From positions 248,001 through 312,000 of the forward strand of contig CAJINV010000014.1 in NCBI GenBank assembly GCA_905178155.1: DNA of 64,000 bases. The letters are read 5' to 3'. Both the position numbers and the translations under genes were made by a program. The notes below the pieces were generated by a model. The model searched no databases, was not told the DNA's origin, and saw nothing but the letters and a program-made list of their open reading frames with translations. The DNA comes from Amoebophrya sp. A120 (taxonomy: Eukaryota; Protista; Dinoflagellata). Positions 1-64,000 of the stretch are shown one piece after another. Position 1 is the stretch's first letter; every line of letters begins with the position of its first letter.

Positions 1-1546
1 GATGTTGTAGGTCTCGAACGTTGTGCCCTTGCGCATGATCACATCAAAAGCGGAGACAACGTCGTCGATGAACAGGAAGCTCCGCGTGTTCGTCCCATCC
101 CCGTGGACTATGCACCGCAAAAGCAATTATCGGATTATATCCCACCAGAGCACAAAGTTTTTTTTTTTTAATGCCGTCCTTTTCCTCACTTTATCCCCCA
201 GCTTGATGCTGACATATCTTATAAGCATAACCGCAATTATTTCTTCCATGGGCTACCACTAAGCATAAGCAACTTGCGGCAAATTTCATTTCTGTTGTGT
301 ACAGAATTAGAATGCAAATGCAACGAACAGCAACGTTGGCGTTGCTATGATTCACACGATGTGGATAATCGCGATTTAGACTTTTGTATTGCATATGCAC
401 CGGGAAAGGCATATTTCGGTTAAACAGCGCGATGGATTTTGGGATCAACTTTTCGGGCCACTGCCGAGGACCGAAAACATTGTTAGGCCTGATTCGGTTT
501 GTTCCTTTTCAAATTTCAAGCATCGCCCTGCTCCATTCACGGTAAGAATGGGGCGGAAAAAACTCATCAGCGCCACAACATGATTGGAGCGACCTTCTGC
601 CATTATATGCATTACTCATAATTGTGTCACCCCATAGTGGTTTATCAATTTGATAAAGAACAGTCATAAATTTCTAGTAGAGCCCCCGCAGGCAAATAAA
701 ACTCAGTATACCTGACGACGATGCTGGGGAGGCGAAAGCTGAAACTGAACCCGCGCACCAGGCACTCTGCGGCGGCTTTGCTCGCCGAGTAGGGGTTGGT
801 TGGGAGCATCTGGTCGTTCTCGCTCACCCGTCGGTTTTCCTCGAAGCTGAGGTCGCCATAGACCTCGTCAGTCGACACGTGAATGAACCTTTCCAGCGTC
901 GGGCAGCGAATCGCGGCTTCCAGCAAGATATGCATTGCAAAAGTATCGTACTCGTAGTAATTGCTGTCGTGCATGACAAATCTCGCTTTTTAGGAAAAAT
1001 AGCATTACAAATTGCATTTTTCTTCTTGAAAAAATGCGTGATGCAATTTATACTAGTACGATACTTTTGCAATGCATACAAGACGTGGGTCCCATTCACG
1101 TTGGTCCGCACAAACTCGTCGGACGCCGTGAAAGATCGATCCACGTGGGACAGCGCGGCGAAGTGGAACACGCAGTCGAACCGGTGCTGCTCGAACAAGG
1201 AGCGGACCAGATTTCGGTCGCAAATGTCCCCGCGAACGAACCAGTAGTTCGCGCACTCGTCTGCTAGGTCCTTTATATTTTTCGGGTTTCCACAGTAGTC
1301 CAGCTTGTCCAGGTTGACAAATTTCGTGCGGGGGTACGTAGTCACGAGCCATCGCAGGACATTCGACCCGATGAACCCGCAGCCGCCCGTGAAAAGCACA
1401 CGCTTGGGGATGAAATCAGCCGCCCCACTGCTCGTGGCCCCATATTTCGCAACTGTTGTTCCGGTAGTCGATGTTGATGTCATAATTCCGTTTATTTCCA
1501 TTTCTCTCGCTGATGCAACTCCGTGGGTGTAGCGCAGGGAGGTCAT
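1..1546 (-). CDS. dTDP-glucose 4,6-dehydratase (RmlB/RHM-like extended SDR), spliced, 3' end runs off the window
   Basis: Motifs TGGCGFIGSN, HFAALSHVDRSF, HVSTDEVYG, YSASKA, NNVFGPRQWPEKLIP, GDGTNTRSFL...YNI. Exons join after removing introners 929-1078 and 109-395 and GT-AG intron 489-711. Confidence 0.92.
109..395. mobile_element. introner (non-canonical intron)
   Basis: TATGCA...TGCATA ends; flanks TGGAC/TGCAC; removal plus 5 nt gives PVH-GDG. Confidence 0.8.
929..1078. mobile_element. introner, ~150-bp TGCAAAAGTATCG family
   Basis: 24-bp IR; TSD CAAGA; removal restores GTHVLLEAA. Confidence 0.92.
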
Positions 1547-3168
1547 GATACAAGTGCTACTTAACGACAGCAGGAACCACGAAAGGAAGCGAGGACCGCA
1601 ACATCTACGAGGACCATGACCACCTACGAGGAACAAAGACACAAAACAAACGCGAAGATCAAACCAACGGAGGTAAGAAAGAGCAGAAGGCAATCGATTC
1701 TCCCTCGTCGCGAAATGCAATTTTTTAGTAAGTATTTTCCAATAGAAAGAGGTCCTCTATTTTGTATAAATAAATCAAAAGCAGCTTCGGAATGTCGCGC
1801 CTTCGACTTTATTTCTGCCTTTGTTTGATCATAAAATCGCCGGATGTTAAGGCAAGAGCGCAAATCTTCTAGTTGACCTAGGAACGAGACGAGGGCCGAC
1901 AACAAATCAAGCAGATAAGTACACTGGTGCTTTCTCAAAGAAGACTTGCTAAAAGAAAGCAAGGCTAGAAGGACAAGGATCTTCACAAAAAAATAAATGT
2001 TCTTTCTTCGGAGAATTTCATTTTTGATGACATCATACTACACTAGACGTAGAATGATCTGCGGCGAAAATACATACACACAGGATCCACGTAGCGTGCT
2101 TGCTTGCGCTTGGGTACGCCCCGCTCCTTCGAGGGGTTTGTGGGGCTCCATCTAATTTGATCCTGTCCCCGGGAAAGCGATCCGCTCAACGTTGTACGGA
2201 CGAGCAAGAGTGTGAAGCAACCCTCTGAATTCATGATTTGGACGAACAACGCACGAGGTGAACAAGGATCTTCCTGGAGTAGGAGGAGGCAAGCGCAACT
2301 ACAAACCATGGATATTGAATCTTCGTGCAAAATTCTATTCTGCGAAGAATTACGCGATCAATAAATATATGCGGCCAGTGGCTCCTAAGAAGATCTACTC
2401 CTGCTCTTGAGATATTAAAGGCATGCGATTACAAAAGTAGTATCGGTACTAAACAAAAACATTGTACGGCAAGCTCAGCCCCATCGAAAACTCGGCCTGA
2501 GTACGTGCTTGTTTCGTAGTTTACTTTCACTTTATATAACGTGCTCAAAAATTAAATCATAATTATTTTCAAAAATGGTATGCTGCTTCTCAAAATAGCT
2601 ACTGTACTACTGTAGTTTAATCATTATCTAGATCGGTTAATTAGCTAGTAGGGTCGACCCTTGTGGATGTGTGTCATAACGCTAAACCCTCCGAATCCGG
2701 TAGCAGCTGTGGATGTCCGAGCGGGTGGTGGAGCAGGTGGTTGTGAGAGGTCAGCAGTGCCGAAATGTCTGTGCTTGAAACCCTAACACCTGTATTGTTT
2801 GATGGGAATATTTGTGCGTACTCGAAGGTCATTCAAACACAAACGAAATAAGAGATCTGCGTAGCAATACAACAACAAAAGCGAACGTATAAAATGTGTG
2901 AGTTGGAGAAGCGGCAAGTGCGATAGGTCTTGTGTGTTCTGTACATTGAAAAAGATATCAGTGGGATCATCACAATAACTTGAACGCTTTCAATTCTATC
3001 ACGTTGCTGCACCACTACTTCATCATTTGTGGGTTTCGTATTTCCGAGTTCTTGGTTGTCGTCTTGAACGCGAGTAAACTTGTGAATCAATCAAAAACCG
3101 TAGGGAAAAATTTCTGTCTAACACAAACGCTTTTTTACCTCGAGCATCAGCTCCACAAATCCAACAAG

Positions 3169-5046
3169 ATGGCGAAGAAGAAACAGGAGATGTCTGCGAT
3201 GGACTTTGTCCGTCATAAATTGGGAGAGCCCTCTCGTCAGGACATTAAGTTGTTCCGCGAGGCTTTCGACGAGTTGGACGAAGAGCTTGATGCCGATGAG
3301 GAGAACTTCACGCCCATGTACGAATTGTCGAAGCAGGCCTTTCCCGGCACGATTGAGCGCACAGATTTTTATACTTATGAAAACCATGCTTCAGCAATGT
3401 GTTGCTTTTTCTAGATTAACTGCCATGCCATGTCGTGTTGTGTGCATGACTTCTAGCGGTTCCGACGTTTTCATGTAAAAGCATCAACAACTAGTGGAGT
3501 TCTATCTGCAGGCGATCATGTGACGCACTACTTCCCATGTTGAACACGGCTTGTGCGATGTGCACGCTGTTGTATTTGAACCGCAAGAAAAACAAAGCAC
3601 GACATGGCATCACAGAATGAGTATTGCTTTCTCATGCAATGTGAGCCACAACTTGAAAACTGAAACAGGTTGCAATCAAGTCCCCATCGAGATGGCCCAG
3701 ACCTTGCTCGCCACCTTGTGCCACAAGAACGTCATGTGGATCTGCAAGTACGTGTACGACAACCGCCAGTGGGTGTTCTTGTTGGTCAAGTTGAAGATCC
3801 CGCCGGAATTGGTATAGCTACTTGGCTGCATAGACTTGATAGTGGATGCTATTTCGTCATGCAACAATTGTTTTTGTCGTGATATAGTACCAACCTACAC
3901 AACAAACACTCAAATACACATTGCATGACAAATGTATCTTATTCCACAATCAAAATACAAACCAGCCGATCGCGAAAGACAAGTCGTGCAAGTTCCGCAA
4001 CCTGCGTCAGACCTGCAAGAACTTGTCCAAGGCCGCGAGCAAGCTGGAGTTCCAGGTGCTGGCTCAGAACTGCCCCGAGCCGACCAAATGCATCGCCACC
4101 GATGTCGCCAAGAACGTCGGTCTGGCCGAACACCAGGGCTCGAAGACTCCGTCCAGTTTCGCCATGGGCAACATGATGGGTGGCGGCATGATGGGTGGTG
4201 GCATGATGGGTGGCACCCCGATGATGAGCCCGTTCGGAATGACCCCCTTCGGCATGACCCCGTTCGGAATGCAGATGCCCATGTCGGGGATGCAGGGGAT
4301 GCCGGGTTCTGGTGCTGCTGGAGGAGGCCTCACGCAGATGACCCCCGGGCCGAACGGATCTGTAAGTTATAATCATGGCTTGATCATGATATTCGTAGGA
4401 CAAAATGATAGAGCGACGAGTGATGATGCGCTGTTGATGTAGGCTGGTGGGTTTTGTTGTCAATACTTATTTCTAGATTCCAACCCTAACGTTTATTTCA
4501 CACAACACACAGATGTTTTTCGCCCCCCCGGGCATGGCGAATGAGAACAACAACGGTGCCTGCTCCACCAAGGACTTCGTGACCAAGATGGCGCCCCCGA
4601 AGATCCCGGAGCAGACCAAGAAGTCCCCGGCGGCCAGGGCGAAGTCCCCGAAGCCCGCGCCCAAGACCTTGGACTTCGCCGACCCCCAGGACCCGAAGAT
4701 CCGCCTCTCGTACGTGGTGCAGAAGCCGCTGTCTTCGCCGCGGATGACCCCGAAGGACAAGTTCGCCCACCTGCTGTCTACCCTGATGAAGAACTCTGAC
4801 TCGGACGAGACCCAGAACGCGAACGAGGTCGCCTCCGCTGACCGCAAGGCCGCTGCCGCGATCGCCAAGGAGAACAAGAAGATCGACGACGATTTGGCCA
4901 AGGCCGCGAAGGCGGCGGAGAAGGTCAAGAAAGCCGCTGACAAGGAGAAAGAGAAAAAGCAAAAAGCCGCTGACAAGCTCAAGAAGGAGAAGGAGCTGGC
5001 GAAGAAGAGCAACTCCGGCAAGAAGACTGTGATGAAAAAGAAGTGA
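3169..5046 (+). CDS. transposon-borne spliced protein with Gly/Met-rich middle and Lys/Ala-rich basic C-terminus, function unknown
   Basis: Phase-0 GT-AG introns 3812-3965 and 4362-4512 join ORFs 3551, 3921 and 4513 in frame. The link to the exon starting at ATG 3169 is unresolved. Confidence 0.6.
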
Positions 5047-5869
5047 GTGCTTATCTCCGCGTTTGTGATTCAGAAAGTGTTTATTTTCAGTGGCTCCACC
5101 AAGTTACCACATGTAGATCTCGTGCCATCGCGGAACGCGTCTTTGCAGTGTCGAAAAGCAGAGGCGCGTATCTATTTGTATGCGTTGCTTGTGTGAGGTT
5201 GTTTTGTATGCCGCCACCGCAAAGACCGATACGTGATTACACGCAACCTCTTTCCCTTTATACTTCGTGTTATTTTACATCTAGAAATGGTGGGCCACTT
5301 AATGATGAAGCTTCACCAAAAAATATAAATTTATTTGAATTGAATTAAAAATAATTCCATATTTAAACGTCGGTAGTTACTGGTATAGAACTGCCGGCGT
5401 TCTTTGTCAGATTTGCACAGAAAAATAAAGATATATTATAGTATATTACAATACACGAGACTACTTGTAACAACCACCGAGCGTACCTGTTAGTGAGCTG
5501 CCGCGATTCCCTGCGTTTCGTTGGTGGCTTGCGCCAAAATCATGTCGAATTGTGAGGCGAGTGAGCTACTATTTCTCCAGTTGTAGATGGCCAATCTGAA
5601 CAAGCCTCGCGTCGGACTGAAGATGTATTGTGCTTATCTGCTTCTGAATGTGATGTTGAAAAAAAACACGTGGTCGACAGTGAACGATTGCTGCCTGCGA
5701 GCAAGCTGGTATCTGTTTGTTCTGGATGGGATAAAGCGTCGGCTGTTGTGAGTATCGATCGTCGGTTTCGTGAAAAAAGATCGCCACCGAGAGAAGCTAC
5801 TGCTTCGTCGAGTCCAGCAGTAGTTGATGCTGCTTTTTACAACTGCTACTCCGCCAGGACCCACAGCTG

Positions 5870-8800
5870 ATGTCTTCTTCAAAAGAAAACACAGAACTGC
5901 TGAGTCGCTTACACCGAGATGAGATGTTGAAACTTGGGGACGAGATGGCGGAGGCTCCTGTCCCGCAGGGGCTTCCGATGCGGGCGAACAAACCGCGCTT
6001 TAATGGCCAGGAAATTGGCTTCAACGCGATGCCAGCTCTGAGTGGATCTCTCGAGCTGCCGCCAGCACTGGGAAGACCACAAGCCGGCTACGTACCACCA
6101 CCGCTTGTTGTCCAAGATCTCAATACCAGCGAAGATGAGGAAGATCCGTCGTCCTCCGAGGATGAAGTCGCAGTGGACGTTTTCAAGAAGGAGCGGAAGT
6201 CGCGGCAAACGAGGTGGGGCATTCCCATCCGTTCCGAGTTTGATGGGAACCCGCGATGGAAATTGAAATCCATGGCACCCACTCCTGCCGCGTACGCCCA
6301 CTGGCTGGATGTAACCGTTCCGGAGTGGTTGAGCAAGCACTGCAACATCATCTACAAACCTAGGAAGGAAGGAGACCAGTGGGATATCGTACAGAAATAT
6401 GAGTTTTCATTTGAGCGAAGAGCATGCATGAATGCGCATCAGCATGATGAGAAATGTGATAATCTCCTTTACCTTCTTCTATCAGGTGTTCTGCTACTTG
6501 TGGTGGCGCATCTTCTGCGGGCACATTCGCGTCCTGGACAAGTTTGGCAACTGCAACTACCGCGACGAGTTCTTTGCGTTGGATCCAAACAACTTGCACG
6601 CGACGGCCGAAGCAATCCGCAAGAAAGGAGTGGAGCAGCTCGGGAGAATGGGTGCAGATGTGTCGAAGCTAAGAGAACAGGTAGAAATGATTGCAAATCA
6701 TGCCGTCGTGGATAATGTTCTCCACGACGGAGTAGTAGATGTAGATTTAATGCATCACAAGCAGGTCGCGCATAATGTTCCGCTGCATGGTGCCACCTTA
6801 TGCAATTTCGACGTTATTCATACCATCGCGGAGAAGATTATCCACCACGGCATGATAAGCAATCACATTCTAGGCTGCGGCGATGCGGAAGTATATGGAG
6901 CAGGTGATAATGAGCCGCGCCTTTGCCTGCCAGGCAACCGCTGACAAGGAATGCGAGCTTTTGGCCGGATTGTACGGGGACTTGAGGTTCGGCGCGTACG
7001 ATGGACATGCTTGTCTGATCGGCGATGGATCTACCTTGAGGAAGAATGGAGCATGGGGATCGCATGTATTTATACGCTGTTTCAGGTCGTGGATAATGTT
7101 ATACTGCATGGAACTACTAGTGTTTTTTTTTGCATCATCATAGCATCGTGGAGAACATTATACTGCATGAGACTACGCATCATGGAGTCACCAAATAAAA
7201 CATACTATCAGTTTACCTACTATGACGACGTAGACCCCGGTGATCCGCTGCAAGGTCTCCCACCGGGAACCGAGCCCTTCCAAGATACGATACTCCAAGG
7301 GAATGCCTTCCAAGTTGGCGGCATTTCGCAGTTGAAATCAAACGTCGTCGGAACCAAGACGAAGTACATCGGCTGCCTGTGCATGACGATGTGGGTTATG
7401 TGAATGTAAAACACAATACAGCTACGGAAAGACCGTCTTCATATTCCGACAAAAAGCATAACTGTAATGCCAAACTACCTCCTCATCATGACTTTGCTGC
7501 AGCTGTATTGTGTTTTGCATTCATACTCGTGACCCAGTTCGGAGAACAAGCGGTGATAGAGCGGTTTGTCGACATGGAAGCCGACTGGTCCGACATGGAT
7601 ACTACGTGGCTCCAGGGCGACATGAAAAACCACCGGACCGCGATGGAATTCCACACTAAAAGCGACCAGGGTTCGCCCGAAGCCAGGTGGTCGCAAATCC
7701 AGCAGCTGTTCTTGCCGGGCGTCTTCAGTCCGGGCGAGTTGCATCAGCTGAGCAACATCTGCAAAGGCTGCGTGTGGCAGCTGGTCGACCCGAGGGAGCT
7801 TTTCGACGATTGGATCCAGGGCCCGTGCCATCGCGGGCAAAATCAGTCTGATTACTTCTTCGCGAAGACGGAGCTGAAACAGGAAACCAAGGATGATCCG
7901 GACACCGCGAACAAAAGGAAGTACAAGAGCCAGCTGCTGAAGGAGGCCGGAGCAGTCAGCGTTTCGCAGGCTCTGGAGAAGCGTATTACGTGTTTGTAAT
8001 GCTGAGTAGAACAATACTGCTCAACTATTGGGAAAATTCTTGTGTTTTCCTAGGTAAAAAGTACCCGTTTCGGGGGGGGGTCTAGGTACCCCCTCAAAGT
8101 GCGTCACACCATGCAGGCTAGCTTTTGCTTACTGAAAAAAGTGGTCCCGTTTAGGGGGGGGGTCTCGGCCCCCCCTCAGACCCCCTCCTCATAATGCATC
8201 AATTTTCTCTATTCCGCATTACAAGCTGCAATATTTCAGGTTTCAACATCTTCCATGCTTCCCAGAACCGCTTCTTCGGCGACTGGTACTGGACGTCGAT
8301 GATGATGATTTCGTACTGGCAGCTGCTGTTTGTCCTCCACGCGATGGCGCAGAAACAAAAAATAACCGGTCGCAATATGCATTTGAAATGTAACGAAGCA
8401 GCATCATCACATAGGAGGGCCACGTGGTTGCTTTGCTTTGCTCGCTATATACATTTAAGCTTCTTGCGCATGACAGATTAGTGCTGTTTCGTTACATTTC
8501 ATTGGCATAGCCCAAGACTACACGAAGGAAGAAATTACGCGGATTTTGGAGGAGAGTCAGGAGGTGCCGCTGCAGTCCGTGGAAATCGCAGAAAAGCGGT
8601 CAAAACTGCAGAAGAAGTGGCTCGGTTATCATCCCGAAATGCTGCGAGTTCTGGTCGATCTGGAGTGGAAGTGGTTGAAGATCCAGCAGGACGTGGCGCA
8701 GGGGATGTTCAGTTTCTTTCAGCTGCTGTTTCACCTGGAAAAGCACGGTAAGTCGCGGCCGAATGTCGACTCCGCCCCCCTCCTGACTACGTACCAGCGG

Positions 8801-10235
8801 TACATCAGTCCCCAGGTGCAGATGGGAGAGCGGTTGAGTACTGCGAAGATCCAGAAACAGCGGTCTGCAAACCGGGACGGGACGTGGAGAGCCTTGACGG
8901 GGGACTTCTGCAGGGCGTACCATAAAACCGCCGACCACGAAGCTGCAGCGTGGCACTGCATTGCGGGCACGATAAACGCGTGGCATTTCCATACGATGGA
9001 TCCACAATTCGGGCTGTGGGAATCCTACGCCAACAACGTCGTCAATGTCACCCCGGAGCAGGCACACGATGTGGGAGAATACGTCCTGTACGAGCTGTCC
9101 GTTAGCGGCAAAACCAACATCATGGCGATCTCCGCGTTGCCGCAGGCGGATGTGAAGGCGCTGCTGGCGAAGTGGTGTATTCGTGTTGTCCGGAGCATGT
9201 CAATTACCGAATACATCCAAGAAAACCAATTCCGCGAACAAAACCAGCGTCAAGCGAAACGCCAACGCGCCGATAATCATCAATCTCATCAGCAAACAGG
9301 TAGACAAGCATCGCCATGTTTCCGAACAGCCCCGCTTATACGGCCCGATGCGTGTGTTCACACCCACCAAACTGTACATCCTGAATCCCCGGGAAGTGTC
9401 GGAGATTTTGAAGCTTCTGGTGAAGCGGAAGAAACCGCCTCCGACCGCTGCCGACTTGCAGTGCCTTTTCCACGACAACAGCCTGGAGCGTACTGGCGGT
9501 ACGAAGCGCCACGAAAGCATCTCTGCCTGCTACAAGGACATGAAGCTGATGGCGCACACCAACTGGAACAACGAGAAGAATTTCCCGAAGGTCGTGCGGA
9601 AGATGTTGGAGAAGTGCACCGACAAAGAATTTGTCGCGTACCAGCCGAACAAACTCGGGCTTCGTGGTGTCGAGGCGGAGGTCATCATGCGCAACAAGTT
9701 CCACTCGAAGATGGAGTACAAAGCGCACAAGACCATGAGCTACAGGTTTGGTGAAGATCGTAACTACGGCGCCAAGTTCCAGGAGTCGAAGAATCTCGTG
9801 GTGATCGGCCACAAGCGGGGCGAGAAGGAAGAGGAAACAACCCACTACAGGTTCTCCAACTGGATGGAAGGACTGCTGATGGGACTCGAGCTGTCGCGGT
9901 GTGGAAAGAAACTTTTCCGGCTGCCGATCCGCGATTCCGAAATCAAGAAGTGTGGGTTTTTAGCCAGCGAGCTGGTCCTCTACGAAGGTGTCGTCAACCG
10001 CCGCTCCACCAGCAAAAACGAACCCACCTACATCCACACTCCGTCCAACTGCTGGGCCGATCCGATTGATTATCTCCCACAGCTCTTGCCGTCGATTTCG
10101 GACGAAATGCAGGCTGCTGTGCTGTCCAAAGTCCAAGACACTTTTCCAGCGATTACAGACGAGCACCTCGGCTTGCTCTCCATCGAAAACAAAGCCACGC
10201 TGTTTGAAGTGCTCCTTGCCAGTATGGAAATCTAG
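5870..10235 (+). CDS. candidate divergent DDE transposase (hAT-like), ~1,091 aa, 8 exons
   Basis: Exons 5870-6388, 6486-6680, 6874-7065, 7212-7394, 7538-7982, 8240-8368, 8511-9187 and 9300-10235 are joined by phase-compatible GT-AG introns. Motif order LIGDGST, KSDQGS, GPCH, SQNRF, TKRHESIS resembles the hAT D, D, CxxH, TRW and E motifs (by eye). Confidence 0.55.
8053..8190. repeat. two imperfect tandem copies of a G-run/C-run hairpin-like unit inside a predicted transposase intron
   Basis: aaaaagtacccgtttcgggggggggtctaggtaccccctca and aaaaaagtggtcccgtttagggggggggtctcggcccccccctca. Confidence 0.6.
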
Positions 10236-10394
10236 TTTTCATATCTGCAGCTCTAGGGACGTTTTGGTTTTTTGTTTTGCATTTCGTGGCTGTAGCTTCT
10301 GCGTGACAAATTTCGTGCTGTCAAGAAACAGCAAAGCAAACTGCTAGTAGCTACGCAGATATGACGTTTTTTCATATTGATACGCCACGTCGCA

Positions 10395-11195
10395 ATGGAC
10401 CAGGAGTTTTGCGACTGCATCATCTCGGTGACGTCGTCGTACGAGGATACCCCCATGACCGGAGCCGGGCTTCTGCAACCACAACCGAAGAAGAAGGTCG
10501 CACGGGTTTTGAAAAAACAAGAACTGATCCCCGTGCCGAAGTCCGTCAGTAGTCCCATGCGGCCGGGGCTGAAGCGGCTGCCGGCAAAGTACCGGCATAA
10601 AGTCGTCTCCATCGTCACGGACCCTTGGAGGGATTTAGCTACGTTCGCCAGTCACCGGATGGACCAGGGTGATGCGAGTGATCGTCTGCGAATCCGGTGG
10701 GCGAATGATCGCGTTCCGGAGTATGTCAAATTCGCTCCTTCTACTAAAGCTACCGGGTCCGTCCAGCACAATGTCCTGCGCGAGTTATTACCAGCAGTAA
10801 TCGCCGAGTTTTCCTTAGAGCCCGAGGAGTTCTACATCATGCGCGTGGACGAGGGGGCCGGTCACCTGCGTAATAGTCCGATCCCAGTGCCAGAAGCAGT
10901 ATTTGACCTCGCAAAAGAGTCTGGCATCATGAACAAGAAGAAAGCAGCTGAACCACAAGAAGAAAGACAGGTCGAAATGCTGCAGGTGAACGCACAGAGC
11001 CTGATGATGCTGGACGAAGGGGAGTCGTTGGAAGATGGTTTTTTTCTCCAGGAGGATATGATGGATGCTGATGAGGATGAGAAGCCGACAGCTGACAGCA
11101 AAGGTAATAAGCGTCCCCAGAATCTCCTCAATCAGACCACCAACAACAACTCCTCTGCCGCCTCGTCTAGTAATGCGAAACAGCAGAAACGGTGA
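10395..11195 (+). CDS. transposon-borne hypothetical protein
   Basis: Open frame of ~266 aa from ATG with coding-like composition; no recognised domain. Confidence 0.55.
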   Translation: MDQEFCDCIISVTSSYEDTPMTGAGLLQPQPKKKVARVLKKQELIPVPKSVSSPMRPGLKRLPAKYRHKVVSIVTDPWRDLATFASHRMDQGDASDRLRIRWANDRVPEYVKFAPSTKATGSVQHNVLRELLPAVIAEFSLEPEEFYIMRVDEGAGHLRNSPIPVPEAVFDLAKESGIMNKKKAAEPQEERQVEMLQVNAQSLMMLDEGESLEDGFFLQEDMMDADEDEKPTADSKGNKRPQNLLNQTTNNNSSAASSSNAKQQKR

Positions 11196-11477
11196 AACTA
11201 ACATACATCAATTTTAAAGTTCAAAAAAATAGAAGGCTACAGCTGATGGATTCTTTATTTTTAGAAAGATAAACCTTAGTCGTATTCTTCGCATCGAGAC
11301 TGAGAAAGTCCCGCAAGCTAAAACTCTTGCTACGGCAATTCAAAAACTATTTGTGATGTCTTATTGGCACTTTTACAGCACCGCGAAAGAGTATCACAGA
11401 CAAAAATTATTACTTGTTGCATTTGAATTATTTTAGAGCGAGCGAGTATATACCTGAGCAACAATTTCACCTACTAC

Positions 11478-11624
11478 TGCGAAATTATATCAAGCGGAAA
11501 CGAGAGAAGCTGACTCTGTTGTTATGCATCATATTTGTATCTTGTGTGGTACGTGCAGTATGTGGCTAATGCATGCAGGCCAGGAGGCAGCTGTTCTCTC
11601 GTTTCCGCTTCATATAACTTCCGC
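11478..11624. repeat. inverted repeat / small MITE-like hairpin between convergent element genes
   Basis: tatatcaagcggaaacgagagaa versus ttctctcgtttccgcttcatata. Confidence 0.7.
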
Positions 11625-11931
11625 AGCATTGCATCACGACAACGTAGAAAAGACCACTACTTCAAAATATGTTTTATATCTGATTAGATGAGGACTATAT
11701 TTGTAATGCAGTTTTACGATGATACATTTTGTACACGAGGTTCTTCGAAGCGAAAAAAATAATTTTAAAACACAACACTGGAACTCCCAACACAACAATG
11801 CCCCTCTTGTACATTTTTACTTCTTTATATCAAAACTACAAAACTGCATTGCGGCTGTGGCGGAGTGCGTCCCAGCGATGTTCCAATTCAAAAACTGCGT
11901 CCGTCGTCTTCGTCTATTGTTTTTCTTCTAT

Positions 11932-13303
11932 TTACTGTTCTGTCTGGGTCGAAGATGAAGACGAAGCTTGAGAGTCCGAGCTGTTCTGGTTCAGAAGCTT
12001 CAGCATCTCGTTGGCAATGTTCATTTCCGTTCCTGCTTTGATGTAGTATTTTTCCAAGGTTCCGCTCAACCGTGGTCGCTTTACACCAGGTGCATTCGGA
12101 AACAGATCCAGGGTTTTTTTTCCGGACCTAAAGTGTGCGCTTTCGTTTCTATAAATTTACTTCATGAAGATGCTAGTTGTAATGTCCTAATTGCATCACA
12201 TCAAAAACAAATATGCTTCTCTCATGTCGTTACTGATTGTCGTCTGCCACGTGTCCAGTCTGCCGCAGAACTTCAAACGGCACCAAGGCGCATCCGTGCA
12301 ACGATTTGCACTGTTTGGGCTTCGGAATGTCGCGGCAGTGGAGAAGCAAAAACTCGGCGTCGTCGTGCTTATAGGTTTTGCCGCCCGACCTGTCGTGTTT
12401 GCAGATTGGCAATTTGGCTTTTTCGCATGCAGCGAGCATCAGGTTGGCAAAACTATCGTCACGAATGGTAGCAACGTAACTATACCGCTTCAGCGAGCAG
12501 CGGAGGCTCAACTGTTCGCCACGTCCGGTCCGCGGGTACATCAGCTTCTCTTGCACCAGGTGCCGAAGGTCGGGATTCGTCCGATCATACAAGACGCCAT
12601 CAGCTACACCAAATTCCTTCGGCGGCGGAGCATAGATGAGGTTCGAGCCTCGAATTTCATCGAGGAACAAATCACGGGCGGACTTTTCCATCAGTGTCTG
12701 CTGACTGTATGCGCACAGGATGGCACTAGTGCCCGTGTGATGGGTAACGAAGGGCCCCTTCCACAACTGCTTCAACTTTTGCGGTGCCTGGTCGCTGGAA
12801 ACGATGCCGGAATTGATGTTGAACTTCTCGTAGTCCTTGACCCTATGAACTGCTTCGATAAATAGTTTTGTCGTGTCCAATACATCGACTCCGATCAGGA
12901 TGCTTCCATGTAGCCGCTCTTGTTCATTATTTAAAATGAAACGCAGCCGACGGTCAAAAGCATCATCCCAGCACTCGGTGGACTTGAGTTGCACCGACAT
13001 GAAATATTCATCGTCCAGGTTGTCAACCGTCGGTGCACGGGTTACCGGGCGAATAAATAAATCGCTTGCACTTTCAAAAACGGCGTGCACTTCGAAAGTA
13101 TTGCTGAGCACTGCAGTGAACTCGCGCACAGAGGCCTTCTCGATTTCTTTCGGTTGTGTTCCCATTGTCTCGCGCAAAGCCACCACCTCGCTCCAATCGC
13201 TGCAATGAGTACGATGCTGAGAAAGTAACGCAATACAACTGCTCGCGAGGGGTCTTAAATCACGTCGGGGACTCTGACGCTTTTTTGTATTTGAAACCAT
13301 CAC
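11932..13303 (-). CDS. tandem PD-(D/E)XK-like nuclease (two D...QxK modules)
   Basis: Motifs SASDLFIRP...MSVQLKST and GVADGVL...LVQEKL. GT-AG intron 12128-12233 extends ORF 12230-13303 in frame (DNQ-SGKKTLDLFP) to a stop at 11932. Confidence 0.65.
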
Positions 13304-13686
13304 AGTCCAATCATAAATGCAACCAGCCAGTTCCTCGCAAATGCATCAACCCGAAATAATCTTTCCTCTCCATAGACCGACTTCGTGACATTGTTTTTTT
13401 GGTGTATCAAATCAATTCATAACCGACCAGCTGCAGGACCTACAGGAGAAGTAGCATCGCATACAGACTTAGCAACAGCACATGCAATTTCATGACAAAA
13501 AATGGCCTTCTTCCCAGCATCGTCATGCAGTCGCTCCCGCGTTACGACACACATCCACAAGGGTCGATCCTACTAGCTAATTAACTAGCTATAGCATGCA
13601 TATTAACATACCTATTTTAATGTTAAATCGATAAGCAGCATACCGTTTTTGAAAATAAATAAGATTTAATTTTTGAGCACGTTATA

Positions 13687-16538
13687 CTTTATTAACCTCT
13701 TGGCTAAAGCCTCGCCCAAAACCCGTGAGCCTGCTTCGTTCAAATGCACGTGATCGAGAGCATGGAGTTGCATTGAAGAAGAGCTGCCGACGCCGGGTGG
13801 AGCTGCGTGGTTGTTTCGCCGCTTGCCTTATGAATTGCAAATATGTCTCGGTCTGGAGCAAGATTCTGAGACTTGTCACGCACGTTTTGCACGAGCCATC
13901 ATGTCCTCTGTGATGCATGCCCTAGCATCACAGATTTTTTGAGGGCTTCTTGATGCCTATTCCGCCCTCCCCGCGTAGCAAAAATAGCATTCCCTTTGCT
14001 GCTCATGCAATACAGATTTTTTTTGGAATCCAAATGCAGCATCACAAGTTCATCCACTTTTCCGGACCGCCCAAACACATTTGCATTTTATATGCCTAGC
14101 ACTTTGCGTCGACTGATTTCCCGTATTTTCACAACAACACAACCTTCGTCCAGCATGGAATCTTCTGTGTCATGATCCGCGCTAGCACTTCTACCAGCAG
14201 CTGCAAGACCAGAAGCGTGGCCACGAGGTGCCGCTACTAAATTCAATCCCCGGAGAAAGTCGCTGCGCTCTGTCCCTGCTTTGGCTCGGAAAAGCGTCAC
14301 CATTCGCGCCCAGTGGTCCTCTGACAAAATTGTTGCTAGGTCAATGTCAACGCTTTTGTTTTTGTTCGCATCCTTGGAGAAAGCACGGCGTAGGACCGAT
14401 TTGAAGAAGGGTCCCTCGGGTGGTCCGAGCGCGAGTGCGAGTAGGTGGATCGTGATCCTTGCGTTCTTGCCCCCTGCAGCGGGGACGAGCTCTCGGCTAT
14501 GATTCTGTATCTGTTCTACTTCCGCAAGCTGCTGACCCATGATCTGTGCTACGCTCGGAGCTCCTCGACCTTGGCCGTTCGTCTTCCGCTCGCCGAGTTC
14601 TTCTTGTGGCTCCTCGCTAGTACAGCTACAGGCTTGACCCGTCAAAAACTTCAGGTATTTCCGCAAGTGTCTTTGCATCAATTCTCTATAAAGCTCTTCC
14701 AACTTTTCCGGCCAGGTCAATGACGTTTGCAAGATTTTGCGCTTCAAAGCGTCCTGCTGGTCAGCAGCTCCAGCACGACTCTGTTCCTCGTCCAGTTCGG
14801 GGAAATGCCTGCTGATGAACGTTTTCAAGATGTCAGGATACACCAATTCGCTCCAACCGAGGTGCAAGACGATAGCGTCGCCCCTTTGTATATTTTGGCG
14901 CACAGCAACGTCGTTTTTCACTTTCGACGTGAGCTTTCTGGTAGAGCTGGAAGCTGCGTCCTGAGATGTATCACCAGCCCTGGCAGCTGCAGACAAAAAG
15001 CCCGCCGCTGAGCTGCTCCGACTTTGGTGAACTGATGTGCCTCCTTCCATAAAATAAATTCGGTCTTGTAAAGAACTCCCGGCCTCCGCTGCCATCACGA
15101 CCTGCTTCGTGCCCACTTTCGCAGCCGATGGAAGCGTCAGAACTGAAATCGACAAAGAAAGTTGCAAAAAATGCATAAAATATTGCCATGCTTTTGCTCA
15201 TACACGAACTGCCTGCATAGCAAGACACGTGAATGAGAGCGATTGCAAGCCTCTTCGGGATCGGGGCTCTTGGAGATAGAGCTGCTAAAAGTAGTACGAC
15301 AGACGGCGTCTTCTTTCCCCGCGAAACAGCCTGGCTCATTGGATTTCGGTGCTTCCAAAATTTGCCATGCGTCGCTTAGAAAGTAAAATTGGCAGCCTAA
15401 GAGACTGGTGGCGCGGCTTGGTCTTGGAATAATTTTGTGCATTACAACATGTTTCACTTTTGTGAATTTTAAACCTGGCACTACTTCCATACAGTGTCGC
15501 CTCGACCGGGTGCAGATCTAGTGGGAACCTCGTCGTCCAGCAGGAAGAAGTTGATCCAGTACGTATCCACAGTAAATTTCCCATACGTGTACAAATGCGA
15601 TCTCTGCATGACAAAACTCAGCTTCCATACTGGTTTAGCTTTAGCATGACAAGTGCTGCACTTAAATAAATTGACGAAATTTGATGTGACGGTGCATGAT
15701 TTTGCACCAGATGTATCATCAATGGGTAAATTTGTATTGCATCTGCATAGTACGCAATATCAGGCAGCTGGTACTCCATGAACAGGCCATAGGTCTCTCC
15801 GAGCGCCGTGGTCGTGCTTTGTTTCATCGATGACGATGGCCCTCGTACTTGTATACTTGATGCACTTGCACTTGCAGCACTGCTTCTATAATAATCACTT
15901 CGTCCTAGATACCCACTATTGTCGAGAAACCCATCCCCCACCAGGAAAATCAGCGCATCGACGCGGAACCTCTCGCCGCCGATACCTTTCCCATGCCGCA
16001 AATTTTTCGCGATCTGGCTGACGAGAGTGCCACTGTGCCGGTTTTCGGCTCCATGCGTGCTGTCGGCATAGTACCTGTCGGCATCGATTTGCGTTAGGGG
16101 GACAGTCAGTCGCGCATGAGCTGCGGCATTCGTAGTTCCGCTGCTGCCACCAGGAGCAAGGACCGTGGTTCCTCCGCTGGGAGTTCTTGCACTCGTTGTT
16201 GAGCTTTCCTCATCGTTCTTGATCTGCAAAACGAGTCCCACAATTTGGCACACTACCCCCACCACCCAACAGATGATGAGGAAGATAGTCAGAAATTGGC
16301 AGCAGCAGTCTTTCACCTTCTGTGTGTCAACATCGTCATTCTTGGCGCCGCAGCACGTCCTGCTGTACTTTTGCGGTGCTGGTCTTCGGTGATCATCTTC
16401 TTTATCCTCAGTTGCAGCTCGGTCGTTTTTGTTTTTCTTCTTGGGCTGCTTCTTCTTCTTGTAATCCATCCTTTGCTGGGATGTGGATGAATCTTCCGCC
16501 TCTTCGGCTGTGCCGGGTATGATCCGGCTCCTGTGCAA
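13687..16538 (-). CDS. membrane-anchored SGNH/GDSL-fold protein; its native stop codon is displaced to 2527-2529 by the transposon
   Basis: TM helix FLTIFLIICWVVGVVCQIVGLVL; block I FLVGDG; block III DAIVLHLGWS; block V DHVHLNEAGSRVLGEAL after removing introners. The 15177-15490 junction is unresolved. Confidence 0.7.
13829..14092. mobile_element. introner, ~262-bp GTCTGGGTCTGG family
   Basis: TSD TGCCT; TAT...ATA ends; frame restored. Confidence 0.88.
15564..15749. mobile_element. introner, TATCCACAGTAAATTTCC family
   Basis: TSD GTACG; frame restored (PDIAY-WINFFL). Confidence 0.88.
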
Positions 16539-16806
16539 ATCTTCTACTCTTCCGCCCCGCCCACAATTACAACTTACTCCTCTAGTAGTTCTGGCGCGCG
16601 CGCTTTCATTTTGATCTTTATTTTATGATACAGTGACTTACGCATCAACTACATCTTGTTGATAATCTATCAATCCACAACATCTTCTGTGGCTACTAGC
16701 GCTTGTGCGCAGGGACGACCTTTTTCTTTTGTTTCTTCTTTTTGATGCAGGACTGTATAAAATCATCATGACAGAGTTGTCTACTGCTTCTAGCACAACT
16801 CCACCA

Positions 16807-16878
16807 TCAAGAAAGTGAAACGGTCAAAATCTCATCGCCAAAAAAAGTCCCGACTCCGCCGGAGCCGTCCGGCCTTCG

Positions 16879-16915
<37 letters not shown>

Positions 16916-18980
16916 GTCATGCTTGATTTTCGACGTAACAAGCCTGGGCTGGTGCTGGGGACATCGTAAAAGTTTCTGCACAGGATATAATCACGAACGC
17001 CGTCGCTGCTGCAGGTGCCCACGACATGGACATGCATCTTCGCCTTCTTGCGCCGGCCCTTTTTGTAGTTCTTCGTGCTTGTGTTCTTCTCCTGGGCCGA
17101 CGTGGTCCCAATGTAGCCCGGCTCCACCGGGGGATCTCCGCTTAACGCAGTCAGGGCCGATATTGTGAATCCTTTTGCAACAACATCTTCTACCTCATCC
17201 GCCACGTCTCCGGTGTTTCCATGAGCATGATCTCCTGTGTCTTCGATAAGAAGTGTGCTCTCAGAAGAGTCATTTATTTCTGCGTCTTTCATCGCATCAA
17301 GACCAAGAGCAAGAGCCTCCTGGTTCTCCTCCCTGACGTAGAGGCGCTCCTCCTTCACGCACGCTTGATTCATCTCGGGTGCACAAACGCAAAGATCCTT
17401 GTCCTCCTCGCTCGCTATTTCTCTTCCGCTTCCACGACTGGAGTAGATATGGGAGTGTCAGGATTGAAATGGACAAAGTTGAAATAACCTGTAACGCATA
17501 ATTATGAAGTCGATACCAATCGGACCCACAGTTTCTAGTCGGCGCATGACCATTCTTTTCCGTGCCGGAAGCCACTTTGTCGCGCTGTTTAGGGCACAGG
17601 GCGGGCTCCCCTCTGTCATGCTAGTCAGCAGCCTAATTATCAACCCTTACCAGCACTAAGATCTGCCTCCACTGCGTCTTCTGCACTAGACAAGGCAATT
17701 TTTGCGTTGCATTTTATGCATGACCACAAACTATTACTATTTCAACTTCGACGATTTCGAACCAGACACCTCCATGATAGGAGATCATTGCCGAGTAATC
17801 GCCCACGTCGACTTCGCTGGACGCGGCTACGACGGGGAGGGGAACCATAGGAAGGGAACTCCGCTTCCTTCTGCGTTGTCGTTGATGACGCCGTTGCGTT
17901 GGGAAGCTGCACTTCTCAAAGTGGATATTGTTTTTTTATAGACAAGTAGCACGTAGTAGGCTTGTTCTGCCGCTGACGCACGATACCGATAGCAACAAGA
18001 AAAATGCAAAATTGTTTTTAAAATAAAAGGAAATCGAAGTAGTAATATAGTCGCATAACTCTCAGAACAAACAACGTCCCCTAGGATGTCCTGACGATCT
18101 TCACAGAAATGTTCTAACATCATCGTGGTCTGAAAATCTTTTGTCGGCCCAGAAGTAAGTACCTACCACCCACAGTAATATGTGCGCAGATGATTTCCAT
18201 CCTAGCGGAAACTGAGCTTGCAAGAAATTTCCTCCACGAAGGCCCGTGAGTATTCTTTTATCGTCTGTTTGTTAGTTTGTACAAAAGTTTACAGATCGTT
18301 CGGGACATGATCTCGGCAAGTACTCACGCATCAATGTAAAAACTCTTCAACATTAAAATCAAATTGTCCTCCAGGGTGGTTGTAGATTGTAGTGTAAGAC
18401 GGCAAGCGTTTGCTTCTCTTTTTTCACTAGCTCTATTCATAAAGCGGTTTAGTAGTTTAGGTTTACGTTTTTTCTGACGTGCGAGCCCGACCTTGTGTTT
18501 GTCCTTCTTCGTCAAATGACGCAAATACTTTTACGAAGTAGTCAGCAGTTGGTACAGTAAGTGGCGTGAAACACTGTAATCCTCACTGAGCTGGGGGTTA
18601 AACAACCGATCTGAAATTGATGGACTTGCACTCTGTTGAAACCTAATTAAAGATCCACACGAGGAGCCGTGGATGAATCTTGGTCTTTTGTAGAAGTAGA
18701 TTTTGAGACCTCTTTCTCGTTGGTCCTTACCTGTGAATAGCTAGTGGCAGTCAAACAGACGCAGATGGTTTCTCGAACAAGACCTGCTTGAAAGTAAAAA
18801 AATCACAAACACTTGATTCCTTGCTAGCAACCTCACACAGATGAAGATGATCAACAAAAACACATTTATTCCGAAAGAACAACGCTAAAACGTTTCGTGT
18901 CTGCAAACAGAAGCGATCGATGATGGCTTTTTTCGCTGAACAAAAAGAGACAAGCCCCTGGAAGTACTGTTGGACTTCTC
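16807..18980 (-). CDS. hypothetical multi-exon protein, boundaries uncertain
   Basis: ORF 16807-17373 plus several short coding-like minus-strand segments; no family recognised. Confidence 0.3.
16879..16914. repeat. (CAT)12 microsatellite
   Basis: Direct reading. Confidence 0.95.
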
Positions 18981-19448
18981 AGAGGGCAACTTCAAAAGGC
19001 AGGCTGACCGAGGGTGGAACAGGCCGCGCTGTCAGTAGCAGCCGTGCCCTGCTGCGCAGTGCTATTTTCAACAAAGAGACTGCGGCGCCGAAAAACAGGG
19101 AAAAGGAGAATTAGAAACCAAGCAAAAAATAACCACATCCGAGTGCGACTTATCTCCTGTCGTTTTTGCGAGTTGAATGGACCAGATGAGGTCGTGGTGT
19201 CAGTGGTACTTTAGAAAGCGCTCGACCCGCTAGGACTTAGATCACCACAAGGATGATCTTAAAGATCCCAGTCCTCGTCGCGGCGCAAGTAGAACGAGAG
19301 CGATTTAGGAAGTACTTAGACCGACATCAAGATCTTGTCGTGAGTAAATTGCACGCGACGTTGTAGTAGTTTCGGGCCGTCTCATAAGTCTTTCCCACAT
19401 CCACCAAAACTCGTCCCCGCTCTGCTCCAACGCACCACTGCCTTCACG

Positions 19449-19683
19449 TATGGCGTTCTCAAATGTTACATTCTCAGCTGCTACATGATTTGCAATGCAA
19501 AAGCACAAGCAAAATCGACACGATCAAGCTGCTTCGCGTGACAAATTATCGAAGAGCCAAACAGGATGAGAATCTGTGCCAGATCTGTCACGCAAGACGT
19601 GCAAGGTCACCCCTTTCACTTTTGCCATTCTTGCTTCGCAAATTCATGCAACAGTTGAGAATGTAACAGTTGAGAGCGCCATA
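19449..19683. mobile_element. introner/MITE, TATGGCGTTCTCAA family, just 3' of the J-protein stop
   Basis: Terminal IRs; flanks TCACG/TCGCG; homologous to 28145-28384 and 37402-38387. Confidence 0.88.
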
Positions 19684-19693
19684 TCGCGACCTC

Positions 19694-22600
19694 CTACCGT
19701 CTCCCCCCGCCCGCACCTCCGGTCGAGGCCCTTTTCGCGTTGCCAGAGCTAGGTGGGGGCCGCCGGTTAACGGCCGCGGATTTTTTCTGGTAGGCCTGCA
19801 GATAGTCCAGTGCGTCCTTGATCTTCTGGAACATTCGCGTCGCGTATGAGCGTGCACAACTGCAACCCCTCGTTCTCGTTTGTATTTCTTCATGCAAAAT
19901 TCACAATCCATATCCATATTCAGTTGCTCCTGCCTTGTGTCTTCACTACTGTGCGCGATGACACATTCCGGAAGGAGCGGGGTCAACAGTACTACGATCC
20001 GCGCATGGGGAACTTGTCATGCACAGGCACCACATGTTGGGCTGGTGTTTGTATTGCAGCTCATCATGCCTCCAACATGCAAATGACCAAGCAGAGGGGT
20101 ATTAGTAGTTCTGCGCCACTGTCATACCGCGTCCTCCGTGTAGCCATGGTTTTGCTGGCGGTCCGGATGCCACTCGAGCGCCTTCTTCCGGTATCGAAAG
20201 GAAAAATCCCCCCTCCCCATATCCAAACGGAATTTCTGATTTTGGAAGGCTAAGGGCAGGGCGTCCCTTTAACGAAATCCAGTACAAACTTTGAACCGCG
20301 TACCCGGTAAACGTCATGAAGGAATTTTGGACAGCGCGATTGCTACCGAGAGACAACAGCATCAACTCCTGGGACGGCTGCGACGTGAGTTGTGTTGTTA
20401 TCTAGGTAGAAATAGCGTTGTACAAATTTCGTTCAAAAACACCGAGGGGACCAAAAAGAAAAGTAAGTGTGTGAAAAACGAAAACTAGAAGTCCTACTGT
20501 AAAAGAAACACCCTAAAAGATGTGTCACGTTCTATTGTAGCTTTGAAAAACCCCTCCATCCAGAGTGGTGCAGTCACCGGGCTAACCACATCGGGGGCTT
20601 GCATGCAAACGGCCAGAACCCACAGATATTCGCATCACACAGGGACAAGCATTACAGGGCCCGGAGGTGGGAATCAACCTCAAACCCAGAGAGAAAGTAA
20701 CCACATGACCAAGCGCCAAACGGAATTTCTGATGCTGGATCTGTGTACACAAATCAGGTTTGTATTGCAGAGAGGCATTGCGGCCAGATCCCCAGGCTGG
20801 GTAGGGGCGTCTTAGTCTAGTTGCGCAGCACGGCAAGCGGCTCACTTTTAGGCCCAACAGCATGGCAAATCGCTTCCATACTGGGGCGGAAGCTTCTGCC
20901 CTTGTCTTCTTGCAAGACAAATGTGATTTGACCTCAAATCAGCAACGCAAATTTTCGGAAACATACCTTTTCGATATGGGAAGGGGGAGTTTTTCCTTTC
21001 AATATCCGGTAAGCTTTTTTCATAGCGGCTTCGTCGTAGCCCCCGACTTCCAAACCGAGGATCTCGCACGCCATCTTCTGACTGGAAATCGGCTCGTCAA
21101 AATCCAAGTCTGGCGGAACATCCGGGTGCCGGTCGGGTTTGGCCGACGAAGAAGATGTATGCACTGCAAAAGAAGTAATTATATCGTGATACTTGCAGTA
21201 GTTCTTGCAATCATGCAAGACAAATCTCGTGGCTCCTAAGGCATATTTAGAATGACAAACTCCACACATCATGCCGTAGTAAATTTGTGAAGAAGCAACT
21301 GTTGCAAAAGTTATAAATTACTCCTGGTGCGATACTTTTGCAGTTCGTAAGATGAAGAGGACTTTTTCGCGGCCCCCGGAGGTTTTGCGGCCGCACTTTT
21401 CGCTTGCTGCTTCGGGTCCTGGCCCTTGGCGTACCCGCCAGAGTCGGTGGAGGTGGTGGAAGCCCTGCCATGGTTATTTGTTGCGGACGAGGAACTTGTA
21501 GTTCCTCCTTGCTGTCCGCCTGAGCTCTGCTCTGCCTTCTTCGGCTCTTCCTTTTCCCTCTGGGCAAAAGTTGGCGTCTTTCCCGCGGCTTTCGGTTTTC
21601 TGACGCCAGACGCATCGTCCTCGTCTCCCGCAGTGTTGAACGACCGCCGGTTTTTCGCTTTGCTGTCTTGTATCCACAGTAAATTTCCCGTACACGTACA
21701 AATGCGGTCTCCGCATGACAAAACTTGGCCTCGATCCTAGTTTAGCATGACAAGTTTTACGCGCCAAATTGGTAAAATTTGTGATGCATCTTGTACATGT
21801 ACGGGAAATTTGTATTGCATATCTTGCTGCGAGGCATTACCACTGTTGTTCCGGTTGTACCCGCTCATGTTGCCCGCCTGGCTGTTCTATGGATTGCAAA
21901 TATGTCTGGGTCTGGAAGAGCCAAACTTGTGATGCTGCATTTGGATGCTATAAAAAATCTGTATTGCATGAGCAGCAAGAGGAGTCAAATTTGGCTACGC
22001 GGAGAGGGCATTTGTCATGCAGGATGCGCATCGATAAGCGCTCAAAAAATCTGTGATGCTATGGCAATAATCAGAGACATCATGGATCATCGAAAATGTG
22101 CATGACAGACTTCTCCTCTTCCAGACCCAGACACTTTTGCATTTGATATGTTCCGGTCGCGCTCCTCCTCGCGCTGCAGCCGTTTTTTGTTCTGGATGTG
22201 CTTCATTTGTTGCAAAAGAAACTCGACGTCGTAATTGAGCTCGTACTCCCGCACCTCGTTGATATGGATCGCAAAAGTATATGAATCGCACTCGTGGTAC
22301 ACGTACGAAATCGCAATCATGCGTGACAGATTTGGTATGTTTCCTAGTACCTGGCTAAAATAACGCATGACAAACTTCACCTTTAATTTATTCTTCTGAA
22401 GAAAAAATGTCCTGCGAGTGGTTCTACGAACAGTACGATAGTACTGATTATACTTCTGCAACGCATACTCAATAAGCATCTGCAGTTGGTCCTCATCTTC
22501 GTCTTTCAGGGCGTGGGAAAGCGCAGCGTCGAGTATCCAAAGGTGGGAGAATCCTCTACTTCTCACAACAGGAGCAATTGAAAAAAGTCAAAAGGTTACA

Positions 22601-25600
22601 TTTCCATGTTCTATAGCCGTATAATTGCAAATTCAAAAACGTGCGTTTCGGTTCATGCAGTACTTTTCAGGCACAACGGAGTACACAGCCTTCTATCGTT
22701 GTCCACCTTGTTGAGGACGTTCAGATTTTTCAGAAGTAGTACGTACTTCTTGCATTGTACAAATTCAAAATCATTTGACATTGACTCGCGTTGCCAAGCA
22801 GAGGGTGTGTAGTTGCATTTCAAGGATACCGAAGGCGAGGTTGGAAAGAATCTCCCGTTCTTTCTCCATCAGCCAGACGACGTACCTGAATTTGTCATGG
22901 GTAACGGGAACAGTGACATCATCCCTACATGTTTATCATGCAGCACAGATTGATCATGCTCTGTTTATCGTGTTCTGCTTATATATTATGCTGCTGATGC
23001 GACGGAAATCAATCCGCGGCATTCTTAAGGGTAACATGTCCCGCGGAAGAAAGATAGTCATCGTAGTTGTACAGACCTTTTGCACTTCCCGCTAAACGCG
23101 GGATCAAGTTCGGACAGGAAGATCTCCATGTTTACGCTATGAGAGTGCAAAATAGCTACTTGCTCTCCTCGCTTTTTGCCTTGCAAAATTACAAACCCAG
23201 CGGCCGTTCTTGCGAGCCTCGACACCGTGAGCCTGACTTGCATGAAAAGCTACAGGACCATCCAAAACCGCACTACAATCCGTGTCTCGAAGCTGCGCCA
23301 TAAAAAATTGCATATTCTGTTCCTTGCTTCTGTTTCTGTTGATGCAACACAGTTGAGAGCGAGAGGTAGGGCGAGTACTTAGTAGTTGTGCATTATCATA
23401 CACCCTGTCGTCGTTTGAGATCGCGTCCTTCAACATACGCCAGTTCAGCTATGACCGTGCACAGTTCCCCCGCCCCGTCATTTGTCATGCAAGGTACCGA
23501 GTCCACCCTTTGCCTGCTCTTGGCACTGTTTGCATGACAAGTTCTTGTTCTGGCAGCACAAAGAGATGAACTACACTCCAGTGCAAATTTGTCATGCAAA
23601 ACCCGCACGCTTGCTGATGCTTGTGCTATGCTATACAAATGAGGGAGAGGGCTTGTTTTTGTGCACTGTCATATCAACATCATGTCCTCTGCGTGGTCAT
23701 ACAAGTTGATGAGATCCACCAGCTTGTCGCTGATTTCGAACAATTTCCGGCCCTTCTGCCGGTCAAGCTGGACAATGGTGTAGCGACAGGCCTGGAGGTC
23801 CTTGAAAAGCTCCTCGGCGCGCCAGTTGTCTTCGCCGATGCCGGACCTCGCCATGGCAACCTGCACCTGCCGCTCCTGTTCGATCTCTTCCAGATATGAG
23901 AGTGCACAACTACCCCTCCCCCGCCTCCTTTGTAAAATGCAAAATACCAAACGCAGCACTTGCGCCGTGGTCTAGGCACAGTTTGCATGGCCAATTTTGG
24001 ACCCCCAAACAGTACTACAATCCGTGTGCAGGAGATTTGTCATGCAAAAGCCACATTTCTGGCGTTGCTTGTGTTGCTGCTCATCCCATACAAATGAGGG
24101 GGAGGGGGAGTTGTGCACTGTCATACCAGAATCTCCTTCCGTTTCTGATCCATGACTGCGACACCGATTTCGCACTCCTGTACGGCTTCTTGGAAGTACC
24201 TGGAAATTGTGGTTGATGTGCCAGCTATTTTCATCTTGATCTTGTCAAGCTGAAGTTGCAGCCCCCGGCGCGGGCAATATACTTAGTAGCAGAACAACTT
24301 GCGTTTGTGAGCGACTGTGACTTGCGTTTTTCTCTTTGGTACAACAAAATCGCTGCAGCGAGCTCGCGTTCTTGAGGTCGGTCGGGTGCAAATAAATCAC
24401 CACGTCTTCATGCAACATCAGTAGAACAAAAACACTCTCATTCATCAACATACCCTGCCTCATCTTGGGTCCGCGTGTTGAAGGTCCCTGGGTCCACCAG
24501 CGAGCAGCGTATCCAAGCGACGAAAGGCCGGTGAGTCTTCAAAAAGGAAATCCGTTTATAACGTTCTGCTGCGCTGCATTGATTCTACAGGAGCAGGAGC
24601 AGCTTTTGGAAACAAATTTAGTACCATACCTCGAAGACCATGCGTACAACTGGTCAAGGACATACAAAAATAGAAATACATCAAGCTGCGAAAAGAAAAA
24701 TGGTCTTGCGGTGGATCAAAACAAGGCACTTCTGATAGAGAAAACAAACAATCTAATGGTCATTCTCCTGTCATCTTTCCTCCTTTCTTTCATTCCAGAA
24801 TAGAGCTTTACTTATTTTTTGGCTCCGATTTTTATGACCTCTTCACCAGCTTCCATTGCATAACACAGTGGTAGCACTTGAACTTCGACGCGTACGGGAC
24901 TCGATTGGGCGTCTTGCATCCGTATGCATTGCAAATATGTCCGGGTCTGGACGGCACTTGTGATGCTAAGTGGCGATTGTTGGGCACACTGCTGAATGCA
25001 GACGAGCATGACAAATTTGTGAGGACGCTTCCTGACGCGTTGTGCGCATGGCAAAGGCAAACTGTGCATTTGCATGACGAGACTGAGTTTGTTTTCTTGG
25101 TCATGCGAGACAGATTCATATACAAGAATACAAGACATGCAATACAGGTTCCACTTTTCCAATTCCAGACCGCCCAGACATAATATTTGCAATGCATAAC
25201 CCGGGACACAGGACGATGTTCGAAAACGCAGAGTTAAACCTTGGGTCCTCCGCCCAAAACTCGCTTTCATAGGGCCCTTTCTTGTCCCCGCCGGGTCCAG
25301 CACTTGTTGACGATCCCTGCCGGGAGGGGCGGGACGGTGGCGGCTGCTGGTCCTCGTTTTTCCAGTTCCAGGACTTACTGCTGCTCGGCCCGAGGTGGCT
25401 GGTCCCGGATTTCAACTCCTCGCTAAAAAGCTGGGAAAATTTCTCGTAGGGGTCGTTCAACTCGTCCTCCTGACTGCCACTCCGCTTGGAAGTTTTATTG
25501 TTCCCACCGGCGCGGCTAGAACTGGAGGACGCCGTGGCGTTGCTGCTTTTCCTGCCACCTCCCGCGGTTGTATTGGCGTTAGTTGTAGTACCACCGGTGG

Positions 25601-25859
25601 TAGAGTTTCGATTCAAAGGGTTGTAGCCGGACGAAGTGGAGTTCGGGGCTCCGTCCAAATCTTTGTTCTTCAATCCGGTACTGCGGATCTTGTAGGGTTC
25701 CGCCGCGGAGTTCCGCGAAGTACCACTGGGGTTGGTCGATCCGCCGGGCCCCGAGGCTCTGCGGCTGCTTGGGTCGTTGAGCCCCAGCGGGTCCATGTCA
25801 CCGGCGTCATCGCCCCGACCGGTCTTTTTCTTGCCTTTCCCGCGGATGGTGTTACCCAT
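19694..25859 (-). CDS. multi-exon protein with MGNT N-terminus, CxxC-CxxC Zn ribbon and C-terminal DnaJ J-domain
   Basis: After introner removal: LCPGCKTPNRVPYASKFKCYHC and ACEILGL...MKKAYRKKALEWHPDR...ATRMFQKIKDALDYL. Single-gene continuity is inferred. Confidence 0.65.
20192..21004. mobile_element. introner (AAAGGAAAAATCCCCCTCCCC family) carrying a nested insertion
   Basis: TSD TCCGG; splits the J-domain AYR/KKA; homologous to 49814-50135. Confidence 0.9.
20241..20715 (-). mobile_element. nested insertion flanked by an 18-bp direct repeat (probable retroposed fragment)
   Basis: CCAAACGGAATTTCTGAT at 20223-20240 and 20716-20733; absent from sibling 49814-50135. Confidence 0.7.
21158..21349. 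mobile_element. introner
   Basis: TSD AGATG. Confidence 0.8.
21671..21821. mobile_element. introner, TATCCACAG family
   Basis: TSD TCTTG. Confidence 0.88.
21888..22148. mobile_element. introner, 262-bp family
   Basis: TSD TGTTC. Confidence 0.88.
23450..23673. mobile_element. introner, GTGCAC family
   Basis: Flanks TCAGC/TCAAC; frame restored. Confidence 0.82.
23895..24125. mobile_element. introner, GTGCAC family
   Basis: TSD CCAGA; terminal IR. Confidence 0.88.
24923..25198. mobile_element. introner
   Basis: TATGCATTGCAAATAT IR; flanks ATCCG/ACCCG; restores CPGC. Confidence 0.85.
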
Positions 25860-27309
25860 CTGATGTAAGTAGTTCTACTTATTTGCCGTTGGTCCTTGCG
25901 CGAGGACGAGGTCCGCAATCGTACCGACGCTGCGGTGGGCTTGGCGTGTAGTTTCTTGCCGGCGCTTCTTATGTAGACTAACGCTTCTGAGTGTCGTGGA
26001 TCAGTTCACAGCATGAGACGCCGACGGGAGGTCGTCAAGGATCAACAACACGACGCCGCACGGAGGAACGGTGACGGTCGGTCGTTGTTCCCACGAAAAA
26101 GTTGATGATGTTCAGCATGATGAGTAGCGCTCTCCCTTTATGGGGTCTTTCCGCTCAAGTAGAGGATGCCCCATGAGAAACAAAAGCCGCGTAAGAACGA
26201 GAAATACATCGATGAAGGGGGCGCATGAAAGATCGAGGATCCATAGTCATGCTTGCAACGAACGTCATTCATTTTGGGTTTTCTGAATTCAAAAAAGCGG
26301 ACGGGGCCGCGTGTGAAATAAGAGTAAAGAAAAAATGAGGTATTTCTTAGGGGCTCAGACACGTTACAATAGGTATTTACTTAGTTGAGTTGTTACTAGA
26401 TCGCGCGCATGCGAGATTCTTGCGTAGCAGGTCATAGCGCGGGGTCTTAAAAAATGAGGGACTTCATACTTCTTGTACTGGGTAAAAAATAAATTATGGG
26501 TAGGGCATCTTTGGAATAGGAGTAGCGCAAACACAAAAAAGCTGCGGCAGTGACGTCGTGATATCAAAGGATGTTGTGGATCAGGCTATATTAGCATAGA
26601 GTCGTTGATGCCTCGCGCGGGAGCACCGCAAAGCTACACTGTATCTGCACTCGAGCAGTGGAAAATAAATGCGCTCCCGAAATAGATTCGCTAACGTCTC
26701 TCATCGAAGCCACTCAGCTGAGAGCAGCACCTCAGCACTCACGATCTTGACGACCCTTTTTTTGATGTGCCTATTTGATGCTGGTCGAAGGTTTTTGCTC
26801 TCTCCTTTTCCTTCTTGGGCCTGCTGTAGTTTGCAGGAGACTCACTTCTATACGAAATACAAGCAAATGCAAGCGTCGAGCTCAACACGAAATACACGGC
26901 TTGCTTCTGTCTTAATAGCTGACAGTCGCACTTCTACGTCGACGCACTATACCGGTACGATTTCCCACTTTGACACCAGATGAAAAACTGCGTGGAAGGC
27001 TGCCTGACCCAACGCAGGAGCAGCATCATCTACGAACATCTACATCAGACAAGCGTGCTGCGGCTGCCGACACAATATCCTGTCGCTCGTTTTTTGCTTT
27101 GTTCCGTCGATACATGGGCATTGAGGAGGCGCGGACAGGACAGGAACTGCTTGGTGATTGGCGTTGCCGAAATTCGGAAAAGGAAACCAAGTGTCCGAAA
27201 GAAACGATAGTGACACTGGACCCACTCTTATCTTGGACTCCGTGTGTAATTGTTAAGTAGGGAAAGGTAGCGGTGACTTTTCACGAAGACCTCGAAGATC
27301 CCTCCAGCA

Positions 27310-30300
27310 TCAAGGCCCACCACGACCCATGATTTTCTCCGCCCGGTCACAGATCGCGGCCCAGCGTGCCCGCTGCCCGCTTTGCGCACACCGTCGTTCG
27401 ACGTAGTCCAGGATGCGTTTTTTCCACACACCTTCCCGCAAATCCGCTAAGTTGACGTGGACCCCAAACTTTTTTCTCAGCCGCTTCACTGCGTCCTTCA
27501 GCCGTTGCGCAACCTTTGTCAACGCCTCCAGCAAAAACCTCTCCACGTGCGCTGCGCTGTTCAATCGCTTATCCAACACCAGATCGGGAAGCGGAAAGCA
27601 GTGGCTGTGTAAAACCCGGAGGATATCCGGTGTAAAAACGTCCCAGCCCATAGCTGTCATGCAGATTTGCATATGCAGGAACGTTTGTAATGCGCATCCG
27701 CAAAAGGTGCAGTTTGTTCTAGTTGTCGCGTTTTGGCATTTGTTATGCTTAAACCGACCAAACCACAAACGCGCCTTTGGCACTTGTAATGCTGTAAGCT
27801 GCAGGATAAGCCGATGGATTAGTGATGCGGCTGTCCCCGCTAAACTGCGCTACACTACCGAGAGAAGGAGCTTGTCGTGCGTGTCTCCCAAAGTTTCTGG
27901 ATTTGTGTATGCAAATAAACCCCCTTCTTGACTATGGGGAGGTGGTGAAGTCTTTACATCGGATAGAGACAGGTGGCACTGAGCTTCTCGAGGATTTTTG
28001 TGCTTGCAGTTGGACGACCGTTTTTAATGATGGAATTCTTTTTGCTGTGAACGAAAGGTCCTCGTCCTCGACCCTTCTTTTTCCCTGGCCGCCCCGGCGC
28101 TCCGAGGGTCAGCGGTGTCTGTTTCAAAACAACAGAGATGCTCATATGGAGCTCTCAAGCGTTACACTCTCAACTGTTACATGATTTGTCATGCAAAATT
28201 GCCTTTACTACTTACGCCATCAAGCTGCTTCGCATGACAAATTCTCAGACGGCCAAACAGGCGGAGAATCTGCGCCAAATCTGTCATGCACGACGCGCAA
28301 GGCCTTTCCTTTGCTTTCACTTTTGCCATTTTTGCATTACAAATTCATGCAACAATTGAGAATGTAACAGTTGAGAACGCCATAGTTCAGACGCCGGATG
28401 CCTGGGAGGATAAGGCGGCGCGAGGAAGCCGCTCCTGTAGAGCCGTTTTCACTGCAGTACTCCGGCGCGAAGCGGATACCCGCCCAAGTGATGGTTGCGG
28501 CAGAAGGTGGCTGCCGCACCACGTTCGCCGGAGGAAGTGTGTCGCGATGTTTTTCGTCAGAGGGTCGTGTCTGAAGCCCAGTTATCCGAAAGGTTTTTTT
28601 TACCGGCCTGCGCACGCCTGTCAGAGCTCGCTTCTTGTGCAGCCGTCCGAAGACCTTTTCCCACTTCGAAAATATCTTGTGAGGTGTTTTATGAAAGCGG
28701 CAGGTAGGAAATCGTCAATAGAGTAGCAGTTGACATCAGGATTTGGCTAAGGATGTGACTCGTAGATGTATGCTATGGGACGCTGTGATAGTGAAACGTT
28801 ACGAAAAGCATATTTATTTGCATACCATCGTGTAGAAAGTTCTGCGCGAGGGTATGACGTGGCAGAAAGAGAGCTTACACGATACCATGCGGGATAACCT
28901 TACGCAGCACGGAATACTACCTATGCATACAACTACGCGGGTATGATTGGACAAAGTAACAAATATCCAACAGCTCCTCCGACTTCGCGCAAACGGCTAA
29001 GTCGGGAAAACGCAAGAAATTCGGCACATGTGTACTGTAGAGGCTGCAAATTAAAGCCAAAAACGCACATGCCTGCTGCAAATGCTTTCAATTTTGGGCG
29101 GAATTTGAAAGCTTTGCAGTACACATGTGACAGATACGCATGAATTTCGTGGATTTTCCCGACTTAGCCGTTTGCGCGAAGTCGGAGGAGCTGTTGGATA
29201 TTTGTTATTTTGTCCAATCATATACGCGGCTACCGCAAGATAGTGCAAAAGAAAGACCCGGCCGGGCCGCGGGCCAAATTGCATAAACAATGCAAGAGCA
29301 AGTTGTCATCAAACAAGTATTTATAATGAGCCTGGATGTATGCAAGAAACTATCCGAACCATGTGCGATCTCGGGCTCGCTGACGCGCGGCCCACTCAAA
29401 GCAAATCGGATCATGCAGTCGCACACCCCACATGATCGAAATCCACTTCCCGCTGCACGCACGGCGCGCTGTCACGCCTACAAGCGCGGAAGCTTCCGCC
29501 ACGCATCAAAGCATGCGGAGTAACATCACGCACGATGGTATTGTCGACGAGGCGCGCAACGTCTATCATACCGTCCGGAGTGATATTACCCCGGATGCTA
29601 TGATGCGCGCCTGAAGTTGCTGTTTCCACAAAGTACTGCTTTTGTGTCTGCGCTTACAGAGACTGAAAATTTCGCCACAGCAAATCGTTGCAAACGAGCA
29701 TCAATTCGTACATCATTGCAAACAAAAATTAAAACAAACGCCCTCAGAAGATCATTTCCAACCTGACAGATTACATACTTTTCTGGCCCGATGTAGAAGA
29801 AGTCATCGACCAGGCGCGCCGCGAGCTTCACCGGACGACAACGCAAACGGTGGATCTTAGTTTCTTCTCCTATTCCTTTTGCTTTTCCGTGCAAACTAGC
29901 AACTACAAAATCCGGCTTGCGAACAGGAAAACTATCCGCTGCAGTAGTACTTGCGAGCTGTTGCCTTTCTCTCGTAGGTGTGCTTAGTTCATCTTTATTC
30001 CGTGGGCCGGCTCCTGGAGGTCTTGGAGCAGGCCTTGCCATTCCACCCGGTGCAGACGTGGTGGTGCTTGGAGCTGGGGGTAGCAAACTGCGTCCTGTGA
30101 TGTCCTCGGCCGCGTCGAGGACATGTTCCTCTGGAATGGTTTGCAGAACTGGCATGGCCATGGTCACCAACCTATTGGCTGCTCGTCCGGAGGTAGTAGC
30201 AATACCATTACCACGATTCATCTTGCATGATCCTCTTGATGTTTGACGGCCTTGCGGAGATGATCGTGACAATGAGAATGGTCGTTCCTGACGAGAGGAC

Positions 30301-33300
30301 GTCGTAGTGGTCTCGAGAGGAGGACCAGAGGTTGCCTTGTGACGCTTCCCGCCGGAGGAGGAGGATAACGGTAACGCGGACTCGGCTGTGGAAACTACGG
30401 CGCGCTGCTGGTCGCATGCTGGCCTTTTCAGATTTCTTCTCGTATTGCCGTTGGCAGCTGGCATGATCTTGTTTATTTCCCGTACATAAAGTTGCGGCTC
30501 CTGGTGTCTGTGACTCTGAGCCTTCTGTGTTGATGAACAAGAAGTCGCTCCTTTTGTGTTGCTTCTAATGTTCTTCCCTCTCTCCAACCAGGCCCCGTCT
30601 TTTGCTCCAAGCACCAACGCGTTAAACAGCGGGCTGGCCCGGGCGCCCTGCGCTATACCAAGCGAGGACTTCTCTCGCGATACCACCTTCTGCAGGTTTT
30701 TCAGGCGTTATGCACATGGAAGGTGGAAGTTGTCTTTTTTTTTTTGACAGTAGCTTGTTCTTCAGTTTCATTTCTAATCTCAGTGCAGCTAGTGCGGATT
30801 GCTCGTCTTTATATTCGTGCACGATACAACCTTCATTCACCAATTATCATGCCCAATAATTTCAGCATGGCCCAGAACCAGATGCAAAATCAGGGTCGTG
30901 ATTAGCAACCACAACAACCACCTAATGGCGATTCACACACCCTTAGCTCCACGGCAAACGAATCGATGGAAGCTTGCAGGCAGTCGGTCACCTTAGCATG
31001 CGCAATTGTGCGCATCGGGCCGACTGGGGCAAGCAGGTGCATAATCTTCGGTGGAGGAAGCACGTTCACAATTTTATTCTTCTCGCTCGCACCACAAGGA
31101 ACTTCGCGCTTCTGGAGATGATGATGTCCTCCTCGACCACCGCGTGGTGCCACCTGCAGCTGTTCTTGTTTCCGCGCAAACAGCACATACGGCTTCCGCC
31201 GCAAGAAGGAATTCTGTGGGCCCTTTTTACTTGCCGCTAACGTTCTCTTGCCTTTTTCCTGGAACGCGGCGCGGGTCCAGACCTTGTCGTTATCCTGCAT
31301 AAGCATAGGCATAGCGGCGGCGGCGGCCTTGCTGTCACTATCCGAGATGTTGGACTCCTGAGCTTCAGCAGCACCACGACTGCTGGTGGTCGAAGTAGTT
31401 TTTTTGTCCTTGCCTGGACAAACACGCGTTTTCTTGGTCGTGTCTTTCGCTTGACTCGCCCCACGTGCAGCTTTTGCCTGCGCCTGCTGCATCTTGAGCA
31501 GCAAAGGAAAGGATACTCGGCAATCCGTTTCCGGCTCGTGCGTTTTGATGAGCCGGTGCATCCGATGAAAAAAAAACCAACTGCAACATGATCATCATCA
31601 AATCTTCTTGACGGGGACGCGGTCGTGCTGCCCAACAACGATGTCTGGCAGCCCGTCGTATCGTGTATTTTCACTCTCGTACGCTTTGCTGCACCGACGT
31701 CACCGCGAACGCGATACTTCTTCTACGGGGCTAGAGCAAGAACGTGCTGGGTAATGTTACGCACGACGCTATGACACACAGAAAATTGTGCGTCGAGTAT
31801 ACCCTCGCGCGACAAGTTACGCACGATGCAATACAAATCGGACACGTGATTCATCTTCCTTGCAGCGAGCAAATACAAACACAAAACTTGTACTTATATA
31901 TATCGATGAACGATGTTCGTGGTTTTGATGATTATTTACCGATGATATCTTTCAGCTCTTCGCGATTGATGTTATCGTAACACTTTGGCAGGTCGGCGAT
32001 GGCGAAATTGGTTGCAGGGCCCGCGCAGCTCCGGCGAAGCCGCGCAATTTTTATGCTCCTGGTAGTCCTACTACATCGATGCGCATCACTTTGTCGGCTA
32101 TCATCTGCTGAGCCAGATGCCTCCACCAGGGCCTTCGAGGCTTTCCTCGTCGTTTTCAATATTTTCCTCCGCTGGCTAACGAATTTCCGCACGCATTTCT
32201 TCAGCTTCGCCGCAATTGCGAACCGGTGAAAAACCGAGATTCCGAGAGCAGGAGTAGCTCGGGTGTTCTTTGTCTTGCAAGAAGTAGAAACTGCGGCTCT
32301 ATGCACTGTGTTCAACATCTTCGTAGAGGGCTTCTTCTCCTGCATCATCTTCATCAAAACCGTTGCTCTATTGTGCACGAGCTGGTGTTTCAAAACCGCA
32401 ACCGAGTCGCGTAGCTGCCAGTTTCGGTTCTGAAATCGCAGATCCACAATCGGGCGCAGGCCCTTGGACCCCTTCGGAACCCACCGGATTCGGTTCGTCG
32501 GGTTAGTTAATGAAATTGTTTTTCCAAGAATCTTCGTGGACGACGAATCGTGCAGTGCTGCTTGTGGGCGCACTTTTCGTTGCGACGGTGCCCAATCATG
32601 ATTCGATGATGGAACGGAAGTCAGTCCTCCGGAAGATCTCTTTCCTGCTACTCCCTTTTTTTGCGCACCAGCGCTGTTCGTCGAGAGAAGTCCGCTTTTT
32701 GCTGGTATTGGTACCGCTCCTGCTGCGTTGACAACCTCCTCCGTTGTTCCTGGCACAGCTTGAGCTAAGCCTTTTCTTTTGGAATCGGACGAGACAGTAG
32801 ATGAACCAGATATCATGGCCCTGCCGTGGTCTTCACTTGCATTATTATAAAGCACGGCGCCAGCAGCAGCTTCCTTCGCAGGACGTCGAGGATCATCACC
32901 CCCCAGCTGCACATCTTGTCTCTTATTTCTTGACTCCGCCAGGTACGCCCTCTCTGCCTGCACTATCCACAGTAAATTTCCTGCACACGTACAAATGCGG
33001 TCTCTGCATGGCAAAAGTTGATGGCTTCGATGCTAGTTCGGCATGACAAGTTTCACACTCCGGTGGATTGGGGAAATTTGTGATGCATCTTGTACATGTA
33101 CGAGAAATTTGTAGTGCATATGCACCTGCAGAATCTGCCAGTCCTCCTTCCGAAAGTACAAGGGCGTCTTGCCCGTCATTTCCCCATAGACGAGAAAGAA
33201 ATTCTGCTTCAGCATGGTTCCCACCACGTCTTGAAGAAGGAACTGAAACAGTTTGAGTTGGTGAAAGTCGCGCACTTGTCGCATCTGCTTGTGGTGGGGC

Positions 33301-36300
33301 CTCGAGGCAAGATTTTTTCGACGGCAGGACGCTTGGTGCGTTTGCCTGATTGTGGTAGTATTTGCGTTCTTTTCATCTGAGCAGCCACGTAGTGAAACTC
33401 TTCCCCGGCGCTTCTTTTTGTTGTTCTTCCGCGAAGTTGGGGAGGGGCGAGCAGGTTGTACGAACATCGGCGCGTTGAGGTGGCCCTCTGACGGTTGCAA
33501 ATAATGCACAACTTCAACTTCCGGACCACGCCGCGAATGTTGTGATTGACTCCTGGTGGCAGCTCTCTCGACAGGAGTGACTGGTGGCTGCGGTTTTTTA
33601 ACAATATTTTTTTCCCGACCTCCGCGACCGCGGCCGCGCCGACAGTGCTTGCGGCGCTTTCTTTCTTTTGGTTCTTGGTCTGTGTGGTCTCGCTCCCCTG
33701 CACCTGCTCGTGCGGTGATGCTCCTTCCGGGCGTCGGAGAGGCCGCGGTCAAAGCTTTAGCTTGCCGACGTACAACTTCTGTCGGATGTTGACACGACTC
33801 TTCGTGGTTTTTGTTAATTTTTTGCTCATCTTTACTTGCGTCGAGCTCGAGACCTTCGAGAAGCAGTTTATCATGTGCAGGTTCATCTTGCGACAACATT
33901 TTAGCTCTGTTCCGCTCCGCCAGTTCGACAGCGGATGGGGCGACGACTGGAGCGGAAATATTGTTACAGGCCGACGAGATCATAGTTACTGCTTCTTCTA
34001 CAGCTTCAACTTCTTCCATAGGTCGTTGCTCAACATGTCGCTCTGGCGTCGATGGTGGCAGAGACTCTGTCATCTCCGGGATGCTCTGGGTCATCTCAGG
34101 AGACCGAATAGCAGCACGATCGTCACTGCGGTTCGTGTTTCGCCGTTTATTTGGAGGTTTGGCCGACAACGGCAACGCTCGCTCTTGGTCGTTGACAAGG
34201 TCGTTCCCGCTGCTGGAGCTGCGCCTACGCTTCTTTAGTACCGTCTTCGCTTTTCCTTTTCCTAGTGTAGCAACTCGCACAGTAGTGACCTTGGTTGAGA
34301 CAGAGCTAGAAGTAGAACCTCCTTTGGTGTGCCGGCCTCCGTCTTTGCTCTTCATCCCCCGTTTGATGTTCTGCTCCTTCTTCTTCGCATTAAAATTGTG
34401 CAACAACGCATGTGCCGTCAAGGCCTCGTCCTTCTGGATGGTGACAAAACTTCGAATCAGGGCACGGAGATTCTCCTGCATAGTTGCAGAGAAGAAACTA
34501 CAAAGAGCATCAGCATGATCAGTAGAACTACTTTTACCGCTCCTGCGGGACCACTTCCAGGGGCAGCTGCGGGTTCTTTCCCTGATCACGCCGAACACCG
34601 CCCGAAACAGAAACTGAATCACCGCGCTGGCCGGCTGGCAAAAGCTTGTCGCCTTGAAGTCATTCAGTTTTAGCAGCTGTCGCTTGTTCGAAGTTCTAAT
34701 TTCCCTGGTGATGCGTCGCGGACAACATTCTTCTAGCAGCGGGTAGAACGACGCAGTAGCACAACCCGAAGATGTTGATCCGGCACCTGACACGGCACGG
34801 GGAGGAGGACGGCGCTGTTCTTGGAACTGTTGAAAATGGGGCTGGGTCCTGCTTCCCTTTGCCGCGGCTGTAGTACTGCCATGTTGGCGGGCTCCCGCAG
34901 CATTCTGGAGGTTTCGCTGTGGAGCTGGGCGAGGAGCTGTTCCGGCTGCACTGCCATCATCTAGTGGTCGTCCTACTTTGCGCTGCGACCAAGAAAGGGC
35001 CTCAGTGCTCGACGGTGGGAGATGCCGTGCCACGAGTACAGCCTGAGGCTTCACTCCTCGGGAAAGAACTTCACTCAGCGAGGAAGAGGATCGAGCCAAC
35101 CTCCGTGGCTTCTTTCGGGGGTGTGCTGTTGTTGTCTCCTGAGCGGTATGGGTAACCGGTGTAAATCTAAATCTTCTACTTTGATGTTGTAGAAACGGCA
35201 CTGCACGACGACACTGTAGTTCGTCGTGGGAGGGATCATGTTGAAAAAGAACAATGCGAGTTTCAACAGCGGTGGAGCACGGTTGTTCGAAAGCACTACT
35301 AGTAGTATCGGCATTCCGTTTCTGCTCGGAAAGTTGAGGAGCAATTTCCTCACAGCCCCGGAAAGGTGAAGCTGAATCGCCGCCGGGTCTCGTAGGAAAA
35401 CGGTCCGCTGGATCCACATCCTCCATGGTAAAACCGCGACTGTCCACCTGCTGACTGCTTTTGCTCACGCCTTCTAATATCGCCGGCCCCCGATAGGCAT
35501 TTCTAGAAGAAGTAGCCATGGAACAAATTTCCTTTTCACCTGCGAGCCTCTGCTTCAACCGTTGCAGCCGAAATCGATTGCGCTGCTGCCGGTTCGACTT
35601 CGAAAATAGCACTGGAATAATGTTCGATGATTCATCATGTGCGGTAGCGCCGACTGAAGGTCGTGGTGGCTTTTGCGCGCTCTCACTCCTTGTCTTTGCT
35701 CGTCCGGGAGCAGATGCGGAACCTGCAGCACAGTCTTTTGGAACACCTTCCGCGTCCGCCTTCTTAGTTGAAGTTGTTTCCTCACCAAGTTGGTTGCTCG
35801 CCATGGTCCTGCGTCGGTCGGCTGTGCAAGGACCCAAACAGGAAGAGCAAGACTCCTTCTTCTTCTTCTTCTTCGAATTTGCTTTTCCTTCCGTCCCGCC
35901 CCACACCAGATCGACCGCCATTTTCATTCCGGACAAACAGCTTGTGTCTTTCCCTTGTACCGGCCGGCCGCTGATCTGCAGGTAGTTTTGCACCCCGCCA
36001 CGCCCCCTCTCTCCGACGGAGTGAAACATCCGGCAATCAACCAGCAGGTGCAGGAAGAGGCGATCGCCGATCAGATTTAGCAACCTTTTCCACTTGTCAC
36101 CTTCCGCGAAGTTGGCTTATGAAGATTTAAGACAGTTCTTGTGCACCGGTTGTACTACGCATTGGAAGTCGTGACGGTGACCGCCCCTCACACAAAAAAA
36201 AAATTGCAATTGGTGTCAAGCTCTCTCTGCGAGAACGCATCTCATTTCGGCAGCAGTATTTCAATTTCGTAAACATGGCACACACACACACACACACACA

Positions 36301-38704
36301 CACTGACGGCGACGTTGCACTTCTAAATTGTTCAGGCGCCAGTCATTTCTCAACATACTCGCGCTGCCTATCACGATTACATACCGATGAGACGTGCTGG
36401 GGGGGACAACGATAACGCCTTCCTGTTCTTCAGAAGTTAAAGTTTGTGCACTCTGATATGTCTGCATTGAAAACATACTGGCATATCCGTTTGGAATGAG
36501 CCATAGTTTTTGTGTCCTCGTCGGAGGCCAGATGTTTTGCGGACGTACTGCCACAAGCACCAGAACCAGAACCGCCTTGCGGCCCGCCGTTCACGCTGTT
36601 TCTGCTTCCGCCCGTGGCCGTGGTTACGGCCTGATGTGGCTGGTCTTCATCCCTTGTCGTTCTGCGTTCGGTGGTGTTCGTTCCAAGAACGCCCTGCGCC
36701 AGCACTCCCTCAGGCTTTTCTTTTGTCACTACTTTATTTTTACCCTTGTCCGGTCGAGCGGAAAACAGTGACTCCGTCCGCATGACGGCATCCTCTTCGT
36801 GCAGCCTCCCGAAATTGTGCTGCTTTCCCAGCCTTTCCTTGGCGACGCGTAAGATAGCTCCGAAGGATTTGGTCGTGCGGTGCAGGTGCAGCGGTGGGGG
36901 AAGCAAGTAGTTTTTTGGGATCCCAGGACTGCAACCGGTGTAGGTCGTCGTGGGTTTATTTTTCGGTTCGGTCTTGGTCTTGGAGGAATCTTCTACTCGT
37001 TCCGGCACTGCATGATCAGCGTTCTTCTTCGCCACAGCGGCTGCTTTCATCTGACTCGTTGGCTTTTTGTCTTTCCGTCCCGGGTAAACCAACAGAATCC
37101 AGACCTTGTGCAACCATTCCAGGTCGTCGTTCTTGGGCCGCACGATGGGTTTCGTCTTGCCGGAGACACCGGTGTGGCTCCTGGCAGAAATTTTTATGTT
37201 TTCTTGTTCAACCGGGTTCTTTATTGTGGACGTGGAGGGGATGGGGACTCCACCGGTCTTGCAGCTGGATGCCTTTGTACAACTAGAAAACGTGGTCGAA
37301 CAGTCACCAGGAGGTGCACGACCTGTGTTGACTCCGGCGCCAAATACCTTCTCTCTTGCCTCATGCGTCTGGAGCTGAAACCGCAAATAATCGTGTAATG
37401 TTATGGCGTTCTCAACTGTTACACTCTCAACTGTTGCATGGATTTGTCATGCAAAAGCACCATTATCATCCTCACGATCAAGCTGCTCGGCATGACAAAT
37501 CTGCGGAGGGCTAAATAGCACTACCAATAATAGCCGCCTCAGCGGGGGTAGTGAGGTCGTGGCGGTTTTTTTGTTTTCACGCCAAAAAAAGACGCGACTT
37601 ATTTCCTGCCCGCCATGCCGTCGTGAGTAATGTTATGCACGACGGCACGATCGACGGTCCCTAAAAATCTCGCTCCAGAGCTGGCCTCCATTTGGTTTCG
37701 AATCGAAAAACCTTCCCCGCGTGCTATAGCCCCGCCAGGGCGGTGCCCCCGCCAGGGTCGGCCCCTTGGGAGCCCCAAATCGGGCCGATAGCATGCGGAT
37801 TGGCTTTTTGCTTTTGGCGGACTTTGGATTTTTTTTGTTTTTTTTGTCACAATGCCGCATCTTCTGGCCTTCAGTCCGCCTCTGAAATGGCGGATTTTGG
37901 TTGCGTCTTTTGCGGGGCCCGAGTGCGGGCCTAAATGAGGCCCATACCATGCGGATTCGCTGTTTTTTTCGGACTGCTGCTTTTTGGGCGTCCCTTTTTG
38001 GGCGCCCCAAACCACCAGAAACCAAGGCGGTGGGCGCCTCGGAAGGGCGCCCCTTTTGCCGGCTCCCCTGCGTCGTTTTATCCAGTGCGAATCGATAGTT
38101 TTCGACCGGGCTTGTTTGCTATCAAAGCCCCGGCCGCTTGATAATTGGAAATTGTTTATGTGCAAAAACAGTTCCGGCCGCTTGAAAACTACCGGTCGTT
38201 TTGGATAAGAGGTGGCAAAAAAACCGCTAGGATAGAACGTTCGTGACCTCACTACATATAATCCTTCCCAAATGATTATGATCTGTAATGCAAAAGGCGC
38301 AATCTTCCTCCTTTCACTTTTGCCCTTCTTGCATTACAAATCCGTGTAACAGTTGAGAATCAGAATGTAACATTTGAGAACGCCATAAATGTCACCAATC
38401 GAGACACAGAGGCTACAGGAGCACTGCTATATCCTTTTCTTTTAGGTGCCGTCTTGCGGGTCTTGGCCGCCGGCGCAGGAGCAAGAGGAAATGTCTGATT
38501 TTTTTCCAAGGTCGTGTGTCGTGCAGTGGCCGCTCCCTTGACATTTTTCGCACCATGCTGCGCTGCTGGCTGTCGGTGGTCTGCTGGAGAAGCCTCCGCT
38601 TTCGATTTGGCCTTCTTAACGAGGTCATTGGAAAGACGTGGCGCTTTTATTGCGGGGGCCCCTCTCGAAGTACCACAACGGGGGCGCCGGCGCCGACGTG
38701 ACAT
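27310..38704 (-). CDS. TERT: telomerase reverse transcriptase, spliced, with very large low-complexity insertions
   Basis: In order: LVTLHDYL and IGDRLFLHLL...NYLQISG (TEN/GQ), YPLLEECCP (CP), VIQFL (QFP), NFFLVYGE...LYFRKEDW (T), RIRWVPK and GLRPIV (1/2), ADLPKCYDNI (A), GIAQGARASPL (B'), RLVDDFF (C), TWAGI (E), LVLDKRLNS (CTE). Confidence 0.93.
27624..27808. mobile_element. degenerate introner in the TERT CTE
   Basis: TATCC...GGATA ends; similar to 46612; TSD not preserved. Confidence 0.6.
28145..28384. mobile_element. introner in TERT, TATGG family
   Basis: Flanks GCTCA/GTTCA; frame restored. Confidence 0.87.
28942..29222. mobile_element. fold-back MITE with 69-bp TIRs inside a TERT intron
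   Basis: 28942-29010 versus 29154-29222, 1 mismatch; flanks TACGCGGG/TACGCGGC. Confidence 0.88.
32964..33120. mobile_element. introner just after the TERT T motif
   Basis: TSD TGCAC; restores WQILQVQAERAY. Confidence 0.9.
36279..36303. repeat. (CA)n microsatellite in a TERT intron
   Basis: Direct reading. Confidence 0.9.
37402..38387. mobile_element. TATGGCG-family introner enlarged by a ~740-bp GC-rich nested insert; first TERT intron
   Basis: TSD AATGT; removal gives SRLVTLHDYLRF; internal IR GTAGTGAGGTC (37548)/GACCTCACTAC (38245). Confidence 0.88.
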
Positions 38705-39431
38705 CATTTACATAAGCTTGGGATCATCGAAAAGGCTAGAGAGGCTGCTCCTTCTCCTCATTCTCGGTTGCACGCGGGTCATAGAAGAGTCATGCTCTCC
38801 TTAACACCAGGAAGTTTCGTATTCTATAAACCATGTTCAAGATCAAGCTCATGAACCTTGTAAATTCTCTATGATGAATAAAATGTTCGCACCAGCAACA
38901 TCAACACAAATAAAATGTCGAGTCATTTACTAGGCTCTCTCACTACGATGCTGCACCTCCACGTCAATAATTTCATCTGCGGTGAAGATACAGTAAGGAC
39001 AGAATCGTGACTTATGATTTTTTGGCTTTGACTTGTTGTCACAGATTGTTGGTACATGCAGCTTGCACGACAATGACAAACTCAAAAGACCAAGCGCTTC
39101 TATTTCGTTAACACCGGCAAAGATAAATGAAAGCGAAGCTTTAAAACGACGACCACAAAAAAAGCTAGTTGCAACCAATGCCCCTTCTCGCCTTTTGTTC
39201 GCGTTTGACGAACCTTACTGTCGCAGAGGAGAAGCAGAGCCGCACTACAGACGGGCGCGCTGGTCACGTCGACATGAACAGCACGACGTCGAACATGATG
39301 ATCTAGTACCAGGACAGATTTCATCTCGTGTCCTCTGGCTTCGCTGCATAGGCGAAAATAATGGTAGAGATGTCGAGATCTTCGCTTGTTTCACATTTTC
39401 AACAACGAACTTCAATCACGCGCACGTTTTT

Positions 39432-40505
39432 TCACGACATGATCGCTGCCTCTTTTACTTTTGCGCTTTCCTTCTTCAAGAAACCCTCCATTTCGGTTTC
39501 CGCGAAGCCGAAACAGCAGTCGCAGTCAAACGGACACAGCTTCGTTGTCCCCGCACCGGGCTTGTCCCGCTCCCCGATCAGGTGGGCCTTGTAAATCTTC
39601 GTGTTGTCGTTCAGCCGTCGATTGGTCCAGCCATTCTGGTCGTAGATCCCGCCTAGCCCGTCGTTCTTCCAAGACCTGCTTTCCGCTTCGTACCCGAACA
39701 GGTCGGTGGCGCTGCCCGGAGTAGAAGTAGTAGGTGGAGCAGCCGTTCTAGCTTGTCTTTTGCTCTTTTTCGTTGTCGTCGTCGTTATCGTGCTCCCTGA
39801 ATTGGATGTTGCTGGGTTCCTCGTCGACCCGTCGTCCAGTTTTCTCCTCTTGTTCGCACTCGCAAAAATGTCGTCAATGATAAGATTCGAGGGTTTATTT
39901 TCTGCGCCTGCAGGCACTGGTTCTTCTTGACCGTCACGATGTTGATGACCCGACAATCGTGGAGTAGTTCCTCTTGTACTTGTAGAAGATGTTGACCCTC
40001 CTGGTGTTCCTGAAAGGTGCTGCTTGCCTGCGACTGAGCCATCGCTTAGCTTTTTTCGCTTCTGTTTTTTCTTCTTGCTTTTTGATTCCAGTTCCACGTC
40101 GAGAACCCCGCTTGCTTGTCGTTTCTGGGAGCAGGCAACCAGACCCTTTTCTCGTGAAGTAGTTTCTGCAGTCGTGATAGAGATAGTGTTGCTGCTTGTC
40201 GCTAAATCCTCGTCACACTTCTTTGACATCGGCACCGCATCAACGCCATTGATGTTGTGTCCTTTTTTTATCTTCTTTCTCTTCTTTTGGCTTTGCGTCA
40301 TCCCCTCTACGGATGAAACAGACTGCCCAGCTTCTGGTGCGCTACACGACGTCGACTGCCCGTTTCTTGTGGGGCTAGTAGCTTTATTCTCTGCATTGTG
40401 TTTCTTCTTCTTCGCTATTGATGTTCTTGCACCGCCTTGTGCTGTGATTTTTCCGGCCGCAGGTCCGCTTTTCGCACGAACCTGCGAAACCACAGACCGG
40501 AGCAT
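39432..40505 (-). CDS. DUF1764 family protein
   Basis: Lys-rich N-terminus; C-terminal RR..D..KIY...GAGTTKLCPFDCDCCF signature. Confidence 0.85.
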   Translation of the reverse strand: MLRSVVSQVRAKSGPAAGKITAQGGARTSIAKKKKHNAENKATSPTRNGQSTSCSAPEAGQSVSSVEGMTQSQKKRKKIKKGHNINGVDAVPMSKKCDEDLATSSNTISITTAETTSREKGLVACSQKRQASGVLDVELESKSKKKKQKRKKLSDGSVAGKQHLSGTPGGSTSSTSTRGTTPRLSGHQHRDGQEEPVPAGAENKPSNLIIDDIFASANKRRKLDDGSTRNPATSNSGSTITTTTTKKSKRQARTAAPPTTSTPGSATDLFGYEAESRSWKNDGLGGIYDQNGWTNRRLNDNTKIYKAHLIGERDKPGAGTTKLCPFDCDCCFGFAETEMEGFLKKESAKVKEAAIMS

Positions 40506-41348
40506 GATTTTCAGTAATATATATATGCACTAGCTCTGTGCATGTGCAAAACAAGAAATGGATGAAGCACAAGGTACAACACGAGGGGTAGAATTTTGGT
40601 AAAGGAAGTTGTGCGCTTATTTGTATGGTGTCTTCCATAAAATTCGTACAATGTTTTCACCCTGTTTCAAAAAGTATTGGTCAATGGTGATTCATTTTCA
40701 CACATCAATGACTTAGCGCTCAGCGCCAGTTTTTTGGGGTTCGTAGCGGTCAGCATGATGAATACTACTTGTACTTATTCGGCGGGTCGCCGTTGCACTT
40801 CCAGTTGCGCCTACACCTGATCATGACTACGATTAACGGACCACGGGAGCATGCGCGCGGTTGTTTCATTACTTTGGCACGATCTTCCAAATGCGTCATG
40901 TTCCGGAACTATCTTTGCCACTGATTTTTGTGTTCGATATTGCAGCACCAGTGCTAGAATTTCTTGAACTTGATCGTGATCGATTCTCTTCCAGATTTTT
41001 GAACGCTAACGTGATCCACTACGATCCTGCACGACGTTCTCGTGCCACCGGTGAAGAAATTTTGTTCTTGTTCAGATTGCGTGCTCGGTACTGCTTTGGT
41101 GCATCTTCAAGAACAGGACGCCTGACTGTATTCGCATTTAAGCAACTCACTATCTTCTTTGCCTATCAACATCAAGCTTGCAGGAGCGATTCCTATTTCG
41201 ATGTTCTCGTGTAGGACGAGGAAGTGGAAGAGCGAGCCTGCTCAGGGAAGAAAATTTCTATTCTCAGAGAAAACCGGCACATTCTGGTGAATGCGAAATC
41301 AGCAGAATAAGTACTCCAGCAAGTAACAAAATGAATTCCATGCCGTCG

Positions 41349-44300
41349 TCATACCTGCAGGGTGAAAGGGAAAATGAACTTCCCGTTTTTCAGGGTGTGT
41401 TTAATCAGCTGCTGGAATATCTCGGCGAGGCCCTGCTCAACCCCCACCTCGTAGAACCACTTGCGCGTCTGCTTCATGCTTATTCCATTCGAAAACACGA
41501 AGGCTTTGTGAAAGCAGTCGAACTCATCGGTCGGCGTGGTGAAACCGTAGATTTGCTCGCATCATGTGGAAAAAGACTACAACGCGCATTGTGTCGTGTA
41601 CTTAAAAAGACGCCGCAAACTTGTCCTGTAGTTGGCGGACTTAGAAATTTGCACTGCAGCTACGTAAGGGAAAATGTTCCACCGGCCCCAGTTTTCCACA
41701 AATTGAAAAAAAAAAAATTCGCTCCGTCTCCTCCGGTGGTGGCTGACGTTGTGCGCCACCTTGGTCCACTTTCCCAAGTTCCTCGTGGCCGCGCATCCGG
41801 ATTCAATGGCATGCAATGCAAAATCTGAACTAGCTAGCGGCGCACAATAGTAACTAGATTAAGACTAACACTTTGAAAATGCGTTTAGGTTTGTCCTATT
41901 TTCTAAGACAATTCTCTGTAGCCCGGCAGGATGAACCGTCATGGAGGTCAGCAAGGCGGACGCTCCGAGCAGCGGCCAGCGGCGTAGACGTTGTAGTGCG
42001 GATATCTCGCCCCGAAGCGCAGCAGGTATTCTTCGCCGAGGTTCTGGACGGGCCTCTGTGGGACCTTGTGCGGCAAGATCTCCGCATCCGGATCTGGTGG
42101 CGGTCGGGAGGCAGCTAGCAAGCAAGAACAAACGAAGAAACAGCGACGACTGGCGCCATGGCCTTCCTTCTCCGGCCAATGCGCGGCCACTTCGTTGCAT
42201 GTCAGCAGCAGCTACTTACACCCCAAAGCCCAAAAATCAGCAGAATGGAGCGGCAGGAAGATCGTAGTGGGCACGATAGCAAACCAGGGCCCTGCAATAG
42301 CGATCACGATCTCGCAGCCTTCAGGAAATAGAATCGCCTCGCTTGAAATCACAGAGCGACAGGTCTCCGGCAATAGTAGCTACAAAAACCCGGAACGCGG
42401 TCCGCCAAAGTGAGGCCCTTTTGGCCGGGGCCGATACAAGGCTCAACACCAACCACAGCACGAGCTGCAACACCAACAGGCCAGAGGCGTCAAATGTTGC
42501 GCATTTACAAGAAGCACCTTCAGGCCGTGCCAGGTGCCCCCCTGGGAATCACCAAAGAAGCCACCGGCCTGCTAGAAGATAGTCTCCTTGGAAGCACTGC
42601 TTTGCACTTGTCTAGGTTCGTAGCAGCATGAAACTTCTTGCACGCCATATAAAACGGGGGCGCGGCCGCGACAAATTGAGGCGGAGAGACGGAAGCAATT
42701 CGCGCACATTTTGGGCCCGGGGATCAGCGTTCTGGCGTCCCTGAAGCAGGTCGGGGCCCCCTTCTCTTTTGCCCCGGCCGGCTCGTCGTTCGAGTTGGCG
42801 ACGACCTTCCGAAGACCGCCGATCGCGCTGTAGCTGGCTGGTGGGATGAAATTGGGCTCAGCGGCCCATCGGGATCGTCATCCTGAGCAAGCCCGGCCGC
42901 ATCCTGTTGCGCAGCCTGCCCTCCTGGTTGCGCCACCTGCTGCCGCTGCGTGTCGTTCCCGTCGACGCCGATTGCGTCCCCGATGCGAGTCGAACCCACA
43001 ATGGCCTTCGCTATGATTGCCAAACACAGCGCCCGGCTTTTTTTCTGCCACCTTATTGCGCGGCAGCCACCCCATCGCCCAGCCTCCGCGCCGCCGCACA
43101 AGATGGGGGCGGCTGTGTGCGGGCGCATGAAAATGAAGAGGAGTATGACTGCGGCGCGAAAATGCGACAGGGCGGCGGGCGTAGGGGGCGCAGACCCCGG
43201 CCGGCCCGGGCCGGGCGGGGGGCGCAACAATCTGCCGCGCCAGGGTAGCCAGAAGCCGGCGCGCGGCATTTCGGCGCCGGAGGGGCCGGCGCCGAAGGTG
43301 CCCAAAGCGAAAAACCGAGAGGAGCCGGAGGGCCCCCGCCTCGCCAGCCTCACCCGGGGGTCTCGCGATTTTTTTCGTTTCTTGTGGACGTTTTGGAATA
43401 AGGACCTGAGTCGGTCGATTTTGTGGCCATTTTGGACGCCCCGAACCGGGTCGAATTTGCCCAATTTCCTCGTGAGTGTCCAGGGGAGGTCTCCGGGGTC
43501 GCCGGCGACCAACGTTGCCAAGAACTTGAGGCCCCGCCGAGTCGTTTTCTGCGCGCCTTTCGCACGACTTCGGTGCCCGCGTGGTCAGGCAAAGGCCACT
43601 GGGGTCTCGGGCAAGGCGCCCAAAAAAAGGCGCCCGGGGTGGTGGGCCGGCGAAATCATGTGGCGCGGGGCTGCCTGAGGGTTTTGTGTTTTCTATGGTG
43701 CCTAGGTCCAGCGTGGCAATTTTGGAAAAGTGGGGCGCGTGCCTGTCTTGAGTGCGTCTTTTAAGTCTTGCCACCCTCCCTCCCGCGTTATGTCCTGGCG
43801 CCTGTGTGGGAGAATTCCCACCCTTTATACTGCGCAAAAGTGTCTGCCGCTGGGGAGCTCTTTTTAGGCATGTCATGCACAGTCTGCATTGCGGAAAAAT
43901 CTGCCATGCATGTCTTTCGGAGAGGCACATCCCCCGGAGAGCACAAAGTCGGCCCATCTGGGGCGGTAGCGCGGTACCGGGGTGGCACAGGGATTCTCGT
44001 CGGGCGGGGGGCCCTCGGGGGTGGGGTCATTCGGCGTCAGGTGTGGCCAATTTTCTAGCAACAGACACTGTTGCCGTCCTCTTCTCGAGTCGCTTCCCGA
44101 CTCTTTTGCGCGCGTTTTTCCAGTACTGGTAGGTCACCCCATTGCTGAAGTCCCCCTTTCGCATTTTTCTCGCGGCGGCGTGTAGCGTCGTATGCTGTGC
44201 AAAGGTGCTGCGCAGATAAGGCGGCCTGGTTAACGCTCTGCGGCTCAGGAGCCAGCTCTGTGCTACAGCGTGCGTTCTCCTATGGCTGGCCCACCGTGCG

Positions 44301-47300
44301 GAGTCGCTCCCTATACCTGTGCAGCATCTTTGCAAAGCATAGCGCGACACCTTCGAGCTCTTTCTGCAGCGGCTGTTGCTGCGCTGCATCCGCACGAGCT
44401 GCGGAAACGCCCGCGCGATTCCGGTCACCTCCAGAGTGTGTTTCCATTCGGAACTGTTCTGGCCCGTCAGGCCGACACAAATTCAGCGGCCACTCTTTGG
44501 GCCACAGAGTGGCGCACCCGGGGAGGCCTCGCAAGAGATCTTGTCCTGCAGTCCGAGGACATAGGTCCCAAATATGCCCAAGCAGGACAGGGGCTTTTTC
44601 TTTGTTGGTTCTAGGTGCGTCCTGTTGCCTGTTGCCACCGTGAGGAGCATGCTACGAATCGAGCAACACAGGCACTAGTGGTTTGGGCCTTTCAAGTTCA
44701 TCGCCGTCATTGGGTGCAGGGAGATCTACAATTATGGCGACAGTGCTGAGATACTTATCTACCCACAACCAACGGCGAGCCATTGGCAGCAGATCTGCGA
44801 GCATGTTTGCTGTTTCGAGACGCGGCATCGAAACGACCTCGCGACGACGTACTGCAGCAGACGAAGCCGGCAGCCTCCATCCCGCCGGAAAACCTGGGAG
44901 CCGAAACCGGAAGGGTGGAGTGGATCCGGGGCCGGAGGTGCTACGGTGTCGTAGCTCTAAAGCCTTAAAGTTAGCGCATCTATTGTGCGCCACTAGCTAG
45001 TTCAGATTTTGTCTTCCATAAAACAACTCCGAGGCCGCGGAATGGGGGTCGGCCTGGGTTGCCGGAACCGAATGCCGCCCAGCGAGTCCCCTGCTATGCG
45101 ATGCATATGCTAAAAAAAATTTTGCATTTTGTGGAAAACTGGGGCCGGTGGAAAATTTTCCCTAACGTAGCAGCCCATAATAGCGACATTCTATCATCAA
45201 GATGACGAGATCAACATGTTGACAGAAAATTTCGTGCCATGCCTGCTTTCTATCTTGCAGGAAAGGAAATCAGCCTAGGCCTGCGCGGCTAGTCTTTTTC
45301 CAGATCTGATAGCTTGTATCGTTTGTGCACAAAGATAGCGTCGTGGTATTCGAAAAGTACCTTAAAGTGGGTTTTGTATAGAGTCTGTATGACCTCCATC
45401 AAAAAGGTCAGCTCTGTGCTGTGTGGCCGCATTTGATGCAAAAGAAAACTACCCTCTTGACCTGTTTCTTGTCCTGTTACCACGGCTGCAACAACCACGT
45501 ACTGATCTTAGAACGAACAAAAATACTCTTACCAGCTCGTAGTCCCATTTCTTCATGAAGTTCACTGCGTAACTCAGGCTCATGCCCCGGAGCTATCCTG
45601 TGTAAAATCCTTGTCAACATCTCCACCGCTTTCGAACCAAGATTACACGCATGTACGCTATAGAAATCTTATCTACACGACCACAAAAATGCGGTATAGC
45701 AAAAATGCGGTATAGCAAAAATGCGGTTAGTTCTTGAAGAACTTGACACGATTACGACAAGAAGTGAGATAAGATTTTACATCAGGCGTAGTACTGGCCA
45801 GTGTTCCATGCTGGCATTCAGCATCGCGGGCCACAATTTGGGATGGTACAGTGTCGCGTACTGGTAGGGCGGCGGTATCTATAGAATGCAAAAGTATGTC
45901 TGGGTCTGGGACGAGATTCGGATTGCAACGGTTGTAATGCTCTGCTGATAGGACCAGGACAAAAAAATGTGTCATGCATAATGCACTACCACGCTGTAGT
46001 TTTGTTGTGATGCAAAAACGCAGAAGTTTCTCATGCACTTTAATACGCAAAATCCATTCACTCGAAAACTTGTCATGCGAGGACCCAGATATCTTTGCAT
46101 GTAATGCATAGTATCGTGGGATTGATCTCCAGGAAGAAAAATTTCGCGGTGAAATGATTTTCCAGTAAGGCCGTCAACACCGTGCTGTCGTAACTGTCAA
46201 TATCTAATTTTATCAAATCAAAGTGCCGCTGCTGGTTGGCGATCTCGGAGTTTTCCAAGATCAGGTCCACGATGTTCATGGAGGTTATGCAATGTTGCAA
46301 AAGCATTGTACTACGTGTGGAAATTGCATCACAAACTTTTTATATGAAGAAGAAACAAGAAATCGCCATGCAGATTCAGGTAGGAGGGCCTAGATGATTT
46401 GTTATGCAAGTGATTGCGACCACTACGATTCATTACAGCACGAATAGCACGATAATTTTGCACAGGATAGGGGTGACTTCCGCGCAAATCACGCTTTGCG
46501 CCGCGGGGAGGTTCTTCTTGAAATTCTTTCGGGCAATTCTGCACTCCTTTTCGTCCTTTTCAAAGTGAATCCCCTTCGCGGCGAAGGACTTGGCAAAGTC
46601 CACGCAGGGACTATCCTATGTAAAAACGTCCCCGTCCCATAGCTGTAGTGCAAATCTGCATGCTAAAAATATTTCTCACGCGGGTCCCCATCTAGAGAAG
46701 CGCTTATTTCTAGTCGTGTTTCGTAATTTGCAATGCTCCAACTAGCACGACGCGCTTGATCTGTGATGCTGCTGAACTAGCCAAACAGGACTACACACAC
46801 GAGGCCAGACTTGTCTTGCGCAACAGCCAAAGCTTGTTGACTTGTCTAGCAGAATTCCCATCTTGACTAGGGGTGGGGGCGTTTTTACACAGGATAGGGA
46901 TCCTCCACCATGCCGTCCTTTGCGCCAATGTTCAAAAACGTTTTTGTCAAGCCGAACCCGCTTTCTTCCAGCAGATACGCGTGAGGGAGGAAGGACGACA
47001 CATTCAGCTGGAGCGTCTCGTTGGTCGCCGCACGGGTGAACGACTGCGAATTGATGTTGCAATCGCTCGTGCCCACCAGAAATCGCTGCCGGTTCCGCCG
47101 CAGCGTCGTCATCGGGATGTTGACGCTGCCTTCGTTGGTCAACGCTAGGTGGTGCTGGACGGCGTCCACCAGGTCGTCGCCCATGGCGCCGTCTTTCAGG
47201 TTGTTTCACTATGCATTGTAATTCTGTCTGGGTATTTAAAAGCGGAACTTCTCATGCGTGCTGCGCCTTCCTACACGGCCTCCTGTGTTGCATAACCAGG

Positions 47301-47874
47301 GGCGAAACCTTTCTTGTCATGCATCAAGTTTGTACTACGTATAGTAGTAGTACCTATTCATTTATGGCGAAGCGTCATAAAAACTTGTCATGGTCGGCTG
47401 CATGTGGAAGTGATTGAAAAAGTATCCGTACTAGTTCAGTATTTTTACAAGTTTCCAGAGACCGATATATTTCTTTGCGATGCATATGAAAACGGTGAAA
47501 ACCATTTGTCCATCTTCGTTCAGCGAGGCATACTTCAGCGGGTTCACCCAGCCTTGGTACCGGACGGCAGCCACGAAGAAGTTGTAGAGGGAGGCCGGGA
47601 GTAGAAGTAATCTGAAAAGAAGGAACAGCATCAAAGAGCGCTGGGCCGGTGTTGTGCTGTCATGCAGTTTCAGAACTTTCGCTGTGCTCGTTCGGATTGT
47701 TCCACTCGATTTCAAAATCGACCTGGGCAAAAATGAAAGCACGTGTCTACTTGGTACGGCGGACAAGGTACAACTTCTACATTTATTTCCATGGGCCGTG
47801 GGTGATTGCGGTTGCCTCTGCAACGCAGAAGGACCACCAGGAGGGACTCGGGTACTCCGAGCAGACCTGGACAT
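41349..47874 (-). CDS. FkbM-like SAM-dependent methyltransferase-fold protein with N-terminal TM segment, spliced
   Basis: FLNIGAKDG..DP, DLIKLDIDSYD, LEINPTIPPP and GMSLSY...DYEL after introner removal; last exon ~41349-41550. Confidence 0.7.
41661..45169. mobile_element. 3.5-kb non-autonomous DNA transposon with bipartite TIRs and 5-bp TSD
   Basis: TSD GCAGC (41656-41660, 45170-45174); outer IR 41661-41702/45128-45169; inner IR 41819-41850/44980-45011; ends TACGT...ACGTA. Confidence 0.93.
45684..45727. repeat. 16-bp tandem repeat CAAAAATGCGGTATAG, ~2.8 copies
   Basis: Direct reading. Confidence 0.9.
45880..46110. mobile_element. introner
   Basis: TSD GTATC; restores EINPTIPPP. Confidence 0.88.
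46286..46469. mobile_element. introner
   Basis: Flanks GAGGT/GGGGT; frame restored. Confidence 0.8.
46612..46896. mobile_element. introner, TATCCTGTGTAAAAACG family
   Basis: IR; flanks GGGAC/GGGAT. Confidence 0.85.
47210..47486. mobile_element. old introner
   Basis: TATGCA...TGCATA; TSD decayed but the element+5 rule restores frame. Confidence 0.72.
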
Positions 47875-48135
47875 CTTTTTCTTTGTCGACGTCAGAAGAG
47901 GAAATTCCACACAAAAAAAGAACGGTACGAAACTAGACGAGCGCCACTCAGCACAACTCTTGAGCACCAGTGCAGCAATACCAGGTCTTTCTCAATAAAG
48001 TATACATTTACGTTCCATATTCCCTAGAAAATCGACGACCCAGCGAGCAGGATCATCTATTGTAAGATGTGAAGGTGGTCTATGTGCGCAGCTGCGCCGG
48101 CCTTCACGACCAGAGAGGGGAACGTGTGCTGTCCT

Positions 48136-48540
48136 CGATTGCGATAAACATAAATCAATATTACGAGAACCACGACAAAAGAAAGCGGAAGGTCCTGGAT
48201 CAATGAAAAAAATCAAAAAGCTCGCCTCTCAAAAGAAAAAAAATGATCCTGCGTAGTTTGGCAGATCTTGTTAAGTATCCACCCTCAACAGGAGCCGAGA
48301 CGATGCTACAGCACCATGGATCTTCTGACAAATGTGGTCGGGAACAAACAAGTTATGATCGCTGTACCGATGCGATCGCCTTCCTCGAGTGATCTCAGCG
48401 TCGACCGGCAAGCGTAAGCCTTGGAATTCAGAAGGCGAACCGTTTCCATTCGACCGTTCTTGTAAAGCAGCACCACGAATAAAATTTTGAATGCGTTCTT
48501 TTTCCTCTTGACATCTCGACGCCAAAGGTAAATTGCTACC
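48136..48540. repeat. dispersed direct repeat, copy 1
   Basis: Colinear with 52669-52938. Confidence 0.8.
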
Positions 48541-48706
48541 GGCGATGCCAGCACGCTCACGACATATTCGCATCATCCTCGCTCCAAAGAAAACCTCCCC
48601 AAAATTATACGTACCATCTTATTCTGAAGCAAAACCGACCAAAATCGGTACTATCAGCAAAACGGCGGCAAAAATAAAGGTTTTTTCGTCCCGATGATGG
48701 ACGATC

Positions 48707-51700
48707 TTAATTTTTTGAACGCAGCCATTGGTATAATTTCGGTCTTGCCCTTGCTTCTTGCATCAGCCGCTCAAGAGCACGATAACAGGCGTCGAGTCTG
48801 TCATATAACCCGACGCGCCCCGCGATAACGTCCCGAGCCCAGCTCTCCGCGTCCGCGTCCCACGTATCCCGACTGAACCTCCCACGATTTTCCATTAATT
48901 CGCTCCAACGCGGCGTTTATGCATTGCAAATATGTCTGGGTCTGGAAGGTTGCAACTTGTGATGCTGCACTTGGATTCCAAAAAAATCTGTATTGCATGA
49001 GTAGCAAAATAAAGGAGTATAATTCTTGCTACAAGGATAGGGCATTTGTCATGCGAAATAGGCATCAAGATGCCCTCAAAAAATATGTGATGCTAGGGCG
49101 TGCATCACAGACATCACGGCTCATGCAAGACGTGCATCACAAGTCTCAGAATCTTCCAGACCCAGACATTTTTACATTTGATAGCGTTCCGAATGGACGC
49201 GGTGCTGGCGGTCCCGTGAACAAGGTTTTTACCCAGGGTGTGGGTATCAAATGTAAAAGATTCTGGGTCTGGAAGATTGCAAGGTTTGTCATGCACATTT
49301 TGCATGACCCGTGACGTCTGTGATGTATGCCCCAGCATCATAAATTTTTTGTGGGCATCTTGATCCCTATCCCGCATGAGAAATCCCCTCTCCGCGGAGG
49401 AAAAACTGGACGCCTCTTGCTGCTCATGCAGTACAGATTTTTTTGGATTCCACACATAGCATCACAAGTTGCATTCTTCCAGACCCAGACATTTTTACAT
49501 TTGATAGTGGGTATTCCTCCTTGGTCCGCGTCCGGAACATACTTCGCCGGCGTGAAGTCGCCCCACTTCTTCTTCAGCATTCTCACCTTCGTAAACCCGA
49601 TTGCCTCAAACAGCATGCCCTTCGCAAGACGTGCACTCCCGAGATCCCAATCTCCGATATATTGATTGAATTTCATCGTGCCGCGAAACATTTCTCGCAT
49701 GTCCTCGACCCGCGACACGTCCCAGCGTTGGCCAATCTCCAACCCGTCAAAGCCGGTCGCTTGAAAAAACATCCTCCGCATCGTGACCACTCTCGAGACG
49801 TCCCACATTTCAATATCAAAAGGAAGAATGCCCCCTCCCCATATCAAGACGAAACTTCTGATGCTGGATTTGAGTACACAAATCAGCTTTGTATTGCAGG
49901 AAAGCATTGCAGTCAGGTCCCCAGGCTAGGTAGGGGCGTACGCGTCTAGTTGTTCAGCATGGCAAGCGGCTCCGCTTTAGGCCCAACAGCATGACAAGTC
50001 GCTTCCATAATGGGGCGGAAGCTTCTGCCCTTGCCTTCTTGCAAAACAAATGTGATTTGTGGCCTCAAATCAGCAACGCAAATTTTCGGAAACATGCCTT
50101 TTCAATATGGGGAGGGGGGATTTTTCCTCTCAATATTCAATCCCGCATCCCGTAAACGCTTGCGTTCTTGCAAACATCCGCTTCATGTTGGTGACCCTAC
50201 TCACGTCCCAGCCTCCCAGGTATTGGTCGAAGCTAAGCGCGCCCTCAAACATGAGAGACATGTCGCGCACGCTCGAGACATCCCAATCGCCAATCATTCC
50301 GTCGAAATCGGTGTGGTTCCGGAACATGCCGCGCATCGTCTTCGCGCCTGATACATTCCACCCAGAAATGTCGTGCTCGAAAGCGTACGGCTTATTTTCG
50401 AGTTGTTGGTCGACATAATTCGCATTACCTCGCTCGCGCCGGCCTTCGCCTTCGTCGGCGCTCGGGCGCTCGAAGAGATAGCTCAAATCCGCGATACTGC
50501 TCACGTCCCAAATTCATATCGGGCCGTATTTCTCCTCCGTTTTCAAAATCTGCTCCTGGGGTTCAGTTGTGCCGAGTCCTTTTCCCTTGTTCATCTTGTA
50601 TCGACGGCGAAAAGAACCACCACCTTGACCAGAACCAACTGTAGAGTGGTCCGCGCGCCGCGCGTATCAAATGTAAAAATGTCTGGGTCTGGGAGAATCC
50701 AGCTTGTCATGCTGATTTTGGATTCTAAAAAAATCTGTATTGCATGAGCAGCAAAGACAGCCCAATTTTTGCTACACGGAAAGAGCATTTGTCATGCGGT
50801 ATAGGCATCAGGAAGCCCTCACAAAATCTGTGATGCATGGGCACGCATCACAGACATCAGGAGTCATGCAACATGTGCATGACAAACCTGGCAATCTTCC
50901 AGACCCAGACATTTTTACATTTGATAGCGCGATCTGCCAATAGGGAGCTAGCGCGTCTTCCAGCTCCTTGCGGTTTCGAAAGGGCGTGTATCAAATGTAA
51001 AAATGTCTGGGTCTGGAAGATTCTGAGATTTGTCATGCATATTTCGGATCACGCAAGTGGCGTCTGATGCAGGCAAAAGCATCACAGGTTTTGAGCACGC
51101 CTCATGATGCCTCTCCCGCATGAGAAACTTCCTACTTGCGCGCCAAGAAATGGACAGCTTTTGGCGCTCATGCAACACAAATTTTTGTGTGTTCCAGAGT
51201 TTGCAGCACAAGCTCCAACCCTTCCAGACCCAGACACTTTTGCACTTGATAGCGTGTAGGTACGCACAACAAACCCGATTTTCACCACCACCACGTCTGC
51301 TCCAGACGAAGATGGGCAGCTGACATCTGCGCCAGTAGGTGGCGCTGAACCTCTCGCAGTCCCTGATATCCTGAGTAAAAACGTACCCACACCAGAGTTG
51401 TAATGCAGATTTGCAAAGACAGGAAGACTTGGAATGCGCATCCCCATGAGAGCTATTTCCAATCGTGTTTTGGAATTTGTGATGCTGTAAACAGGGTGAG
51501 CAGATGAATCTGTGATGCGGCTGCACTTGCTAACCTGCACTACACTGCAGAGTGCAACTTGTCATGCGTGGCTCACAAAACTTCTAGGTTTGTGTTGCAA
51601 AATCCCCATCCTGACTCTGGTGTGGGTGCGTTTTTACTCAGGATACCTGACGTTGTTTCATCAACAGCGTGAAACCGGTTCTGCGACAGCACCCGCTCGA

Positions 51701-52478
51701 GAGTGTCCAGAAAATTTACCTCGTTAAAGTCGGACGGCAAGCAGCGGTCTTTTCTAGACTCTTGCTCGTAAAGATCGGCTTCTTCTTCTTCTTCTTCTTC
51801 CAGCAGCAGGGGCAGCTGGTTTTTGTCCCCGCAGAGAAGCATGATATTCTCGCGAAAGCACCTCCGTTTGCGTCCAGGTCCAGTCTGCTGATGGTGATGC
51901 CGTCGTCGCCACGACCTGCGGCGCTCACTGCGTTCGCCTTCGCTTTTTCGAGCTGCAGAAAACGTTACGCGCGGCTGCGACGGATCGAATGTGAAAGGGT
52001 CCAATACTAGACACAGACTGTCGGCTGCACCGTCGTCGTTTATAATGTCTAACGCTGATGTGTCCCCCCGGTCCTCGTCACCACAGGTGATATCCTTCAT
52101 CTGCTTCTCTTTCGAGTGCTCGCTAAGAGCCCCGCCAAGCATGTCGCAATTGTTGATGAGGTCATCGTCTTCATCATGGTTGTCGACCACAAAAATCTCC
52201 CCTACCGCGCACGCAATCGCCTCCTTCACGTCAATGACCCTGGTTCGGCTTGCACTCCAGCTCCACTCGTGACTGTCCGCGGAGGTATCGCTACCAAATA
52301 AACAGGAACGACCAGGCCGCACGGGTTCGGTAAGAGGTTCCCCAGACAAGGCGTTGCAAACCTCGAGGCGGAAAGCCTGCTCTTTCATCGAGAGGAGATA
52401 GGCCTCCTGCGGCCCGGTAGAAAAGCCGGCGGTGAGAGTGGCTATTATTCTTTGTGGTGAAGTTGAGCAAATAGGCAC
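48707..52478 (-). CDS. DUF285/BspA-type bacterial surface-repeat protein, spliced
   Basis: Repeats of the form F...IG.WDVS.V..M..MF in ORFs 50130-50504 and 49338-49907; six introners. Confidence 0.85.
48918..49183. mobile_element. introner, 262-bp family
   Basis: TSD GCGTT. Confidence 0.9.
49245..49506. mobile_element. introner, 262-bp family
   Basis: TSD GTGGG; long IR. Confidence 0.92.
49814..50135. mobile_element. introner, CCCCCTCCCC family
   Basis: TSD TTCAA; restores GIE-MWDVS. Confidence 0.92.
50665..50926. mobile_element. introner, 262-bp family
   Basis: TSD GCGCG; IR TATCAAATGTAAAAATGTCTGGGTCTGG. Confidence 0.92.
50989..51251. mobile_element. introner, 262-bp family
   Basis: TSD GCGTG. 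Confidence 0.92.
51367..51645. mobile_element. introner, TATCCTG family
   Basis: TSD CCTGA; ~32-bp IR. Confidence 0.92.
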
Positions 52479-52668
52479 TTGAGAACGTAGTTACAACACT
52501 TCAGATCATCTTAAAGTAGCGAAAGATGAAATTTTTAAGTAATATTGTGAGGCAAAACTGCGGGGATTTATCGATTAAAGCCGAATGGTGCCAACTTGGA
52601 TGTCACATGGCGGGTACACTGAAGACCCGAAAGGAGCGGACGAGGGCCCATGCTGGAGTCCTCCATAT

Positions 52669-52938
52669 CGATTGCGATAAGCATCAATCAGTACGAGAAC
52701 CGCGACAAAAATGACCGGAAAAGGTCCTGGATGAAAAATATCAAAAAGCTCGCCTCTGAAAAGAAAAAAAATGATCCAGCGTCGTTTGGAAGATCTCAAG
52801 TATCCACCCACGAGACGATGCTACAGCATTGGAATTCGTAAGGCGAACCATTTCCATTCGACCGTTGTCAAGCAGCACCACGAATTCGAATTCGTTCTTT
52901 TTCCTGTTGACATCTCGACGACAGAGGTAATTGCTACG
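52669..52938. repeat. dispersed direct repeat, copy 2 (internally deleted)
   Basis: Colinear with 48136-48540. Confidence 0.8.
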
Positions 52939-53275
52939 TACCCACATGTACTCGACTTTTTAACCTATATTCTTGGATAATTGATCAATTGATCATCTTT
53001 ATTTGCGTCTGCCTCGCGAAATAAAACGTCTGAAAATATTACACCAACCTGTTAGTTTGATGCTGTATACGATTTTCTGGTGCCCACTGCGTTCTTGCCC
53101 ACCTCCTCAGAGGATGAACTACAGGCAGCGGGCGTGTGCGGCCGCAGTTTATTGTTGTATAGTAAATGTAGGTGGCTCGGGCTCCTGCGTCTCCACTTCG
53201 ATCGGAGGGCCGCGAAGTAGAGAATCTACTTCTAAGTACACGATGCAAAGAAGAGGAAAAACAAGTAACTCATCC

Positions 53276-56200
53276 TCAGATGAAAAACTCCTCCCATTTG
53301 CCCGCGACGTCCACTTCCGTATCCTGTGCAAAAGTATCGCACTCGTAGTAATTGCAATTATGCATTACAAATCTACATCCCAAGGTAAAACACCATGGCA
53401 AATTCCATTTGTCATGCTGAGGTAATTTGTAATGCAATTACTACTAGTACGAGTCTTTTGCAATTCATATTCGGTGGTCAGCAACAATTCCCAGTCCTGG
53501 CCGACCGAAACCTGTGGCAGTTTGATCAGCAGCGTGTCGGTATCAAATGCAAAAATCTCTGGGTCTGGGAGATTCTGAGACTTGTCACGCATATTTTGCA
53601 TGACCCAGCATGTCTGTAATGCAAGACCTAGCATCACAGATTTTTAGAGGGCTTCGTGATGCCTACTCCGCATGACAAACGCGGCCATCCCTGCGTAGCA
53701 CAAACTAGACTCCTCTTGCTGGTCATGCAATACAATTTTTTTTAGAATTATAAAGTTAGCGTCGCAAGTTCCAACCTTCCAGACCCAGACATTTTTGCAT
53801 TTGATACTCGGTGAGATCCATGCGGAACTGGACGTTTTCAAACGCTGGCTGGCCATCAGTCCCTGGTGCAGTAGCTGGCTGCGTGATCATTCGTTGCACT
53901 TGCTTGATGTTGTGCGCCAATTGCTCCCCGAGACCTGAAATCACAATTCTCTCTATCAGCAACCCAGCATTCTTCTTCATCGCCGTGTTTTGATGTTCTT
54001 TCTCCGCCTGGTCTACTTCCGGCGTTACCGCCAGGGCATTCTCTAAACCCTGCAAGATCGTGGCAGAGTCTGCGGTCGTCGTGCCTTGGGTGGTGGAACT
54101 AGCGGGCGCGATTTCGGTCTTTCCGTAAATCGACATTACCACAGCGCCGTTCTTGGTCTGCTTCGGTTCGATGGTGATTGTCTGCAGAACGATGGTATGC
54201 GTTGCAAAAGTTGCATGATCGGAGTCGTACGTGTGATACGACTTGCAATAATGCATCACAAACACAAAAAATCGGGTTTTTACTACGCATAAGAGATTCC
54301 ATTTCTCATACTGAGATGCAATAAAGTACTACTACTTCTATATGACATGACTCCACTTCAACTTCTGCACTGCATAAGAGGGGGTCTCCACGTGCACATA
54401 GTCGTCCACGTAGACTTTACCGGTTGCGGTGTGCGTGTTGGGGTCCAAGATATCCCAGTGCACAACTCCCCCTGCTCCCCCTTATTTGCACCATGGCTCG
54501 AAAAGCAACAGAAAAAAAAGCACAAATGTGGCTTCTCTATGACAAACTCAACAGAGGACACGGAGTCAATCGCGCCGTGCGATTCTTTTGGGCGTCGGTG
54601 TAGCTTGTCATCGACGAGTCAGGCCTACAAGTACAAGGCAACGGCTAAGTAAGCCAGGATTAAAATTTACTGCATGACATCAAAGGAGGACGCAGGGAAG
54701 AAGATGTACTTATGCACTCTCATAAAAGAAGACGTTCAGTGTGAAGGGGTCCTGCTTCATGAGCGCCGCCGACCGACGCTGCCGAAACTTCGTGGGTACC
54801 ACGCTGCCGCCTTTCGCGACCAAGGCGGCATTGCCGCGCACGTCGAAAGCGTAGGAACCGCCGCCACGCAAGGGCTCCTTTGTGTACCAGCAGTACCTGG
54901 AGATATTGTAGTACTACGTGGACGTATTTTTTGGGTATCGTTTCTCCTGTGCATATCCATGAATCAATTTGCGTCTGCCACATTGAATCTAGACAATGAT
55001 GTCGACGAGTGTGCATAGCTATTCTGCCATCGTTTTTGTGCTGGAACAGGAACGAATGAATGAAAGAGCCAGTGCACCACCTACTGCTTTACCAGGTTGT
55101 GACTTTGTCGGGGGTTTCGTTTGGCAGGTAGACCGTTGACTCGACCATGTTCGGTTCCGCCACCACTCTCGTCATCAGTGCGTCGCTATCCAGTGCAAAA
55201 GTATCGCAGCCGTACTAATTGCAGCCATGCATGACAGATCTATTGTCTAAGGGCAAACATCAGCATTTACAAATTGCATTTTTGATCTTGAGCAAATTTG
55301 TCATGCAGCTTATACTAGTGCGATACTTTTGCAATGCATAGTCGCCAACCAAAATTTGGAACTCCGCCTTGTCCGCTTCCCACACCTTGGGGTCCTTTCC
55401 GAACGAGTACCACAGAGGCTGGATTACGGGTTTCCCGGTCACCGTGTAGTCCTTGAAGAGCGTGTAGTAATACGGCAAGAGTTGGTACCGCAGCCGCACG
55501 TATCCTGTGCAAAAGTATCGCATTCGTATAAGTGCAAGTCTTGCAGCAATTTTTTCTCTGCAGACGAATCAGCATTACAAATTTTATTTTTCATGCTGAG
55601 GAAATTTGTAATGCATTGATACGAGTACGATACTTTTGCAGTTCATAGCACGGCCGCCTTCACGAAGGACAGATTGTCCTTGTTCAGGGTCCAGGGCTCC
55701 CGGTATCAAATGCAAAAGCGCCTGGGTCTGGAAGATTTCTAGACTTGTCATGCATATTTTCCATGAGCCACTATGTCTGTAATACATGCCGTAGCATCAC
55801 AGATTTTTAGAGGGCTTTGCGATACCTCTACCGCATGAGAAATGCCTTCTCCGCGTAGGACAAACCCGACCCCTCTTGCTGGTCATGCAATACAAATTCT
55901 TTGAGAGTACACAGACAGCATCACAAGTTGTGACCTTCCAGACCCAGACACTTTTGCAGTTGATACCCGGCGTGCCGTTTCGATGTGCGCGTGATTCCGG
56001 AAGAAGGGGTAGGCAATGGCGCCAAACTGATACCAACGGACCATCAGCTCCTGCTCCGGATTCTTGAAAAACCCACCAACATCTGCACCTGTTGGGATTC
56101 AGTCAAGGAGCGTGCCTGCAGAAATGCTAGCTGCACTTTACCGGAAGTAAATCGTTAGACTTAGTAAGTAGAAATCGTGAAGGTCCTCTTCCACTTTTAT

Positions 56201-59200
56201 GCTTTCTGTTCCTTCCATTTTGACAAAAGCTTGTTCGATATATTGTCTACGCCACACAGAGGGCGTGTTGGATCAATTCGCCTGATTGAAGCAGGTTCCG
56301 CATATCCAGTGGGTATCGCTACCGTGACACAATCTGTCGGGCCGCCGGGAAATAACGAAGAGCGTGTGCTGCACGAGAACTTTTGTGGTGCAGCAACAGG
56401 TACAGCACTGTCTTCAAATCATAAAAATATACACGTGAAAACAAATCCATTATGTACCGATAAAGCTGATTCCGCCCAGCGCGTGACTGAGGACCATGGC
56501 CACAGAGTCTTTCAAATGCGCCCATTGTGCCATGTTGTCCCCCGTCCAGATGGCGCCGTAGCGGTGCGACCCGGTGAAAAAGGACCGACTCAACACGAAG
56601 GGTCTCCGCCCCTGTTTGTGCTCCAAGTGTCCCTCAAACGTCGCCCGCTGGACGTACATACCGTACAGGTTGTGGTTGTCCCGGTGCTCGTATCAGAGTG
56701 CACAATTCTTCCCGCCCCTCGTTTGAAATGCAAATCATCAAACGGACCGCTGCAACAGCTTGCCTCCATGCTTCAAGCGCTGTCTGCAACATGACAAATT
56801 TTGGAGGGTAGGCGATTGTGCTTGTGCACTCGCATAGCTCGACGTCGTGCACATGAACCGCATCCCTCGGGGCGGAAACTTCGGGACCGTTGAAGACCGA
56901 GGGTTCGTTCATATCGTTCCACGTGTAGGTATCCAGAGTAAGGAAATTTGCCGTACTCGTTCGTAAAGATGCGGATTTTGCATGACAAACCTTTTCATCC
57001 TCAACCCTTTCTGCGGATGACCACAAGTGGCATGCGCATGCTGTACATCGACAATAAAATTTGTGACGCAAAAATATTTTGTACGTGTACGGAACTACAA
57101 GAGGATTATTTGTGTTGCATAGTATGTGTCCAGCGTAGATCCCGTGTAGAGTTCTGTGTTGAACTATCCGCAGAAAAAAACCCATCCACATCCAATTTGT
57201 CATGCAAAACATACATAAAATCCTGTGTTTGTCATGCAAAAAATGGATGTGGATGGGTTTTTTTCTCTGGATATGAACCTCGCCGCCCAAAATTTTCGCA
57301 TGTCCGGGTTGGAGAAATCTGGGTATACCGACTGCCCCGGCCAGCACCACCCCTATCCTGTGTAAAAAACGCACTTATGATGATCTTCTCCCCATAGGCG
57401 AGATGATGGGACGTGTGTCGCTATACTTAGAAGCCCAGATAATTTTGATTTTCTGGAATAAGCCGCGTTTTCATACAATCTCGGACCCGCAGCGGAGTGG
57501 CCCTTGTCGGGTGGCGCAGCTGCATAGTCGTCAAGTCCTATGCTTGTCCTGCATATTAAAGCATCAAATGTTCTCTTCAAACACCATTTTGTGAAGATGC
57601 AAATGCCTCTGAAGATGGAGAGCACGTGCAGCAGCATGACACAACTACATCTTATGCTCATGCAAGATCTGCAGCGAATAAACTCTAGAGTACACCAGCT
57701 AGGTACCTTTCTACACAGGATAAGCCCTCGAAATTCGTCGCGGGTGAGTTTTGGTAGTCCAGAAAGCGTATGCCTTGGAAAAGTAATGCGGGAGATCCTT
57801 CTTGCAGCCCTCCTGCAACACAGATTCTCCGTACAACTACTGTCAAGCTCAAGGACCAGCATCTCAACCAACATCACAAGAAATTCCTAGATATTCATCT
57901 AAGTCGACCTGTTATACCTAAGTGTCGATGAAGATTTGCAGAAGTCGTGCACAGTTCTTGTGAATTCGTACAACTCCAATTATGCTTTTCCAAGACATAG
58001 CGCGGATTGTTTCCTGCGGCTTGTAGTTCGGGTTGGGAATCATGGGGTGCTCCCAGATGCCAAGGTTATAGAGGAGTCTGGAAAAGAACTTCACCGATAG
58101 TTTTAGTTTCATCTTTAGACACACACATGTGAAGATTCTGTTCAACGAATAGATATAGAACCGTCATGCAAACCCAGCACAGTAAACATTCTTTCGCTCT
58201 GCTTCTGTTTCTGCAAGACAGATTTCATCAATAATTTCATCACGCCGACGAGATTCAGCATCTTGGTGATTTCTTTGCAAGGGATAGTCTTTGACCGTAA
58301 CCCAATCTGCCGGTGGGCCGGTGACGGAAGGGTCCTGTTTATGGTGTGAGATGATCGCATAGTTTGTCATGCGATTGTATCTATACAGCTACGCTGTTTC
58401 GTCGTTGTGGTTCGCATGAGAAAGAAAAAAAAAATATTTTTTTCATTTTTTACGCAAAAATCGATTTCTCTAGGTCTACCTTGATCATCGGCAACTGCTC
58501 CTCTTCCCCGGGGCTGAGCGCCGGCGCGAGGTCTTTGTATTGCCAAGTGTATCATGGTTAAAAACTTCATCCCCGCCCCAAAGTCATCAAGATCATGGGC
58601 ACTTTGATGGAGTACACAAAGCAAATTGTTTCGCTTGTTGCGGCGCATGTTGACGGATTTGGCCCCACAGGGTACAATTGTCGTCGTGTTAAGCAAGTTC
58701 AGCCGCATCAAAAATAAATCATCTTCTCATCCTGGTTTGAGCAGGACAAATTCCACAACACCTCTAGACAATGCTGCTCTTCTTGGGGAAGCTGCGCATG
58801 GTAAGTATTTCAATAACCTCCATGGCCATGCAGATTGGCATGACAAAAAGTAGGGACGACGTTTTCACACACCAGGATAGCGTTTTTTTTTTCGTCAGCA
58901 AATCCATGTCCTTCAAATTCGTGTACACACTGTAGTCCCCGGTCGCCTTGATGTGCGGGTCCACAATCGTCACGAGCTTTCTGCCGTGGCCGGACAGGCG
59001 CTTGGTCATGCTATCCGGGTTGGGAAAGTGCCTTTTGTCCCAGGTAAAGTACCGCTTCCCGTCCGTGTGCTCAATGTCCAACCAAAGGACGTCATAGGGG
59101 ATGTCGTAGGATTCGAACTTGTCATGCACCTCCAGCAAGTCCTTTTCGGAAACGTAGTTCCATCTACACTGGTGCTTGCCGATGGCGAACACCGGCGGCA

Positions 59201-61730
59201 TCGGGGCGAAGCCCGTCAGCGAGTGGAACTGCTTGGACACAGCGGGGGCGTGGGGGCCGGGGAAAAGAAACAGATCCAGAACACCCGACTCCGAGACCCA
59301 CCTGACAAATTAACGACTCATACGTGGTGTTGAGAAAAATTTGCTTTTGCGTTTGCGATGCACAACAACTGGCAGTGCAGCATCCGTTCGTCCTCTCCAG
59401 TCTCCACCTCTATTCGTCTATCAATATCATCTGTAGTAGAACTTGTTCATCACCAAGGACCGACTGAGACTGTCAAAAAAAAAAAATGGAAATCTTCAAA
59501 ATCCGGAAAATCTACTTTCCGTACCATGTGTCGTAGCCCTTTGACAAGCGTGCCGCGTCGCCCGAACCACCCCCGCCGAACCACGAGGTGTTGTCTGCGA
59601 AGCCTTCGACCTTTACAAAGGTCTCGGAGGGGTTATTCCACAGAACCCCACTCACCGTGTGCAGCGATCGCTCGTAACCCCACAGCATCGGCACGGCACC
59701 GTACAGTGCCTATCCCAAAGAAAAATGTCTTCACGACCTCATACCCAAAACGGAAACTCAGCTGCCCGACAAATGCATATCCGGAAGCCTTTGCTTTGCG
59801 AACTTCGCAGAAGATAATTAGACAGCTGGTGGCCACGTAGCCTCGTCGTGCTCGGCTAATGTGCTTAAAAATCGCATACACGAACTGTAATTGACCGCCT
59901 TAGCCTGATTACAGCATGATGACTAAAACCACGACTAGAAAATTCGCTTTTGCATGGCAAATATCGGCGGAATGTGGAGACGGTTTTTTACTGAGGATAG
60001 CGCCATCGGGCTGTTCAGTTCGTACTCGAACACGTCCAAGTTGTAGAGCCGATAGGGCTCCTCGAAAGGTTTTAGCAAAAGCGCCGCGGCGTGCTCCGGC
60101 AACCCCGACACGTGCCCCACGTCGCCGATCCAGGAAAAAACATCCATCCCGATGCTATTTGTGATGCAAAACATGCAGAAAGTCCTGCGTTTGTCATGCA
60201 AAAAATGGATGGGGATGGGTGTTTTCTCCTGGATATCGCCCACGAAAGTGACATCCACACCCAGCGAGGCCGGACCCCGAGGCTTGGGGTCGTGGTGGGA
60301 GCCGAAGCTCTCCGCGTGCAAACCGTGCGTGTCCACGGTAGGGTGGTTGGCCGCGTCGTAGATTTTGTCCTTTTTCACCGTGTTCTGCGGTCGGTAGATC
60401 TCGAAATTGAGTAGATTCCGCTTGTTCACGACGGCGAAGGGGACATTGCCCTATGCAAGGGGAAAAAAACTGCGCTAGTGGAAGTCTGTTAGTGTGCAGC
60501 GGAGGAGGACCATGTAAGAGGGCTGCGTCTGTCCCATACAGGTCATGCATAATCGTAAGCTGGTCCATTCAAGAAGCTGCCGTTATTTTTGATGTCAACA
60601 TGCCAGACGCGTTTGTCGAGCTGCTGTTGCCCAAAAAAAGTTACACTAACGCACTTTTTTGCTCCTGTGATATGTTAGCCGATGCGATCAGCAGGAGCTG
60701 TAATAAGAGGTTTTAGAAGATGAATTTCACCACGACGGTCGAGAGTTTCCTCACGTCGTTGCTACACCTACAAGTCTTACTTTGCACGACCGATTTACTT
60801 CTTCGTGAATCTTCAAAGATATCATGCAAAAGGGACCTTTTTAAATCGGCCACCTGTTGGCGCATGCGCATGCTGTGGTAGCTTTTACATGGGACGAGGA
60901 TGATTTACATATACATTTACGACCGCAGCTTGAATTCAATACACGGCCAAATCAGATTCTAGTACCGGACTGTGTCGTAGCTCCACTTTGACCTTAGTCG
61001 TCTCCTCTGCAACAGCTTCCCCGCCCCCCGGCGCCGAACTCGTACTGTACTCGAAAACGGTGGCTGCCACCGCCCCGGTCGCGTCGTCCTTGATTTTTGA
61101 CACCGAGACGTCACTCATCGGCACCAGCTCTCGTTCTGTTGCGACAACGACATCCCCGTCGGGGATCTTGTAGCGCGGGTACAGTGGGTCTTTTTCCGTG
61201 ACAAAAAACCGAACCCCGCCAAATTTATAAAAATCAAGCTTCAGGGTCAACGGAGGACTATTGGACGCTCCTGCTTGGTCCTCTGATGATGTTCCTGCTT
61301 CGACTGCACTAGGAGAAGTTGCTGTGGAATGCAAGTCAAACTCGGTCGGGGACAATGCAGCTCCACCACTACTACTTTGTTCCTTTGTGTCTGCTATACT
61401 CCAGTGGAACGTTGCCGGCGTATTTTTTACCAACTCCACCCATTTTCGGTAGCGCCGGCAAAAGCTGCCCTGCTCACACGTGCGAAATTTGCTGTGGTCC
61501 ACGGCCTCGGCGAATAAACTGCTTTGATGGCAAGTCGTTGATGCTGACAGGAGTAACAGGGACGCCGCGGCGGATCGTCGCGATCTTCGAATCCTCGGAG
61601 CTGCTCGACCGTCTGTTTCTCGACGAGGATATGATGTTTTCTTCGACGCACCAGAAGACTGTACGCGCCCGACGTCAATCTGCCGCGCGTCCGAGAACAA
61701 TACACGGCTGGGCGAGGAGGTAGTCGCCAT
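53276..61730 (-). CDS. GANAB: glucosidase II alpha subunit (GH31), heavily spliced
   Basis: [61 protein letters not shown], catalytic [28 protein letters not shown]...[13 protein letters not shown]. Confidence 0.95.
53320..53469. mobile_element. introner, 150-bp family
   Basis: Flanks TTCCG/TTCGG. Confidence 0.83.
53541..53806. mobile_element. introner, 262-bp family
   Basis: Flanks GTCGG/CTCGG. Confidence 0.88.
54451..54724. mobile_element. introner, GTGCAC family
   Basis: Flanks CAAGA/AAAGA; frame restored. Confidence 0.75.
55187..55340. mobile_element. introner, 150-bp family
   Basis: TSD GTCGC; restores VGD-ALM. Confidence 0.9.
55501..55647. mobile_element. introner, 150-bp family
   Basis: TSD GCACG. 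Confidence 0.9.
55704..55965. mobile_element. introner, 262-bp family
   Basis: TSD CCCGG; restores RREPW. Confidence 0.92.
56691..56836. mobile_element. introner, GTGCAC family
   Basis: TSD GCTCG; restores [11 protein letters not shown]. Confidence 0.9.
56930..57121. mobile_element. introner
   Basis: Flanks GTAGG/GTATG; restores [10 protein letters not shown]. Confidence 0.85.
57165..57273. mobile_element. introner, 109-bp family
   Basis: TSD TGAAC; sibling of 60127-60235. Confidence 0.9.
57354..57722. mobile_element. introner
   Basis: TATCCTGTGTA IR; flanks ACCCC/AGCCC; restores FEG-WCWPG. Confidence 0.85.
57769..57999. mobile_element. introner
   Basis: IR TATG(C/T)CTTGGAAAAG; element+5 restores frame. 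Confidence 0.8.
58067..58286. mobile_element. old introner
   Basis: TAT...ATA ends; TSD decayed; element+5 gives VKD-GIWEHP. Confidence 0.65.
58550..58879. mobile_element. old introner
   Basis: TATC(A/C)TGGT IR; element+5 restores frame. Confidence 0.7.
59711..59999. mobile_element. introner
   Basis: Flanks GTGCC/GCGCC; restores PMALYGAVP. Confidence 0.83.
60127..60235. mobile_element. introner, 109-bp family
   Basis: TSD TCGCC; restores FVGDVGHV; left end reads GAT rather than TAT. Confidence 0.88.
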
Positions 61731-63190
61731 TTTTGATGTCCCACCCGTATATTTTTTGTTCGGCCACCCTGGCGCTCCAAGCTACCCAAGGTCCTCGTGG
61801 ATGAAGATGTGATACAGGAATTTTTCGCCTGCTCAACAGAGCAGTCTACTACGGTTCTTTGATACTTATTTCAATTTCTAGCAATCAAATGTTGCTATCG
61901 GTACATGTAAAAATTTCCAAAAGACGAAGGGCACGTTATTTATCTCCGACCACCTCACGAATCCGAGTCGGAGACACCTAAGACAATTTTCATCGGAATA
62001 AAGTGTATACTTTTTATTTAAGTTTGTCGCAAGGAAGGGTCGGAGGATCGATCATGCTTCTCGCGCTTGCTACCAGGTAGCGCTTAGAAAAACAACACGA
62101 AAAACGAATATAATGATCTTCACAAAGTTCATGATGCCAGTAAAGAGAGAAAAACCGCCAATATTAGCAAGAATGGGATCGTGATCTTCACCTTTGTCTT
62201 TCGCCGGCTTGCTTCCTCATTGCACCAATATCGACGCAAAATGGATCTCCACTTCCAGTAGTAGAAATCATGGAAACGAGGATCTTCTGCCATGGAGCGC
62301 TGTAATTAACAAAGTGATCGAGACTCCAGCTCATGGGATTATAATAGCGAAGAACGGCGAGGAAGATGAACGAAAATCAAAGACTCTGCTGGGATTGCGC
62401 ATGCTGCCGCTGATCTTGTCACCTAGTAGAAGTCAGTAGGTCGAGACAAATTTCATGTTTCATCGTCTTCCGTTCTGTTGTGTCAAAAACAACTAGGTCA
62501 CGGAGAAGGTCCTTCAAGAGCTCTGTCTTCGATCACCTCCAAAATCGACTGTGCATAGGTCAGAACTAGCGATTGCAGATGGCCTTTGCTGAAATCGCGA
62601 CCACGGGTTTTTGGTCAGCTTCTCCATCTTCTGTCAACTGCAATTCATCTCAACGAGTTTTTCATTTTGGTACAGGTATACAGGACATAAATCGTAAAAG
62701 CAAGTAGAAGTGGTTCAATCAATGTAGTAGTTGCAGTAGCGGAGGTTGTGAGTCCGGCGATACGAGGACTGCAGCTGCAAGAGTAAATTTTCATCTGAAA
62801 TGTTGTCCTCCATTTCGTTCTAGGGCAGGAGCCTCGAGCAAGGTCTACTTCACCTTGCTGTATTTATACTTTGTTGTGTTACTTTAACCCTATATGACCG
62901 CCTCCACTATCTCGTTCGGATTCGGTCTACTGCTCGCTGCTATCGATAGATTAGTATAACAGATTTTGCACAACACCAAGCGTTGCTTTTCTTTGCGTCT
63001 TTGCTATTGAAGATTGGTAAACTATTGCGATTGGTTCGGATTTTGTCTATATGAGGATATTAAACACTGCGTCTCAGATGCATCAGAATCGGTTTGTTCA
63101 GCTTGAAGATGCCTGTCGATTCTATATATCATTCGAGGTTCCATAATTTCATTTTTGTATATTCTTCTTTTGACCACTTGTCTGTAGTCC

Positions 63191-64000
63191 CTATTCCGTG
63201 CCGAAACCGAGCACGTATCGAAAGGAAAAATCCCCCCTCCCCATATCGAAAACGAAATTTGTGATGCTGTATTTTTGTCATGCTAGAAGGCCAAGAGCCG
63301 CAGTCGTGGCCTCGTTTGCAGGCAATTTGTAATGCTGTTTCCCGCTCTCAGCTGCCTCCTATCATGCTGAAGGTGCAAGGCTTCCCCAAGCCACCCAGCA
63401 CTACAGTCCGCATCTTTTCCCGTGTAGCATGACAAAGCTGATTTGTGAAGACAAATCTGCATCACAGATTTCCGCTTTGATATGGGAAGGGGGGATTTTT
63501 CCTTTTGATAGCACGTCTTGCACGAACACTCCCGGCTCCAGGACCTCATCCGCAGCGGATATCAAAATGAAAAATCCCCCCTCCCCATCTCGAAAATGAA
63601 ATCTGTGACGCAGACGCCGGATTTGCGCACGCATTGATTTGTCTTGCGGTAGAGGACTGCACGCAGATCGCAAGCCTAGATAGGGGCCTTTTGGTGTAGG
63701 CGCCTAGCATGATAGACGGCTGCCCTGTAGTTCTTACAGCATTACAAATCGCCTGCGTGGCGTGCTGGCAGAGAGCCTGGATGTGCCTTCTAGCAAGACA
63801 GACAGGATATGTGGTCACAAATCTGCATCACAAATTTTCAGAGGATACGTTTCAATATGGGCAGGGGGGAATTTTCCTTGCAATAGCAGAATTGAGAAAG
63901 TCCTGGTCCCCGGTGAGTGCGTGAAGGCACTGCTGCAATTCCTCGTCGGAGAAGTGCTCGCACGCGCCCACTATCAAATGCAAATATCCCTGGGCCACGT
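63191..64000 (-). CDS. 3' end of a CFAP251/WDR66-like (EF-hand-like tail) gene, partial
   Basis: Spliced tail EHFSDEELQQCLHALTG...DEVLEPGVFVQDVLGFGTE* resembles the WDR66 C-terminus (from memory). Confidence 0.55.
63216..63510. mobile_element. introner, CCCCCTCCCC family
   Basis: TSD GCACG. Confidence 0.92.
63560..63885. mobile_element. introner, CCCCCTCCCC family
   Basis: Flanks GCGGA/GCAGA. Confidence 0.88.

Follow-up and report, generated by a model that had tools for sequence, protein, structure and literature searches.

An 11-kb insertion in Amoebophrya sp. A120 that probably belongs to an undescribed family of TIR transposons whose ends resemble those of introners

Closest described systems

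Elements of the hAT superfamily have short TIRs (about 10–25 bp) with YARNG-type termini and duplicate 8 bp of target sequence. Their transposases contain an RNase-H-like DDE catalytic domain into which a large all-helical domain is inserted, a dimerization domain at the C terminus (PF05699) and, in most cases, a BED finger at the N terminus. Tn7 combines a DDE transposase with a PD-(D/E)XK nuclease, generates a 5-bp target site duplication (TSD) and has long ends with internal blocks that resemble binding sites; its nuclease, TnsA, acts together with the DDE protein TnsB. In Transib and RAG1, the DDE core contains an insertion domain. Integrases typically give duplications of 4–6 bp. A 5-bp TSD has been termed distinctive of Transib (PMC1131882).

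Introners of Amoebophrya carry inverted repeats at their ends and direct repeats of 3–5 nt that overlap the boundaries, and their ends are brought together by a hairpin (Farhat et al. 2021, PMC7789003). The same study of strain A120 reported no transposase and argued against transposase-mediated mobilization. In subsequent surveys, the majority of introner families in A120 stayed unclassified (PMC12130899). One of these, 'family 38', is a protein-coding TIR element of an unclassified kind with homology to Copia/Gypsy integrases, and has been proposed to generate introns (Gozashti et al. 2025, PMC12130899).

Ends, relatives and status of the 11-kb element

Within a 64,000-nucleotide stretch of the A120 genome (hereafter, the window), we analysed an insertion of 11,152 bp (Table 1). 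A preliminary description of this DNA had assigned to it TIRs, TAT...ATA termini and a 5-bp TSD, and all three were confirmed by inverted-repeat comparison and by reading the flanks directly, with CTTTA followed by TATAACG on the left and ...CGTTATA followed by CTTTA on the right. The TIRs, of ~150 bp, are bipartite. Their description as intact holds for an outer pair of blocks (2535–2591 and 13630–13686; 57 nt, 93 per cent identity) and an inner pair (2636–2682 and 13539–13585; 47 nt, 96 per cent identity), but not for the ~45-nt spacer between the blocks, in which the left and right arms do not match.

The flanks had also been suggested to be readable as a 7-bp repeat, ACTTTAT. The relatives rule this reading out, because their TSDs are exactly 5 bp long beside the TAT terminus, both in the sister elements C1b (AGTCC), C1a (ATGCT) and C22 (GTTCA) and in the MITEs described below (AGTAT, TTCTA and CTACG). 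When TSDs were tabulated across relatives and the 7- and 8-bp alternatives were tested, perfect 5-bp TSDs were found in seven of the eight family insertions examined.

The 115.5-Mb genome contains at least 13 transposase-bearing loci of the family, most of them paired with a nuclease gene, and ends were read for about nine of these diverged transposase lineages. Seven more of the loci lie on C34, C6, C12, C17, C2, C1 (at 11.47 Mb) and C3 (at 8.40 Mb). Family members are 11–12 kb long and have ~150-bp TIRs that begin with TATRRC and contain conserved subterminal blocks. The relatives are colinear with the window element (40–55 per cent amino-acid identity), and each is bounded by TIRs of its own and flanked by a perfect TSD of 5 bp. 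The TIR blocks are conserved across 13 aligned family termini, and the inner block is almost confined to family ends genome-wide (19 matches versus seven for a control, with all eight exact matches at known ends). A genome-wide search with the window element's own TIR found it only at the element's two ends.

Family MITEs occur at five palindromic centres in the genome as ~280-bp hairpins derived from sister lineages, and match the TIRs of C1a and C22 at 97–98 per cent identity. One of them (C3, positions 10485361–10485644; predicted hairpin of -129.9 kcal/mol, z -16.8) splits a 759-codon ORF, which is contiguous in a paralogue of 64 per cent identity; a word-based search with this host ORF found no homologues. 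On sequence grounds, the C3 MITE may represent an introner or, alternatively, a recent knock-out, and the intact ORF around it does not prove splicing because the MITE is so young (97 per cent).

Table 1. Features of the 11-kb element and its flanks (window positions).
Feature	Position	Strand	Basis or details
Left TSD copy, CTTTA	2530–2534		read directly from sequence
Right TSD copy, CTTTA	13687–13691		read directly from sequence
Element	2535–13686		
Left TIR, ~148 bp, bipartite	2535–2682	+	inverted repeats I1 and I2; 13 aligned family termini; inner-block pattern matches
Left TIR conserved blocks	terminal; ~31–43; 2641–2648; 2663–2681		TATAAC; TATTTTCAAAAAT; TTAGCTAG; GTGGATGTGTGTCATAACG, respectively
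Right TIR, ~148 bp	13539–13686	-	conserved blocks are those of the left TIR
Accessory gene(s), candidate, no assigned function	3175–5043	+	tblastx colinearity with C1b, C3 and C1a, 40–69 per cent amino-acid identity
Exon-like blocks of accessory gene(s) kept in relatives	3175–3360, 3662–3814, 3963–4160, 4732–5043	+	
Large multi-exon gene, candidate DDE transposase	6149–10970	+	tblastx; tblastn of full-length Amoebophrya homologues; motif scan; model and fold matches to Hermes
Candidate transposase exons (approximate)	6149–6451, 6477–6689, 6772–7125, 7194–7406, 7502–8002, 8215–8388, 8495–10214, 10395–10970	+	8495–10214 broken by frameshift
Candidate catalytic codons	D 7024–7026, D 7664–7666, E 9221–9223	+	motif scan
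4-nt insertion, +1 frameshift in transposase frame	9279–9282	+	sister-copy comparison
SHR motif, C-terminal part of candidate transposase	10650	+	
Tandem PD-(D/E)XK nuclease gene	11938–13165	-	main ORF within 12233–13345; conserved part 13165–12236; last exon 12129–11938
Nuclease residues		-	domain 1: E69, E91, D95, Q119-x-K121; domain 2: E220, E244, D249, QEK

The window element had been put forward as a candidate autonomous element, which the sequence does not support: its transposase frame is shifted ~12 codons past the catalytic-E motif (...QENQFRE...), and its TIRs are present nowhere else in the genome. C1a, C1b and C22 keep one continuous frame at the point where the window copy switches. 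A small intron behind the switch at ~9281 was considered and rejected, since homology is continuous and the window copy has just 4 nt extra. An independent 12.8-kb contig from a public DNA run has no indel relative to the window at the frameshift site. With the frameshift present in both sequences, the window copy is unlikely to be autonomous. It has neither an uninterrupted transposase frame nor further copies or derivatives bearing its TIRs; for the C1a and C22 lineages, derivatives that carry the TIRs of the parent lineage are present. Given the frameshift and the lack of derivatives, the window copy is most likely inactive or reliant on a sister copy.

Taken as a whole, these comparisons make it probable that the 11-kb insertion represents, as a single copy, a TIR family of DNA transposons that has not been described before and is known so far only from Amoebophrya. 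This grading applies to the complete explanation, which includes the family, the inactive window copy, and the mechanism and superfamily-level link to introners set out below.

Coding content and the candidate transposase

The element had been predicted to carry four genes. Its coding content is real, but what we found are three conserved coding units, not exactly four genes (Table 1). The accessory unit is partly of low complexity (Gly/Met-rich and Lys/Ala-rich). When ~35 ORFs and exons, drawn from the window, from the relatives and from the full-length homologues, were scanned against Pfam, nothing significant was returned, the best match being DUF4365 (E = 0.036) on a nuclease copy. The introns within the window transposase gene are bounded by inverted repeats and lack the TAT/5-bp signature, and no introner copies were found inside the window element. 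Introner copies near the relatives all lie outside the three copies with mapped ends.

The family's large protein is ~1,300 amino acids long, is encoded by multiple exons and ends in a conserved C-terminal extension of ~500 residues. It matched no Pfam family (E ≤ 0.01; seven full-length homologues and the window ORFs), no PDB sequence in single or profile searches, and no PDB or BFVD structure by Foldseek; the exons of the window model were submitted to searches one by one. Among 1.84 billion representatives, a HMMER search found only 15 matches, and the ten that were traced to source all come from Amoebophrya. One homologue was found in an Amoebophrya transcriptome, which points to expression of the gene in that source. 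Three RNA runs placed zero reads on the window stretch and so do not inform on its splicing or expression either way.

The top structural match to the large protein is Hermes, over ~350 residues in three entries (PDB 6DWW, 8EDG and 2BW3), and in language-model comparisons it falls nearest to the RNase-H clusters of hAT and P elements (scores of ~0.8). A conserved D at a strand end, a D after a strand (DQGSxE) and an E in a helix (ExQF) occur in hAT-like order and spacing, and these motifs are kept across strains. The strands between the first two of these residues were modelled with low confidence, and the clustering of D, D and E in space is a candidate feature only. For the N-terminal ~630 residues, the models suggest a Hermes/hAT-like architecture, with a large helical domain inserted into a DDE RNase-H-type core. 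On this modelling, the large protein is the strongest candidate for the element's transposase.

The minus-strand gene is transcribed convergently to the large gene. The top 17 VIA matches in a fold search with its product are all PD-(D/E)XK enzymes, and the protein displays the alpha-beta-beta-beta-alpha-beta core, with an acidic residue in helix 1, D where strand 2 begins and (D/E/Q)xK in strand 3; the E, D and QxK residues are conserved. A word-based search with the nuclease found no homologues.

These features match no single described system. The 5-bp TSD and the bipartite ~150-bp TIRs with TATRRC ends make the family a poor fit to hAT, from which it also differs in the C-terminal extension, the partner nuclease gene, the size of 11–12 kb, and proteins that lack a Pfam match to the hAT dimerization (PF05699), BED or hAT RNase-H domains. 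With Transib, the family shares the TSD length and, if the predicted fold of its candidate transposase is right, would also share an insertion-bearing DDE core. However, its termini are TATRRC with no CAC-heptamer, its members measure 11–12 kb as opposed to 3–4 kb and carry extra genes, and no RAG1 or Transib chains are among the top 50 of 48,161 structural representatives. The resemblance to Tn7 is one of parts only (a candidate DDE transposase with a PD-(D/E)XK nuclease, a 5-bp TSD and long, block-bearing ends): the family is eukaryotic and intron-bearing, has no TnsC/D/E-like genes and no TnsB, Mu or rve Pfam match, and TnsA is missing from the listed nuclease fold matches. A hAT-like core found together with a 5-bp duplication and a restriction-type nuclease as partner would be an unusual mix for transposon classification.

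Relation to introners and competing explanations

Among inverted-repeat pairs located 50–800 bp apart in the window, enrichment for an exact flanking repeat is confined to pairs that start with TAT and to a repeat length of 5 bp (12 of 53 pairs, versus zero to two for each other trinucleotide or length). Eight further TAT-started small elements have TSDs that match at four of five positions. The signature previously attributed to ~40 small elements is therefore real, but ~20 of them are upheld under strict criteria. Inverted repeats at the ends and 3–5 nt direct repeats overlapping the boundaries, the published introner feature (PMC7789003), are found in the 11-kb element, in the family MITEs and in these ~20 small elements. 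The MITEs, one of which lies in an ORF, have exactly the published form, whereas the 11-kb element is protein-coding and lies at the extreme 3' end of a CDS.

What the window's TAT/5-bp introners have in common with the 11-kb element is only TAT and the TSD length. They lack the family blocks TATTTTCAAAAAT, TAGCTAG and CGGATGYGT and have a shared architecture of their own (TATSNNNTGYAAAA, a GTCTGGGTCTGG-type block and TTGTCATGCA). The introners include TATSNNNTGYAA-type and TATCAAATGTAA-type elements. Additional resemblances between the family ends and introners (TATGGCG, TATGAC and TATGAG) are within the expectation of ~170 comparisons. The 3.5-kb element of the window has no protein or DNA similarity to the 11-kb element, with which it shares only the bipartite TIR layout, a TAGCTAG-type block and the 5-bp TSD, and a word-based search with its ORF found no homologues. 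Consequently, the proposed three-tier system of 11-kb, 3.5-kb and 0.1–0.4-kb elements is not borne out as stated.

We propose that the transposase would bind the subterminal TIR blocks, excise the element by cut-and-paste and reinsert it at a 5-bp staggered cut, while the partner nuclease may process ends or flanks. Deletion derivatives that retain only the TIR arms (~280 bp) would fold into one long hairpin and, upon landing in exons, would take the shape of the introner elements published for Amoebophrya. It is probable that the abundant TAT/5-bp introners rely on a transposase of the same superfamily, but not demonstrably on this family. The preliminary suggestion that the family supplies the introner transposase thus survives in part: a transposase candidate, MITEs of introner size and common TAT/5-bp ends are present, but the window copy is frameshifted, its TIRs are unique, the introners lack the family blocks and there are just five MITE centres. 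The link appears to be at the superfamily level at most. As the source of the introner enzyme, this is at present the leading candidate superfamily, with a driver role as a candidate only. It is a protein-coding TIR family in the A120 genome that shares TSD length and terminal trinucleotide with the dominant introners. It has a plausible DDE transposase, missed by standard domain libraries, and hairpin MITEs of its own, one within a coding ORF; concrete protein and DNA substrates are now at hand for testing how non-canonical introns arise. A further possibility, which we consider less likely than not, is that an Amoebophrya-restricted superfamily (hAT-like DDE transposase, 5-bp cut, PD-(D/E)XK partner and TAT-ended TIRs) is the enzyme source of the whole TAT...ATA/5-bp-TSD introner population, with recognition via the terminal TAT and a hairpin-forming inverted repeat rather than family-specific sequence. 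If so, non-canonical intron gain in Syndiniales would become directly testable with a defined protein.

There is a substantial chance, although short of an even one, that the common signature reflects superfamily or chance resemblance, that another enzyme moves the introners, and that the 11-kb family has only a minor, bystander role and a few MITEs of its own. The introners' own architecture and the scarcity of family MITEs agree with this explanation, and the other enzyme could come from an extinct lineage or from integrase-related A120 TIR elements such as 'family 38', whose published description differs from the 11-kb family, the proteins of which gave no Copia/Gypsy-integrase match. The genome contains at least 30 rve integrase matches, and an integrase-like, TIR-flanked introner family has been described in A120 (PMC12130899). 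Against another enzyme stand the specific pairing of a 5-bp TSD with the same terminal trinucleotide, no other combination being enriched in the window, and the number of diverged transposase lineages (at least 13, with ends read for ~9).

A transposase role for the large protein would itself be mistaken if the tandem nuclease made staggered cuts that the host repaired, or if the large protein were only a DNA-binding or regulatory partner. We consider this improbable: no cut-and-paste element is known to carry out strand transfer with nothing but a PD-(D/E)XK enzyme, and both the Hermes match and the conservation of the D, D and E motifs across strains argue for the large protein as the transposase. 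Still less credible, to the point of being very improbable, is that the host gene has the whole 11-kb element as one of its introns (an introner). Its inverted and direct repeats do have the shape of Amoebophrya introners and it lies inside a host coding region, immediately 5' of the stop codon, but published introner analyses took introns of 40–1000 bp (PMC7789003), and splicing of the element is unneeded because host read-through into it adds six codons (YNVLKN) and then reaches a stop.

The 11-kb element and its relatives

The 11-kb element is bounded by CTTTA|TATAACG... on the left and ...CGTTATA|CTTTA on the right when the junctions are read directly, and the inverted-repeat search and the reading of the flanks agree with its placement in the preliminary description (see table). 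No other copy of its DNA or of its TIR was found in the 115.5-Mb assembly, of which the window is G000:C14:248001-312000. Paralogues of two of its ORFs are neighbours at several loci, and their convergent order is kept there. We took 20 kb around each of five paralogue loci and found the element to be colinear with four of them over nearly its full length, at 40–55 per cent amino-acid identity. A profile search of the genome located the large gene, which encodes a candidate DDE transposase, at no fewer than 13 loci, most of them adjoined by a copy of the minus-strand gene for a predicted tandem PD-(D/E)XK nuclease.

Thirteen aligned family termini share a terminal TATRRC, TATTTTCAAAAAT at ~31–43, a TAGCTAG-type block and CGGATGYGTSTCGTAACG at ~131–150. 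The last of these blocks has 19 matches genome-wide (versus 7 in the control), and all eight exact matches are known copy ends. The ends of the sister copies C1b, C1a and C22 (named by contig), together with the conserved termini, establish the 5-bp TSD as a property of the family. The CTTTA duplication first proposed for the 11-kb element is thereby borne out, and the competing 7-bp reading is rejected, because the TSDs of the relatives are 5 bp long. We found no published description of this transposon family in a literature search. In a further sister copy, C3, only the right TIR is still recognizable. A copy of the inner TIR block with one mismatch, oriented as at a left end, is located 26 kb upstream of that right TIR (G000:C3:10738305); the C3 copy may therefore owe its state to nested insertions that expanded it, and not to truncation.

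The host site of the 11-kb element is a minus-strand ORF ending ...DHVHLNEAGSRVLGEALAKRLIK, immediately ahead of the stop codon. With the element in place, the host reading frame gains just YNVLKN and then a stop, so that splicing of 11 kb is unnecessary. Three RNA runs gave zero reads anywhere on the stretch. The C-terminus of the host ORF (13687–14400, minus strand) contains DxxH and resembles an SGNH/GDSL hydrolase, on a reading of the motif only; the transposon is inserted at the precise junction of the last codon of this ORF with the stop.

Positions of the transposon family, its derivatives and the 3.5-kb element (window coordinates unless a contig is named)
Feature	Position	Strand	Description	TSD
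11-kb element, outer TIR arms	2535-2591 / 13630-13686		57 nt, 93%; inverted-repeat search	
11-kb element, inner TIR arms	2636-2682 / 13539-13585		47 nt, 96%; inverted-repeat search	
Unit 1	3175-3360, 3662-3814, 3963-4160, 4732-5043	+	conserved exon blocks; partly low-complexity	
Unit 2, large gene	exons near 6149-6451, 6477-6689, 6772-7125, 7194-7406, 7502-8002, 8215-8388, 8495-10214, 10395-10970	+	conserved blocks	
Unit 3, minus-strand gene	13165-12236 plus 12129-11938	-	conserved blocks	
Copy C1b	C1, 13.08 Mb		12,064 bp; TIR 148 bp, 99%; terminus TATGGC	AGTCC
Copy C1a	C1, 1.455 Mb		~11.76 kb; TIR ~150 bp, 77%; terminus TATAAC	ATGCT
Copy C22	C22, 0.66 Mb		11,739 bp; TIR ~150 bp, 77%; terminus TATAAC	GTTCA
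MITE	C16:974314-974593		parent C1a	AGTAT
MITE	C5:2767980-2768259		parent C1a	TTCTA
MITE	C15, ~426883-427167		parent C1a	degraded
MITE	C3:10485361-10485644		parent C22	CTACG
MITE centres	C16:974444-974463, C5:2768110-2768129, C15:427013-427032, C3:10485493-10485512, C1:370214-370232			
3.5-kb element	41661-45169		ends TAC...GTA; bipartite TIR	GCAGC (5 bp)
3.5-kb element, TIR blocks	41656-41710 / 45120-45174 and 41811-41850 / 44980-45019		two-block, like 11-kb family	

Coding units and their predicted products

Conserved blocks delimit three coding units, two on the plus strand and one on the minus strand. The element is multi-gene, as had been predicted, with three conserved units in place of a count of exactly four genes. 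The introns of the large gene are real, because the frame changes between its exons fall at the same places in relatives. The homologues extend over every one of its exons in the window (6194–10964), which shows it to be one single gene. Introns within the element's genes (6688–6865, 7401–7523, 7994–8224, 8376–8509 and 3420–3615) are each flanked by inverted repeats of 17–43 nt, boundaries that mark them as introner-type; neither TAT ends nor a flanking 5-bp repeat was found at the internal introns. The exon frame changes of the large gene occupy positions common to paralogues that are just 40–55 per cent identical.

About 35 ORFs and exons had no Pfam match in a search that took the spliced large product one exon at a time. 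An uninterrupted 583-aa stretch of C1a matched 15 proteins among 1.84 billion representatives (21–28 per cent identity; 398–1,537 aa). All 10 matches that were traced are from Amoebophrya (A25, AT5.2 and the Ameob2 transcriptome), and the transcriptome match implies that the gene is expressed there; these homologues had no Pfam domains. One homologue of 1,133 aa was modelled with AlphaFold2 (27-row alignment; mean pLDDT 70.8; pTM 0.70), and Foldseek gave no match for the model in PDB or BFVD. The language-model neighbours of residues 60–640 were hAT (DUF659, hAT dimerisation and ZBED1 RNase-like) and P-element RNase-H clusters, with scores of just ~0.8. The conserved motifs of the alignment, whose hAT-like order would point the same way, are a D at a strand end in ...TxD(Y/F)STxRK, a D directly after a strand in DQGSxE, HRxSN ~26 residues past DQGSxE, and, after ~380 mainly helical residues, an E within a helix in PxxExxxExQF. 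All of them are found in the window copy (7024, 7664 and 9209–9223). The ~500 conserved C-terminal residues (a beta domain with an SHR...G...R..W motif) had no match.

In the window copy, four extra bases between ...KRQRADN and LISKQVD... shift the frame ~12 codons past the candidate catalytic E; the same position is in frame in C1a, C1b and C22. A 12.8-kb contig from a public DNA run is identical to the window over 8000–13889, a comparison of limited independence, as this contig may be the source of the assembly itself. The frameshift would delete the conserved C-terminal half of the large protein, and the transposase gene of this copy appears to be broken.

In the minus-strand protein, E69, E91, D95 and Q119-x-K121 are nearly invariant across 12 aligned paralogue pieces. 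Its model is good at residues 65–200 (pLDDT 80–93), with an alpha-beta-beta-beta-alpha-beta layout, and its fold matches, which include RecU and restriction enzymes, are PD-(D/E)XK enzymes in all of the first 17 rows. Foldseek matched it to Hjc (probability 0.97); on this model, the PD-(D/E)XK fold is a firm prediction. A residue set further downstream (E220, E244, D249 and QEK) marks a putative second such domain, proposed from motifs alone.

Among known systems, hAT has the architecture closest to that of the large protein, but three hAT-defining features that we tested (an 8-bp TSD, the dimerisation domain and short TIRs) are not those of the family, which we therefore do not file as hAT. 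The family shares the 5-bp TSD that is a hallmark of Transib (PMC1131882), whereas its fold matches and termini do not fit Transib. Its candidate DDE protein, PD-(D/E)XK nuclease and 5-bp TSD are reminiscent of Tn7, in these parts only. The introner families described for A120 comprise one TIR family that is integrase-like and many that are unclassified (PMC12130899). Matches to rve integrase number at least 30 in the genome, and many of them lie in very long ORFs (e.g. C2:7406297, 4,886 aa; C4:8269074, 3,639 aa); integrase-bearing elements are thus common in it, despite the earlier report of no A120 transposase (PMC7789003).

Window introners and the 3.5-kb element

When every pair of inverted repeats 50–800 bp apart in the window is scanned without bias, an exact flanking 5-bp repeat accompanies 12 of the 53 TAT-started pairs, versus 0–2 for any other trinucleotide or TSD length. 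As only this combination stands out, the TAT/5-bp signature common to the introners (the small intron elements) and the 11-kb family is specific. The signature ascribed to ~40 small elements is thus upheld, with their number lowered to about 20 that have at most one TSD mismatch. The subterminal blocks of the family are absent from the window introners, and BLAST detected no similarity between these and the 11-kb element, in keeping with the preliminary caveat that their TIRs do not match beyond TAT. Where the two agree for a further 3–4 nt past TAT, the agreement is no more than chance would give over so many comparisons. These results support a common superfamily for the introners and the 11-kb family; they do not support the proposal that the family mobilizes the introners, as the two have nothing in common beyond the signature. 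About 19 TAT/5-bp introners (from 929 to 63510 in the window; e.g. 49245–49506 and 50665–50926) have a layout of their own in both arms: TATSNNNTGYAAAA is followed by a block rich in G/C, for example GTCTGGGTCTGG, and then by TTGTCATGCA-like words at ~35–55 nt. These words may serve as a signal for splicing or binding.

The 3.5-kb element had been proposed as a middle tier between the two. Within the window, the octamer CTAGCTAG of its inner TIR block occurs only in its two arms (2 matches, 0.29 expected). It has no protein or DNA similarity to the family and no Pfam or database match, and it would be at most a distant relative by TIR layout. Its 359-aa ORF (42878–43957, minus strand) has no detectable relative.

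Short derivatives of the family

Genome searches with the C1a TIR revealed three further loci and with the C22 TIR one; no derivatives of the window-copy or C1b TIRs were found. These non-autonomous MITEs of 280–284 bp consist of two TIR arms head to head, 97–98 per cent identical to the parent arm (90 per cent in the oldest). The pattern of their palindromic centre retrieves five such elements genome-wide and 0 in the control. In all family MITEs, the break point lies inside the conserved inner block (CGG(A/C)TG(C/T)GT, 1–4 nt, reverse complement), which suggests one recurrent route of formation, e.g. hairpin or foldback deletion.

Taking out the MITE on contig C3 with one TSD copy gives a 759-codon open frame, made up of 261 codons left of the insertion and 498 right of it. 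When it is left in, a stop follows one codon on, and the 289 nt of MITE and TSD copy are not divisible by three. The host gene has paralogues, and the sides abut in the C10 paralogue (64 per cent identical) with exactly one split codon between them. The RNA of the MITE folds into a single hairpin pairing both ends (-129.9 kcal/mol, z -16.8), the same shape as that drawn for Amoebophrya introners (PMC7789003). Because the insertion is young, the intact ORF is no proof of splicing, and the MITE is a candidate for either an introner or a fresh knock-out. The C10 paralogue, the empty-site control (L063, G000:C10:3354627-3359063), has its own frame-changing interruption of ~276 nt around positions 2931–3207, 17 codons downstream of the equivalent of the C3 MITE site.

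What the first reader, a model, noticed from the sequence alone, without database searches (positions are those of the whole stretch)
5870..10235. Hidden ~1,090-aa spliced transposase candidate with diverged hAT-like motifs
Seen: eight ORF fragments join through seven phase-compatible GT-AG introns into one 3,276-nt frame. Inference by eye: an N-terminal W...IIY...VFC segment (TTF zinc-finger-like), then LIGDGST (D1), KSDQGS (D2), GPCH (CxxH position), SQNRF (TRW position) and TKRHESIS (E), in the hAT order. Known: typical hATs make 8-bp TSDs and start with YA, while a hAT5 subgroup makes 5-bp TSDs. The motifs are degenerate enough that this could be a new clade.
Basis: partly seen in the sequence, partly recalled or inferred. 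Interest (0 to 1): 0.8.

Follow-up and report, generated by a model that had tools for sequence, protein, structure and literature searches.

The report
Hidden hAT-type transposase of Amoebophrya introners
An 11-kb element with inverted ends, likely a transposon of the marine parasite Amoebophrya, carries a broken gene for a predicted, very diverged hAT-type cut-and-paste enzyme; its ends match those of the host's many small mobile introns, so this enzyme family is likely what spreads them.

Summary
Full-length relatives align across the 7999 stop; every one with a named organism is Amoebophrya. The model needs three corrections. (1) 'Intron 7' is coding: it holds the conserved glutamates E788/E792, followed by a 4-nt frameshift that a 98.5% identical copy lacks. 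(2) The protein continues past 10235 to 11195 (~1,390 aa). (3) GPCH and TKRHESIS are not conserved; D289, D406, H432 and R522 are. Folded relatives match Hermes best (Z 7.7-8.0, about 320 residues), but convergence of the triad was not shown. The gene lies in an 11,152-bp element with 150-bp inverted ends, TAT..ATA termini and a 5-bp duplication; one contig lacks exactly element plus duplication. These ends follow the host introner rule. PMC7789003 reports no transposase in strain A120. Verdict: a new, Pfam-invisible hAT-type lineage, probably dead in this copy, and a candidate introner mover (about 50%). Earlier scan notes describe other large hAT-like elements in this genome (not tested here).

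The parts
2530..2534 (.). left target-site duplication (5 bp; a 7-bp reading 2529-2535 fits the letters equally)
   Evidence: the 11,157-nt skip equals element plus one duplication
2535..2682 (+). left terminal inverted repeat, starts TAT; two blocks 93% and 96% complementary to the right end, 81% over 151 nt
3169..5046 (+). passenger gene A (multi-exon, Met/Gly-rich and Lys-rich parts), function unknown; exon borders not worked out
   Evidence: no Pfam hit in four pieces
5870..6388 (+). transposase exon 1 (start uncertain: L001 lacks 5 nt just after this ATG, so a later ATG may be the start)
6486..6680 (+). exon 2
   Evidence: weak, by-eye similarity to relatives
6874..7065 (+). exon 3, with D289 (codon 7024-7026), predicted first catalytic Asp
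7212..7394 (+). exon 4
7538..7982 (+). exon 5, with D406 (7664-7666, predicted second catalytic Asp) and H432 (7742-7744, at the position of the CxxH His)
7983..8239 (+). intron 5, an inverted-repeat (introner-like) intron that holds the 7999 stop
   Evidence: 0 of 500 shuffles; relatives run through it
8240..8368 (+). exon 6, with H517 and R522 (8269-8271, RW-motif position)
9279..9283 (+). 4 extra nucleotides that shift the frame 20 codons after E792; absent from copy L001
   Evidence: DNA contigs of run X1 show no indel here
10222..10386 (+). eighth intron, TAT..ATA inverted-repeat type, holds the 10235 stop; borders inferred (a GT-AG alternative, 10209-10403, also keeps the frame)
10387..11195 (+). 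last exon: conserved C-terminal domain (A-x-S-H-R ... R-I/L-x-W) and acidic/basic tail
12230..13300 (-). passenger gene D, intronless ORF of about 356 aa, no known relative
13539..13686 (-). right terminal inverted repeat, ends ATA
13687..13691 (.). right target-site duplication (5 bp)

Best explanation
The gene at 5870-11195 lies inside an 11,152-bp element with inverted TAT..ATA ends and a 5-bp duplication, and it is predicted to encode a ~1,390-aa hAT-type DDE transposase, broken here by a 4-nt frameshift, whose intact relatives would likely cut and paste such elements and likely also the host's small introners. Shown: ends, duplication, gene continuity, conserved residues, frameshift. Inferred from the Hermes match and from known hAT biochemistry: D289, D406 and E792 bind the metal in an RNase H fold split by a helical insertion domain, and H432 and R522 take the places of Hermes H268 and the R-W319 motif. 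An oligomer would bind the ends, release the element leaving hairpins on the flanks, and insert it with a 5-nt stagger. Inferred from end matching: the short TAT..ATA introners are non-autonomous elements of this or a related enzyme (about 50% for this family). They have also invaded the transposase gene itself, which helps explain why it was not recognised.
For: Family: phmmer with exon 5 gave 12 hits; I dropped 2 repeat proteins (P0002, P0009). Five relatives of 1,078-1,351 aa align colinearly over about 550-830 aa of the spliced model, and a sixth (P0004) over about 470 aa. All 7 named hits of the 10 looked up are Amoebophrya, and P0004's cluster holds two transcript-derived members. Conservation, window row included: D289 6/6, D406 7/7, H432 7/7, R522 6/6, E788 and E792 8/8. 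Fold: the core model of relative P0005 (pLDDT 64.5, pTM 0.62) ranks Hermes first of 48,161 chains (Z 7.7, rmsd 5.6, 326 aligned, model 1-571 to Hermes 149-583). Six Hermes entries take ranks 1-6 in the second look (Z 7.0-8.0). The model of P0013 aligns residues 151-456 to Hermes 265-426 (Z 6.6, rmsd 3.8), so its conserved His157 falls at the start of the CxxH/insertion region. All 10 named Atlas rows shown are hAT-associated families (0.80-0.83, lead only). Element: TIRs and TSD; a contig of run X6 joins 2528 to 13686 with 147 and 125 matching letters and no mismatch. Introner link: 12 of 59 TAT..ATA hairpin pairs in the window have a perfect 5-bp flanking repeat, against at most 2 for any of the other 63 trinucleotides. 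A 1.4-kb TAT..ATA insert with a 5-bp duplication is present in L001 and absent from the window. PMC7789003 section 11 gives TAT-(N7)-AAA as the A120 introner end.
Against: No sequence-level match to any transposase: Pfam for window pieces and relatives and PDB sequences gave none. Foldseek is not significant (Hermes at ranks 2, 4, 5, E about 0.2; nothing). Z 7-8 lies in the range the tool calls common for helical models, and the D1 strands and the E helix have pLDDT under 50, so convergence of the triad is not shown. The window's own protein could not be folded; relatives at 19-24% identity stood in. The introner link rests on three terminal bases and the duplication length. The element's end beats only 95% of 1,211 other TAT sites on an introner profile and has 9, not 7, bases before the A-run. 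The internal motif found in 14 of 19 introners is not enriched at the element's ends (2 one-mismatch sites in 1 kb, background 2.3 per kb). A 7-bp duplication with ATA ends fits the letters too. Earlier scan notes list other large hAT-like elements in this genome that could be the movers. This copy is single and frameshifted.
Confidence: 0.8

Rival explanations
1. It is a hAT-type transposase that moves only its own large elements; the introners are moved by another enzyme (another hAT lineage in this genome, or an RNA-level route), and the shared TAT..ATA/5-bp ends reflect common ancestry or selection for ends that the host can splice out.
For: Weak end similarity beyond TAT and no enrichment of the introner motif; no short derivative of these TIRs at 80% identity in DNA run X2; earlier unreviewed notes on 13-kb and 16-kb hAT-like elements.
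Against: One introner family in the window shares 12 of the first 17 bases and the A-run register with the element; introner ends are diverse after TAT, so low similarity is expected.
Confidence: 0.4
2. The enzyme is a DDE transposase of the wider C/DxxH group (MuDR, P, Kolobok, Dada, IS256) or a separate superfamily, and Hermes is merely the nearest solved structure.
For: No C or D three residues before the His in any row, and no conserved zinc-finger pattern; no PF05699 match; about 600 extra C-terminal residues; the group shares the motif (PMC3706591 passages).
Against: Only Hermes appears among transposases in the top 50 rows with a long alignment (ISCro4 appears with 54 residues only); all ten named Atlas rows are hAT-associated; the order D, D, H-x-L-S-N, R-W, P-x6-E fits hAT (hAT consensus recalled).
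Confidence: 0.2
3. The family consists of domesticated host genes or non-catalytic passengers that happen to sit in a giant TIR element.
For: Members are only 20-33% identical to each other in most pairs, and one is transcribed; the genomic context of relatives could not be seen.
Against: All predicted catalytic residues are kept across the family. At least six paralogues are named from strain AT5.2. The two near-identical copies carry independent lesions and 16 non-synonymous against 2 synonymous differences, which suggests decay, not purifying selection.
Confidence: 0.08
4. The two halves are separate genes that end at 7999 and 10235.
For: No RNA covers the junctions.
Against: Single uninterrupted relatives cover both halves and the last ORF; both stops lie in inverted-repeat introns.
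Confidence: 0.03

Closest known systems
Hermes and the hAT superfamily
   Same: Predicted split RNase H fold with a helical insertion domain; residue order D, D, H, RW, E; TIR-bounded element with a TSD. H268 and W319 roles from PMC4763223 passages; D180/D248/E572 numbering is recalled.
   Different: 5-bp (or 7-bp) rather than 8-bp TSD; no Cys or Asp before the His; no conserved BED/TTF finger; no Pfam hAT match; about 600 aa C-terminal extension with a predicted SH3/KOW-like barrel (Z 5.7, weak); 11 kb with two passenger genes; D1-D2 spacing of 117 aa.
hAT5 (5-bp TSD) and hAT7 (7-bp TSD) lineages
   Same: Non-8-bp TSD within hAT (PMC12730594 passages).
   Different: That paper places hAT5 among Blackjack-like animal hATs and hAT7 among fungal/plant hATs. 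This family has no detectable sequence similarity to Pfam hAT models; a direct comparison with hAT5 or hAT7 proteins was not possible.
Introner elements of Amoebophrya sp. A120 (PMC7789003)
   Same: TAT start, A-run, short direct repeat at the borders.
   Different: Those are short and non-coding, and the paper reports two putative transposases in A25 and none in A120. This element is 11 kb and carries a transposase-like gene.
Kat1 of Kluyveromyces lactis
   Same: hAT-type transposase gene with a frameshift (PMC4763223 passages).
   Different: Kat1 is domesticated and its frameshift is the endogenous state. Here a sister copy and all full-length relatives are open at the site, so a lesion is more likely.

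Membership tests
DDE cut-and-paste TIR transposon | terminal inverted repeats and a target-site duplication | tested here: met
   element plus one duplication missing in an X6 contig
DDE cut-and-paste TIR transposon | conserved D, D, E | tested here: met
   D289 6/6, D406 7/7, E788 and E792 8/8; which of the two E is catalytic is inferred
DDE cut-and-paste TIR transposon | the three acids converge in an RNase H fold | tested here: inconclusive
   strands predicted at D1 and D2 and Hermes aligned over 326 residues, but pLDDT is under 50 around D1 and E, and distances were not available
hAT superfamily | helical insertion domain between D2 and E, starting at the CxxH His | tested here: met
   model 151-456 aligns to Hermes 265-426; Z 6.6 is middling
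hAT superfamily | CxxH (or DxxH) motif | tested here: not met
   His invariant (H432), but no C or D at -3 in any of the 9 rows with residues there
hAT superfamily | RW motif | tested here: met
   R 6 of 6; W follows in the 5 relatives, F in the window
hAT superfamily | 8-bp TSD | tested here: not met
   5 or 7 bp; 5-, 6- and 7-bp hAT subgroups exist
hAT superfamily | C-terminal hAT domain PF05699 | tested here: inconclusive
   no Pfam hit; a PF05699 cluster appears only as a weak Atlas lead
hAT superfamily | N-terminal BED or TTF zinc finger | tested here: not met
   no Cys/His column kept in more than 3 of 5 N-terminally complete rows
hAT superfamily | excision through hairpins on the flanking DNA | not testable with these tools
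   needs biochemistry
hAT5 | 5-bp TSD and phylogenetic place among Blackjack-like hATs | tested here: inconclusive
   the TSD fits; no hAT5 protein was available for alignment or tree
A120-type introner | TAT start, A-run, short direct repeat | tested here: met
   (9 rather than 7 bases before the A-run)
A120-type introner | removed from RNA as an intron | tested here: inconclusive
   one contig (depth 3.8) of a run only guessed to be RNA lacks the element precisely; an empty genomic site gives the same join

The most novel reading that the evidence does not exclude
This Amoebophrya-specific, Pfam-invisible hAT-type family is the missing master transposase of the non-canonical introners, and the 11-kb autonomous-type element is itself spliced out of RNA to the base as a giant introner. 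Enzyme, element and tens of thousands of introns would then form one self-hiding system whose members have also invaded the enzyme's own gene.
Probability: 0.3. Interest if true: 0.87.

Novelty: new variant of a known kind. Interest (0 to 1): 0.7.

Why it matters
PMC7789003 found 29,850 repeated introns in strain A120 and concluded that the lack of a transposase there rules out general transposase-mediated spread. In the supplementary classification of PMC12130899 none of the A120 rows that I saw carries hAT as final class (62 of 63 'hAT' places read). A transposase family that Pfam-style searches miss, inside an element with introner-type ends, removes that argument and names an enzyme, residues and substrate for a direct test of how a genome is flooded with new introns. 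It also extends hAT-type enzymes to a form without the CxxH cysteine, without a conserved zinc finger, with 5-bp duplications and a long C-terminal extension.

Tried and rejected
No whole genome is held, so copies could not be counted in the assembly. No RNA holder was listed. Runs X3-X5 laid 3, 1 and 3 reads and did not cover the flanking genes, so they say nothing on junctions. X6-X8 cover the flanking dehydratase gene but no transposase exon; contigs show presence only. An exhaustive splice enumeration timed out. Word-based searches with the last exon and gene D found nothing, and the profile search added one protein. The Atlas search with the last exon gave unnamed clusters below the recognition threshold. 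Viral contigs: no relative. Prokaryote genomes were not scanned (one search gave no pattern). Pfam, PDB-sequence and Rfam searches were blank. The full-length fold failed for the RNase H part (pLDDT under 50 for residues 1-157), and Foldseek gave nothing significant. P element, RAG1/Transib, MuDR/IS256 and Kolobok structures are not among the 50 rows shown, which does not exclude them. The family tree has long branches and gives no placement. The direction of the changes between window and L001 could not be fixed (7 sites favour each). The joined empty site shows no clearly interrupted reading frame at the junction. The scan's index held no look-alike of exon 7 or of P0013 and no note near this place. 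Literature searches: (0 papers holding Amoebophrya, transposase, hAT and transposon as whole words). Supplement files 13-14 of PMC12130899, the supplement of PMC7789003, Roy et al. 2023 and Repbase were not seen and could name this family.
Full report
1. The observation. Exons have GC3 of 0.61-0.81 and the first six introns are 37-47% GC. Introns 2, 4, 5 and 6 have terminal inverted repeats beyond all 500 shuffles. The 7999 stop lies in the left arm of intron 5.

2. The setting. The gene sits in an element from 2535 to 13686, with inverted ends of about 150 bp and a 5-bp duplication on either side; a 7-bp reading also fits the letters. It is single-copy in DNA runs X1 and X2, which may be this sequence's own source. 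One 323-nt contig of run X6 joins 2528 to 13686 without mismatch and skips 11,157 nt, that is the element plus one duplication. That fixes the unit but does not tell splicing from an empty site: the run is only guessed to be RNA, the depth is 3.8, and X2 shows no such join. Besides the transposase gene the element holds two passenger genes with no Pfam hit; gene D also has no relative in the protein search, and gene A was not searched. The window is full of short TAT..ATA hairpin elements: 12 of 59 such pairs have a perfect 5-bp flanking repeat, against at most 2 for any other trinucleotide. An earlier scan note pointed me to this rule. It matches the end pattern that PMC7789003 (section 11) gives for introners of Amoebophrya A120. 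With the named relatives below, the host is very likely an Amoebophrya of that type (inference).

3. The protein family. Pfam sees nothing. phmmer with exon 5 against 1.84 billion representatives gave 12 hits, of which 2 were repeat proteins and were dropped. Six are 1,078-1,351 aa long. Five align along about 550-830 aa of the spliced model and one along about 470 aa, at 20-25% identity and across the 7999 stop. Seven of the 10 looked up carry names, all Amoebophrya (A25, AT5.2); two transcript-derived members of P0004's cluster were added. So the gene is one gene, and the family is diverse and, as far as these searches reach, confined to this genus.

4. Corrections to the model. A second copy, L001 (98.5% identical over 4,894 columns), lacks 4 nt at 9279-9283 and is open across the site. 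The break is therefore a frameshift in this copy, not an intron. L001 has its own differences: 5 nt missing after ATG 5870, loss of the acceptor at 7537, and a 1.4-kb TAT..ATA insert with a 5-bp duplication in gene A. The two copies differ by 16 non-synonymous and 2 synonymous codons; both look dead. The relatives also match ORF 10365-11195, so the protein runs on through an eighth hairpin intron to about 1,390 aa. Conserved positions are D289 (6/6), D406 (7/7), H432 (7/7), H517 and R522 (6/6), D718, E725, E788 and E792 (8/8).

5. Fold. The spliced window protein could not be folded, so two relatives were. P0013 (pLDDT 52.7) gave a confident helical region whose best natural match among 48,161 chains is Hermes 265-426 (rank 2, Z 6.6, rmsd 3.8, 159 aligned). 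The match begins where the family's His meets the Hermes CxxH (H268; PMC4763223 passages). The core of P0005 (pLDDT 64.5, pTM 0.62) ranks Hermes first (Z 7.7, rmsd 5.6, 326 aligned), and six Hermes entries lead the second look (Z 7.0-8.0). The alignment ends put Hermes E572 (number recalled) between the family's two glutamates; I prefer E792 from the recalled hAT spacing P-x6-E. Against this, Foldseek E-values are about 0.2, such Z values are common for helical models, and the regions around D1 and E are low-confidence. The Atlas lists only hAT-associated families, at lead level. These weak lines agree with one another and with the TIR/TSD context, so I put 'hAT-type DDE transposase' at about 0.8.

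6. Mechanism. Shown: ends, duplication, continuity, conserved residues, lesion. Inferred from hAT biochemistry: end binding by an oligomer, cleavage leaving hairpins on the flanks, and insertion with a 5-nt stagger. Inferred from the shared TAT..ATA/5-bp rule: the introners are non-autonomous partners (about 0.5 for this family). This link is the weakest step. The element's end is only in the top 5% of 1,211 TAT sites on an introner profile, although one introner family shares 12 of 17 terminal bases. The 9-base motif present in 14 of 19 introners is not enriched at its ends. Unreviewed notes describe other 13-16-kb hAT-like elements in this genome.

7. Comparison and novelty. It likely works like a hAT transposase. 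As to membership, DDE, RW and the insertion domain are met; the CxxH cysteine, the 8-bp TSD and the zinc finger are not; PF05699 and hAT5 placement are open. I therefore file it as a hAT-type lineage and not as a canonical hAT or hAT5. hAT5, hAT6 and hAT7 show that TSD length varies within hAT (PMC12730594 passages), and the C/DxxH motif is shared with MuDR, P, Kolobok, Dada and IS256 (PMC3706591 passages). PMC7789003 (passages) reports no transposase in A120. PMC12130899 (passages and supplement file 8) lists 58 A120 introner families; the one A120 row in which 'hAT' occurs is finally classed non-LTR/unknown. My searches found no paper describing this family; Repbase and closed journals were not searched.

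8. Verdict. Real gene, real element, corrected model. New variant of a known kind, interest 0.7, because it gives a concrete, testable candidate for an open question on intron spread.

Noticed in passing
window 2528 to 13686, run X6 record 11: One low-depth contig lacks the whole 11-kb element plus one duplication to the base; either a giant intron spliced from a read-through transcript or an empty genomic site.
   Followed up: partly
L001 424-1831 (window site 4875-4879): A 1.4-kb TAT..ATA element with a 5-bp duplication sits in gene A of the sister copy and is absent from the window: direct evidence of recent introner-type insertion and of the 5-bp rule.
   Followed up: partly
window 4457-9766 against L001: 51 of 66 substitutions are C/T or G/A with C or G in the window, and 42 of the 51 have a purine before the C (background 51%), often T after. 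Exons differ less than introns (18 in 2,915 against 24 in 982 bp) yet almost only non-synonymously (2 of 18 synonymous, 43% expected). Unexplained; could reflect a sequence-specific cytosine modification.
   Followed up: partly
window 12230-13300, minus strand: Intronless 356-aa ORF next to the right end of the element; no Pfam hit and no relative found.
   Followed up: partly
window 3169-5046: Multi-exon gene A with a GGMM/MTPFG repeat and a Lys-rich tail, in the left part of the element; no Pfam hit.
   Followed up: no
window 8064-8096 and 8146-8178: Intron 5 holds two copies of a 33-nt G-run/C-run hairpin-like unit, 82 nt apart.
   Followed up: no
window 31932-37446, minus strand: Very long low-complexity ORFs whose ends recall telomerase reverse transcriptase motifs (recalled resemblance by eye); the two flanking ORFs tested gave no Pfam hit at E 0.01 and the longest was not scanned.
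   Followed up: partly
window 1-1480 (minus) and about 56000-61800 (minus): Host genes: an NAD-dependent sugar dehydratase (PF16363) and a GH31 glycosidase (PF01055), in introner-rich stretches.
   Followed up: partly
window 48900-56000: Cluster of near-identical 262-bp introners, some in inverted tandem pairs, around short ORF pieces.
   Followed up: no
window 2130-2270: A repeated element of about 120 nt with several copies in DNA and RNA-like runs lies 270 bp left of the transposon.
   Followed up: no
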